Positions 1 to 64,000 are shown, counted from the first letter of the stretch. The stretch: DNA of 64,000 nt from Haliotis rubra (GCF_003918875.1 NW_025767077.1:868001-932000); one strand, 5' to 3'. Program-made: numbers and translations. The notes: generated by a model not told the origin, from the letters alone.

Positions 1-201
1 GCTACAAGCCTATTGACTAAATCACTCATTCTCACTCAACCTGCACATTGACTCTATTGCGTTGTCGCATGATTGTAAGTGCGAAAATATTGATAGTTTG
101 GAAATAAAGATACATTGGGTATTATGTGTTAATTTACCATTACCATTTCCACAATACATGAAAAGTATATTCTTACGATATGCAAAACATCCCATTTAAG
201 T

Positions 202-556
202 GACTGCCGCCTCCGTGGTGTAGTGGTTAGAGCGTCCGCCCGGAGAGCGGAAGGTCGCGGGTTCGATCCCCGACCGCGTCATACCAAAAGACGTTAAAAT
301 ATGGTACTTGTTGGTCCCTGCCTGGCGCTCGGCATAAATGGGTACATCAAGGACTAGTCGGCTCGGAGTCAGTATAATGTGTCTGAGTGGGGTATTCATG
401 CTTCACTGCGGCATGGTATCTCGGTGGGCTAGCACTATAAAACCAGCTTAAGTCTGGGCTAGTACAAGCAGCCGCACGTACGCATACACACGCATACACG
501 TCGTCATATGAGCGAAATATTCTCAAGCACGACGTAAAACCCAATTTCACCTCACC
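202..556 (+). mobile_element. tRNA-derived SINE, family B (~355 bp, Meta-domain-like core), 12-bp TSD
   Basis: Pol III A box (gtggtgtagtggtt) and B box (ggttcgatccc), core cgtcataccaaaagacgttaaaatatggtact, (cacct)n tail. TSD tcccatttaagt at 190-201 and 557-568. Empty site in copy 4 at ~20376-20387. Confidence 0.9.
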
Positions 557-2059
557 TCCCATTTAAGTTAAACGTTGCATGTCGCCAGCGAGGGTGTATA
601 TATTTGTTGCATCAAAAATAACACTAGTGATAGTGAATGTAATCTTTTATGCATCACGTGGAAGATATCATGCTGAATGTTACTGTGAGTTGGCCATTTA
701 ACCTAATATTTGAGATTTTAATGAAATTCCACTGTCGACAATTCTTTGAAGATACAATGCATATACAGTATAGACAAGGGTGTATTTTACGTTACGACGT
801 TATAAGACCTTATACATAACATGAGCACATCTATATGATCATCTGGTAAGAAGTATGCAACCTAGTTCCATTTCCCGTCTCCTATATTTGCACTTTATCA
901 TTTGTTTAACTTGCGTGGCTCAAAATAATCACTGATGTATGTTACGTTACGTATTCCACGTTACAGTACTTTACGTTACTTATTATACGTTACGGTATTT
1001 TTACGTTACAGTTCCATATATGGCTGTTTAACATCACATAATGTGCATACGCCACTAACAAATTTGATGACGCCATGAAAACATGTTGCGTCATTCATGC
1101 CGATTTCAATGTGCGTGCTGCTCATGATCTGAAGCTGTGAGGGGTTAAATCATCGGTATGTAAGTACTGAACTTTCAACCTTATGATTCTTGTATATGTG
1201 TACAAGTCAAACTGTTAAACGTTTATCAGTGCGTGTAATGAAGATAGTCTAATGAGATGTATCAGGTATAATCATGCTCGGTAATGAAAAACATACTGAA
1301 ATTATCGTATGTCATTCGTAACGTAAAATACAGTTGCTGTAACGTAATATACAGTTAGATTGTACTGGTGTTAAATGACCACAATACCTATATAATCCAA
1401 CGTTTGTTGCTAAACGTTTGCTAGAGATATGTTATTCATTTATTTGTATTTGCAGTTTTCTTAAAATGACAAAAAAAACTGCAGCCGTTATGTTTGACAG
1501 TATTTTACGTTACAGTTGCATTAAATGTTTATTACCTTACAGTGATACATTTGATAACCACTATGGAGCAAATAACTATATTTCCAGGTCGCATAACTCC
1601 TCGACGTTGTCTATACATATAGAAATGCCAGTGTAAGGCTTTCAATATTACTTTAGATGAACTAGAGAATCTATTTGGAAATTCTTGTTTGAAGTTCCAC
1701 CAATTGCCAGTATAACGGTCAAATTCTCTATAACATCTGATTACGCTTTTGGTTTATTTGTGTTGAAATTAACTCTAGTTTGTTAAAGGATTTTAGGAAA
1801 GAATTAAAACAAGTTGTACTATAGTTTTACATATATCTAACATTAAATTATTTTGTGTGACGTAAAATAAACTATAAGATACCCCAAATGCTAGTAACTG
1901 CCGTTTATTAACAAACCATAAAGACATTGTATCCTATCCTTCTGTACATAGGTCAAGTAAATAATACTTGTCGTTGTCATATCGAAGAATTTGTGTTCAG
2001 ATAAAAAAAAATTCGATTTCCATGATCACAAATGTGCACGCTAACTGAGAATGAGTGAA

Positions 2060-2440
2060 ATACTGGTTGCGCTACACCAGTGACACCAGTTAAGCAGATC
2101 AGTAGTGGTACATGAAACTCAAGGAAGCTGAGAGTTACCTCCCTTCCGATAGTGCCGGTCGTCGCGTAGCTACCGATCTCAGCAAAACGACGCCATTGTT
2201 GTTGCTTGTATACATCTGCTGTATCTCGCCATTGTTGGTCAATATCTATCTTCGATTTTGACGATCGCTTGAGTTTTTCCCCATACAGTCCAGCAGTTAC
2301 GTTCAAGGTACCAATGAATCCCAGTTTTGTGACTTTGTTTCAGTCTGTTGTTAAATATGGCGACTGGCCGATGTGTATCTTTACTAACGATGTTAGCATT
2401 TTTGTTCTTGATGTCTGAAAAGACCCCTGGCAGTGTTACG
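2060..2440 (-). pseudogene. Decayed intronless coding relic, paralog A (KLGFIGTLNVTAGLYGEKLKRSSKSKIDIDQQWRDTADVYKQQQWRRFAEIGSYATT...), product unknown; also ~10205-10580, ~16300-16680, ~22045-22415
   Basis: Aligns codon by codon with paralog B near 6765-7043, with synonymous differences (CGA/CGT, TCG/AGT, ATT/ATA, ACT/ACC, CCA/CCG). In-frame stops lie upstream. Confidence 0.55.
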
Positions 2441-2517
2441 ATTATCAGTATGCTTCCTGGGATACAGTAAACGTGTTCCTTCTGTTTTTAACATCAGATT
2501 TTAGAGGTTTTCTTAAA

Positions 2518-2871
2518 ATGGCGAATCCTGTCATGTGTAACGAACATTCTCTCAGACCGTATTACACTCGAGGGAACAGCTTATATTAATGACGAATCCT
2601 GTCATGTATAACGAACATTCTCTCAGACCGTATTACACTCGAGGGAACAGCTTATATTAATGACGAATCCTGTCATGTATAACGAACATTCTCTCAGACC
2701 GTATTACACCCGAGGGAACAGCTTATATTAATGACGAATCCTGTCATGTGTAACGAGCATTCTCTCAGACCGTATTACACTCGAGGGAACAGCTTATATT
2801 AATGACGAATCCTGTCATGTAAAACGAACATTCTCTCAGACCGTATTACACCCGAGGGAACAGCTTATATT
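2518..2871 (+). repeat. 71-bp minisatellite, 5 units (a 6th unit at 4438-4508 lies beyond the insertion)
   Basis: Unit atgacgaatcctgtcatgt(a/g)taacgaacattctctcagaccgtattacactcgagggaacagcttatatta starts at 2518, 2589, 2660, 2731, 2802. Copies 2 and 4 have about one unit; copy 3 has a partial unit. Confidence 0.95.
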
Positions 2872-3329
2872 GGCCTACCTTTAGAATACAGCACCACAAA
2901 CTTTAAAAATACGTCATAATACCCTTTTACGTAATGTAATGTGATTTTGTTCGAAAGCACGATCTCTAAACAATGCCCTATGACGCCTGCATGGCAACAC
3001 GGTTGTCTGGCTCAGCGAGTGCGTATGAGCTCCGCTCACTGGTGTTTCATCTCTACGAGCTATGTCATTGCATAAGGCCAACGATGTTGAGAGTTTCCAG
3101 TAGTTGTATACCGGCGGATGCGCAATATTTTGCAAGCACCAGTTTGAAATATTTTTCTTTTTTCACTAATACGCTCATATTTATTTGTATTACGGGCTGC
3201 TGGGGTGTTAAGTGTTGTGTATTTTGTATTTTGTAATTTTTTAAATTTACATATATATTTTTGTCATTCAGTAATTTGCACCATTACATAGAAAAGTGTT
3301 TTATTAGTATTTTTTATTTCGAAGCGGTA

Positions 3330-3662
3330 ATAATGCATTGCACTAGAAACGCCAGTCGTGTTTGTGCCGGTTCTGTCAATGCATTCTATTTATTAGGATT
3401 AATTCAAGGGATTAGGGTTAGGGCTGGGGCTAGGATTAGGATTAGGGTTTAGGGTTTAGGGTTTAGGGTTGGGGTTGGGGTTGGGGTTGGGGACCTAATG
3501 CAATATAGTAGGTACATGTCCGGTGGTTCGGTCAATGCATTCTATTTATTAGGATTATTTCAAGGGGTTAGGGTTAGGGTTAGGGCTGAGGGTTTAGGGT
3601 TAGGGTTTAGGGACCTAATCCAATATAGTAGGTACATGTCCGGTGTAATACGTGAGTACCAT
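3330..3662. mobile_element. Helentron-type non-autonomous (HINE-like) element with telomere-like (TTAGGG/TTTAGGG/TTGGGG)n tracts, nested in the Merlin-like element
   Basis: G-rich tracts at ~3411-3492 and ~3565-3612 lie in an internally duplicated unit (gtcaatgcattctatttattaggatta x2; gacctaat(g/c)caatatagtaggtacatgtccggtg x2). Similar to the reverse complement of 4815-4921. Confidence 0.55.
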
Positions 3663-4269
3663 TTGTTGTTTTTCTTTTTTGCATTTTAATACTTTTTTTT
3701 CACACAAAAACGGGAAACCAAAAACGTCGAAAGTACATTATGAAATGGGTTAATGTAGAAATTTTGGGCTAATGGAAATTGGCCTGGAATTTGCACTGAA
3801 GCCTCTTTCACACGCAACATAAATTTTGTAAAGTAATGATTCGAAGGCTAACTCACCCTCGTGCCGTCACTACACATGCTCATGTCTCCCTCGTTCCTTA
3901 TTGCGATCCACATTATCCTTACAGTGTTCCCTACATCACTTTTCTGTCACAAAATCACAGATTTATATAAAAGCGCGTCATTCATGCATACGCCGTGAAA
4001 TCTACGTCTGACGCCTGACGTCAACAACCCTTTTCCGTTTGAGGCATATCGGCTCATTCCACGCCACACGTTAATTTGTAGATTACGGAATGGGACGAGT
4101 GTGCCAAATGGCATCGGATCCATTCGGCAACTGTCCGTAGAATAAAATCGCATGACACCAAGTCTACCCGTAGCATTCGTAATTGTCCGTGACCTATTCG
4201 ACTCTTTCCGTTCATTTCCGTGACGTCACAGGAATGACTCGATAAATTTGCACAGTTTGCAACAGTGTG

Positions 4270-4335
4270 GACGTAGCTCAGTCGGTTAGCTGTCGAGCTA
4301 TCAATCCGAAGGTCGCGGGTTCGCGTCCGACGGGT
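4270..4335 (+). other. tRNA-like fragment (decayed tRNA or SINE head)
   Basis: gtagctcagtcggttag (A box) ... gaaggtcgcgggttcgcgtcc (B-box-like). No intact acceptor stem seen. Confidence 0.45.
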
Positions 4336-4582
4336 TCTCATAAACTGGTTGCTTGTCTTAATGACACGTGACCTATGGCAGAGATCGTCCTCACGAGAAG
4401 TTGTGGTGCTGTATTCTAAAGGTGCTCCCTTATATTAATGACGAATCCTGTCATGTGTAACGAGCATTCTCTCAGACCGTATTACACCCGAGAGAACAGC
4501 TTATATTACTTGTACTGAACTATGACTTTCAGTGTATTCTTTATTTCAAGACTTTTCATCACTTCTCCACAACACAGAAGTC

Positions 4583-5268
4583 ATGTTTCACCAGTTGCTC
4601 ACCACTGCTGTCACTCCTGTCCCACGTCGAGTAGGTGTGCTAAGGTTTTAGAATAAAACTAAACTATTGAAACTGAAACTTGTATCAGCTCCTGTAGGGA
4701 ACTAAAATGTAAGTCACTCAGTATTTGTTTTCACAACAGGTCAATGTCTGAGACAAAATGCCTCGTGTCCAAGTGTTCATGTTCCATAACCTCTTCCTGT
4801 ATGGCCAATTGTTCCGGTACACATGCATTACACCGGACCCTAACCCTCTCTAAATAATCCTAATGAATAAAATATATTGACCGTGGCAAGCAAATGGCTG
4901 TTGTGTCCGGTATGATGCATTCTTACTGTCTTTCATTACCCAGCATACAACCCGCCCTTCATATCACCCTTGTCTCATTATTTCTCTGTTCCCACTTCCC
5001 TCCCCACCAGCGTCCTTGTGTGTTCCACCCTGAACCCCTGTCCAACCTTCCCACCTCCTACATCTCTGTCCCCGACCCAGTCCCCGCCTCTGTTTCTGTC
5101 AACATCACCGGCCAAGTTATTGTGGCTGACACTGACTTTGTGGAGATAGATCTGAGCAGTGAGGCAGACACACAACCCCTCCCACCCCAATCCTTCCTGA
5201 GAGCCTTGCTGTCCCGTTTCATCCGTCTGGTGAAAAGAGTCTTCACCTCCAACAAAAACGACGTATAA
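4583..5268 (+). CDS. Candidate two-exon small orphan protein, copy 1 (exons 4583-4630 + 5011-5268; 101 aa MFHQLLTTAVTPVPRR/RPCVFHPEP...DTDFVEIDL...SFLRALLSRFIRLVKRVFTSNKNDV)
   Basis: Phase-0 donor CGA|gtaggt. Long polypyrimidine tract and acceptor ccccaccag|CGT. ATG, donor and YAG acceptor are kept in all four copies, with several synonymous differences between copies. Confidence 0.5.
4815..4921 (-). mobile_element. Short HINE/MITE-like element inside the candidate intron (present in all four copies)
   Basis: Imperfect sub-terminal inverted repeat tgcattacaccggac / gtccggtatgatgca with internal ccctaaccct. Related to 3330-3662. Confidence 0.45.
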
Positions 5269-5849
5269 AGTGCCATTTTGTGGGACATTTGTGGCAAATA
5301 AGTTACAAACAACACCTGTTATAATTTCTAGATGTTTGTTATTTCGTTAGTAAACTTTTGTTTTGTTTTTTGTTCAAATTGTTGTTTGCTGCATTATTTT
5401 GTTATATGAAGTATTCGCTACTTATGTTACATAATGGATCACAGTCAAGCATAACCCAAAGCTTCCAGTGACATTACAGAATTCTGCAGGGCAATTTGTC
5501 TGTCGGGAAAACGTTTGTAGATCTCCACAGGTTTGTGACATCATGGCGAAAACGTATAGTATATGCAATAGGTGCGTTTTGTTCGCGTATACACATCCAG
5601 AATGGGATTTGAAAATTTGTTGTGAACATTAAATACCGCCTTATTCTTAATTTCTCATGCCATCAGATGTCCAAATACATTTTAAATCATTGAAACCTTG
5701 AAATCTAGAGATGGAAGGAGTGTTTTACACTGCTGTTAGCATTATTCCGGCCATATCAGGGTGTAGGAGGTACATCATGTTGTTGACATCCGGATTATAT
5801 ATGGCAGCCGTTCCTGCTTCATTCCGACGGATTGTGATGATTTAAGCAT

Positions 5850-6278
5850 AAGGACTACACGGTATTACCGGTATACCGGTATATTGCATATTTTCAAATG
5901 ATACGTATGGCAATAGTTTTTTCTGAGATTGGTATATTGGGTAAAGAACATAAAGTTTTTGTGAGTGTGTTTATGGTTTAAATTAAAATCTACACAGACT
6001 TTCATTCACAACAAATATTTCCCTTCCTTATTTAATGACAAAACGGCATACTGTAATCCTATTAATTGTATTTAAAAAATAAAATCCATGACTATGCAAC
6101 CTAATTTTGAGATTGCTGCTATCAGAACCATAACATATGTCTAGGGACTTATAATGTAGAAAATAAGATTGCCATGCACAATTAGTGTCACTCACTGTCA
6201 CACACTTAAGTTCCCGATATATCGCAATACGTATCGCACTACATTGCAAGACAATTTATTTGCTAATACACAGCCCTA
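5850..6278. mobile_element. hAT-type MITE with 8-bp TSD (also 12278-12701, 18174-18592, 23911-24329; related copy ~58414-59010)
   Basis: Right terminus ...aatacacagcccta. TSD ttaagcat at 5842-5849 and 6279-6286. Matches tagggctgtgtattggcaaa at 58414. Confidence 0.75.
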
Positions 6279-6289
6279 TTAAGCATACA

Positions 6290-7043
6290 GGTTACAGTTA
6301 TCACAAGTCCGTGATTTATAGCAGGTATGAAGTATTACAGTTTACCGTCTAGTGAGGTATTTTGATACTCGCCGATTGTCATCGTGATCAGGGTGGTCCA
6401 ACGTCCGGTTGTTTGTGATCTGGTCAATGTGACGTAGGTTTGCATACATTTACATTACATGGGTTCAGTTCCAGTTGCTGTAAGTTCATATATTTTCAAG
6501 TTTCAAAGTTCATTATACAATTTATTTGTTTACAGTCCAGGAATATCAGTCGTGGGAGAGATACAGACAAATATCAGGTTCTAAATCCATGATGTGACAG
6601 ACAATGCCCAGCGACTGATGTAACCAGTACAGTTGACAGCCGGTATCGCGTCTCCAAACTCGAGACCTTGTACAAGATTTTTCAGTTCAGAGAATAAGTA
6701 ATAAACTCGTTTCTGAAGTTCATCTTGTTGTTGTGTGATCCTTCTATATTTTGCGGTATTTAGCGGTATAGGAAATACTGGGAATCTGAGGGTTATCTCC
6801 CTCTCGGTTATGCCGTTCGTTGCTTAGCTACCGAACGACACCATTGTTGTTGCTAGAATACATCTGCTTTATCTCGCCATTGTCAGTCTATATGTTCCTT
6901 CGATTTTGAACTACGCTTGAGTTTAGTAACATGCAGTCAAGTAGTTACTTTCAAGGTACCAATTATTCACGTTTTAGGACTTTGTCCCACTGTTCAGTGT
7001 GGTTGATGGGCCGATGTGTACTGCCAGCATTTTTGTTCGCCAA
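6290..7043 (-). pseudogene. Decayed intronless coding relic, paralog B (...KPGIIGTLKVT...KRSSKSKEDID*QWRDKADVF...REITLRFPVFPIPLNTAKYRRITQQRDELQKRVYYLFSELKNLVQGLEFGD...); probably continues past the MITE to ~5400
   Basis: Codon-level similarity to paralog A, with stops and a ~10-bp frameshifting deletion. ORF fragments 18895-19158 and 24632-24817 are the same relic in other copies. Confidence 0.5.
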
Positions 7044-7246
7044 CAGCTGATGAAATACCAGCGCCTTGAGCATGCACTAGTTGCACTAGTTGAACAGATT
7101 TCGTATATCAACATTTAGGTGTGTACGTTGACAAACGTAAGGGGCCTGCTAACGTTCATTGATTCATTCATTCATAGGATATTTATATATAGCGCACATA
7201 TCCTCACAACTAGTGCATGCTCAAGGCGCTGGTATTTCATCAGCTG
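7044..7246. repeat. Perfect 40-bp inverted repeat (7044-7083 / 7207-7246) built from a retroelement-like 3' tail; also ~13467-13673 and ~19357-19563
   Basis: cagctgatgaaataccagcgccttgagcatgcactagttg is the exact reverse complement of 7207-7246. The minus strand reads agcgccttgagcat...gcgctatataaat...(tgaa)n, an L2-like tail. Confidence 0.85.
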
Positions 7247-7722
7247 ATTTTAAGCAGCAGTCTCCCTGGTCATGGCACCACAGGGCAGAAGGAAATATGT
7301 TCCTGGTTTATTGGTCTGACCAAAAGTGTCGCTTTTCCCCTTTATCGGTATTATCTTTGTATTATGGATTAAAGGCGTAGTTGTGCCGTATTCGAATTCC
7401 CCTTTTCGTAGACATTCAAAGACTTTCTGTGGAGTGATGGCAAACGTACACTTGACCAGACCTAAAGGCTATTAATCTTCAGCTATACCCAATCAAAACA
7501 AGCTCGCACGCACTCACGCACAAACGCATATCAGCACACACATGCATGGAGCGTCAAGTGTAGTTTGTACTTTCATTTCTGGAAAAGTATGTTACCGTTA
7601 CACGCACTTTACAGTCCAGTTTACATCGAATGTCCGGACGCTCGGGACAGAACTTGAGCGGACTTCGGAAACATAATACTCTCTTAACTGGGACCAAAGG
7701 CCTCTCCCCGGCTGAATGTCAA

Positions 7723-8012
7723 TACGGCCAAATGTAAAATTATTCTTGTTTCACATTACCACCCCACCCAAAACTTCGACCCAACCCAACGATTTAAAAA
7801 AAAATATTACACTAGAGAAAATGCAACTTTGACTCTCAAAGTGTGCATGGATTTTCACACTTCTAAGTTTTGATTTTCTATCGGAGAAAAGGAGTAAAAA
7901 TCCACAGAAATTAAGTGGTTTGGGACATAAAAGAAAATAGAATCCGCCCGACCGACCCATATTTTTTTGAAAAAGTGATGAATAACAAGAATATTGTTTT
8001 TATGTGGCCTTA
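7723..8012. mobile_element. MITE with imperfect TIRs (also ~14147-14437; truncated at ~20024-20240)
   Basis: tacggccaaatgtaaaattattcttgttt ... aacaagaatattgtttttatgtggcctta. Confidence 0.55.
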
Positions 8013-8890
8013 CAATACCTTTTTTCTACAATTTCATAAACATCAATGGCTGGTAGATTTGGACTGTTGAAAAATTGATCATTTACACTCGTTATCAGGA
8101 ACGCTAGCGATGCGCTCCCGCAGCCACGTGTAATACATATTTCACCCTGTTTGGCTACAAGCCGATTGACTAAATCACTCATTCTCACTCAACCTGCACA
8201 TTGACTCTATTGCCTTGTCGCATGATTGTAAGTGCAAAAATATTGATAGTTTGGAAATAAAGATACATTGGGTATTATGTGTTAATTTACCATTACCATT
8301 TCCATAATACATGAAAAGTATATTCTTACGATATGCAAAACATCCCATTTAAGTGACTGCCGCCGTGGTGTAGTGGTTAGAGCGTCCGCCCGGAGAGGGG
8401 AAGGTCGCGGGTTCGATCCCCGACCGCGTCATACCAAAAGACGTTAAAATATGGTACTTGTTGGTCCCTGCCTGGCGCTCGGCATAAATGGGTACATCAA
8501 GGACTAGTCGGCTCGGAGTCAGTATAATGTGTCTGAGTGGTGTATTCATGCTTCACTGCGGCATGGTATCTCGGTGGGCTAGCACTATAAAACCAGCTTA
8601 AGTCTGGGCTAGTACAAGCAGCCGCACGTACGCATACACACGCATACACGTCGTCATATGAGCGAAATATTCTCAAGCACGACGTAAAACCCAATTTCAC
8701 CTCACCTCCCATTTAAGTTAAACGTTGCATGTCGCCAGCGAGGGTGTATATATTTGTTGCATCCAAAATAACACTAGTGATAGTGAATGTAATCTTTTAT
8801 GCATCACGTGGAAGATATCATGCTGAATGTTACTGTGAGTTGGCCATTTAACCTAATATTTGAGATTTTAATGAAATTCCACTGTCGACA
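8013..8890 (-). pseudogene. Decayed superfamily-3 (D5-like) helicase relic interrupted by the family-B SINE; equivalents at 1-189, 14438-14767 and (no SINE) 20290-20580
   Basis: Walker-A-like QMGCYTYRKNIFFMYYGNGNGKLT (D5 pattern hhhhYGxGxNGKS/T), Walker-B-like CRLSENE, then after a frameshift NRLVAKQGEICITRGCGSASLAFLITSVNDQFFNSPNLPAIDVYEIVEKR (B'/C/Arg-finger-like order). Recognised by eye only. Confidence 0.45.
8355..8706 (+). mobile_element. tRNA-derived SINE family B (inherited through the segmental duplication)
   Basis: Near-identical to 202-556, same TSD tcccatttaagt. Confidence 0.9.
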
Positions 8891-10829
8891 ATTCTTTGAA
8901 GATACAATGTATATACAGTATAGACAAGGGTGTATTTTACGTTACGACGTTATAAGACCTTATACATAACATGAGCACATCTATATGATCATCTGGTAAG
9001 AAGTATGCAACCTAGTTCCATTTCCCGTCTCCTATATTTGCACTTTATCATTTGTTTAACTTGCGTGGCTCAAAATAATGACTGATGTATTTACGTTACG
9101 TATTCCACGTTATGGTACTTTACGTTACTTATTCCACGTTACGGTATTTTACGTTACAGTTCCATATATGGCTGTTTAACATCACATAATGTGCATACGC
9201 CACTAACAAATTTGATGACGCCATGAAAACATGTTGCGTCATTCATGCCGATTTCAATGTGCGTGCTGCTTATGATCTGAAGCTCTGAGGGGTTAATTGA
9301 TCGGTATGTAAGTACTGAACTTTCAACCTTATGATTCTTGTATATGTGTACAAGTCAAACTGTTAAACGTTTATCAGTGCGTGTAATGAAGATATTCTAA
9401 TGAGATGTATCAGGTATAATCATGCTCGGTAATGAAAAACATACTGAAATTACCATATGTCATTCGTAACGTAAAATACAGTTGCTGTAACGTAATATAC
9501 AGTTAGATTGTACTGGTGTTAAATGAACACAAATTCCTATATAATCCAACGTTTGTTGCTAAACGTTTGTTAGAGATATGTTATTTTATTTATTTGTATT
9601 TGCAGTTTTCTGAAAATGACAAAAAAAACTGCAGCCGTTATGTTTGACAGTATTTTACGTTACAGTTGTATTAAATGTTTATTACCTTACAGTGATACAT
9701 TTGATAACCACTATGGAGCAAATAACTATATTTCCAGGTCGCATAACTCCTCGACGTTGTCTATACATATAGAAATACCCGTGTAAGACATCCAGTATTA
9801 CTTCAGATGAACTAGAGAATCTATTTGGAAATTCTTGTTTGAAGTTTCAATATAACGGTCAAATTCTATATAACATCTGATTACTTTTTTGATTAATTTG
9901 TGTTGAAATTAACTTCAGTTTGTTAAAGGATTTTAGCAAAGAATTAAAACAAGTTGTACTATAGTTTTACATATATCTAACATTAAATTATTTTGTGTGA
10001 CGTAAAATAAACTATAAAATACCCCAAATGCTAGTAACTATCGTTTATTAGGAACCATAAGACATTGTATCCTATCCTTCTGTACATAGGTCAAGTAAAT
10101 AATACTTGTCGTTGTCATATCGAAGAAATTGTGTTCAGTTAAAAAAAATCCCATTTCCATGATCACAAATGTGCACGCTAACTGAGAATGAGTTAATAGA
10201 AATACCGGTTGCGCTACACCAGTGACACCAGTTGAGCAGATCAGTAGTGGTACATGAAACACAAGGAAGCTGAGAGTTATCTCCCTTCCGATAGTGCCGG
10301 TCGTCGCGTAGCTACCGATCTCAGCAAAACGACGCCATTGTTGTTGCTTGTATACATCTGCTGTATCTCGCCATTGTTGGTCAATAGCTATCTTCGATTT
10401 TGACGATCGCTTGAGTTTTTCCCCATACACTCCAGCAGTTACGTTCAAGGTACCAATGAATCCCAGTTTTGTGACTTTGTTTCAGTCTGTTGTTAAATAT
10501 GGCGACTGGCCGATGTGTATCTTTACTAACGATGTTAGCATTTTTGTTCTTGATGTCTGAAAAGACCCCTGTCAGTGTTACGTTGATCAATATGCTTCCT
10601 TAGATACTGTAAACGTGTTCCTTCTGTTTTTAACATCAGATTTTAGAGGTATTTTTAAAATGGCGAATCCTGTCATGTGTAACGAGCATTCTCTCAGACC
10701 GTATTACACTCGAGAGAACAGCTTATATTAATGACGATTAATGTCTCCAATGCCTACTTTACATAACTATGACTTTCAGTGTATTCATTATTTCAAGAAT
10801 TTTCATCACTTCTCCACAACACAGAAGTC

Positions 10830-11597
10830 ATGTTTCACCAGTTGCTCACCACTGCTGTCACTCCTGTCCCACGTCGAGTAGGTGTGCTAAGGTTTTAGAA
10901 TAAAACTAAATTATTGAAACTGAAACTTGTATCAGCTCCTGTAGGGAACTAAAATGTAAGTCACACAGTATTTGTTTTCACAACAGGTCAATGTCTGAGA
11001 CAAAATGCCCCGTGTCCAAGTGTTCATGTTCCATGACCTTCTCCTGTATGGCCAATTGTTCCGGTACACATGCATTACACCGGACCCTAACCCTCTCTAA
11101 ATAATGCTAATGAATAAAATATATTGACCGTGGCAAGAAAATGGCTGTCGTGTCCGGTATGATGCATTCTTACCGTCTTTCCTTACCCAGCATACAACCC
11201 GCCCTTCATATCACCCTTGTCTCATTATTTCTCTGTTCCCACTTCCACCCACCAGCGTCCTTGTGTGTTCCACCCTGAGCCCCTGTCCAACCTTCCCACC
11301 TCCTACATCTCTGTCCCCGACCCAGTCCCCGCCTCTGTTTCTGTTAACATCACCGGCCAAGTTATTGTGGCTGACACTGACTTTGTGGAGATAGATCTGG
11401 GCAGTGAGGCAGACACACAACCCCGCCCACCCCAGTCCTTCCTGAGAGCCTTGCTGTCCCGTTTCATCCGTCTGGTGAAAAGAGTCTTCACCTCCAACAA
11501 AAAAACGACGTATAAAGTGCCATTTTGTGGGACATTTGTGGCAAATATGTCACAAACAACACCTGTTATAATTTCCAGTTGTTTGTTATTTCGTTAG
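10830..11597 (+). CDS. Candidate small orphan protein, copy 2 (exons 10830-10877 + 11256-11597; C-terminus extended by an A-tract frameshift)
   Basis: Same ATG, donor and acceptor as copy 1. Two extra A in the AACAAAAAC tract give ...SNKKTTYKVPFCG...FR*. Confidence 0.4.
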
Positions 11598-12073
11598 TAA
11601 ACTTTGTTTTGTTTTGTGTTCAAATTGTTGTTTGCTGCATTATTTTGTTATATGAAGTATTCACTACTTATGTTACATAATGGATCACAGTCAAGCATAA
11701 CCATAAGCTCCCAGTGACATTACAGAATTTTGCAGCCCCATTTTGTCTGTCGGGAAACGTTTGTAGATCTCCACAGGTCTGTGACATCATGGCGAAAACG
11801 TATAGTATATGCAATAGGTGCGTTTTGTTCGCGCATACACATCCAGAATGGGATTTGAAAATTTGTTGTGAACATAAAATACCGCCTTATTCTTAATTTC
11901 TCATGCCACCTGATGTCCAAATACATTTTTAATCATTGAAACCTTGTAATCTAGAGATCGAAGGAGTGGTGTTTTACACTGCTGTTAGCATTATTCCGGC
12001 CATATCAGGGTGTAGGAGGTACATCAAGTTGGTGACATCCGGATTATATATGGCAGCCGTTCCTGCTTCATTC

Positions 12074-12239
12074 GGGGCGGTGGGGTAGTCTAGTGGTTAA
12101 AGCGTTGGCTCGTCACGCCGAAGACCCGGGTTCGAATCCCCACATGGGTACAATGAGTTAAGCCCATTTCTGGTGTCCCCCGCCGTGATATTGCTGGAAT
12201 ATTGCTAAAAGCGGCGTAAAACCAAACTCTGTCAGTCAG
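12074..12239 (+). mobile_element. tRNA-derived SINE family A (~165 bp), specific to copy 2, 13-bp TSD
   Basis: ggggcggtggggtagtctagtggttaaagcg...gggttcgaatccc...gcggcgtaaaaccaaactc. TSD tcctgcttcattc at 12061-12073 and 12240-12252. Empty site in the other copies. Confidence 0.92.
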
Positions 12240-14779
12240 TCCTGCTTCATTCCGACGGATTGTGATGATTTAAGCATAAGGACTACACGGTATTACCGGT
12301 ATACCGGTATATTGCATATTTTCAAATGATACGTGTGGCAATAGTTTTTTTTTTCTGAGAATTGGTATATTTGGTAAAAAACATATAAAGTTTATTTGAA
12401 TGTCTTTATGGTTTAAATTAAAATCTACACAGACTTTCACTCACAACAAATATTTTCCTTCCTTATTCAATGACAAAACGGCACACTGTAATCCTACAAA
12501 TTGTATTTAAAAAATAAAATCCATGATTTTGAGATTGCTGCTATCAGAACCATTACATATATGTTAAGGGACTTATAATGTAGAAAATAAGATAGCCATG
12601 CACAATTAGTGTCACTCACTGGCAAACACTTAAGTTCCGATATATCGCAATACGTATCGCACTACATTGCAAAACAATTTATTTGCCAATACACAGCCCT
12701 ATTAAGCATACAGGTTACAGTTATCACAAGTCCGTGATTTACAGCAGGTATGAAGTATTTACAGTTTACACTCTAGTGAGGTATTTTGATACTCGCCGAT
12801 TGTCATTTTAATCTTGGTTGTCCAAGGTCCGGTTGTTTGTGATCTGGTCAGTGTGACGTAGGTTTGCATACATTTACATTACATGGGTTCAGTTCCAGTT
12901 GCTGTAAGTTCATATATTTTCAAGTTTCAAAGTTCATTATACAATTTATTTGTTTACAGTCCAGGAATATCAGTCGTGGGAGAGATACAGACAAGTACCA
13001 GGTTCTACATCCATGATGTGACAGACAATGCCCAGCGACTGATGTAACCAGTACAGTTGACAGCCGGTATCGTGTCTCCAAACTCGAGACCTTGTACAAG
13101 ATTTTTCAGTTCAGAGAATAAGTAATAAACTCGTTTCTGAAGTTCATCTCGTTGTTGTGTGATCCTTCTATATTTTGCGGTATTTAGCGGTATAGGAAAT
13201 ACTGGGAATCTGAGGGTTATCTCCCTCTCGGTTATGCCGTTCGTTGCTTAGCTACCGAACGACACCATTGTTGTTGCTAGAATACATCTGCTTTATCTCG
13301 CCATTGTCAGTCTATATCTTCCTTCGATTTTGAACTACGCTTGAGTTTAGTAACATGCAGTCAAGTAGTTTCTTTCAAGGTACCAATTATTCCCGGTTTT
13401 AGGACTTTGTCCCACTGTTCAGTGTGGTTGATGGGCCGATGTGTACTGCCAGCATTTTTGTTCGCCATCAGCTGATGAAATACCAGCGCCTTGAGCATGC
13501 ACTAGTTGCACTAGTTGAACAGATTTCGTATATCAACATTTAGGTGTGTACGTTGACAAACGTAAGGGGCCTACTAACGTTCATTGATTCATTCATTCAT
13601 AGGATATTTATATATAGCGCACATATCCTCACAACTAGTGCATGCTCAAGGCGCTGGTATTTCATCAGCTGATTTTAAGCAGCAGTCTCCCTGGTCATGG
13701 CACCACAGGGCAGAAGGAAATATGTTCCTGGTTTATTGGTCTGACCAAAAGTGTCGCTTTTCCCCTTTATCGGTATTATCTTTGTATTGTGGATTAAAGG
13801 CGTAGTTGTGCCGTATTCGAATTCCCCTTTTCGTAGACATTCAAAGACTTTCTGTGGAGTGATGGCAAACGTACACTTGACCAGACCTAAAGGCTATTAA
13901 TCTTCAGCTATACCCAATCAAAACACGCTCGCACGCACTCACGCACAAACGCATATCAGCACACACATGCATGGAGCGTCAAGTGCAGTTTGTACTTTCA
14001 TTTCTGGAAAAGCATGTTACCGTTACACGCACTTGACAGTCCAGTTTACATCGAAAGTCCGGACGCTCGGGACAGAACTTGAGCGGACTTCGGAAGCATA
14101 ATACTCTCTTAACTGGGACCAAAGGCCTCTCCCCGACTGAATGTCAATACGGCCTAATGTAAAATTATTCTTGTTTCACATTACCACCCGACCCAAAACT
14201 TCGACCCAACCCAACGATTTTTAAAAAAAAATTACACTAGAGAAAATGCAACTTTGACTCTCAAAGTGTGCATGGATTTTCACACTTCTATGTTTTGATT
14301 TTCTATCGGAGAAAAGGAGTAAAAATCCACAGAAATTAAGTGGTTTGGGACATAAAAGAAAATAGAATCCGTCCGACCGACCCATATTTTTTTGAAAAAG
14401 TGATGAATAACAAGAATATTGTTTTTATGTGGCCTTACAATGCCTTTTTTCTACAATTTCATAAACAGCAATGGCTGGTAGATTTGGGCTGTTGAAAAAT
14501 TGATCATTTACACTCGTTATCAGGAACGCTAGCGATGCGCTCCCGCAGCCACGTGTAATACATATTTCACCCTGTTTGGCTACAAGCCTATTGACTAAAG
14601 CACTCATTCTCACTCAACCTGCACATTGACTCTATTGCGTTGTCGCATGATTGTAAGTGCAAAAATATTGATAGTTTGGAAATAAAGATACATTGGGTAT
14701 TATGTGTTAATTTACCATTACCATTTCCATAATACATGAAAAGTATATTCTTACGATATGCAAAACATCCCATTTAAGT

Positions 14780-15131
14780 GACTGCTGCCGTGGTGTAGTG
14801 GTTAGAGCGTCCGCCCGGAGAGCGGAAGGTCGCGGGTTCGATCCCCGACCGCGTCATACCAAAAGACGTTAAAATATGGTACTTGTTGGTCCCTGCCTGG
14901 CGCTCGGCATAAATGGGTACATCAAGGACTAGTCGGCTCGGAGTCAGTATAATGTGTCTGAGTGGGGTATTCATGCTTCACTGCGGCATGGTATCTCGGT
15001 GGGCTAGCACTATAAAACCAGCTTAAGTCTTGGCTAGTACAAGCAGCCGCACGTACGCATACACACGCATATACGTCGTCATATGAGCGAAATATTCTCA
15101 AGCACGACGTAAAACCCAATTTCACCTCACC
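14780..15131 (+). mobile_element. tRNA-derived SINE family B (inherited through the segmental duplication)
   Basis: Near-identical to 202-556, same TSD. Confidence 0.9.
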
Positions 15132-16810
15132 TCCCATTTAAGTTAAACGTTGCATGTCGCCAGCGAGGGTGTATATATTTGTTGCATCAAAAATAACACT
15201 AGTGATAGTGAATGTAATCTTTTATGCATCACGTGGAAGATATCATGCTGAATGTTACTGTGAGTTGGCCATTTAACCTAATATTTGAGATTTTAATGAA
15301 ATTCCACTGTCGACAATTCTTTGAAGATACAATGCATATACAGTATAGACAAGGGTGTATTTTACGTTACAACGTTATAAGACCTTATACATAACATGAG
15401 CACATCTATATGATCATCTGGTAAGAAGTATGCAACCTAGTTCCATTTCCCGTCTCCTATATTTGCACTTTATCATTTGTTTAACTTGCGTGGCTCAAAA
15501 TAATGACTGATGTTTTTACGTTACGTATTGCACGTTACGGTACTTTACGTTACTTATTCCACTTTACGGTATTTTACGTTACAGTTCCTTATATGGCTGT
15601 TTAACATCACATAATGTGCATACGCCACTAACAAATTTGATGACGCCATGAAAACATGTTGCGTCATTCATGCCGATTTCAATGTACGAGTTGCTCATGA
15701 GCTGAAGCTCTGAGGGGTTAATTCATCGGTATGTAAGTACTGAAGTTTCAACCTTATGATTCTTGTATATGTGTACAAGTCAAACTGTTAAACGTTTATC
15801 AGTGCGTGTAATGAAGATATTCTAATGAGATGTATCAGGTATAATCATGCTCGGTAATGAAAAACATACTGAAATTACCATATGTTATTCGTAACGTAAA
15901 ATACAGTTGCTGTAACGTAATATACAGTCAGATTGCACTGGTGTTAAATGAACACAAATTCCTATATAATCCAACGTTTGTTGCTAAACGTTTGTTAGAG
16001 ATATGTTATTTATTTATTTGTATTTGCAGTTTTCTGAAAAATGACAAAAAAAACTGCAGCCGTTATGTTTGACAGTATTTTACGTTACAGTTGTATTAAA
16101 TGTTTATTACCTTACAGTGATACATTTGATAACCACTATGGAGCAAATAACTATATTTCCAGGTCGCATAACTCCTCGACGTTGTCTATAAATATAGAAA
16201 TGCCTGTGTAACACATTCAATATTACTTTAGATGAACTAGAGAATCTATTTGGAAAGATTTCCATGATCACAAATGTGCACGCTAACTGAGAATGAGTGA
16301 AATACCGGTTGCGCCACACTAGTGACACCAGTTAAGCAGATCAGTAGTGGTACATGAAACACAAGGAAACTGGGAGTTATCTCCCTTCCGATAGTGCCGG
16401 TCGTCGCGTAGCTACCGATCTCAGCAAAACGACGCCATTGTTGTTGCTTGTTTACATCTGCTGTATCTCGCCATTGTTGGTCAATATCTATCTTCGATTT
16501 TGACGATCGCTTGAGTTTTTCCCCATACAGTCAAGCAGTTACGTTCAAGGTACCAATGAATCCCAGTTTTGTGACTTTGTTTCAGTCTGTTGTTAAATAT
16601 GGCGACTGGCCGATGTGTATCTTTACTAACGATGTTAGCATTTTTGTTCTTGATGTCTGAAAAGACCCCTGTCAGTGTTACGTTGATCAATATGCTTCTT
16701 TGGGCCGTATTACACTCGAGAGAACAGCTTATATTACTTGTACTTAACTATGACTTTCAGTGTATTCTTTATTTCAAGAAGTTTCATCACTTCTCCACAA
16801 CACAGAGGTC

Positions 16811-17553
16811 ATGTTTCACCAGTTGCTTACCACTGCTGTCACTCCTGTCCCACGTCGAGTAGGTGTGCTAAGGTTTTAGAATAAAACTAAATTATTGAAA
16901 CTGAAACTTGTATCAGCTCCTGTAGGGAACTAAAATGTAAGTCACACAGTATTTGTTTTCACAACAGGTCAATTTCTGAGACAAAATGCCTCGTGTCAAA
17001 GTGTTCATGTTCCATAACCTTCTCCTGTATGGCCAATTGTTCCGGTACACATGCATTACACCGGACCCTAACCCTCTCTAAATAATCCTAATGAATAAAA
17101 TATATTGACCGTGGCAAGAAAATGGCTTTCGTGTCCCGTATGATGCATTCTTACCGTCTTTCCTTACCCAGCATACAACCCGCCCTTCATACCAGCCTTG
17201 TCTCATTATTTCTCTGTTCCCACTTCCCTCCCCACTAGCGTCCTTGTGTGTTCCACCCTGAGCCCCTGTCCAACCTTCCCACCTCCTCCATCTCTGTCCC
17301 CGACCCAGTCCCTGCCTCTGTTTCTGTCAACATCACCGGCCAAGTTATTGTGGCTGACACTGACTTTATTGAGATAGATCTGGGCAGTGAGGCAGACACA
17401 CAACCCCGCCTACCCCAGTCCTTCCTGAGAGCCTTGCTGTCCCGTTTCATCCGTCTGGTGAAAAAGAGTCTTCACCTCCAACAAAAACGACGTATAAAGT
17501 GCCATTTTGTGGGACATTTGTGGCAAATAAGTCACAAACAACATCTGTTATAA
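16811..17553 (+). CDS. Candidate small orphan protein, copy 3 (exons 16811-16858 + 17239-17553; alternative C-terminus from a +1 A)
   Basis: Same structure with acceptor cccactag|CGT. GTGAAAAAGAG shifts the frame after RLVK. Confidence 0.4.
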
Positions 17554-17638
17554 TTTCCAGTTGTTTGTTATTTCGTTAGTAAACTTTGTTTTGTTTTTTT
17601 GTTCAAATTGTTGTTTGCTGCATTATTTTGTTATATGA

Positions 17639-17718
17639 CTGACTGACTGACTGAGTTTGGTTTTACGCCGACTTTTAGCAATATTCCAGCAACATCACGG
17701 CGGGGGACACCAGAAATG
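17639..17718 (-). mobile_element. 5'-truncated SINE family A, specific to copy 3, 12-bp TSD
   Basis: (gact)n tail plus gagtttggttttacgccg...ggacaccagaaatg. TSD tttgttatatga at 17627-17638 and 17719-17730. Confidence 0.88.
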
Positions 17719-20700
17719 TTTGTTATATGAAGTATTCGCTACGTATGTTACATAATGGATCACAGTCAAGCATAACCCAAAGCTTCCAGTGACATTACAG
17801 AATTTTGCAGACCCATTTGTCTATCGGGAAACGTTTGTAGATCTCCACAGGTCTGTGACATCATGGCGAAAACGTATAGTATATGCAATAGGTGCGTTTT
17901 GTTCGCGCATACACATCCAGAATGGGATTTGAAAATTTGTAGCGATAAAATACCGCCTTATTCTTAATTTCTCATGCCACCCGATGTCCAAATACATTTT
18001 TAATCATTGAAACCTTGAAATCTAGAGATCGAATGAGTGGTGTTTTTCACTGCACGCTGTTACCATTATTCCGGCCATATCAGGGCGTAGGAGGTACATC
18101 ATGTTGTTGACATCCGGATTACATATGGCAGCCGTTCCTGCTTCATTCCGACGGATTGTGATGATTTAAGCATAAGGACTGCACGTTATACCGGTATATT
18201 GCATATTTTCAAATGATACGTATGGCAATAGTTTTTTCTGAGATTGGTATATTGGGTAAAGAACATAAAGTTTGTTTGAATGTCTTTATGGTTTAAATTA
18301 AAATCTACACAGTCTTTCATTCACAACAAATATTTCCTTCCTTATTCAATGACAAAACGGCACACTGTAATCCTATAAATTGTATTTAAAAAATAAAATC
18401 CATGACTATGCAACCTAATTTTGAGATTGCTGCTATCAGAACCATAACATATGTCTAGGGACTTATAATGTAGAAAATAAGATTGCCATGCACAATTAGT
18501 GTCACTCACTGTCCCACACTTAAGTTCCCGATATATCGCAATACATATCGCACTACATTGCAAGACAATTTATTTGCCAATACACAGCCTTATTAAGCAT
18601 ACAGGTTACAGTTATCACAAGTCCGTGATTTATAGCAGGTATGAAGTATTACAGTTTACCGTCTAGTGAGGTATTTTGATACTCGCCGATTGTCATCGTG
18701 ATCAGGGTGATCCAAGGTCCGGTTGTTTGTGATCTGGTCAGTGTGACGTAGGTTTGCATACATTTACATTACATGGGTTCAGTTCCAGTTGCTGTAAGTT
18801 GATATATTTTCAAGTTTCAAAGTTCATTATACAATGTATTTGTTTACAGTCCAGGAATATCAGTCGTGGGAGAGATAAAGACAAGTACCAGGTTCTACAT
18901 CCATGATGTGACAGACAATGCCCAGCAACTGATGTATCCAGTACAGTTGACAGCCGGTATCGTGTCTCCAAACTCGAGACCTTGTACAAGATTTTTCAGT
19001 TCAGAGAATAAGTAATAAACTCGTTTCTGAAGTTCATCTCGTTGTTGTGTGATCCTTCTATATTTTGCGGTATTTAGCGGTATAGGAAATACTGGGAATC
19101 TGAGGGTTATCTCCCTCTCGGTTATGCCGTTCGTTGCTAAGCTACCGAACGACACCATTGTTGTTGCTAGAATACATCTGCTTTATCTCGCCATTGTCAG
19201 TCTATATCTTCCTTCGATTTTGAACTACGCTTGAGTTTAGTAACATGCAGTCAAGTAGTTACTTTCAAGGTACCAATTATTCCCGGTTTTAGGACTTTGT
19301 CCCACTGTTCAGTGTGGTTGATGGGCCGATGTGTACTGCCAGCATTTTTATTCGCCATCAGCTGATGAAATACCAGCGCCTTGAGCATGCACTAGTTGCA
19401 CTAGTTGAACAGATTTCGTATATCAACATTTAGGTGTGTACGTTGACAAACGTAAGGGGTCTACTAACGTTCATTGATTCATTCATTCATAGGATATTTA
19501 TATATAGCGCACATATCCTCACAACTAGTGCATGCTCAAGGCGCTGGTATTTCATCAGCTGATTTTAAGCAGCAGTCTCCCTGGTCATGGCACCACAGAG
19601 GCAGAAGGAAATATGTTTCCGGTTTATTGGTCTGACCAAAAGTGTCGCTTTTCCCCTTTATCGGTATTATCTTTGTATTGTGGATTAAAGGCGTAGTTGT
19701 GCCGTATTCGAATGCCCCTTTTCGTAGACATTCAAAGACTTTCAGGAGAGTTATGGCAAACTTGCACTTGACCAGACGAAAGGGGTATTAATCTTCAGCT
19801 ATACCCAATCAAAACACGCTCGTACGCACTCACGCACACACATGCATGGAGCGTCAAGTGCAGTTTGTACTTTCATTTCTAGAAAAGCATGTTACCGTTA
19901 CACGCACTTGACAGTCCAGTTTACATCGAAAGTCCGGACGCTCGGGGCAGACCTTGAGCGGACTTCGCAAAACATAATACTCTCTTAACTGGGGCCATAG
20001 GCCTCTCCCCGACTGAATGTCAATACGGCCAAATGTAAAATTATTCTTGTTTCACATTACCACCCGACTCAAAACTTCGACCTGACCCAACGATTTTATA
20101 TATTTTTTACACTAGAGAAAATGCAACTTTGACTCTCAAAATGTGCATGGATTTTTCACACTTCTAAGTTTTGATTTTCTATCAGGGAAAAGGTGTAAAT
20201 ATCCACAGAAATTAAGTGGTTTGGGACATAAAAGAAAATTAAATACAAAAAAGAAAATCCGTGTAAAAATATTAAAAGTTAGTTTAGAAATATAGATACA
20301 CTGGGTATTATGTGTTAATTTACCATTACCATTTCCATAATACATGAAAAATATATTCTTACGATATGTGTAACAACCCATTTGAGTTAAAAGTTGCATG
20401 TCGCCAGCGACGGTGTATATATTTGTTGCATCAAAAATAACACTGGTGATAGTGAATGTTATCATTTCATGCATCACGTGGACGATAGCATGCTGAATTT
20501 TACAGTGAGTTGGTCATTTAACCTAATATTTGAGGGTATTAGTAAGATTTTAATGAAATTCCACTGTCGCCAATTCTTTGGTATTTTACGTTATGCTCCA
20601 AAAGAAAGAAAACAACATGAAAAGAGAAAAGAATACACCCAGGAACGTTAAGAAAGTAATCGCTCATGTTTTATTGAAGACACTGAACATCAAATCTATT

Positions 20701-22640
20701 TGTTGTAATAACTTGTTAAACTATATGTTGGGAAGATACAATCATATACAGTATAGATAAGGGTGTATTTTACGTTACGACGTTATAAGACCATATACAT
20801 AACTTGAGCACATCTATATGATCATCTGGTAAGAAGTATGCAACCTAGTTCCTTTTCCCGTCTCCTATATTTGCACTATGTCATTTGTTTAACTTGCGTG
20901 GCTCAAAATAATGACTGATGTATTTTACGTTACGTATTCCACGTTACGGTACTTTACGTTACTTATTCCACGTTACGGTATTTTACGTTACAGTTCCATA
21001 TATGGCTGTTTAACATCACATAATGTGCATACGCCACTAACAAATTTGATGACGCCATGAAAACATGTTACGTCATTCATGCCGATTTCAATGTGCGTGC
21101 TGCTCATGATCTGAAGCTCTGAGGGGTTAAATCATCGGTATGTAAGTACTGAACTTTCAACCTTATGATTCTTGTATATGTGTACAAGTCAAACTGTTAA
21201 ACGTTTATCAGTGCGTGTAATGAAGATAGTCTAATGAGATGTATCATGTATAATCATGCTCGGTAATGAAAAACACACTGAAATTACCATATGGCATTCG
21301 TAACGTAAAATACAGTTGCTGTAACGTAATATACAGTTAGATTGTACTGGCGTTAAATGAACACAAATTCCTATATAATCCAACGTTTGTTGCTAAACGT
21401 TTGTTAGAGATATGTCATTAATTTATTTGTATTTGCAGTTTTCTGAAAATGACAAAAACTGCAGCCGTTATGTTTGACAGTATCTTACGTTACAGTTGTA
21501 TTAAATGTTTATTACCTTACAGTGATACATTTAATAACCACTATGGAGCAAATAACTATATTTCCAGGTCGCATAACTCCTTGACGTTGTCTATAAATAT
21601 AGAAATGCCAGTGTAAGACATTCAATATTACTTTAGATGAACTAGAGAATCTATTTGGAAATTCTTGTATGAAGTTTCACCAATTGTCAATATAACGGTC
21701 AAATTCTATATAACATCTGATTACTTTTTTGATTTATTTGTGTTGAAATTAACTTTAGTTTGTTAAAGGATTTAGCAAACAATTAAAACAAGTTGTACTA
21801 TAGTTTTACATATATCTAACATTAAATTATTTTGTGTGACGTAAAATAAACTATTAAATACCTCAAATGCTAGTAACTGCCGTTTATTAACAAACCATAA
21901 GGCATTGTATCCTATCATTCTGTACATAGGTCAAGTAAATAATACTTGCCGTTGTCATATCGAAGAAATTGTGTTCAGATAAAAATATAATCCGATTTCC
22001 ATGATCACAAATGTACACGCTAACTGAGAATGAGTGAAATACCGGTTGCACTACACCAGTGACACCAGTTAAGCAGATCAGTAGTGGTACATGAAACACA
22101 AGGAAACTGAGAGTTATCTCCCTTCCGATAGTGCCGATCGTCGCGCAGCTACCGATCTCAGCAAAACGACGCCATTGTTGTTGCTTGTATACATCTGCTG
22201 TATCTCGCCATTGTTGGTCAATCTATCTTCGATTTTGACGATCGCTTGAGTTTTTTCCCCATACAGTCAAGCAGTTACGTTCAAGGTACCAATGAATCCG
22301 TGTTTTGTGACTTTGTTTCAGTCTGTTGTTAAATATGGCGACTGGCCGATGTGTATCTTTACTAACGATGTTTGCATTTTTGTTCTTGATGTCTGAAAAG
22401 ACCCCTGGCAGTGTTACGTTGATCAATATGCTTCCTTGGATACTGTAAACGTGTTCTTTCTGTTTTTAACATCTGATTTTAGAGGTTTTCTGAAAATGGC
22501 GAATCCTTTCATGTGTAACGAACATTCTCTCAGACCGTATTACACTCGAGGGAACAGCTTATATTACTTGTACTTAACTATGACTTTCAGTGTATTCTTT
22601 ATTTCAAGAAGTTTCATCACTTCTCCACAACACAGAGGTC

Positions 22641-23326
22641 ATGTTTCACCAGTTGCTTACCACTGCTGTCACTCCTGTCCCACGTCGAGTAGGTGTGCTA
22701 AGGTTTTAGAATAAAACTAAATTATTGAAACTGAAACTTGTATCAGCTCCTGTAGGGAACTAAAATGTATGTCACACAGTATTTGTTTTCACAACAGGTC
22801 AATTTCTGAGACAAAATGCCTCGTGTCCAAGTGTTCATGTTCCATAACCTTCTCCTGTATGGTCAATTGTTCCGGTATACATGCATTACACCCGACCCTA
22901 ACCCTCTCTAAATAATCCTAATGAATAAAATATATTGACCGTGGCAAGAAAATGGCTGTCGTGTCCCGTATGATTCATTCTTACCGTCTTTCCTTACCCA
23001 GCATACAACCTGCCCTTCATATCAGCCTTGTCTCATTATTTCTCTGTTCCCACTTCCCTCCCCACTAGCGTCCTTGTGTGTTCCACCCTGAACCCCTGTC
23101 CAACCTTCCCACCTCCTACATCTCTGTCCCCGACCCAGTCCCCGCCTCTGTTTCTGTCAACATCACCGGCCAAGTTATTGTGGCTGACACTGACTTTGTG
23201 GAGATAGATCTGGGCAGTGAGGCAGACACACAACCCCGCCCACCCCAGTCCTTCCTGAGAGCCTTGCTGTCCCGTTTCATCCGTCTAGTGAAAAGAGTCT
23301 TCACCTCCAACAAAAACGACGTATAA
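22641..23326 (+). CDS. Candidate small orphan protein, copy 4 (exons 22641-22688 + 23069-23326; 101 aa)
   Basis: Same exon lengths as copy 1 (48 + 258 nt), intact frame ending SNKNDV*. Confidence 0.5.
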
Positions 23327-24881
23327 AGTGCCATTTTGTGGGACATTTGTGGCAAATAAGTCACAAACAACACCTGTTATAATTTCCAGTTGTTTGTTAT
23401 TTCGTTAGTAAACTTTGTTTTGTTTTTTGTTCAAATTGTTGTTTGCTGCATTATTTTGTTATATGAAGTATTCGCTACTTATGTTACATAATGGATCACA
23501 GTCAAGCATAATCCAAAGCTTCCAGTGACATTACAGAACTCTGCAGCGCAATTTGTCTGTCGGGAAAACGTTTGTAGATCTTCACAGGTCTGTGACATCA
23601 TGGCGAAAACGTATAGTATATGCAATAGGTGCATCGTGTTCGCGCATACACATCCAGAATGGGATTTTGAAAATTTGTAGTGAACATAAAATACCGCCGT
23701 ATTCTTAATTTCTCATGCAATCAGATGTCCAAATACCTTTTTAATCATTGAAACCTTGAAATCTAGAGATCGAAGGAGTGGTGTTTTACACTGCTGTTAG
23801 TATTATTCCGGCCATATCAGGGTGTAGGAGGTACATCATGTTGTTGACATCCGGATTATATATGGCAGCCGTTCCTGCTTCATTCCGACGGGTTGTGATG
23901 ATTTAAGCATAAGGATTGCATGGTATTACCGGTATATTGCAAATATTCAAATGATACGTATGACAATATTTTTTTCTGAGATTGGTATATTGGGTAAAGA
24001 ACAAAGTTTTTGTGAGTGTCTTTATGGTTTAAATTAAAATCTACACAGACTTTCATTCACAACAAATATTTTCCTTCCTTATTCAATGACAAAACGGCTA
24101 ACTGTAATCCGATTAATTGTATTTATAAAATAAAATCCATGACTATGCAACCTAATTTTGAGATTGCTGCCATCAGAACCATAACATCTGTCTAGGGACT
24201 TATAATGTAGAAAATAAGATTGCCATGCACAATTAGTGTCACTCACTTTCACATACTTAAGTTCCCGATATATCGCAATACGTATCGCACTACATTGCAA
24301 GACAATTTATTTGCCAATACACAGCCCTATTAAGCATACAGGTTACAGTTATCACAAGTCCGTGATTTATAGCAGGTATGAAGTATTACAGTTTACACTC
24401 TAGTGAGGTATTTTGATACTCGCCGATTGTCATCGTGATCAGGGTGGTCCAAGGTCCAGTTGTTTGTGATCTGGTCAATGTGACGTAGGTTTGCATACAT
24501 TTACATTGCATGGGTCCAGTTCCAGTTGCTGTTAGTTCATATACTTTCAAGTTTCAAAGTTAATTATACAATTTATTTGTTTACAGTCCAGGAATATCAG
24601 TCGTGGGAGGGATACAGACAAGTACCAGGTTCTACATCCATGATGTGACAGACAATGCCCAGCGACTGATGTAGCCAGAACAGTTGACAGCCGGTATCGC
24701 GTCTTCTAACTCGAGACCTTGTACAAGAGTTTTCAGTTCAGAGAATACTACAATAAACTCGTTTCTGAAGTTCATGTCGTTGTTGTGTGATCCATGTGTA
24801 TTTTGCGTGTTCAGCAATTCTTACATTGTAAGTTCGTTGTGACATTTCACACCCTGTAATACGCACCGTTGGTAACGTGAT

Positions 24882-25163
24882 TGTTACTGGAATTCCGGAG
24901 TGTTATGGAGAATACAACGGATTGTTATGGGAATTCCGGAGTGTTATGGGGAATACAACGGATTGTTATGGGAATTCCGGAGTGTTATGGGGAATACAAC
25001 GGATTGTTATGGGAATTCCGGAGTGTTATGGGGAATACAGCGGATTGTTATGGGGAATACAACGGATTGTTATTGGAATTCTGGAGTGTTATGGGGAATA
25101 CAACGAATTGTTATGGGAATTCCGGAGTGTTATGATGAATACAACGAATTGTTATGGGAATTC
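24882..25163 (+). repeat. 41-bp tandem array, left arm (~7 units)
   Basis: Unit ggaattccggagtgttatggggaatacaacggattgttatg; ggaattcc at 24889, 24930, 24971. Confidence 0.97.
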
Positions 25164-25659
25164 AATAAGTATGCGTGTTTCAAATTTGTCTCGTTTTAGT
25201 GGTAAGTACTGACATTTCACCTTACCAAGTGATGTGTTTAGATTCACAAATAATCATTTCATGAAAATATGCATTTTCTAGGAAATGAAATTGTAATGGA
25301 GCAAGGAAAACATAGTGAACTTTCAAAATGTTCTTGACTTAGTAAAGTGACAGTTATATTCAAATAATCTTAATTAACGTTGTACACACTTTTACACTGT
25401 TCCTCTCTCTGAACTCCTCCCTCGTAACAAATAGTGAACTGTGTCAATATTTTAATGATAGTTTATTGGACAACTTATATATTATTGAATCATAATTCAT
25501 GAAATTACAAATTCACAATTGTAGAACAATTATAATGCATCGTGTCAAATTAGAAAATGATTGTAATTGTAGTTTTTGAGTAAAGTGACTAAACACCGTC
25601 ACGAAAAGTATTCTGCCAGACTATATACTAGTAATGGACAAGCTTTATAACGAAAAGAC

Positions 25660-25935
25660 AGATGTAACTTTTAACCTACTGTGCTGGTTTGGTAACCTCT
25701 CTATTCAAAACAAAACTAAACTCAACAAAATTGTTATCACAGCACGCAAAATCATAGGCACTACATCTATCGGCCTACATTATGAGCAGCAAATTGTCAA
25801 AAAGGTGCAGAAAATTGTAAATGACAGCTCTCATATTCTATTTTACGATTACGAATTTCTTCCATCAGGATGTCGTCTGCGCATGCCAGTGGCTAGAACA
25901 AACAGGTTCCGATAATTGTTTTCCTTTGTCCATTA
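25660..25935 (+). mobile_element. Non-LTR retrotransposon fragment, C-terminal region after RT (Rex1/Babar-like, DUF1891-type)
   Basis: TFNLLCWFGNLSIQNKTKLNKIVITARKIIG...IVNDSSHIL...EFLPSGCRLRMPVARTNRFR matches the WFGN / AxKIIG / DxSHxL / LPSGRR / RTNR motif series. Confidence 0.8.
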
Positions 25936-27269
25936 TAAATACTGTATACCTGAAGAACGTTATCATTAAAGAGTAGCTTTTATGGTCTCTTAAACTTAAT
26001 TAAGGTTAATAATAGTCTCTATAATAGTCATTTTAATAGATGACGCTGTGCACGATTGTTAAAAGCGAAAATAATCAAATACGGTGATTTGAAACTGTTC
26101 ATTAAATATTTACACGACCCGTCGGTCTAGCCAGACACGATTTAAACTGGATCGGACCAGCTATGTAGTATTTACTAGACGATGTCGTTCGGAGGTGCCT
26201 TAGTGTCGAACCCTGTGATACACAGGGTATGACTCCCTTTCTTGACAGCAAGTATGTCTTGCAGCTCTCTGGTGACAACTGACAATATATGTGTGCATTG
26301 TTTTGTTGATGGGGAACCTATTAGTTCCAACATACATTTCAATATTGAAACAATGTCCCTTTAGATGCCATCACAGGAAAATGATAAGATCATACTGCAT
26401 TCTAAAGATTTTAATGGTGAAATGGAGTCCTTAAACTCCCACATGCATCTCATTGAGTTCATGTAACTTGACTCATGTCACAACATTATTTATTAAGCAC
26501 CAGTAGTTTTAGTTAGTCTAATCAACAAATGTAATGAATTACAGAAAATTCGAACACAGTGACGTCATTGCGTGTTGTCTTTAGTAGGTATCTCAGATAG
26601 ATCACATTGGTATTTTTTAGATGCTTTGCCAAAGGATCAAAGGTTAAGAAAATATAACTTGCCCTGATCTATGAAAACTTTATGACAGTTCAGATCATGC
26701 TTTATTACATGCCACATTTCAGAAGCTAAAACTTATAACTTTTCTCAGCTACCAAAGCTAACCTTGTTTTGTTAGATCTGGCTATATAATTGAATCACTA
26801 ATAATTGGTGCAAAGCAATACTTGTTTGTTGTCAAAACGTTAAATGTTTAAGTGCTAAAGACATTTGTTTATGATGTAACATTACTTGATAACAACCCGT
26901 AACGTCCACATTCCCAATCCGGAACACGGTTAAACTTAACTTGGTAACAATCCGTTACCAAACAATTACACCCGCCCCTAACAACATCAATTATCACAAC
27001 TAAAACAATCATAAATGTTAGTTTGATTTGAAATTGTCAAAGAATATTGATTCATGTTTTCATGGTATAAGATTCAATGGATTATTTTGTCCACATTAGG
27101 ACATTTTAAGTTTTCTTTTCATTGAGTAACATTGAGCAACAATTTTGCCTAAAACATTAAATTGCCATGATTAATACCAGCAAAAACGACCATTCCGTAA
27201 AGATGTATCATCATGTTTACTCCAAAGTGCATTTTCACGACTAATAACTGTGAGATAAACCTACTCAAC

Positions 27270-28496
27270 ACGGAAGTTCCAATAACAATCCGTTGTATTC
27301 CCCATAACACTCAGGAATTCCAGTAACAATCCGTTGTATTCTCCATAACACTCCGGAATTCCCATAACAATCCGTTGTATTCCCCATAACACTCCGGAAT
27401 TCCCATAACACTCCGGAATTCCAGTAACAATCCGTTGTATTCTCCATAACAATCCGGAATTCCCATAACAATCCGTTGTATTCCCCATAGCACTCCGGAA
27501 TTCCCATAACAATCCGTTGTATTCTCCTTAACACTCCGGCATTCCCATAACAATCCGTTGTATACCCCATAACACTCCGGAATTCCCATAACAATCCGTT
27601 GTATTCCCCATAACACTCCGGAATTCCCATAACAAACATTTGTATTCTCCATAACACTCCGGAATTCCAGTAACAATCCGTTGAATTCTCCATAACAATC
27701 CGGAATTCCCATAACAATTCGTTGTATTCCCCATAACACTCCGGAATTCCCATAACAATCCGTTGTATTCTCCATAACACTCCGGAATTCCCATAACAAT
27801 CCGTTGTATTCCCCATAACACTCCGGAATTCCCATAACAATCCGTTGTATTCCCCATAACACTCCGGAATTCCAGTAACAATCCATTGTATTCTCCATAA
27901 CAATCCGGAATTCCCATAACAATCCGTTGTATTCCCCATAACACTCCGGAATTCCCATAACAATCCGTTGTATTCTCCATAACACTCCGGAATTCCCATA
28001 ACAATCCGTTGTATTCCCCATAACACTCCGGAATTCCCATAACAATCCGTTGTATTCCCCATAACACTCCGGAATTCCCATAACAATCCGTTGTATTCCC
28101 CATAACACTCCGGAATTCTCATAACAATCCGTTGTATTCTCCATAACACTCCGGAATTCCCATAACAATCCGTTGTATTCCCCATAACACTCCAGAATTC
28201 CCATAACAATCCGTTGTATTCCCGATAACACTCCGGAATTCCCATAACAATTCGTTGTATTCCCCATAACACTCCGGAATTCCCATAACAAACCGTTGTA
28301 TTCCCCATAACACTCCGGAATTCCCATAACAATCCGTTGTATTCTCCATAACAATCCGGAATTCCCATAACAATCCGTTGTATTCCCCATAACACTCCGG
28401 AATTCCCATAACAATCCGTTGTATTCTCCATAACACTCCGGAATTTCCATAACAATCCGTTGTATTCCCGATAACACTCCGGAATTCCAGTAACAG
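27270..28496 (-). repeat. 41-bp tandem array, right arm (~30 units), inverted relative to the left arm
   Basis: cataacaatccgttgtattccccataacactccggaattcc repeated; reverse complement of the 24882-25163 unit. Confidence 0.98.
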
Positions 28497-28721
28497 TCAC
28501 GTCGCCAAGGGCGCGTATTCCAGTGTGTGATATTGTCACTGAACCTCATCTCCAAACTCCGGTGGTGTTTATTTGTAACATTTTGTAACTGGTGCAAAAT
28601 CCCTTCATATAGTTTTTCTTACTTGTAATTTTCTGACAGTCTTTGGCCGTTACATAAAAATATACCAAATATATGCCAAATTGATTTCTGGTTGTGTTTG
28701 ATAATAACCCTCAAATCAGAA

Positions 28722-28900
28722 ATCAGACACACAACCCCTCCCAACCCAGTCCTCCCTGAGAGCCTTTCTGTCCCGTTTCATCCGTCTGGTGAAAAGAGTC
28801 TTCACCTCCAACAAAAACTACCTTTAAAGTGACATTTTGTAACACTCCGAGATGTCACATTTCTTTTTAGGGACATATAAGCAAATAAATTTTCAAAATC
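28722..28900 (+). pseudogene. Fifth, partial and diverged copy of the orphan gene's terminal exon (DTQPLPTQSSLRAFLSRFIRLVKRVFTSNKNYL*)
   Basis: cagacacacaacccctcccaacccagtcctccctgagagcctttctgtcccgtttcatccgtctggtgaaaagagtcttcacctccaacaaaaac matches 5164-5259. Confidence 0.8.
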
Positions 28901-29349
28901 AACTCTCGTACGCGTAACAAGCCATTTTTTACGTGTAAGCCCGATAGGTTGCAAAGCTTTATGTTTAGGTAGTATGAAGGGCTTGCCCCACCTCTTTAGC
29001 AACAATCACGCGTAAGCCCGGGCTTTTTAAAAAAAAAATAATGGTAGCTCCGCCCCTGACTCTTTTCATTTTTCATTGTTGTTCTTTTCTAAATAAATTT
29101 TTGTTGTTCAAATTGGCAAAAGTGGCTGACTTGGTTGACACATGTCATCGTATTCCAGTTGCGTAGATCGATGCTCAAGATGTCAATCACTGGACTGTCT
29201 GGCCCAGACTCGGTTATTTACAGACCGCCACCATAAAACTATTGCGGATTGCTAGGTAAAACAAACAAACGTAAAAAAATCGAATTCGGCCGTCTGTTTT
29301 TTCTGTCAGTCTTCCTGGACCCATCATATGCAGACTGCACGTTCACTTT

Positions 29350-29510
29350 AGGGAGGGTAGCCTAGTGGCTGAAGCGTTCGCTCGTCACGGCGAACCCGGG
29401 TTTGAATCCCCACATGGGTACAATGTGTAAAGCCCATTTCTGGTGTCCCCCGCCTTGATATTGCTGGAATATTGCTAAAGGAGGCGTAAAACCATACACA
29501 CTCACTCACG
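29350..29510 (+). mobile_element. SINE family A
   Basis: gggtagcctagtgg...cacatgggtacaatgtgt...(cact)n tail. Confidence 0.85.
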
Positions 29511-29542
29511 TTAAGGAAGACAGGTTACAGTTACCTGCCTCC

Positions 29543-29664
29543 TGGCTAGCTATTCTCGAAACTTCGTAAGTCCTACGAACTTCTTAAGCCCATTCTTAAC
29601 ACATTGGCTACGATCAAAGTTAAGAATTCTTAGGGCTACGAACGTTTCGAGAATAAGGGCCCTG
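29543..29664. mobile_element. Small palindromic MITE (PIF/Harbinger-like)
   Basis: tattctcgaaacttcgtaagtcctacgaacttcttaa is inverted to ttaagaattcttagggctacgaacgtttcgagaata. Confidence 0.55.
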
Positions 29665-30625
29665 GTTTTTAAGGTTGAATGGTTATTTCAATGCAATCCT
29701 TTTCAACGATATTAACACACGAGGCCCTGAACATTTCAGATTGTTAAGCACTGACCTATGTACTGGTAACTAATATACTATCCTAACTACCGAGAATTCA
29801 AGTACTCTTTTCTGCCATTTTTTTGAAAACATAATATTTATCACATGGGCCTCATTGGCGATTCTGTCTGTATGAATATTGAAGCGACCGACTACAGCAG
29901 GCTAAAGTCAATCCCTTAAAAATTCTTTCTGATGTTGACATACTCACTCAAATCTCAGTCTCAAATCCCTGTTGGGCTCAATTCAATCCCCTACATTTTT
30001 ACAGTATTCTACTTCTCGTGTTCAGTTTTGCCAAACAGTTGTAAAGCTGTCAAATATTCACCATTTTAGGTTATATATACAATTGCTTTTGAATTAGCAT
30101 TCCATATCCATATTTGTCACAACTATAGACATACAATCTGCATAGCATCGAATAGAATTGGAACGCACGTAATACTAATTTGATTAGAAACAAACGTCTA
30201 AATGCAGTGTTATTTTGTGTGGTTTGTCATAAGTTTGATCACATATGTCAGTAAGTTGAAATTCTGATTCGTGTACACCAATAAAAAAATGTATTTTGAC
30301 AAAAAGGATGTTCATTCTGAGAACTGGAAACAAAGCGATATTATAGGTATTATGGAACGCCAGTATTTTAGTAGATTGGGGAAAGAATAAGATCGTTTTT
30401 ACTAAGATGTAATAAAATAACACGTGTTCTTACATTGCCCTCAAAGTATATATTTCTATTTCAATATACAAATATGTAATGGAATGTAAATAGCCATTTC
30501 TGCCTCCATGCTGTCTTAGGAAATGGGAAGATTAAACATATGTATTAGAATAGAGTGGCCTGATTTCGTCTAAAGTAAACATAATGATAATATAATGTAA
30601 ATGTATTCATTGATCTGACTAAAAC

Positions 30626-30780
30626 GAGTGAGTGAGTTTGATTTTACGCCGCTTTTAGCAATATTCCTGCAATATCATGGCGGGGGACACCAGAAATGGG
30701 CTTCACACATTGTACCCATGTTGAAATCGAACCCGGGTCTGCGGCGTGACCAGCGAACGCTTTAACCACTAGGCTACCCC
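30626..30780 (-). mobile_element. SINE family A
   Basis: gagtgagtgagtttgattttacgccgc...tttaaccactaggctacccc. Confidence 0.87.
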
Positions 30781-30883
30781 ATGTCTTCGTGGTCACATAT
30801 CCTTACCATATTCAGACTTCCAATATCCCCATATTATGAGTGGTAAATGTCAGAAAACACATACCGACACTTCTTATGAATTG

Positions 30884-31028
30884 AGGGCGGTGGCGTAGCC
30901 TAGTGGTTAAAGCGTTCCTTCGACCCCGGGTTCGATTCTCCACATGGGTACAATGTGTGAAGACCACTTCTCCCGACGCGATATTGCTGAAATATTGCTA
31001 AATGCGGCGTAAAACTAAACTCACCCAC
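30884..31028 (+). mobile_element. SINE family A with internal deletions
   Basis: agggcggtggcgtagcctagtggttaaagcg...gcggcgtaaaactaaactcacccact. Confidence 0.8.
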
Positions 31029-31558
31029 TCTTGTCTGGGGAAATGCCCTACTTTGAGTGGGGAATTGTCCAATGGAAGGAGATATATTACAAGAAGTCAA
31101 CATTAACAATTTTAAATTATTATTTTTTAATTTATATTTTATTCCTGAAACCTTAAGATATGAAAGTCTAATGGGATACAGTTGTATGTTTTTATGTAAC
31201 AAGACAAACCATTTACTCACCTTTCGCACAAACACAAGATTATTTTTGATTATTGAACAAATTGACTAAGAAAATAACACATCAATCGTGTTTGAATAAG
31301 CCACGATACATGAGCCATTTAGAATAAAATTCGCCATTACAATTTTTATTAAACTGTTTACAGTTTCCAATACTATATCTTAATCTCAACTCACTCCTGA
31401 ACTGAGCAATATTTGGTTAAGCAGAATTTAGCAAGCATGACACTGTATAGTTACATATAGATATACCGTTGGCTTGCAAGTTGTTTTAAACTTAGACAAA
31501 TCACAAGCTTAATCGTGCTTTGAAAGCGTTTCCTGTTTGAAAAAGAATCCCGGTACCG

Positions 31559-32230
31559 GGGCCCCATTTCACAAAGCTATCGTAGCGCTGCGACTGACGT
31601 AAGTGTATGGTACAGGGTGCCGTTCCACTAACCCATCTTAGCCCTACGCCAATCGTAAACCCTAAAATCCCAATCTTAGTGTGATGTTACGATCAGCTTA
31701 CCGTTCCACTAACCAATCTTACCCAAGTCAATCGTAAAGTTAAGATCCAAAGTCTAAGTTGCTCAGGACCAACTTAAGATAGCTAAAATCAATCGTAGAG
31801 AAACCAAAGTGGTGGCTTTCATAGTCTATATGAAGAAGAAGAAGAGCGAGCATTTCACCGTGAGCGTCCCCTAATTCTTTACTAACCATGAAATGAATTT
31901 GTTAATTCTGTGATGTAAACAAACACTGCACTGAAGCCGTTCAAATGTCAGGCCAGTCTGACCACTGTCGTCATGGGAACACAGCCGAGGGTTTCGGTGT
32001 AATACATTTGTACAACAATATTACAACGCCATGGTTAAGAATAGGGACGGGTCGTGAAGTGAACAATGTTCTGAAACAAAAGGATACAAATATGTTTGAT
32101 TGAACGTGCGCTTATATGGTAGGGGATTCTAAATTTTAAGGCAGGCCGCGTGTTTTTCAAGACCACTGACTAGACTACATTCTAGATACGTTATCAGATG
32201 ATGTGCTTGTGGCGAGGTAGAGGCTAGTCT
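31559..32230 (+). mobile_element. PIF/Harbinger-like terminus with the decayed start of a transposase
   Basis: Termini ggccccatttcacaaag and gggtgccgttccactaac, repeated cttag/cgtaa subterminal motifs, and RVFQDH*LDYILDTLSDDVLVAR*RL at ~32148-32226, resembling the HARBI1-type N-terminus. Confidence 0.45.
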
Positions 32231-32529
32231 GTCGTACAGACTCAGAAGCAAATATATCCAAGAAAGCCAACGCAAGTCTAGAAAATGTGGCAAGTCTGGA
32301 TTTCCTCAGCTTCAGGTCTGAAAATGAAGAAAGTCTCAGGGCTCCTTTTCATTATATTTCATTTATGTTTTACTATGAACTTTTTTCAGTAAAATATGTT
32401 CATTTCAGAGACTAGTTGTTAGTCTAGGTAGAGGCGTTCAGCCGCACTTGCCCCTGAAACCAAGGTGCTCACTACCCTAATATTTTGCTCGAGGTTTTTT
32501 CTCCACGTTTACACTTGGTTCCAAAACTA

Positions 32530-32972
32530 CTTCCTTGTTTTTACTACCATCTTCACCATGCCTGTGGCTTTGACTCCGAGGTCCATCCATGGTACGACCC
32601 TGAACATGTCCAGGGCATCATGGAAAATGATGCCTTCAAACTTCTCTGGAATAGGCCCATATACAGCCTGAGAATAATTCCAGCCAACAAACCTGCTCTG
32701 GTCCTTTTTGATAAAGCTAATGAATTTATTTATATCATTGAATTTTCTGTCCCTTTTGACAGCAACGTGATTGGGAAGATTCAGGAAGAGCATGCTAAAT
32801 ATGTGGACCTCGCCTTTGAAATGTCTCGCTTGCATCCCAAGTACACTGTCGTCAGATTCCCCTATTGTTCTCGGTGCCCTTGGGTTGGTACCTCCTGATC
32901 TCTTAGCGCAGATCAGGAGAGTGCCCAGGTTCTCCACCGGGAGCACAGTCCTTCTGGCAATCTGGGTAATGC
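32530..32972 (+). mobile_element. RLE-type non-LTR retrotransposon fragment (R4/Dong-like), endonuclease region, frameshifted
   Basis: KLLWNRPIYSLRIIPANKPALVLFDKANEFIYIIEFSVPFDSNV...KYVDLAFEM...PIVLGALG; highly similar to 42510-43190. Confidence 0.85.
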
Positions 32973-34054
32973 TTGTAAATGTGTTGTAAAGTTTTGATTT
33001 ACCAGACATTTACAAATTTGTAAATATGAGATTTACAGCAACAAAATTACAATTTTGTAAATATTCACAAAGGGAGATAACTCAAACGGTAATTTCACAG
33101 GCAATGTCTATTTATTACATGTGGTGTCTATTACAACGTCTAGACCAAAGAAGAAATTGGACACCAGACACATCTTTACCTTTCACGTTTCCATCATGGA
33201 TTTTATTAAGAGCAACAAAGGCGGTTTGAAAAGAAAGAAAGAATTTGGATTGATCTGGTAGTGCTTGAATTTTTGTTTAATTATAAATGCAGAATTTATG
33301 ATCATGATGATATTAACAACATTACTTAATGAATTTCATAAAATTGGTTATTGTGACTTTTTTAGGTGACTTTTTTCCTAGCCAAAATTGTGACCTGTGA
33401 CTTTCGTTTCGATCACCAGTCGCGTAATTGCATGCCATCTGTTGTTTCCAGTATGGAATGCAGCCTGGCGGAGGTGTGTTATTCAATACTAATTTTGTGC
33501 CAAACCTTTATTGCAGGAAATTGTTGTAGAAACTTAAGAAATAACAAACGATATCATGTAACGGTTTGTTGGTTCGAATGATTGAAAATGCATGGTTATT
33601 GAACATCAAAGAGTGTTTTGTGAATTCAACACATTGTCTGACGAAAAACGCCAATCCGAGAATTATTAAGTTATTTTTAAATATTCAATGATTTGTGATA
33701 TTATAATCCACGAACACCTCTGGAGAGTGGTTTCGTATAATTGTTGGTCATATTGCTTGTGTTTGACTGTTTATTTTTCGATACTATTGGGCCAGAAGCA
33801 TAGACGTATTAAGCATCCTTTGGTGCCTGGTCTCAGGAAACATCCAGAAATAGTAGATTATTCGTCCATAATACCACAGTAAACTGTGTTTGTAGCGAAC
33901 AGACGGATATAACGAAGCGTTATTGTGGTTTCCTGCATGTTTCAGTCGAAATGCGTATAACGAACTACGGTTACAGTGAAGTAAAATTAATGGCCCCTTT
34001 GAGTTCGATATAACTGTAGTTATCATAGGGGCCTTTATTAACTCACAACTGAGG

Positions 34055-34297
34055 AGACCCGTTAAGAACCGGGGTAGAATTGGTCTTCAGTAACCCATGC
34101 TTGTCGTAAGAGGCGACTAACGGGATCAGGCTCGCTGGCTTGGTTGACACATGTCATCGTATCCCAATTTCGTAGAGCGATGCCCATGCTGTTGATTACT
34201 GGATTGTCTGGTTCAGACTCGATTATTTACAGATCGCCGCCATATAGCTGGAATATTGCTGAGTGTGGCGTAAAACTAAACTCACTGACTGACTGAG
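34055..34297 (+). mobile_element. SINE family C (Deu/Nin-domain-like core)
   Basis: cccatgcttgtcgtaagaggcgactaacggg core and gctggaatattgctgagtgtggcgtaaaac tail. Further copies near 29123, 35208, 41658, 47130, 48525, 49735, 50900, 57706, 59355, 62100. Confidence 0.8.
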
Positions 34298-34697
34298 GAT
34301 TTACAAAAATATATCTCTCGTCAAAATATGGCTGATGTCATCCATTTCAAAGGCAAGGACTGTAATAATACTGATTATTTTATACCTGTTATTCAGTATC
34401 ATGTTTCAGTGTTATCAAAGACACTGGTGGCCTAGTTATCTAAGGTGTCTACTGAAGAGTTGCATCCTTGGGTGGACTAGAAACAAGTGGCCATGGGTTC
34501 GAATCCTCGGTTCCTTATTACCTTTCCTGGTTTGTCAGCAGAATACCAATGTTCATGGGATTCATCAAAGTTGTAAACATCTGAGAGCTTCTCCACTTTG
34601 ACCTTCCCGCCTACCTTATGCTAACACACTGGGATGTAACTGAAATTGTAGTTCTGTGGTGGTGGTGGTTGTCTCGCGATCCAAGTCAACCGAAACC

Positions 34698-34862
34698 AGG
34701 GGCGGTGGGGTAGCCTAGTGGTTAAAGTGTTTGCTCCTCACGCCGAAGAGCCGGGTTCGATTCCCCACATGGGTACAATGTGTGAAACCCATTTCTGGTG
34801 TCCCCCGCTGTGATATGACTGGAATATTGCTAAAAGCGGCGTAAAACCAAATTCACTCACAC
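34698..34862 (+). mobile_element. SINE family A, full length
   Basis: ggggcggtggggtagcctagtggttaaag...gggttcgattcccc...aaccaaattcactcac. Confidence 0.9.
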
Positions 34863-36145
34863 GCAAACGAAACCGCACGTTTCCTACCAGTTTAATGCTG
34901 AGGGCATTCCGCCGTCTTTCTCCTTGACAACGCATGTACATAAGAGAGAACATTACGTTATGTCCTCTTAGGAAGGACCGGCCTACTCGTTTGTTTTAAA
35001 GAGTGACGTTGTGACGTCAGCCGGAAGTCCGTTGCATCTTTTTTACTGGTTTATCGTGTGGTTTAAACATACATGAATTTTATTCAAACAAAATTGAATA
35101 GGGATCGGTGAACAAGCTTTAAGCTTATGTGAACACCTCTCCCTTACAAAGTCAAATAATGATTACATAGTTTGGTTGTTAGTCATGTATAAGATGTACA
35201 TACATAAGAGTGAGTGAGTGAATTTAGTTTTACGCCGCACTCAGCAATATTCCAACAATATGGCGAATAATGGTAAATAATCGAGTCTGGACCAGACAAG
35301 CCAGTGTAGGGCTGGGACGGGTCCAAATTTCCTACCCGGGTACCAGACCCATTATTACTCGACCCGACCCGGGTACCCGTTATAACACTAATTGCGAGTT
35401 GTTCCTCTTTAATAAAATCAGTTATGGACGAGATTAAGAGTGGCGTCTGGAAATATTTTGAATACTCGCATCAGGCACAAAGACAAAATGCACGTTGTGC
35501 ACAGTGCAGCTAAGTCAGAAAGGAGGGAGTACGTAATAGATGTGGAAACATCTGAACATCAAACATCCCTCCGTAACAAACCAGGAGCTACAAACAAATG
35601 CCGTTCCAATCTACAGGCAAAATACAATTGAAGGTATAAATAAAAAGTGTATACCACTGAACTAACAAGTGAACAATGGAATACAAACATAAAGTTTTCA
35701 AAGTAAATACCTCTGTCCCTCTCCCGTGGACTCATAATCCAATCACAATAGTCAGACAGACAGACAGATTGCTACAATAAAGTACATAATAATACATATC
35801 AAAATATACAGTAAATATTATAAATGGAGTTATGAGAGACGGTTGATAATCAAATATCACAGAGCAATATATTGGAAGCATATGAGTAGATAAAATTACA
35901 ATTGAACTTAAAAAAATATATACAAAAATATTAACATGAAATGTTAAACGTATTTATATAAAATTTGGCGGCGTCTTAAAAAGGTTTTAAAGCAGTTTTT
36001 GGCACGTACGTGTATAAGATCTTGAGAGCTTAAAAACAGTGATGACTTCTCAGGTTCCGATAAGAGGGTAAAACGTGGCATGAAAAACTTTGCCTTCATA
36101 ACGGCCGGTTTCCATACGCGGGGGCGCTGTACCCGTCGTGAACAA

Positions 36146-36465
36146 GGTGAGGTGAGTTGAATTTGGGTTTAACGTCGTGCTTGAAAATATTTCGCTCATA
36201 TGACGACATGCATGCGTGTGTATGTGTATGTGCGGCTGCTTGTACGAGCCCAGACTGAAGCTGGTTTTATAGTGCTAGCCCACTGAGATATCACGCCACA
36301 GTGAAGCATGAATACCCCACTCAGACACATTATATCTATTCTCCGAGCCGACCAGTGCTTGTTGTACCCATTAATGCCGAGCGCCAGGCAGGCACCAACA
36401 AGTACCATATTTTAACGTCTTTTGGTATGACACGGTCGGGGATCGAACCCGCAACCTTCCGCTCC
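36146..36465 (-). mobile_element. SINE family B, 5'-truncated
   Basis: Reverse-complement similarity to ~245-556. Confidence 0.85.
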
Positions 36466-36655
36466 GTGTTAACATCTGGGTCTATTTTATCAGTGCCATC
36501 AGTGAATTTCTTTTGCCTTCAAGTATAGGTCTAACTTTACGCATAACAAACTTGAAACAAATGGACTTGTGTACATCAACATTAGAATGTTCATGACTGT
36601 ATAATTCCAAGATGTACAAAACTTCATTTAACAAGTCACCTGTAGAAATGAATAC

Positions 36656-36661
36656 TTTATT
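36656..36661 (-). terminator. Candidate polyadenylation signal AATAAA of the KRAB-like zinc-finger gene
   Basis: The minus strand reads TAA aaactg AATAAA immediately after the stop codon. Confidence 0.35.
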
Positions 36662-36667
36662 CAGTTT

Positions 36668-38145
36668 TTAACAAGGATGATGCTTCAGTTTGTGTGTGTG
36701 AAGGTTATCTGACCTAACAAATCTTTCCCCACACGTACTGCATTCATGGGGCTTGATGCCGCTGTGACATTTCATGTGTCTCAGGAGACTACCTGACTGT
36801 GTAAATCTTTTGCCACACCGCTCACACTTATATTTTTTGGTTCCACTGTGACGTGCCATATGTGTGTGGAGATCACACGATTGAGCAAATTTTCTGTCAC
36901 ACACACTGCACACAAAAGGCTTGTCACCACTGTGACACCTCATGTGTATCGTGAGAGCCATCGACTGGGCGAATCTTTTCCCACACACACTGCACAGATG
37001 AGGCTTGATTCCCCTATGGCCCCTGAGGTGTCTTTGCAGAGAGCTGGATTCTGTGAATGATCTACCACACTTTCTACATTTGTAAGGCTTTATTCCAGTG
37101 TGAATTCTTGTGTGGTTAAAAAGAGAATGTGATCGTGTGAATGTTTTCCCACACTGTTTGCACTCATGTGACTTTGTCTTGTGTTTCTTTGGTCTGCTTC
37201 TTTCCATGGATCCTATATCACTTTCTGTATCTTCTAAAGCAGCATGGCTTTCATTCTCATTGTCTTTCTCAAGGTGGCAAGTTACTTTGGATCCTATATC
37301 ACATTCTGTATCCTTTGTAGGTGTATCACGTTTACTCTTTTTGTGTTTCTTAAGTTTGCTAGTTGATACATATACTCCACATTCTGTATCTTCTGAAGCA
37401 GCATGACTTTCATTCTCATTGTCTTTCTCAAGGTGGTAAGTTACTTTGGATCCTATATCACATTCTGTATCCTTTGAAGGTGTATCACGTTTACTCTTTT
37501 TGTGTTTCTTAAGTTTGCTAGTTGATACATATCCTCCACATTCTGTTTCTTCTGAAGCAGCATGACTTTCATTCTCATTGTCTTTCTCAAGGTGGTAAGT
37601 TACTTTGGATCCTATATCACATTCTGTATCCTTTGAAGGTGTATCACGTTTACTCTTTTTGTGTTTCTTAAGTTTGCTAGTTGATACATATCCTCCACAT
37701 TCTGTTTCTTCTGAAGCAGCATGACTTTCATTCTCATTGTCTTTCTCAAGGTGGTAAGTTACTTTGGATCCTATATCACATTCTGTATCCTTTGAAGGTG
37801 TATCACGTTTACTCTTTTTGTGTTTCTTAAGTTTGCTAGTTAATACATATCCTCCACTTTCTGTATCTTCTAAAGCAATATCACTTTTACTCTTCTTGTG
37901 TTTCCTGTTATTCCTAGTAATAACTACAGATCCTCTGTCACATTCTTTTTCCTTTAAAACAGTATAGCTACTACTCTGTGTCGTGCTTTTAGTTTTCTTA
38001 GGAAAAGCTTGTAAGTTAAAGTTCTCATTGTCTGCACTTATCCTAAGTCTCACGTTTTCCCTTCCATGTATATCCTTTAGATTTATCCTTGACAACACGA
38101 CAGAGGTGACTGGACTCAAGTCACGACTGTCGTTTGGATACATGT
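36668..38145 (-). CDS. KRAB-like C2H2 zinc-finger protein (PRDM9-related), terminal coding exon 6: low-complexity repeats plus six C2H2 fingers
   Basis: 1478-nt open frame. Acceptor ttctttccag|AC (phase 1). Six CxxC-x12-HxxxH fingers with TGIKP/SGDKP-type linkers. Stop at 36668-36670. Confidence 0.93.
37208..37880 (-). repeat. Coding tandem repeat, 159 bp / 53 aa, about four units
   Basis: ggatcctatatcacattctgtatcc at 37289, 37448, 37607, 37766. Peptide DTECDIGSKVTYHLEKDNENESHAASEETECGGYVSTSKLKKHKKSKRDTPSK. Confidence 0.95.
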
Positions 38146-38609
38146 CTGGAAAGAAATTTGAAAAATACATAAAAATGTTGAAAATTAAATGTTTGACCTG
38201 AAACAGTATGATCGAAATATGACAAAAAAAATGTTATGTTCGTAACAATAATGGGGCAACAATCACTAATATACTGATGGTAAAAGGTTAGGCAACACCC
38301 ATATTTTGATAAATGATGACAAAAATAGGATTGAATGTAGCTGGATGGAGACTTTTGCATGCTTGGTTTTTGTATCTTACACAAAGGAAATAACAATGAA
38401 AATGGATTATGAGACAAAAGACAACATTTACTAACGTGATGGTGTTTATTGAGAGCAAAATAAAATGAAAGCGAAAAATACAACAAATGTCATCACTTTA
38501 CATGTTTGGAATCGATGTGAAGGAAAAATTTAAGTACGATTGGAATAGAGAGAAATGGTGCAAGAAACAAACAGTTGAATGTCTCTAGCACTGTTTCAGT
38601 GTACCGGAA

Positions 38610-39905
38610 GCAATCAGTATTCAGTGTATCCTCCTCCGAGTTTGATGACAGATGCACACCTATTGGCCATTCACCGAACCAACCTTTAAAGATTAAGGAT
38701 TATTGTGTTTCTGAGCTGATTCAAGTTGCCAACAGGATTGTCCAGTCTGGTCCTATTGCGGCCAATATCATCCCAAACATGTTCTATGGGGTTTATGTCT
38801 GGACTGACACTGGGCCATTCCAAAAATATAATTCCAAGTTGATTTTTGGCGTCCTGTACAATGCCTGCATGGTGAGGACGGGCATCGTCGTCTTGGAGGA
38901 TGAAGTGTCTGTTTGGATTGGCATGAATGTATGGCATAATTGTATTGTTAATGACGTCATTGAGGTACTTTGGACCTGTCATTGATCCCTGAACAACTTT
39001 GATGTCAACTTTATGGTCATACGTGAAACCAGCCCAAACCATTACAGATACCCCACCACCAGCAACAGTTGGCAGAACACATCTGGGGTTCAATCTGTCT
39101 CCATCAGTCCTTCTGACGCGCAAGCGACCATCAGCAACGTGAAGGTTGAATCGGGATTCGTCCGTCCATATGATACGACACTATCTTTGTAGGTTCCAAC
39201 GACGTCGTTGACAGGATCAGTCCAAACGAGCTTGCTTGTGGTAAGGGAGTAAACGAGGACTGACTGACTGAATTTGGTTTTACGCCGCTTTTAGCAATAT
39301 TCCAGCAACATCACGGCCATTAACGAGGACGCTTGAGGGGTCGTCTTGCCTGAAAACCACCGGAAATGAGACGTTTGTTCACCGTTTCCCGAGAAATGAT
39401 GATTCGGTGACTTGAAGGGATTTCTTCGAGCCAAGCCCAGTAGATAACGGTCTTCCCTGGCAGTGGTCTTCTTGGACGACCAGATCTGGGTCTATCATCA
39501 ACATCACCAGTGTTTCTGTACTTTGAAAGTAGCCTGCTCACCACACCGCAATGGAGGTTAACAGCAGCTCCAACTTGACGTAAGGACATACCAGCATGAC
39601 GCATGCCAACAATTTTTCACGTAACAGCTGACGTGACATGAGTTCGAGCTATTCTGATGTTTCTGAATATCACTTTCAATGTCACATTACTAGTGACAAA
39701 ACCATGTGACTGATGGTGGTTCCCCCATGATGCAAACGCATGGAAATCTCGTGCATGAACGTGAACATTGTGCATATTTCGTGGAGAGTCATTGATGGTG
39801 CTACATTTCAGTAACAATTGTTTGGCTAAAAAAACACACATTTCGTCAGTTATTTATCATACCACACCAATGACAGGGAAACTGTCACTTATTTACGTGC
39901 CAGGG
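38610..39905 (-). mobile_element. Decayed Tc1-family (DD34E) transposon with frameshifted transposase (~38686-39610)
   Basis: Paired-like HTH (GMSLRQVGAAVNL...RPRSGRPR), WTDESRF, VMVWAGF, QDDDARPH, WPSVSPDINPIEHVW; 34 residues between the second catalytic D and E. A truncated SINE A sits at ~39261-39320 with TSD aacgaggac. Confidence 0.92.
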
Positions 39906-41090
39906 CATTCGAAACTGTCACTTATTTACATAACAATGACAGGGAAACTGTCACTTATTTACATTACAATGACAGGGAAACTGTCACTTATTTACATAAC
40001 AATGACAGGGAAACTGTCACTTATTTACATAACAATGACAGGGAAACTGTCACTTATTTACATAACAATGACAGGGAAACTGTCACTTATTTATGATCAA
40101 TGACAGGGAAACTGTCACTTATTTACATAACATGACACAGGAAATGACTTATTTAGTACAATGACAGGAAACTGTCACTTATTTTAACAATGACAGGGAA
40201 ACTGTCACTTATTTACATAACAATGACAGGGAAACTGTCACTTATTTACATAACAATGACAGGGAAACTGTCACTTATTTACATAACAATGACAGGGAAA
40301 CTGTCACTTATTTACATATAACAATGACAGGGAAACTGTCACTTATTTATAACAATGACAGGGAAACTGTCAATGATCAATGGGAAACTGTCACTTATTT
40401 ACATAACAATGACAGGGAAACTCATTTATTTACGTACCAATGACAGGGAAACTGTCATTTATTTATGTACCAATGACAGGGAAACTGTCACTTATTTACA
40501 TAACAATGACAGGGAAACTGTCACTTATTTACATAACAATGACAGGGAAACTGTCACTTATTTACATAACAATGACAGGGAAACTGTCACTTATTTACAT
40601 AACAATGACAGGGAAACTGTCACTTATTTATGATCAATGACAGGGAAACTGTCACTTATTTACATAACAATGACAGGGAAACTGTCACTTATTTACGTAA
40701 CAATGACAGGGAAACTGTCACTTATTTACATAACAATGACAGGGAAACTGTCACTTATTTACATAACAATGACAGGGAAACTGTCACTTATTTACATAAC
40801 AATGACAGGGAAACTGTGTCATTTTATTTACATAACAATGACAGGAAACTGTCACTTATTTACATAACAATGACAGGGAAACTGTCACTTATTTATGATC
40901 AATGACAGGGAAACTGTCACTTATTTACATAACAATGACAGGGAAACTCATTTATTTACGTACCAATGACAGGGAAACTGTCATTTATTTATGTACCAAT
41001 GACAGGGAAACTGTCACTTATTTACATAACAATGACAGGGAAACTGTCACTTATTTACATAACAATGACAGGGAAACCGTCATTTATTTA
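39868..41090 (+). repeat. 33-bp minisatellite (~36 units) with an internal hairpin
   Basis: Unit acataacaatgacagggaaactgtcacttattt; tgacag-ggaaa-ctgtca is a perfect stem-loop. Confidence 0.97.
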
Positions 41091-41498
41091 TTTGTTTGGT
41101 TCTTTCTTACACTTTCAGAGCAGTTACGTGCATCATTTCATCCACCAGTCCACATGATCACTGATTCATTCCAGGGTCTAAACAAATGATCACAACGTAC
41201 TGTTTCCTACATTCTTACTTCACAGAACCCTCACATTGTCTGCAAGGACCCTAAAAACATTATAACTGGCAGTCCCCAGGACCCCATCATGGCCATGTTT
41301 GCGAGTTGAGGTAAAAACCCTGTCACGTCTCCTCTTTCAAGCTGTGATATAATAACATGGCCTGTATGATAGCACCTATTGGACAAACATCCTTTCATTT
41401 ATGTATCTTCATTTAATAATGTCTCTTTTTGACAAACTTACACAAGCAATCATCAGCCAGCAGACCAGCCTCCGTGTAGTTAGTCTGGGGTCTCTTAC

Positions 41499-41544
41499 GT
41501 TTCATCAGAGAAAGATTATCTTCACATGGATCTTTTTCAGTCAC
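41499..41544 (-). CDS. KRAB-like zinc-finger gene, coding exon 5 (VTEKDPCEDNLSLMK)
   Basis: catattcag|GTG ... AAA C|gtaaga. Phase 0 in and phase 1 out, exactly bridging exon 4 and the terminal exon. Confidence 0.7.
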
Positions 41545-41657
41545 CTGAATATGATTCACACAAACAGCTATTTACTCAAATATAACATATATATTTCATA
41601 CACAACTGAATCATACACAACTGAACCTCACCTGAACACTTCGGGAATATATCAGAT

Positions 41658-42060
41658 TAGTTGGTTGTTGTTTAACGCCACACTCAGCTGCATCCAAGCT
41701 ATATAGAGGTGGTTTGTAAACAGTTGAGTCTGGACCAGACACTACAGTGATCAACATCATGAGCGAGTTAGTGAGTTTGGTTTTACGCCGCTTGTAGCAA
41801 ATTTCCAGCAATATCACGAGGGGGGACACCAGAAATGGACTTCACACATTGTGCACATGGGGGGAATCGAACCTGCATCTTTGGCTTGACAAGCGAACGC
41901 TTTAACCACTAGGCTACCCCACAGCCCCCGATCAACATCATGAGCATTGATATGATGACGTGTCAACCAAGTCAGCGAGCCTGACCACCCGATCCAATTA
42001 GTCGCCTCTTACAACAAGCATGGGTTACTGAAGATCAATTCTAACCCGTATCTCCATGGA
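41658..42060 (-). mobile_element. SINE family C with a nested family-A SINE (~41765-41928)
   Basis: The inner element is flanked by the direct repeat gatcaacatcatgagc. Confidence 0.85.
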
Positions 42061-42382
42061 TCTATTAGATCAGAAAGGTCATACAAGATCAAAGAAGTAA
42101 AGCTGTTTATACTAGGAAGGTGTTTGTGGTACATGCAAAAACTCAATCAAATCAGCTGTCATTTTTTTCCTAAATCATGCTCATGGTGTCTCATGTAGTT
42201 TTGCTAAGGTTTAAAATAGTCATGATTCATCTTAAGTTTGGTTTCTTAGTAAACTTTGAGTTGTATATACATGTCTTTCAGTCATGATTCACAGTTTCAG
42301 CTGACATTCCTAGACTAAAAAGGATTCATTTCGAGATGTTTCCCATAATCATGATAATAATAATAATAATAATAATAATAAT

Positions 42383-43390
42383 GTGATTCTTAAAGAAAAT
42401 ATCAATATAAAATGTCGACTCTGTAATGAATTTACAGCGACTGTCCAACACCTTGTCAGTGGATGCCCTTTTTTGGCACAAACAGCATATCTTAAACGAC
42501 ATGATGCCATGTCTGTGGCTTTGACTCCAAGGTCCATCCATGGTACGACCCTGAACATGTCCAGGGCGTCATGGAAAATGATGCTTTCAAACTTCTGTGG
42601 AATAGGCCCATATACAGCCTCAGAAGAATTCCTGCCAACAAACCTGATCTTGTCCTTTTTGATAAAGCTAATGAATTTATTTATATCATTGAATTTTCTG
42701 TCCCTTTTGACAGCAATGTGATTGGCAAGATTCAGGAAAAGCATACTAAGTATGCGGACCTCGCCTTTGAATGTCGCGCTTGCATCCCAAGTACACTGTC
42801 GTCAGGCTCCCCATTGTCAGTGTAGGAAAGAAAGCCCGTCCCAACGTCCGAGACGGGTGAATTTTGTGGAGGACGGGTTAAAAATAAATCTAGTCCGTCC
42901 TCATGTCAGGTCAGTTTTAGCAAACAAATGACATATATATAATGATAATAACCTTTTTGAATATTTTTATGTTTTATTTATATTTGGAGGACAGGCTAGA
43001 TTTTGGCAGGACTGGTAAAAAATTTGACCAGCCAGTCCTGTGGACAGGCTAGATTTTCTACATCTTTCCTACACTGCCATTGTTCTCGGTGCCCTAGGTT
43101 TGGTACCTCCTGATCTCTTGGCGCAGATCAGGAGTGTGCCCGGGTTCTCCACCGGGAGCACAGCCCTTCTGACACTCTGGGTAATGCAGAAGGCTGCAGT
43201 GTTGGGGAGCCTTCATATTCTCCGTAAAGTTCTTGGTGTGTTCGACTAGGCAGTGTTTCCTGGGAGAAGTCCCATTTGCTGTCTGGGCTGCGTGTAGAGG
43301 GCCCTGAGCTGATGATGAGCCTTACCAGCCTGACTGTGCCAGGATTACCCGAACCCTCTCTGCTGCATACTATCTTTAATCTGTAAAACA
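42383..43390 (+). mobile_element. 5'-truncated RLE non-LTR retrotransposon (R4/Dong-like) inserted at a (TAA)n tract
   Basis: CCHC knuckle CRLCNEFTATVQHLVSGC, RHD, KPDLV, IIEFSVP, PIVLGALG, QKAAVLGSLHILRKVL* (stop at 43247-43249). (TAA)n at ~42355-42382 and taataat at ~43391. Confidence 0.88.
42818..43076. mobile_element. MITE with 14-bp perfect TIR and 7-bp TSD (P-superfamily-like), nested in the retrotransposon
   Basis: cagtgtaggaaaga ... tctttcctacactg. TSD ccattgt at 42811-42817 and 43077-43083. Empty site in the sister copy near 32862. Confidence 0.85.
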
Positions 43391-43501
43391 TAATAATAGC
43401 ATATTTGTAAAGCGCTTATATCCATGCTTTTGCATGCTCAAAGCACACAAATAAAAATGCAAGTAAGGAAAAGAGTTACAATCAAGGATTGTGGGTGTTA
43501 C

Positions 43502-43587
43502 CTTGGATGTTGAGTGCATGTCATTCTTCTTCAGTCTCAGTCTGGTTGTACAGTCTGGTGCCTCATACGGCACAAGAGGCTTCGATG
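43502..43587 (-). CDS. KRAB-like zinc-finger gene, coding exon 4 (ASKPLVPYEAPDCTTRLRLKKNDMHSTSK)
   Basis: aaatttcag|CA ... AAG|gtaaca. Phase 1 in, phase 0 out, open frame. Confidence 0.75.
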
Positions 43588-43699
43588 CTGAAATTTATAA
43601 CAAGGAATTATGAGCATCACCATTACCAGTGGAATACTGTACACATCAGAACCTGGAGTGCATGAGTCAACATTTAGTCACATCAGCAATGTTTCTGCC

Positions 43700-44258
43700 A
43701 TATACAGACAGCAGGATGTTGGACAGATATACAGACAGCAGGATGTGGGACAGATATACAGACAGCAGGATGTGGGACAGATATATAGACAGCAGGATGT
43801 GGGACAGATATATAGACAGCAGGATGTGGGACAGATATACAGACAGCAGGATGTGGGACAGATATACAGACAGCAGGATGTGGGACAGATATATAGACAG
43901 CAGGATGTGGGACAGATATATAGACAGCAGGATGTGGGACAGATATATAGACAGCAGGATGTGGGACAGATATACAGACAGCAGGATGTTGGACAGATAT
44001 ATAGACAGCAGGATGTGGGACAGATATATAGACAGCAGGATGTGGGACAGGATGGGACAGATATAGACAGCAGGGATGTGGGACAGATATATAGACAGCA
44101 GGATGTGGGACAGATATATAGACAGCAGGATGTGGGACAGATATATAGACAGCAGGATGTGGGACAGATATATAGACAGCAGGATGTGGGACAGATATAT
44201 AGACAGCAGGATGTGGGACAGATATATAGACAGCAGGATGTGGGACAGATATATAGAT
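43700..44258 (+). repeat. 27-bp minisatellite (~20 units), intronic
   Basis: Unit acagatata(t/c)agacagcaggatgtggg. Confidence 0.97.
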
Positions 44259-44759
44259 AGTGGGTGTTGTTTGGTGTTGGTTTCTTGAGTAAATATTCCA
44301 GTGATCTTGGCCTGTAAACTGTCATGTATAATGTAAGGGACACCGATATTATGACAGGGCTCCAGATAAGGGCCATACCAGCATATGTACAGATAAACAA
44401 TATGCACAATACGGTAGGAAATGATTTAGAAAACGTAGCAGATATGCACCACAGCAATGGTATACTGTCTGAGAATCACAGACGTATTTATCAGAAAAAA
44501 TAGTATTGTTTTATTTTTCATTGACCTGTTTACACAAGACTAGCAATGTTGTGGTGCAAATATAAATGAAACAAGAATATTTGGGGCGAGGTGTCTAAGG
44601 TGTCGGGCTAGTGATTATTATATGGTCTCTGGGCTGACCTACCCCATGTCCCCCTTGTGACCAGTGAACACCTTCTAATCAACATTGCTTGAAAGTTTAG
44701 TAATACATGTACCTGTGTTGCCAAGATAGTAGCAGACATGTATACAGTACGGCTGAAGG

Positions 44760-45099
44760 GTACCCCAGGTACGTTTCTGTATACAGAAATGTACCCTAGC
44801 CAAAATCAGAATACAGAAACGTACCCTTGGAAGATTCCATTCTGTATTGTGGAGTTTTCTTCATTGGAACGGTCATACTATTGTATTAGATGCATTTGAT
44901 TGCGTTATATAAGAGCATACACAGTATAACGAATATTTCCTGGTGCACAACGTACACCACTCGCAATCAACTGAACGGGAACAACTACATACGGTTTCGG
45001 TTTTGGGTTGCTCGTCCGTCGTTTAGGGTACTGGGTACGTTTCTGTAGTTTGTCTTTGTTTAGGGTACATGTCTGTATACAGAAACGTACCTGGGGTAC
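44760..45099. mobile_element. MITE-like element with a 39-bp near-perfect inverted repeat
   Basis: gtaccccaggtacgtttctgtatacagaaatgtacccta (44760-44798) versus 45061-45099, one mismatch. Confidence 0.65.
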
Positions 45100-45247
45100 A
45101 TATCTGTAGTACCTGTGCCGACAACGACCACTTATGGCCACGTACCGACGACCCTTCAAGCAGCGTAAATAAAACACGATAATAAAACTGAAACAAACAG
45201 CGTTAAACACGGAATTGGAAAGTCGTCCCTATCCTATACAGATTTAC

Positions 45248-45406
45248 CTCGAGCACTCCTTCTAACAGTAGTATGATGTTCCGAAATTTCGTCAGCATCA
45301 ATCGAAACAGAACTATTATCGTCGTCCTTCATCACTGGCTTCATCGTTTTCCTTTTCTTTTCCACTCTAGGAGTCTTCATGAAATCTGGCTTCATTACCG
45401 GCATAC
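45248..45406 (-). CDS. KRAB-like zinc-finger gene, coding exon 3 (GMPVMKPDFMKTPRVEKKRK...RRSAR)
   Basis: cctgttgaag|GT ... CGA G|gtaaat; 159 nt, phase 1 to phase 1. KPDFM corresponds to the PxFM motif that follows the KRAB-A box in PRDM9/SSX. Confidence 0.85.
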
Positions 45407-45962
45407 CTTCAACAGGAAACATAACCAGTTGCATTCAGTCTCTTAGTTATCTTGGTCTTTAGCGGTTTTTGATTGGGATACACGTTTTTAAAAAATTAAC
45501 GAAGGGAGGTAACTTTAAAAACAATACCGACACAAATTGCAGCCCTCTTGAAAGTTAATGCCACGACACTAAAATGTCGGCGTTTCACTTAATTTGTCCT
45601 TTTAAGTCTTGAAGACTACAATAATAACTCCAATATATTACTGGATACTTTATCATGTCTTTGGGTGAAGTGTTGGATAAATTGACAATATAGTTTCAGA
45701 GGTGTGACGATACAGAAATTTCACGATACGATACCATACGATTCGATGCAATATCACGATATATCTTTAGTTTTTTTCTTGAAAAAAAGTATATTTTGAC
45801 ATCAAGTAACTATGTAAATTTTGACATAAACGTCAATTTTCTAGTGAAAATTAACAATTTTAAAGTCAACGAAACATATCACGACACGAAAAAAAATATC
45901 AATATATACTTCCGTTCAAAAGTTTAGACTCACTTAAAACACTCACTGTATATGTTATGTTA

Positions 45963-46008
45963 TGTGTGTGTGCGTGCGCGCGTGTGTGTGTGTGTGTGTG
46001 GGGGGGGG
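45963..46008. repeat. (TG)n/(CG)n microsatellite plus a G run
   Basis: tgtgtgtgtgcgtgcgcgcgtgtgtgtg...ggggggggg. Confidence 0.8.
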
Positions 46009-46599
46009 AATGTAACTTCGAAGATTGATTTCTCCACTAACTTGGGGCAACCAAATGCAATCCTTATGCATATGAATCGCATGAGCATCATGCATCAAAT
46101 AGGTGAAAAGCATGTGCAAATATCGTGCATGTGAACAGCTGCATTTTGGTGTTAAGGTTTGTTAAGATTTCGCCAATTTTAACTGATTTTTATCATTTAC
46201 TAAACTCATGACGATAATTTTTTCAACGTTACGAATTTGTTTTACAATACATCAGTTCATATGTAAACAGTACCTTTAAACAGTACGGAATATTTTGCAA
46301 AGTTTAGTTTCGAACAGTTGCCTGCAGTAAGTTGCTATATTTACACTAGTGAGTGTAAACGTTTAATGGGAAATATATACATTTAACGTCAGTATCAGGA
46401 TTATCGATCAATACAACGTCACAGCTCTATTAATTAGGTCACAACGTTTAAACTGCACGTGCTCACTTGCACAAGGCGATCACAGCTCGAAAGTCAACCT
46501 GACTCCTTTTCAACATTGACTTATGATGGTCAGTGCTATCTTTGCCTTGAGAAACGACGGCCATGAACGTCACTTATTTCTACAAAATCAGTGAATTAC

Positions 46600-46777
46600 C
46601 TAAAAGCGCCATCATTTCGTAGCTCTTCCTCATGTTTCTCAGTCTCAGCTTCTCATACTCAGACAATGCTGCCATTTGATGTTCAGTGAAGTACTTGTCT
46701 ATGTCCCCCCACACGTGGCTCTCCATTTCTCTGAAATTAGCCACCGGCTCACCAGACCCTTTGAAAGTGGGTATTGC
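46600..46777 (-). CDS. KRAB-like zinc-finger gene, coding exon 2: ancestral (PRDM9/SSX-type) KRAB domain
   Basis: WGDIDKYFTEHQMAALSEYEKLRLRNMRKSYEMMALLG aligns with PRDM9 KRAB (FxDIxxYFTxEEWxxxxxWEKxRYRNxKRNYxxLxxxG). Acceptor tttttcag|GCA; phase-1 donor inside the terminal Gly codon. Confidence 0.9.
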
Positions 46778-47129
46778 CTGAAAAATATAAGTGCGGTAAT
46801 ACAACAACAACATAACTAACTTTTTTCAGTTTTGCAATTTTTTATCTAGCATGACTACAAAGCTTATCGCATATAATAATGACGTTTTGTCTATAGGGTA
46901 CAGCTTGACCTTGTATAACGCCTCTTTAGACCAAACGTACATTCTGAGGAAATGCTAAAATAAAATAATAAAATAGGCCCTATAGACATGCCGCCTTTAG
47001 TAAGAGACATAAATTTACTCATGGACACTGAAACCTTTTTTTCTTTCACTTTTTATTTCAGCACTTCGGGGTTACATGTGATACAGAAGAAGTATATTCA
47101 GGAACAAAGTTTCTGTTACATTTGATATA

Positions 47130-47362
47130 CCCCGTGAAGATCCGGGTTAGAATATTGATCTTCAGCAACCCACGCTTGTTGTAAGAGGCGACAGGATCAC
47201 TGACTTGGTTGACACATGTCATCGGTTCCCAATTGCACAGATCGATGCCCATGCTGTTGATCACTGGATTGTCTGGATCAGACTCGATTATTTACAGACC
47301 GCCGCCATATAGCTGGAATATTGCTGAGTGCGGCGTAAAACATTTAAACTCACTCACTCACT
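47130..47362 (+). mobile_element. SINE family C
   Basis: cccgtgaagatccgggttagaat...gcggcgtaaaacatttaaactcactcactcact. Confidence 0.85.
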
Positions 47363-47667
47363 GTTACATATACATAGCTCCCCTTTTTAGGCCCCGAAAT
47401 TTTACACCCCACCCCACCCCCCCCAACATATTAATACCTTGGTGCATTTGCCTGGTACATTAATAAAACTTGTCAAGAAACTAACTAACTACGCACGCAC
47501 GCACGAACAGGCACTGCGGACTTTAATCCCACACCACATAAAACTGACACAGTAATTAAGTTATAACTGAAATTCATTTCAGAGTCTTACTGAATCCCTC
47601 ACTATCACATACGTGATTAGTTCACACACCCATGACAACAATATTAATAAAATCTAACTGTACTTAC

Positions 47668-47682
47668 TTGAGTATTAGCCAT
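47668..47682 (-). CDS. KRAB-like zinc-finger gene, coding exon 1 (MANTQ; exon begins at 47699)
   Basis: tttttatttcag|aattctccgtaacaaggATGGCTAATACTCAA|gtaagt. Strong Kozak context, consensus donor, phase 0 matches exon 2. Confidence 0.7.
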
Positions 47683-47845
47683 CCTTGTTACGGAGAATTC
47701 TGAAATAAAAACAAAAACGAAATCCATAAGAAGCACAAAAGTGATAAATATATAATACTCTCAACTATTATATCAGCAATCTAACCCACTCAGCCACCTC
47801 GGCTTCTATGATAATGTAAGTCCGATAGCTGGTAGTCTAGACCAC

Positions 47846-48202
47846 AGTGAGGTGAGGTAAAAGTGGGTTTAACGTCGTGTTTGAGAATCTTTCGCTCATA
47901 TGACGACGTGCATGCATGTGTATGTGTATGCGCGGCTGCTTGTACTAGCCCAGACTGAAGCTGGTTTAATAGTACTAGCCCACTGAGATACCATGCCGCA
48001 GTGAAGCATGAATACCCTACTCAGACACATTATACTCACTCCGAGCCGACCAGTCCTTGTTGTACCCATTAATGCCGAGCGCCAGGCAGGGACCAACAAG
48101 TACCATATTTTAACGTCTTTTTGATATATCGCGGTCGGGGATCGAACCCGCGACCTTCCGCTCTCCGGGCGGACGCTCTAACCACTACACCACAGAGGCG
48201 GG
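47846..48202 (-). mobile_element. SINE family B, full length
   Basis: Reverse complement of the 202-556 element. Confidence 0.9.
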
Positions 48203-48524
48203 TCTAAACCACGACCTTGTGTACCCCTCTGACAAGTGTAAATCGGCATGGCTCCCATAGTGCCTTAGTGGGTTAGATGGCCTACTTTGGAATTTGGGTT
48301 CGAATCCAGGATAGGACTCAACCCTCAGAAAGTACAAGAACGTATTAATTAAGCGCGTTGTTACACATATGACATTTAAAAACGTTTTTAAATGGCATTG
48401 AGTATTAAGCGCAGATACATTCTTATGACGGTCACAGGATTGTCTGGTCCAGAATCGACCGTTTGAAGGTCGCACTCATATAGATGGAATAATGCTGAAT
48501 GCAGTGTTAAGCAATGAAGCAATT

Positions 48525-48766
48525 AGAGTGAGTGAGTTATGTTTTACGCCGCACTCAGCAATATTCCAGCTATATGGCGGCGGTTTGTATAGATAATCGA
48601 ATCTGGACAAGACAATCCAGTGATCAACAGCATGAACATCGATCTACGCAACTGGGATACGATGACATATGTCAACCAAGTCAGCGAGCCTGACCACCCG
48701 ATCACATTAGTCGTCTCGACAAGCGTGGGTTACAGGAGATCAATTCTAACCCGGATCCTAACGGGT
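48525..48766 (-). mobile_element. SINE family C
   Basis: gagtgagtgagtt...ttttacgccgcactcagcaatattccagc...caattctaacccggatc. Confidence 0.85.
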
Positions 48767-49975
48767 CAAGCCCTGAAGGAGAAAAGTAGTCTTTAATTCA
48801 GATGAGATTGTGTTTTCATGCAGCTCAAAATTAATTGGTGATTTAGTTTGCGGTTTAACGCAAATACGCATCTTATCTCGTGCGGTTTGTGTTTTTATAG
48901 TTCATAAATTGTTTACAGAAATACTCTTCCACACAAACACACTAATTGAGGCTCTTCCTTTTCATTACATCACAAGCACACAATAAATTTAAGCTATTTC
49001 TTTTCTTTACATCAGACATGAAAGCATAGGAGAGAAGCTTATAGGTCGTAGATTTTGGAGTGAACGTAGGAAGCTCAAGTCGACATATATTACCCTGTGA
49101 CCCGTTGACCTGTGTATTATACAAGGATCGACCCCTACGTCGCCTGACCGGTGCTTGTCCCTGTGGGTGGTTCTAAACTTCCTCCAGACAAACACGTTTA
49201 TAAACTAAGCTAAGTAAGGACCCCTACAGGGCTCTTGACTAACACACTTCAATGGCCATCACAGTATAAGTACAGCCAGAGAGGGAGAGACAATGTGTAG
49301 ATATAAATATATTTTACTTCTACGTTATACGCTGTTCATGGGCTGCTTTTATTCATGGTACGAAGTCAGGACCCCCAAGACAAACATTTATAGCTTTGCA
49401 TTTTTTTTGAAAAGACAATTATATAAATGTCTGACTTGCCAAGTATCTGTCAAACCAGTGATACAAACTGATGTACAAAATAAAGTACACAACTGGGTTT
49501 TTAAATTCATTTTCCAAAAGAAAAACAACGTAAATATTTTGAATAATTTGTGACTCGAAATGTTTGTAACACTTTTCAAAACATGTTCGTTGTTGTTTTG
49601 GAAAACAATTCCAAATCACCGGGTGTATACTTTCTTTTGTACGTCAGTTTATGTCATTATGGGTAACATTCAACTTCATCGGGCACAATAACATCCGCTG
49701 AAGCAAGACCAGTCGCTGATCTCAAAACCCACAGTCTCTGGACCAGGCAATCCAGTGATCAACAGCATAAGCATCGATCTGCGCAATTGGGAACCGATGA
49801 CATGTGTGAACAAAGTCAGCGAGCCTGACCACCACTCACACGTCCAGCATGGGTTACTGAAGATCAATTCCAACCCTGAACTTTATGCGTCAAGTACACA
49901 GGAAGTATGGGTTGCTGGGGACCAAATCTAACCTGGAAGTCATCTGGGACTATACAACATAATGGTCCAAATCTA

Positions 49976-49994
49976 AACACACACACACACACAC

Positions 49995-50033
<39 letters not shown>
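49976..50033. repeat. (CA)n microsatellite
   Basis: Interrupted acacac tract. Confidence 0.92.
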
Positions 50034-50036
<3 letters not shown>

Positions 50037-50474
50037 CCCTCCCACCCATGTCATGTAAAAAATGCTGACCCTCCCCTGGTACATGTGTGCAAAATTGATG
50101 AACCCCCTACTTCCCCACCTGGGGAATCGAAACCGGGTCTTCAGCGTGACGAGCGAGCTCTTTAACCACTAGGCTACCCCACCGCTACCTCGTACACACA
50201 GAACCATAATCGTTCGTGAGTTAGTCACTGAGTGATTTTTCGCCAGTAATCGATGTTCCATAGATCGTGTCTGGGACAGAATCACCGGTGATCGATAGAA
50301 TGAGCAACCCTCCACATTAGCGGTGTACAATAACACACTATCAGTCAGATCAGCATGGGTCCCTCACGGCCATGACTATCAACACAGCCCATGCCGCCCC
50401 CATGATGCTCTTTAAAGCAATTAAGCAGGTGTCTATTATCAAAAGGCTATGGAAGAAGTAAGAAACATTTTTAC

Positions 50475-50710
50475 CTTGCGTATATGCCTTGTGTTCTGTA
50501 GTTGCTATGACATAACAGTGACGAGAGTTACGGTAGATCTACATAATGGCGAACAGCCGTGAAAACGGCGCGCTCTCAAATTAATTCAAGACTGACAGTT
50601 GCGAGTACCGAGAAAGACCGCTTGTGATCATGCACGTGGAGTTCGTGAAAATCATGAAAAAACGAAAGAAAACAGACGACACACTTTACATGACTGTGAT
50701 GCACGTGCTC
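50475..50710 (-). promoter_or_regulatory. Candidate promoter and non-coding first exon of the KRAB-like zinc-finger gene
   Basis: Donor CAAG|gtaaaa at 50475/50474. Locally CpG-rich non-repeat sequence, YY1-like aatggcg, two CACGTG E-boxes (~50633, ~50702). Confidence 0.35.
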
Positions 50711-50899
50711 AGTGATGTATTTCGCACTTGTGTAAACAAACATCTATTCTGTGAAATGAACATATTTTACTGAAAAACGGTTCTTAAATAATATTAATAA
50801 AATATAATAACATGGATCCCAGAGATTTTTGAAACTGAGGTAATCTACACTTGCCACATATTCTAGACTTGCAAGGGCTGTATAGTGTATATTTGTTTC

Positions 50900-51147
50900 G
50901 TTTGGTTGGTTGGTTTGTTGTTTAACACCGCACTCAGCAATATTCCAACTGTATGGCGGCGGTCTGTAAATAATAAAGTCTGGACCAAACAATCCAGTGA
51001 TTAACATCATGAGCATCGATCTACGCAGTTGGGATACGATGACATGTGTCAACCAAGTCAGCGAGCCTGTACCCCGATCCCGTTAGTTGCCTCTTACGAC
51101 AAGCTTGTGCTGCTGAATACCAATTCTAACCCGAATATTCACCGGTC
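50900..51147 (-). mobile_element. SINE family C
   Basis: tttaacaccgcactcagcaatattcc...gcctcttacgacaagc. Confidence 0.85.
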
Positions 51148-51549
51148 ATATTTGTATGTCAGACTCGCAGTTGTATAAATCATTCGGAAACATTTACATG
51201 AGCTATACGTAATAGAAAACTTAGGTTACTATTTCGTGCAAATCTCGATAATGTAAAGACCACTCAATCTCCCACCAACAGACTTTATTGTTTATGAGGG
51301 TACGTCGATATCCTGGCCAGTATACGATTTTTTCTTTTGATACGAAACGGGTGGAGTTGGTGGAACCCCTAGGGGTCTGCAGAGCAACGCTCAACCCTAT
51401 AGTGAGCGAGTTTTGGTTTTTACGCCGCTTTTAGCATTATTCCAGCAATATAAAGGCGGGTTACACAAGAAATGGGCTTCAAACATTGAAGTCGTGGGGA
51501 ATCGAACCCGGTTCTCCAGCATGACAAGCGGACGGTTTAACCATTATCG

Positions 51550-51861
51550 CAGTGGCGGACCCAAGGCAAGGGGGTGGAAATGGGGCGGGGGTGTTCCTTT
51601 TTAAGACTTAAGACCACATTGGAGCCATTAGAGAGGGGTTCCTTTTTTTTTTTTTTTGGGTGTTTTTTCGAACTTAAGACTTCAGCTCTACATTGGGTTG
51701 ACGTCAAACGCTGCGTTGGCGTAATGCCAATTCGTCATCTTTGTTGGGGTTCAGGGTTTTTGTACACGACACACCGCCCAGGCTTTCTTCCGAATTGGGA
51801 TTTATGTATATTCCTCTTTTTTTTTTTTTTTCGAACTTAAAAAATCCTGGATCCGCCCATG
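51550..51861. mobile_element. hAT-like MITE interrupting a family-A SINE (51403-~51545 plus ggctacc at ~51865)
   Basis: cagtggcggacccaagg ... cctggatccgcccatg. Confidence 0.5.
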
Positions 51862-52679
51862 TATAGGCTACCTCCGCGCCGTCAGCTCTACAAATCCGGG
51901 GTTATAGGTCACGTTGACGTCATAGACGCTGCAGTTGGTTTTGTAACTTTTTAATGCTCCAGATTCGTCATCTTTAGTTGATACCGGGCTCATGGCTGCC
52001 AGTGTAGAAGTCGAGGGCCGCCATCGCTCCAGGCTTTCTTCCGAATAGGGATTTATGTTTGAAGTAGATCTGGGATTATTCTTCCACCAGAAGAACTCAT
52101 GTCCGCACGTCATTTGACGTCACAGGCGAGCTTATATATGCCCCCAGGCGTGTGATGTCGACGCTAACCTGCAGACATATATTTGCAGGTTTATTTACAT
52201 GCGTGACAGACATAAATAACACGTCGAAATATTATTCAAAACAGACGTATTAGCATATTTTGCACGAAGGGGTCATATTAAACAGATGTATAGTTAGTTT
52301 GTCAACTCAACCACTACAATGTTGTGGACACAATATGTGTTGGTTGAAATTTCATAGCATTGCTCGTACTGGTTTTCAAAAGCTAGCATGGTTATTATTT
52401 TAATGTTTTAGCTGTTAAAGTATCGTTATAAGCCGTGACGTTGCAGCTCGGTAAACGTCTGCTCCTTTCACAAGCCGACATTTATTGCATAGCTTTTGAA
52501 TGGCAGATAGTTAAAACTGAGCAGTGGGTAGTTAAGATTCCATGGCCATATTGTCATCTCGTTGATGAATCCTTTTATCTATGGAATTGACCCTCTTTGA
52601 GGTGTCCGGGTGAGAAATCAGCACCCCAGTCCCTTGTGCTGCTGACGACTAAAAGAAGGGTTGTGTCAAAAATGTAAAA

Positions 52680-53185
52680 TGAGTGAATAAGGTTTTACGC
52701 GGCTTTTAGTAATATTCCAGCAACATCACAGCGGGGGACGCCAGAAATGGGCTTCACACATTGTACCCATGCAGGGAATCGAACCTTAGCCTTCAGCGTG
52801 ACAGGAACATAACCATCATGCTACCCCACAGCCCCGGTTGGTGAGTGAGTGAGTTTAGTTTTATGCCGCATTTAGAATATTCCAGTAATATCACGGCGGG
52901 GGACATCAGAAATGGGCTTCACACACTGTACCCATGATGGGGGCGGTGGGGTAGCCAAATGGTTAAGCGCTCGCTGGTCACGCCGAAGACCCGGGTTCGA
53001 TTCCCCACATAAAAAACTGTGTGAAGCCCATTTGTGGTGCCCCCCATCCGTGATATTGCTGGAATATTGCTAAAAGCGGCGTACAACTAAACTCATTCAC
53101 TCAATGTACCTATGTTGGGAATCGAACCTGGGCCTTCAGCATGACGAGAGTACGCTGTAACCGCCATGCTACCCGCTGCCCCAAT
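52680..53185. mobile_element. Cluster of three family-A SINEs: two on the minus strand, one plus-strand copy (~52940-53104) nested in the second
   Basis: Repeated ccagaaatgggcttcacaca. The nested copy is flanked by tgtacc(c/t)atg. Confidence 0.85.
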
Positions 53186-54069
53186 TGGTGGGTATGGTAT
53201 GATCAGAGACCATGTAATAGATCTATTATATGGTATCTGCTATGATATATAACTGAAATATGTTGGTATGATCTAAAAATAATAAATATCGTCCACCAAT
53301 GATTGTGCACGTTTGTTCTAACCTTCTGGAACGAAGCGTATGTTACACTGACATGCTTTTGTCTGTACTTCAGTTTGAATTTAATAAAAACAATTTTTAT
53401 TATTTTGTTTTGGCTATTCAGTTTTCAAGCCATCTGTATGTGGACATATAATCGATTTGACTCTAAAGAATTGAGTATATCGATTTTACAATTATATTTA
53501 CTGAATTAACTACGCACATATATAATATATACTCATGCCAATAATGGTTGTCACCCCTCCCTACCCCAACCCCCCACCTCACATCCCCCCTCCACACCTC
53601 TCCAATAAAAAAAATTGAAGGAGCAACCCTTTTTGGCATGAGTATCTATGATCGAGCATTAGCACAATGTGTCAACACTCCATTCATCTATGTGCTTTTC
53701 TAAGCGACTACACTCGTTTGAATATAGCTGAATATAAGCAAGAAAACAAGCATGACGTAACACGTGATGGTATAAAAATATCGGTTCCATCACTCATGCT
53801 TTCGCCTACGAACATGTAGACTTTATTTAGTCTATTATAAAAGAACATAGAAAATATCATAATGGTTGCCCTTTCTGTAACTGAATATTTAAAGATAGCG
53901 ACGATCTGTATCGACAAATAACAACAGTTCCTGTGTGATGTGTAGAATCGCGGAGGTACAAACTATTTTCTTTACGTCTAATCAAACCTGCTTCTTTATT
54001 TTAAAGCACCTAAATAAAGTAAGTAGCCGTTGGAAAGTCTACTTGGCACAATTTACCTCCCTTTGGATC

Positions 54070-54120
54070 CAAAGGTCATGTGACGTCACGAAGGAGACAA
54101 AGATGGCGGCGACCAGCTGA
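54070..54120 (+). promoter_or_regulatory. PPTC7 core-promoter motif cluster: AGGTCA half-site, TCATGTGA M-box, CRE TGACGTCA (54081-54088), YY1 AAGATGGCGGC
   Basis: caaaggtcatgtgacgtcacgaaggagacaaagatggcggcg lies ~100-145 bp upstream of the ATG. Confidence 0.55.
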
Positions 54121-54217
54121 GATAGGACATATACGCATGTGGTTAGATACAGAGATAAACTCGTCTAAGGAGGATGTGACAGACGAACTTTTCAAAGTGA
54201 TGTGAAGACAGCTTGTC

Positions 54218-54440
54218 ATGCACTCAGTAGCGCTGTATGGCAGGCTTCTAGCCCGAGCGATCGCAACAGGAATTCACAGTGAACTTCAGATTCAGAGAGA
54301 AAGAGCCAGGGAACCTCTACAATTGGTAACTGGATCTTCAGGATTTTCGAAGACAATAACCAAATCCCCAAACACTAGGAAATGGGCATTCGGGGATGAT
54401 GCTTATTTCATTTCAAAGAACAAAGCAGTCGATGTCATAG
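54218..54440 (+). CDS. PPTC7: Protein phosphatase PTC7 homolog (mitochondrial PP2C), first coding exon
   Basis: MHSVALYGRLLARAI...LVTGSSGFSK...FGDDAYF...DVIG matches the PPTC7 N-terminus (MFSVLSYGRLVARAV...LVTAGCGFGK...YGDDACF...DVLG). Phase-1 donor ATA G|gtaggt. The next exon (VADGVGGW) was not found in the window. Confidence 0.93.
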
Positions 54441-55914
54441 GTAGGTTCTGAACTTCTCGCGTAGCCGGCTCTTTGTTCGCGTCGCTGGCTATTGATAGAC
54501 GTCAACTTGTTTATTTTTCCTCCCACGTGCTCTTTGTTTTGGTTTGTAAGCATGTGTAACGTATCTATTTCATCACACAGACATGTCATTCACGTGCGTA
54601 ATAATGGTTGTAAGCATGCTGGCACATCCTCAGTTACATTTCGGTAAAGGAAACCATTGCATGTGGCGTGGAGATTTCTTTTAACGTGATTTGTTTCCAA
54701 TGTTATGCATTTCCTTAGCATGCCCCTTTAGCATGGAGGACTAAACGTGTCTAACGTTACCATAATGACTGTTTTGTGCTCGTTGTACATACAGTGTGGG
54801 AAACCTCTCATGTGTGTAAGATAAAAAAAAGAAAAGCTTGATTTTGTTCATTCACAAAATCTGAGAGCTTACAAAATGTAAACTATGTGTAATTGTAACT
54901 ATATGCTTCCTTATCTTTTGCCCATAATTCTATTACTAAGCATGAGACGTAGTGTCATGGCAGAATATGAGCAATGACTGTTAGCATCATTAGGATGATG
55001 ACAGTAATTTGATCAATATGACATGAGTTAACATATTTCTTGACTGTGGACTGGCCCATGAGTTAGATTAAACTGACCTTGCTGAAGACAGATTAGACAT
55101 TGACAGCTATTGTGTTTTTCTGGCAAATGCTAATGAGGTCAGTGTGCATTGATTAGAGATTTAATTCAGCCTAAACCTCATTGCTTATGGCTGAACACAC
55201 AATCATCATTATGTAGGTGATGGTTGGATGCAAATTATCATGAAAATACTGAAGTCATTAAACCATTTGCTCATAAAACTTGCAGGCAGCTCATTTGTAA
55301 TTGTCATTGTTTTCTTACTTTCTTCAATAATGTAATCCTTGCAAAAACAGAAGGGGATGGCAGAATGTTATTTAAATCAGTTTAACATACAGACGTAACA
55401 TGGAATAAAATTTACAACATTGTTCGAGTTGTGAATAAATCCTGGTAATTTTGTTGTATTTTTTTAAAAAACATTTTAAAAGACGATGAATGGTGAGAAA
55501 GCACTTTTGTTTCATGCAATTGTGTTGGAAGTATATTCCACTTGAGCACGTTTTAGAAACAACCTTTATGTGCTTAACAAGCATAATGACTTTGTTTTCT
55601 TTCAAAGGTGTATGCAGGTGAAAGTCAATGTGTTACGTATTTTTAGAGTTATCTGCCCTGGCCAAGCATATGAAGACTATAATGAATTTGAGTGGTTAGG
55701 TAGCAAAAAGTTACTTTTCAGATCTGTTGTTTTATGTAACATCATTTCTATGAATTAATGAAGATAATGATCTCGTGAGAGTCTAAACAGCCAAAGGATT
55801 ATGATGATCTGTCAAACTGGTATTTCAGTAGGTCTGTGTCATGTTCAAGAGGCTGTCTCTTATCATGTTTGTGGATGCTGTGTCCTCAGCTCACCAAAGG
55901 GCATTGGGATGAGG

Positions 55915-56062
55915 AGTGAGTGAGTATAGTTTTATGCCACCTGAAGCAATATTCCAGCAACATCACAACGGGGAGATACCAGAAATGGACTTCACACATT
56001 GTGCCCATTTGGGAGTTGAACCCGGGCAAGCGAACGCCTTAACCACTAGGCTATCCCACCGC
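55915..56062 (-). mobile_element. SINE family A
   Basis: gagtgagtgagtatagttttatgcc...aaccactaggctatcccaccgc, flanked by tgggatgaggag. Confidence 0.82.
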
Positions 56063-57197
56063 TGGGATGAGGAGGGGTAACCATACTTGTGCTTGTGCAT
56101 TTCACCCAAGTTGTAAACATCTAAGAACCTCGAGCGTTCCTTCAACATTCAGCTGACAACATGATATGAATGGAATTTTGTTAAGAGCAGTATTATGCCT
56201 AAACTCCCTCACTTATCTGCCATATTTTTTGTATCACTGTTATAAAATGGTAAGTCTTTGGTCATTGATCCTTGTGATATCCAAAAGTAATTGGGATTAT
56301 TAGCTGTTTCTTTTGGTCCTATCACTAATTTCAATACCGAGAACCTGTACTTAAATTAAGAGAACATTGCTTTGTTTCTGAAAAATGATAAATATGATAC
56401 TACTATCTGTGTCATATAACCACATCTTGCATACATTCTTTGCAGTTTGGTTGACGAATGGTTGTCAGTCCCTTTTGTGTTTATGTGTGCAGTGTTGGAA
56501 ATTGTCCATGGATAAGGGGTGTTGTTGGGCATTTTGGGTTTTGTTTGTGAATTTGCATCTGTTACGTTTATAGATTCCTAAATCTAGAATTTTTAACATT
56601 CCAACTTGGACCACTTGACTTTCAATGCATGTTAGAATAACATGTGTTATACAGGGATTACTTGAGTCTTGTATAATATTTGAGGGTCCCTGGGACTCAT
56701 ACTCTTAGTTTTCAGGGGTCCTGAACAACAAAATGGGGGTCCCAACATTTAAATATTATTATTAACACTATGTTGTAATATTGTTGTAATTCAGTTACTG
56801 TTATTGTATTGTGTATCATGATCATCACATTAATTGTTACAGTAATTGAATTGCAAACGACACCATAACCCAGCTTGTAGCAGACTCTTTGATAACTTAT
56901 TGTTACTTGATTGGAATTTTTACAAAAAGTATTTGGACTTTTTCTGGATTGGATGCAGTAATAAATTTCGTTACGTCCATTGTCAATTTTAATGCATATA
57001 GGACGCAGGTTTTCACGTCCTGTAAATCCCTGGTTATATTTGGGATTACACTTTCTCAGACAAATGGAAATTGGCACGACTCCAATGGCCGAAGCTATGA
57101 ATAAACAAACCTTTCAGAAAGTGGTCCAATGCACACAAATCGGTACACAAAGTACATGATCTTGACAACCAGTTGTTAGACTTTCATCGTGTGGAAG

Positions 57198-57315
57198 CTG
57201 TCGTGGCTGAGTGGGTTAGATCTCAGACTTTTTTGTGCTGGTAACTAGGTGCCCTACCCTCAGAGTGGGTTTGAATCCTGGATCGGACTCAACCACCAGA
57301 ACTACTAAAATCTGT
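57198..57315 (+). mobile_element. tRNA-like head of a further SINE family (related pieces at ~48250-48340 and ~47780-47803)
   Basis: gtggctgagtgggttaga ... gggtttgaatcctggatcggactcaacc. Confidence 0.5.
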
Positions 57316-57705
57316 ATGTTGATTATAAAGTATAATCCCAAATATGGCATGTTGCATGATAGGATGCTCATCAGGTTATGACAATGAGGTAACCGTGACG
57401 ATGTTTACATTGATGAAACAATAAGCCTGATCAGAATGGACACCTGAGTGAACATACAATGTGAGTGCTGACGACACAGTCTACATCCGCTATATGATGT
57501 CAGCATGTAAACAATCAAACAGATCCAGACTGACTAGTGGTTGACACGACCTTCACCCCACACTGTCAGGTTACCATGACACGCAAGTCACAGAGTCTGT
57601 TAGCCCTGCCCATCTGGTATCACTGTGCAACAGCTAAAGGCTGCTGGGGACCCTTCAGGCAGTGGGGAAGCCTAATGGTTGAATCGTCCGCTTGTCCCAC
57701 TGAAG

Positions 57706-57940
57706 GACCCGTGAAGATCCGGGTTAGAATTGGTCTTCAGCAACCCATGCTTGTCGTAAGAGGCTGGTAACACTAACAGGATCGGGTTGTCAGGCTCGCT
57801 GACTTGGTTGACACATGTCATCATATCCCAATTGCTTAGATGCTGTTGATCACTGGATCGTCTGGTCCAGACTCGATTATTTACAGGTCGCTGCCATATA
57901 ACTGGAATATTGTTGAGTGCGGGTTTAAACAACAAACAAA
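57706..57940 (+). mobile_element. SINE family C (preceded by a tRNA-like head from ~57659)
   Basis: gacccgtgaagatccgggttagaattggtcttcagcaacccatgcttgtcgtaagaggc. Confidence 0.85.
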
Positions 57941-59102
57941 CTGTGAAGTCCATTTTTGTTGTGATACGGGTGATGAATTGCCAAAAGTGGTTTTAACATT
58001 CATTCATTCACTCACAAGATTATACACATGGTATAACCAAATTTAATTATCACCATTAGTAGACAAAATCATTATTATGAGCAAGAGTTGTGTCATCACC
58101 AGACGACAATTGATTTTTTGCAGTGCTGGTTGGCAGCACTGGTCATTTGCTTGAAAGGATGAACTATAATTGTATAAATAATCTGGTAACCATGGTTACA
58201 TATATCTAATTACAAAATTAATGTAGTGGAAATTCTGTTATTGCATATTTGTCGTTATTGTGCCATTTGTTTAAACTATGAAAACCATGGATGATATTTA
58301 TGTGATAAATGTGATCACATGAGTAGCATCTGTAAACATTGTTTTTGAAACTCAATAGCAGCAGATGTTTAACTTATATAGCCTAGGATATATTCAACCT
58401 GGGTTATAAATATTAGGGCTGTGTATTGGCAAAAAAATGTATGGCGATGTATTTCGATTTGGGCACCTGTATTGCAACACATATTGCGGTCTATTGGGAT
58501 CTAAACCATAGGCTGATCAGGGGTGGGTGGGGGTGTGTGTGCACCTTTTCTCAATAGTGCGAGCGCACACGCACGCATGCATGCACACACACACACACAC
58601 TTTCTCAAAAAGCTGTATCCGCCCCTGTAAACTGTTGGACAGTGACACTGATTGTACATGTACATACTAAGGGTCTAAAACAGTGTTATGGTTCTGATAA
58701 TAGTAAATAAGTGATAAATTAGGTTGGATAGTTAAGGATTCCCATTTCCTTTTTCATGCAGTTTACAGTATTGCGTAATTTACGCATGACGCCAGGGCAA
58801 AATGAATTCCTGCAGTATGTAAAGTATGCCATTTGGTCAATTTGTTACGAAGGAAAACATCAGTTGTGAGATGATTAAAAACAATTTTGTTCACAAAACT
58901 TCATGACATTTTTTACCCAATATACGGTTTTCATAAAACATATTGCAATACTTATTGTTTGAAAATCTTATAGTGGTATATCAATATACAGATAGTACCT
59001 TGCTGTCCTAATAGACATGATAATGTACCTAATAACGTAACCCAATGATCATGCTCACACGGGTCAGGCAGTCTGGTCGGTAATCAATTCTACATCAGTC
59101 AT

Positions 59103-59265
59103 GAGTGGTGGGGTAGCCTAGAGGTTAAAGCATTCACTTGTCATGCCGAAGACCCGTTTTCAATTCCCCAGATGGGTACAATGTGTGAAGCCCATTTCTG
59201 GTGTCCAACGCTGTGATATTGCTTGAATATTGCTATAAGCAGCGTAAAACCATACTCAGTCACAC
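59103..59265 (+). mobile_element. SINE family A (further copies at ~59660-59805 and ~60350-60510)
   Basis: ggggtagcctagaggttaaagc...gggtacaatgtgtgaagcccatttctggtgtcc. Confidence 0.82.
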
Positions 59266-59974
59266 GCTCATTTCAGCTACAAGTGCATGAATCTTGTAAA
59301 CGTTAATTCTAATATATTTCTGACTTCAGTAAAATGACCAATTTTTCATTAAATTTGACCTGTGAATATCCAGATTAAAATTGATCTCAAGCATCCCATG
59401 TTTGTCACAAGAGTCAACTAACAGAATTTGAAGGTCAGACTAGCTGACTTGGTCATCATATCCCAGTTGTGTAGATCGATGCTCATGGTGTCATTCACTG
59501 GATTGCCTGGTCCAGACTCGATTTTACAGACAGTTGCCATATAGCTGGAATATTGCTGAGTGTAAAGTGAAACAATAAACAAACATGGTGTTGGTCATTT
59601 GGGTTGTTGTGAGGTGCGTGGGACAGGTGACCCTACTTCAGTTCTATACCCTCCAAGGGTTGGTGGGGTAGGCCAGTGGTTAAAGCATTCACTTGTCACG
59701 CAGAAGGCCCGGGTTCGATTACCCACATGGGTACAATGTGCCAAACTCATTTCTGGTGTCCCCTACCATGATAATTGATGTTGCTAATGACACCCACTCA
59801 CTCATACACTGTGCCCTGCAAGGTCAGTAACCCACATGGTGTATGTGACAATGAGCAAGACATGGCCGAGACAAGGAAAAAACAACTGAAACAGATCAGG
59901 CAGTTAAAACAGCATGTAAGGTCAATATAGTGATACACATAAGGAAGAGAGTTTTATGGATGTCAACTTCTATA

Positions 59975-60325
59975 TAATCATATTTATTACCTACGAGGGC
60001 GAACATATCAGGGTTCATATTTTTCATACGATGCCCTAGGGCAAAATATCACTTTGTCATGGTGACGTCATAAAAAATCCTATGATGTCACGTTTCTTCT
60101 GTGACGTTGCGTTCTATCTGCGGCGACAGTGGGTAGCAGACCTATGTTTCAAAGTAGATTTGGGTCTATTTTCCTCAATTTGACAACTTCGGTAATAAAT
60201 AGAATATTATATTTGTGCCCATATCATACTATGTTTATGACACTCGTGCCTAAATATCGGTATATCCAACATTTAGGCACTCGTGTTGTAAACATAGTAT
60301 GACATGGGCACTCATATAATATCCT
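59975..60325. mobile_element. Non-autonomous element ending in a ~120-bp imperfect hairpin (Crypton-like, tentative)
   Basis: gtgcccatatcatactatgtttatgacac...gtgcctaaat / atttaggcac...gtgttgtaaacatagtatgacatgggcac. Confidence 0.45.
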
Positions 60326-61276
60326 GTATATACTTACTCCTTCATCCTGGTGCAGTGGGGTAGCCTAGTGGTTAAAGCGTTTGCTCTTCATGCTGAAGAC
60401 TCGGGTTCGGTTCCCGACATGGGAACAATGTCTGAAACCCATTTCTGGTGTCCCCACCGTGACATTCCTGGAATGTTGCTAAAAACAGTGTAAAACCATA
60501 CTCACTCACAAACAGTCCTTCATCTCTCTTCCTTATAATAGACATGCAAACGTCACTTTAGAAATAATGGTAAAAGTTGTCTCAACTTTTCACTTATCTA
60601 TATTTGCCTATTATTAAGGAGGAATTTCTATACATTCATGGACTTTTCATTCAGTACAGGCTTGGAGTAAGGTTAAGGTCACATGTGGATAGTTATTTTG
60701 GATGTTTTGATGTTTTGTTATCTGTATGGGATGTCAGCTCAGAAGTATCGCAGTATGTTAATAATAACATTAACTAATTTGTATGTGTATTGATTACAGT
60801 GACCTCTATCACCTGCAGGTTGAGAGGTATCAGGTGTGAACGAACAGCTAACACCACATGCAGCCTAAATCAGTTGTCTTCTCGGGATGTTTTGATCTAT
60901 ATTTAAGAAGTAGGTTATCATTCTTCCGGAAGAGGAAATTTCTTTTTCAAGGCATGATCATAAGAGTAGCTGTCGTGATCAATGACTTGAGAAATCATTA
61001 CGGAAATGAAATTTGGTTCGTAATAGCCACTTGTTAGGTAATATGACACCACTCCAGTCAATTTAGTGCTCAGCATGGGTTAGGCTGATCCCTTAGGTGT
61101 TTAAACGAATTTTCTGCATTAGTATCTTACAGGGTGATTACTAGGGTGATTTAGGGTGCTACAGTAGAAACTGTATCGCTTACAATCGTATGACGTCAAA
61201 ATATGATGCATGCAGTGCACAGAATTCGAAAACCTTTTGATTAGCTGTTTTACACATATATTTTACGGACTTTCAA

Positions 61277-61562
61277 TAGGGCTGGGACGATACACTATGT
61301 CTGGGATGAAATTTTACCTGCGATATGATACTTATCACGATGCATACACCTTGAAATAATGACACAGTGTTAAGATTTAAAAAGATTTATTTCAAGATAT
61401 TTGTGTATATCAATAACACTATTGTAATAGACAAACAAGTAACTCCATCATACTTGCGTATTTTTCTCTAACTAAGTACTGTAACATGTTTAAGATAATA
61501 CTGTTTTGAAAAAAAGTTGTGTATCATGATGTATCGGTGCATCGGTGAATCGTCCCAGCTGA
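61277..61562. mobile_element. hAT-type MITE
   Basis: tagggctgggacgat ... atcgtcccagctga; flanks actttcaa / actttcac (7 of 8 match). Confidence 0.65.
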
Positions 61563-63008
61563 ACTTTCACTGCTTTATTTAAACTATTTTATACATTGAA
61601 TTGTTTGCACACTCAGCATAATTAACCAGTTTATAGCAGTTTTAGGCTTGTCAGAATTTGTTTCAGTGATTTTTAAAATCTAAGTCGAAAGGTGATGCCG
61701 TTTTGTTTACATGTCATATAGTCGGTAACGAGCTTATCGATCTTCAAAATATAATAAAATGATGATATTTTGTACATTTAACATGGCGGTAAGATAAATA
61801 TGTTGTAAACTTCTCTCTCGGGTAATACGGTCTGATGTACGCCTTTTTGTAGCAGTGTCATCAGACCGTATGACCCCTGAGAGAAGCATACAACTGATAG
61901 TATTTGATACAGCATCAACATTTACTGACACATCAATATTCAGTGACATCTGACTGTTTTTGTGTGAGGAAATGACTCAGTGATCGCAGTTCCGTTGATT
62001 ATGTCGACAATAAGCTGCATTTTTGCATCTAATCTGCAACACAAATCTCCATTAATCAATAATTTTTTAGTTGCTTACATCTAAATGCCCACAAGAAAGA
62101 TTGGTTGTTTTAACTGAGCAATGTTACAACTATATGGCAGCTGTCTGTAAATAACAGCATCTGAGCTGGACAATCCAGTGATCAACAGCATGAGCATCAA
62201 TCTAAGCAATTTGGATATGATGACATGTGTCAACCAAGTCAGTTAGCTGGACCACCCAATCCCCTCAGTCGCATCTTGCGACAAGCATGGGTTGGTGAAG
62301 ATCAGTTCTAACCCCGATCTTCAATAACAAGTCTTGTTGTTATATATATGCTCATCAAAAGAATTTCAGGATTGGACCTTGTTAGCATGATGAGTATATA
62401 CGCAAAGGCTCCAAAATATCTGGAGCCATGTTGATCTCTATAAGTATAATACTCAAAAGTATAGGACCAGTGATAAAGTAGAGATAATGTGTCATGACGT
62501 TAGTTGATGTTAATACACCATAACATTCTTGTGATGGTTTCTACATATACAGATTTATTGATTCCAACATGTTGACTGACTAGGTCCGCTAAATAGACCA
62601 ACATTATTTATTCATTGCATATGTAAGTAAACAAGTTGAAAAAGAAGAAAGGCAATTATTTCCATTAAACATGTTATCTTATTCCGGCTATTGATGATAC
62701 AGATCATAGAGACCATTAATACTTAACTACATTCCGATAAATTGATAAAATATCGGAGAAGTCCTTTGGTGCAAAAAGGGAAAAAAAAGTCTGAAAAAAT
62801 CAACATATTTCCTGTCACTGGTAAGTGGTGAAATATTTATGCATCGATAACTTACAAAAATATGATTCTGTATGCAGTTTAGAAGCGACCCATGAATAAC
62901 GAAAAAACTTTGTGTATTGTGTGTATAAACTGAAACTTTATTTCGTTACAACAGTTTCTGTACAAAATTACCACCGACACAATTTCCATGTTGATATTCA
63001 ATAATATA

Positions 63009-63136
63009 CTGAGGGAAACAAATAAGGAAACACCACTTCATGGCAGTGTTCCTTTATTTATTCTCAGATTTCCTCCCACAGCGCTATTCAAAGGAAAGCT
63101 TGAATGTTCCTCTGTTCCTTTATTTGTTTCTCTCAG
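63009..63136. mobile_element. Short Tc1/mariner-type MITE with TA flanks
   Basis: ta-ctgagggaaacaaataaggaa ... ttcctttatttgtttctctcag-ta. Confidence 0.55.
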
Positions 63137-64000
63137 TATGTTCCTTCCCATCAATGATAGTGTCAATTATCTTTTTAGCCAGCCATAACTTGTATCAAAT
63201 TGGAGGATATTGCTCGTCTTGGTAACGTCACCTGCTGCGCCAATATTAAGCCATGTATGCCGAAGGCCAGGTGTAATTGACGAATAATCTGTCAGTTATT
63301 TGAACACCTATCAGTGATCAATACAAATGAAACTGACGAGTCATTGTGATATTGACACTATAACTGATTAGGTATCTTATCATTTCAACCGCCTAGTGTG
63401 ACATTAACATCATAATACCATGCCTAGTAGATAACCACAAGTCATTCACTTCAGATCAGCATCTTTACTCTTTATCGGTTTGTATCTGATTAGAGTGGCG
63501 TCAGACATGATGAAGCTAAAATTGCTCATATGTTACACAAAACAATTTTTTCTCATTGACTTGTAATGATATATTTTATAAAATTAACCATGCCATCTAC
63601 AGCTATTATATTTACATCTGTGCACAGATGTACAGGAAGCTAAACAGACCAACCCCAGTTCCGCACAAAATGTCAACCCCTTGAAAATAACTTTGATCAC
63701 AATCAGCATTAGTCATCATGAGAAAAAAGACAGCAGCAAATATTAATAAATATGGCCAGTTTTAATTACTGGATGGATGTACATTTATTAAACACACACA
63801 TCTTACACAAAGTCACCCAACCACAGCTGTCAGATGATTCAGTCTGCACTGAAGGGTCCCTACATAAAGTGCTTAAATTATGGAATCTGATTTGGTTTAG
63901 TATATCCTTTAATATGTTTAGTGAAGCTAAAGGCATAGGAACTTTCAATTGCATGATGAGGCACTAAAGATCAAATATGTAGATACAGGGCTCGATTTAA

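What the first reader, a model, noticed from the sequence alone, without database searches (positions are those of the whole stretch)
36668..47682. KRAB-zinc-finger architecture in an apparent invertebrate: PRDM9-derived gene with KRAB, SSXRD-like motif and six fingers but no PR/SET
Seen: six coding exons (47682-47668, 46777-46600, 45406-45248, 43587-43502, 41544-41499, 38145-36668) with GT-AG sites and phases 0,1,1,0,1 join into one 1962-nt frame (653 aa). Exons 2-3 encode a PRDM9/SSX-type KRAB with the phase-1 intron in the terminal Gly and a following PxFM motif. Exons 4-5 give TTRLRLKK...VTEKDPCEDN, reminiscent of SSXRD (RLRERK...ISDPEEDD). The model then splices directly to the finger exon; I found no zinc knuckle or PR/SET sequence in between. 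Established: canonical KRAB-ZFPs are regarded as a lobe-finned-vertebrate/tetrapod expansion derived from the PRDM9 KRAB, whereas invertebrate KRAB is known mainly within full PRDM9. Inference: an independent origin of a SET-less KRAB-ZF factor, possibly one of a lineage-specific family acting on the abundant transposons. TRIM28-type repression should not be assumed, because ancestral KRABs bind TRIM28 poorly.
Basis: partly seen in the sequence, partly recalled or inferred. Interest (0 to 1): 0.88.

Follow-up and report, generated by a model that had tools for sequence, protein, structure and literature searches.

The report
Abalone PRDM9 copy that lost SET
This abalone (Haliotis rubra) gene is a duplicate of the meiotic gene PRDM9 that lost exactly the four exons for its enzyme part and kept its ancestral KRAB domain and six DNA-binding zinc fingers, so it repeats in a mollusc the step thought to have created vertebrate KRAB zinc-finger genes.

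Summary
The gene is real. The window is Haliotis rubra, and the model matches NCBI's "zinc finger protein 436-like" (672 aa) except at exon 5. The 19 residues left out are the only true remnant of SSXRD.

Pfam finds only the fingers. More sensitive tests place the N-terminus with the ancestral PRDM9/SSX-type KRAB:
- phmmer against 1.84 billion proteins
- hhalign (97% probability, E 5.5e-11)
- a family profile that hits solved KRAB structures
- Foldseek, whose top 11 hits are all SSX/PRDM7/PRDM9

Compared with a canonical Haliotis PRDM9, intron positions and phases are the same. Exactly the zinc-knuckle and PR/SET exons are missing, and the frame is kept. A profile scan finds no SET remnant in the window or in the syntenic H. 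asinina ortholog, which has an intact 782-aa ORF.

KRAB (dN/dS 0.16) and the fingers (0.24) are under purifying selection. The SSXRD remnant is decaying (about 1.2).

The fingers differ from one another but are conserved between the two species, and the gene is single-copy. This gives no support for a transposon arms-race family.

This is a new variant of a known kind (a truncated PRDM9 paralog) and is moderately interesting.

The parts
47668..47682 (-). Coding exon 1 (MANTQ, 15 nt), followed by a phase-0 intron
   Evidence: H. asinina has the same 15-nt first exon.
46600..46777 (-). Coding exon 2. It encodes the ancestral KRAB-A box (aa 20-65; KRAB core 46735-46600) and ends in phase 1 inside the Gly65 codon.
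   Evidence: phmmer hits to mollusc PRDM9 N-termini. hhalign 97.1% probability, E 5.5e-11 against mammalian PRDM9/7. Canonical H. rufescens PRDM9 has the same phase-1 junction in G65. dN/dS 0.16.
45248..45406 (-). Coding exon 3. It holds the end of the KRAB-related domain (MPVMKPDFM, 45406-45372) and a basic/acidic linker. The canonical SDSDEEWxP motif has degenerated.
   Evidence: Alignment; junction phases.
43502..43587 (-). Coding exon 4 (linker), followed by a phase-0 intron as in canonical PRDM9
41442..41544 (-). Positions 41517-41442 encode the degenerate SSXRD remnant LSLMKRKRPQTNYTEAGLLADDCL(Y). The exon ends in phase 1 at the position where canonical PRDM9 has DDDHFL|YCEEC.
   Evidence: The SSXRD HMM scores only 4.2 bits (7 of 2000 shuffles score as high) and dN/dS is 1.19.
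38146..41441 (-). Intron 5, the site where the four zinc-knuckle and PR/SET exons are missing. It contains a Tc1/mariner DDE transposase remnant (38686-39604) and a 33-nt minisatellite (39868-41090), and no SET-like sequence.
   Evidence: Six-frame HMM scan negative, with a positive control. tblastn negative. Pfam DDE_3 hit. TRF. The orthologous intron in H. asinina is only 1173 nt.
36668..38145 (-). Terminal coding exon (phase-1 acceptor, includes the stop codon): pre-repeat region, coding minisatellite and finger array
   Evidence: H. asinina has a continuous ORF here.
37219..37904 (-). Coding minisatellite: 159-nt units (53 aa, each made of two 78-nt sub-repeats) x 4.1 at 97% identity. It encodes alternating basic (KKHKKSK) and acidic (DTEC) stretches. 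H. asinina has roughly a dozen 26-aa units instead.
   Evidence: TRF; translations.
36671..37168 (-). Six tandem C2H2 zinc fingers (aa 507-672). They differ from one another and are conserved between species.
   Evidence: Pfam zf-C2H2 / zf-H2C2_2. Mean 56% nucleotide identity between fingers. dN/dS 0.24, with contact residues identical in fingers 3-5.
36656..36661 (-). AATAAA polyadenylation signal, starting 7 nt after the stop codon
   Evidence: Flank printed.

Best explanation
This is a functional, single-copy paralog of PRDM9 found in abalones.

Shown:
- A duplicate of the Haliotis PRDM9 gene lost exactly the four exons encoding the zinc knuckle and the PR/SET methyltransferase domain. The phase-1 donor of the SSXRD exon now splices to the phase-1 acceptor of the terminal exon, so the reading frame is kept.
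- The protein has an N-terminal ancestral-type KRAB (aKRAB) under purifying selection and a decaying SSXRD remnant.
- It has a fast-changing basic/acidic repeat spacer encoded by a minisatellite.
- It has six distinct C2H2 fingers under purifying selection.

Inferred mechanism:
- The finger array binds a fixed DNA motif.
- The aKRAB acts as a protein-docking module for whatever partners the PRDM9 KRAB uses. In mouse these are CXXC1 and others, by yeast two-hybrid.
- The protein would therefore bring such partners to defined sites without depositing H3K4me3/H3K36me3 itself.
- It is unlikely to work through a modern KRAB-TRIM28 interface, because it has the ancestral gap plus a basic pair where modern KRABs have VMLE.
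For: Identity:
- The corrected CDS equals NCBI XP_046579424.1 from Haliotis rubra.

KRAB homology:
- phmmer of aa 1-185 against 1.84 billion representatives gave 58 hits. Of these, 26 carry the PR domain and 13 match Pfam KRAB. The top hits are mollusc PRDM9-like proteins at E 1e-8 to 1e-14.
- hhalign against 54 mammalian PRDM9/7 N-termini gave probability 97.1%, E 5.5e-11, across the KRAB box.
- The family profile hits solved KRABs: ZNF568 (7w5q, 8e-6) and ZNF93 (7z36, 3e-5).
- The AlphaFold model has pLDDT of 94 or more over about residues 31-70. Its 11 best Foldseek hits in Swiss-Prot are all SSX, PRDM7 or PRDM9.

Exon loss:
- Canonical H. rufescens PRDM9 has junction phases 1,1,0,1 | 0,0,1 | 1. 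The SET-less gene has 1,1,0,1 straight into the terminal exon, at the same residues (G65; DDxxL|Y).

No SET:
- The six-frame knuckle+SET HMM finds nothing in the 64-kb window or the 28.5-kb H. asinina locus (best E 0.1-1). It recovers all four exons in the control locus (E 1e-7 to 3e-26). tblastn is also negative.

Functionality:
- The syntenic H. asinina ortholog has an intact 782-aa ORF with the same architecture.
- dN/dS is 0.16 for KRAB and 0.24 for the fingers, at dS 0.25-0.48.

Origin:
- The KRAB tree places the SET-less pair as sister to the canonical Haliotis PRDM9s (94/75 support) on a long stem.
- Canonical PRDM9 with SET coexists in Haliotis.

Mechanism background:
- KRAB partners of mouse PRDM9: PMC5688218.
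- The ancestral KRAB lacks TRIM28-type repression: PMC8835667, PMC3912051.
Against: - No transcript data could be examined. The exon 5-to-exon 6 junction rests on Gnomon models in two species, conserved phase and ORF continuity.
- Pfam KRAB and SSXRD models do not hit the protein even at E<=10. They also miss the canonical Haliotis, lamprey and crinoid PRDM9 N-termini.
- Foldseek TM-scores are below 0.5, and the search against solved PDB structures was empty.
- Support for the sister-group node is moderate and rests on 98 alignment columns, so an older duplication is not excluded.
- No ortholog was seen in the annotated H. rufescens or H. cracherodii proteomes, and their genomes could not be searched.
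- The partner-docking mechanism is extrapolated from mouse PRDM9 and is untested here.
Confidence: 0.8

Rival explanations
1. TE-silencing KZFP analog. The gene would belong to a lineage-specific, expanding family whose fingers track transposons and whose KRAB recruits a silencing complex.
For: The architecture (KRAB + fingers, no SET) mirrors coelacanth and tetrapod KZFPs. The locus is rich in transposon remnants. Coelacanth ancestral-type KRAB-ZNFs do bind their own TRIM28 (PMC6745500).
Against: The gene is single-copy. tblastn finds no paralog in the window, and database searches return only the H. rubra and H. asinina orthologs. The fingers differ from one another (56% nucleotide identity) and are under purifying selection, with identical contact residues in three of the six. 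The KRAB has the PRDM9-type basic pair, not the acidic residue seen in coelacanth KZNFs.
Confidence: 0.08
2. Non-functional relic. A PRDM9 duplicate crippled by an internal deletion, still annotated as a gene but drifting neutrally.
For: The enzymatic core is gone. The SSXRD remnant evolves at dN/dS of about 1.2 and the linkers at 0.57-0.69. The spacer is an unstable minisatellite. NCBI splits the H. asinina gene into two models.
Against: Intact ORFs of 672 and 782 aa persist in two species separated by dS 0.25-0.48. KRAB dN/dS is 0.16 and finger dN/dS is 0.24. All splice sites and phases are conserved, and a poly(A) signal follows the stop.
Confidence: 0.07
3. Annotation or assembly artefact. 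The KRAB exons and the finger exon would belong to different transcripts, or SET exons would have been lost in a collapsed repeat, so the true gene is a normal PRDM9.
For: Introns 3 and 5 contain minisatellites (43700-44257, 39868-41090) where assemblies can collapse. No RNA evidence was available.
Against: The window has no N runs. The chromosome-level H. asinina assembly shows the same exon order, with a 1.17-kb intron 5 and no SET. The junction is phase-compatible in both species. Canonical PRDM9 genes sit at other loci.
Confidence: 0.05

Closest known systems
Canonical PRDM9 of Haliotis and other molluscs (e.g. H. rufescens XP_048236929.1, Pecten maximus XP_033725916.1)
   Same: Homologous N-terminal ancestral KRAB. 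Identical intron positions and phases up to the SSXRD exon. Terminal exon carries the C2H2 array and is entered in phase 1. The HMRCH-type finger ending is shared.
   Different: Lacks the zinc knuckle and PR/SET (four exons). SSXRD is degenerate. The fingers differ from one another and are conserved, whereas the canonical array has near-identical tandem fingers that vary at contact residues. It has a novel coding minisatellite spacer.
Truncated PRDM9 paralogs described in cnidarians and vertebrates (bioRxiv 10.64898/2026.09.07.749791; Baker et al. 2017, PMC5519329)
   Same: Birth-and-death of PRDM9 duplicates by loss of whole exons.
   Different: The cnidarian survey defines truncated homologs as retaining at least the SET domain (SZ, XSZ, kXSZ and so on). 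This gene is the reciprocal class, K-(x)-Z without S, which a SET-anchored search cannot find.
Coelacanth ancestral-type KRAB zinc-finger proteins and tetrapod KZFPs
   Same: KRAB + tandem C2H2 fingers with no SSXRD function and no PR/SET. Thought to derive from PRDM9.
   Different: Independent origin within a gastropod. Single-copy rather than a family of hundreds. Multi-exon structure inherited from PRDM9. PRDM9-type basic residues at KRAB-A positions 33-34. TRIM28 binding unknown and not expected.
SSX family (mammals)
   Same: PRDM9/7-derived, SET-less, keeps an ancestral KRAB. Best structural matches of the model.
   Different: SSX proteins keep a functional SSXRD and have no fingers. This gene keeps the fingers and is losing SSXRD.
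Lytechinus pictus 'zinc finger protein 708-like isoform X8' (XP_063957197.1, P0055)
   Same: An invertebrate protein with an N-terminal KRAB (Pfam 20.7 bits), ten fingers and no SET.
   Different: Echinoderm, on a separate long branch in the KRAB tree, with no SSXRD remnant seen in the alignment. Its locus was not on record, so it may be a splice isoform of a larger gene.

Membership tests
KRAB-related / ancestral KRAB (PRDM9-SSX type) | Scores above threshold with the curated Pfam KRAB model PF01352 | tested here: not met
   No hit even at E<=10. The same model also misses canonical Haliotis, lamprey and crinoid PRDM9 N-termini, so this shows the model's limited reach rather than absence of the domain.
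KRAB-related / ancestral KRAB (PRDM9-SSX type) | Statistically significant homology to bona fide PRDM9/SSX KRAB domains | tested here: met
   phmmer E 6e-14 to 1e-8 to mollusc PRDM9s, with direct hits to SSX and KZFP proteins that do match Pfam KRAB. hhalign probability 97.1%, E 5.5e-11. The family profile hits the ZNF568 and ZNF93 KRAB structures.
KRAB-related / ancestral KRAB (PRDM9-SSX type) | Ancestral KRAB-A signature: DI motif, and a one-residue gap with a basic pair where modern KRABs have VMLE (PMC8835667) | tested here: met
   The sequence reads GDIDKYF...LRNM-RKSYEMM. HMMER opens the one-residue gap against ZNF568 and ZNF93 at exactly this point.
KRAB-related / ancestral KRAB (PRDM9-SSX type) | KRAB-A exon ends in phase 1 in the conserved Gly, followed by PxFM | tested here: met
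   G65 is split in phase 1 in H. rubra, H. asinina and canonical H. rufescens PRDM9, and KPDFM follows.
KRAB-related / ancestral KRAB (PRDM9-SSX type) | Two-helix L-shaped fold | tested here: inconclusive
   AlphaFold2 gives pLDDT of 94 or more over about residues 31-70, with helices 37-42 and 45-63. The top 11 Foldseek hits in Swiss-Prot are SSX, PRDM7 or PRDM9, but TM is below 0.5. There was no significant hit to solved structures.
SSXRD | Matches Pfam SSXRD PF09514 or an SSXRD profile | tested here: not met
   No Pfam hit. A custom SSXRD HMM scores 4.2 bits at aa 161-171 in H. rubra (7 of 2000 shuffles score as high) and gives no signal in H. asinina.
SSXRD | Positional homology: the exon between the linker and the zinc knuckle, with the same phases | tested here: met
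   Exon 5 has phase 0 in and phase 1 out, and ends at DDCL|Y compared with DDDHFL|Y in canonical PRDM9. RPQTNY aligns with RPDTNY.
SSXRD | Sequence constraint | tested here: not met
   48% amino-acid identity between the two abalone species, dN/dS 1.19 over 27 codons.
PRDM9 (complete, recombination-directing) | PR/SET methyltransferase domain with catalytic tyrosines | tested here: not met
   No SET or PRDM2_PR hit in the protein. tblastn and the six-frame HMM find nothing in the window or the ortholog locus, and the positive control works.
PRDM9 (complete, recombination-directing) | Zinc knuckle preceding SET | tested here: not met
   The alignment ends at ...DDCLY with no CEEC...C.xHG motif. 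The HMM scan is negative.
PRDM9 (complete, recombination-directing) | Minisatellite-like finger array evolving fast at DNA-contact residues | tested here: not met
   Fingers share 56% nucleotide identity, against up to 99% in canonical H. rufescens PRDM9. Array dN/dS is 0.24 and contact residues are identical in fingers 3-5.
Canonical KZFP (TRIM28-recruiting KRAB zinc-finger protein) | Modern KRAB-A with VMLE, and TRIM28 binding | tested here: not met
   The VMLE motif is absent, replaced by the gap plus RK. TRIM28 binding itself cannot be tested with these tools.
Canonical KZFP (TRIM28-recruiting KRAB zinc-finger protein) | Member of a large, clustered, rapidly duplicating gene family | tested here: not met
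   No second copy in the 64-kb window. Only one H. rubra and one H. asinina protein of this type were found across three database searches. Whole genomes could not be scanned.

The most novel reading that the evidence does not exclude
Loss of SET from PRDM9 duplicates while keeping the ancestral KRAB and the fingers may be a recurrent route to new DNA-binding factors across animals. Candidates seen here are abalone, a sea-urchin isoform and a sawshark KRAB-ZF. SET-anchored surveys cannot see this class. On this reading the abalone protein still docks the meiotic partners of PRDM9's KRAB. It would then either mark fixed chromosomal sites for the recombination machinery or compete with canonical PRDM9 for those partners, acting as a natural separation-of-function allele of PRDM9.
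Probability: 0.15. Interest if true: 0.8.

Novelty: new variant of a known kind. Interest (0 to 1): 0.55.

Why it matters
The accepted account is that KRAB zinc-finger proteins arose once, in the ancestor of coelacanths and tetrapods, from a PRDM9-like gene that lost its SET domain. Outside vertebrates the KRAB is known only as part of PRDM9.

This abalone gene shows the same step occurring independently, and the evidence is unusually clean. The intron phases explain how four exons could drop out without breaking the frame. A coexisting canonical parent gene is available for comparison, and selection is still acting on KRAB and the fingers.

The gene offers a natural test of what an ancestral KRAB does when separated from the methyltransferase. 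It also shows that PRDM9 surveys anchored on SET, and Pfam's KRAB model, systematically miss such derivatives in invertebrates.

The interest is limited because it is one gene in two species, with no expression or binding data and no family expansion.

Tried and rejected
- Pfam scans of the single exons and of the whole protein for KRAB, SSXRD and SET found only fingers. This is uninformative for KRAB, because bona fide invertebrate PRDM9s fail too.
- phmmer of aa 1-185 against PDB sequences returned only noise. The family profile was needed.
- The word-indexed homolog search with the N-terminal region found only the query itself.
- Foldseek against solved PDB structures gave no significant hit.
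- The H. rubra canonical PRDM9 locus (L002) ends at a contig edge after the second exon, so H. rufescens was used for the exon comparison instead.
- The Lytechinus SET-less protein has no locus on record, so its gene structure could not be checked.
- The start of the terminal exon (MYPNDSRDLS...) looks like a decayed copy of the lone post-SET finger of PRDM9 (IYPCDSCYLS...). BLASTP gives E 0.17 for the single pair. This is suggestive only and was not used as evidence.
- Orthologs in other Haliotis genomes could not be looked for, because no tool here searches eukaryotic genome assemblies.

Full report
**Observation.**
The word-indexed protein search identified the source. The terminal exon is 100% identical to NCBI XP_046579424.1, "zinc finger protein 436-like [Haliotis rubra]", 672 aa (P0001). 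The exon runs on to 41442 and is followed by GTAAGT. With exon 5 set to 41544-41442, the spliced CDS reproduces P0001 exactly. tblastn finds no second copy in the window.

**Ortholog.**
The only close relative in the databases is a 345-aa H. asinina protein named "PRDM9-like" (P0002).
- Its locus (L001) is collinear with the window, flanks included.
- It has the same exons, phases and 103-nt exon 5.
- Its terminal exon is one continuous ORF that includes the same six fingers.
- NCBI split the gene into two models inside the repeats. Read through, it encodes an intact 782-aa protein of the same architecture.

**Is the N-terminus a KRAB?**
Pfam finds only C2H2 fingers, and no KRAB, SSXRD or SET even at E<=10. 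Pfam also fails on the N-termini of canonical Haliotis, lamprey and crinoid PRDM9, so this result is not informative. More sensitive tests agree with one another.
- phmmer of aa 1-185 against 1.84 billion representatives gave 58 hits at E<=1e-3.
  - Twenty-six hits carry the PR domain, 20 carry SET and 13 match Pfam KRAB.
  - The best full-length hits are mollusc PRDM9-like proteins: Pecten, Solemya, Mytilus, Liolophura and Saccostrea.
  - There are also direct hits to SSX proteins and to coelacanth, squamate and sawshark KRAB-ZFs.
- hhalign of the two abalone sequences against 54 mammalian PRDM9/7 N-termini gives probability 97.1%, E 5.5e-11, over the KRAB box.
- A profile of the family (alignment A2) hits the solved KRAB domains of ZNF568 (7w5q, 8e-6) and ZNF93 (7z36, 3e-5). 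HMMER opens a one-residue gap exactly where modern KRABs have VMLE and the abalone has M-RK. This is the ancestral-KRAB signature defined in PMC8835667.
- An AlphaFold2 model has pLDDT of 94 or more over about residues 31-70. Its 11 best Foldseek matches among 550,129 Swiss-Prot models are all SSX, PRDM7 or PRDM9, but TM-scores are below 0.5. The search against solved structures was empty.

**SSXRD.**
Canonical Haliotis reads YPLRQRPDTNYMMMEGPDDDHFLY, and the SET-less gene reads LSLMKRKRPQTNYTEAGLLADDCLY. The match is weak.
- A custom SSXRD HMM gives 4.2 bits in H. rubra at the right place (7 of 2000 shuffles score as high) and nothing in H. asinina.
- The segment evolves at dN/dS of about 1.2.

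I read it as a decaying remnant, identified by its position rather than by its sequence.

**How SET was lost.**
Haliotis has canonical PRDM9 with zinc knuckle, PR/SET and fingers, with at least two copies each in H. cracherodii and H. rufescens. I mapped the H. rufescens gene (P0175) onto its locus. Its junction phases are:
- 1, inside G65
- 1
- 0
- 1, at DDDHFL|YCEEC
- 0, 0 and 1, within the knuckle and SET exons
- 1, into the terminal finger exon

The SET-less gene has 1 (G65), 1, 0, 1 (DDCL|Y) and then goes directly into its terminal exon in phase 1. So exactly four exons are missing, and the flanking phases match, which preserves the frame.

A profile HMM of knuckle+SET built from 139 sequences was run on six-frame translations.
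- It recovers the four exons in the control locus (E 1e-7 to 3e-26).
- It finds nothing better than E 0.1-1 in the whole 64-kb window or in the 28.5-kb H. asinina locus.
- tblastn with four mollusc PRDM9s agrees.

Intron 5 is 3.3 kb in H. rubra and holds a Tc1/mariner remnant and a 33-nt minisatellite. In H. asinina it is 1.17 kb.

**Age and selection.**
A maximum-likelihood tree of the KRAB region (98 columns) places the two SET-less genes together (100/100). They are sister to the canonical Haliotis PRDM9s (94/75), on a long stem of 0.91 against 0.23. This suggests a duplication within the abalone lineage followed by accelerated change, but support is moderate.

| Region | dN/dS, H. rubra vs H. 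asinina (Nei-Gojobori) |
|---|---|
| KRAB | 0.16 |
| Fingers | 0.24 |
| Linker | 0.57 |
| Start of terminal exon | 0.69 |
| SSXRD remnant | 1.19 |

dS across these regions is 0.21-0.48.

Fingers 3-5 have identical contact residues. The six fingers share on average only 56% nucleotide identity. The canonical array consists of near-identical tandem fingers, up to 99% identical, that differ at contact positions. The spacer is a coding minisatellite with different unit number and structure in the two species.

**Interpretation.**
The structural claim is well supported. This is a PRDM9-derived gene without SET that keeps the KRAB and the fingers, sits in a mollusc, and is maintained by selection.

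The gene is single-copy and its fingers are conserved.

The mechanism I favour is inferred and untested here.
- A fixed-motif DNA-binding protein uses the ancestral KRAB as a docking surface.
- In mouse PRDM9 the KRAB mediates all mapped yeast two-hybrid interactions, notably with CXXC1 (PMC5688218).
- The human PRDM9 KRAB neither represses transcription nor binds TRIM28 (PMC3912051, PMC6745500, PMC8835667).

**Novelty.**
- Full-text searches found no report of SET-less KRAB-finger derivatives of PRDM9 in invertebrates.
- The recent cnidarian survey defines truncated paralogs as containing at least SET, so it cannot detect this class.
- The abalone gene is not unique in kind. A sea-urchin protein (Lytechinus pictus XP_063957197.1) also has a Pfam-positive KRAB plus ten fingers and no SET. 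I could not examine its locus.

I file this as a new variant of a known kind (a truncated PRDM9 paralog), of moderate interest.

Noticed in passing
window 2138-23546 (units near 4509-5489, 10281-11745, 16737-17612, 22567-23546): A stretch that occurs once in the H. asinina locus fetched here (L001 20851-22278, downstream of the gene) matches four tandem copies in the H. rubra window at 74-79% identity. A segment of roughly 6 kb appears to have been amplified in H. rubra.
   Followed up: partly
window 38686-39604 (-), inside intron 5: Tc1/mariner-type transposase remnant (Pfam DDE_3 8.9e-9; weak HTH_Tnp_Tc3_2) on the same strand as the gene. The orthologous H. asinina intron is only 1.17 kb, too short to hold it together with the 1.2-kb minisatellite.
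   Followed up: partly
window 39868-41090 and 43700-44257: Two intronic minisatellites: 33-nt unit x 37.8 copies in intron 5, and 27-nt unit x 20.3 copies in intron 3.
   Followed up: no
window 34097-34290, 47174-47362, 48526-48717, 50920-51104, 57707-57922, 59398-59573, 62113-62288; also 41855-41923 and 60360-60418: A dispersed repeat of about 190 nt, shared with the H. asinina locus at 75-92% identity. A second element of about 150 nt has copies that Rfam scores as tRNA (36.5 and 29.4 bits), so it is probably a tRNA-derived SINE.
   Followed up: no
L001 10001-19672 (H. asinina CM074526.1): NCBI annotates the ortholog as two genes (345 aa 'PRDM9-like' plus a 267-aa product), with an artificial break inside the coding repeats. 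The terminal exon is one uninterrupted ORF, and the joined gene encodes 782 aa.
   Followed up: yes
L003 (H. rufescens JALGQA010000034.1) and proteins P0071, P0177, P0175, P0176: Canonical abalone PRDM9 is present in at least two copies per species on the same contig. Its fingers are near-identical tandem units that differ mainly at DNA-contact positions, the hallmark linked to recombination-directing PRDM9 in vertebrates.
   Followed up: partly
P0028 (Pristiophorus japonicus, 'zinc finger protein 419-like', 844 aa): A sawshark protein with two KRAB-like boxes (one matches Pfam KRAB at 23 bits), ten fingers and no SET. A KRAB-ZF in a cartilaginous fish would predate the accepted coelacanth-tetrapod origin of KZFPs.
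   Followed up: no
P0055 (Lytechinus pictus XP_063957197.1, 598 aa): A sea-urchin 'ZNF708-like isoform X8' with an N-terminal KRAB (Pfam 20.7 bits, cutoff 20.4), ten fingers and no SET. It may be an independent SET-less PRDM9 derivative or a splice isoform. Its locus was not on record.
   Followed up: partly
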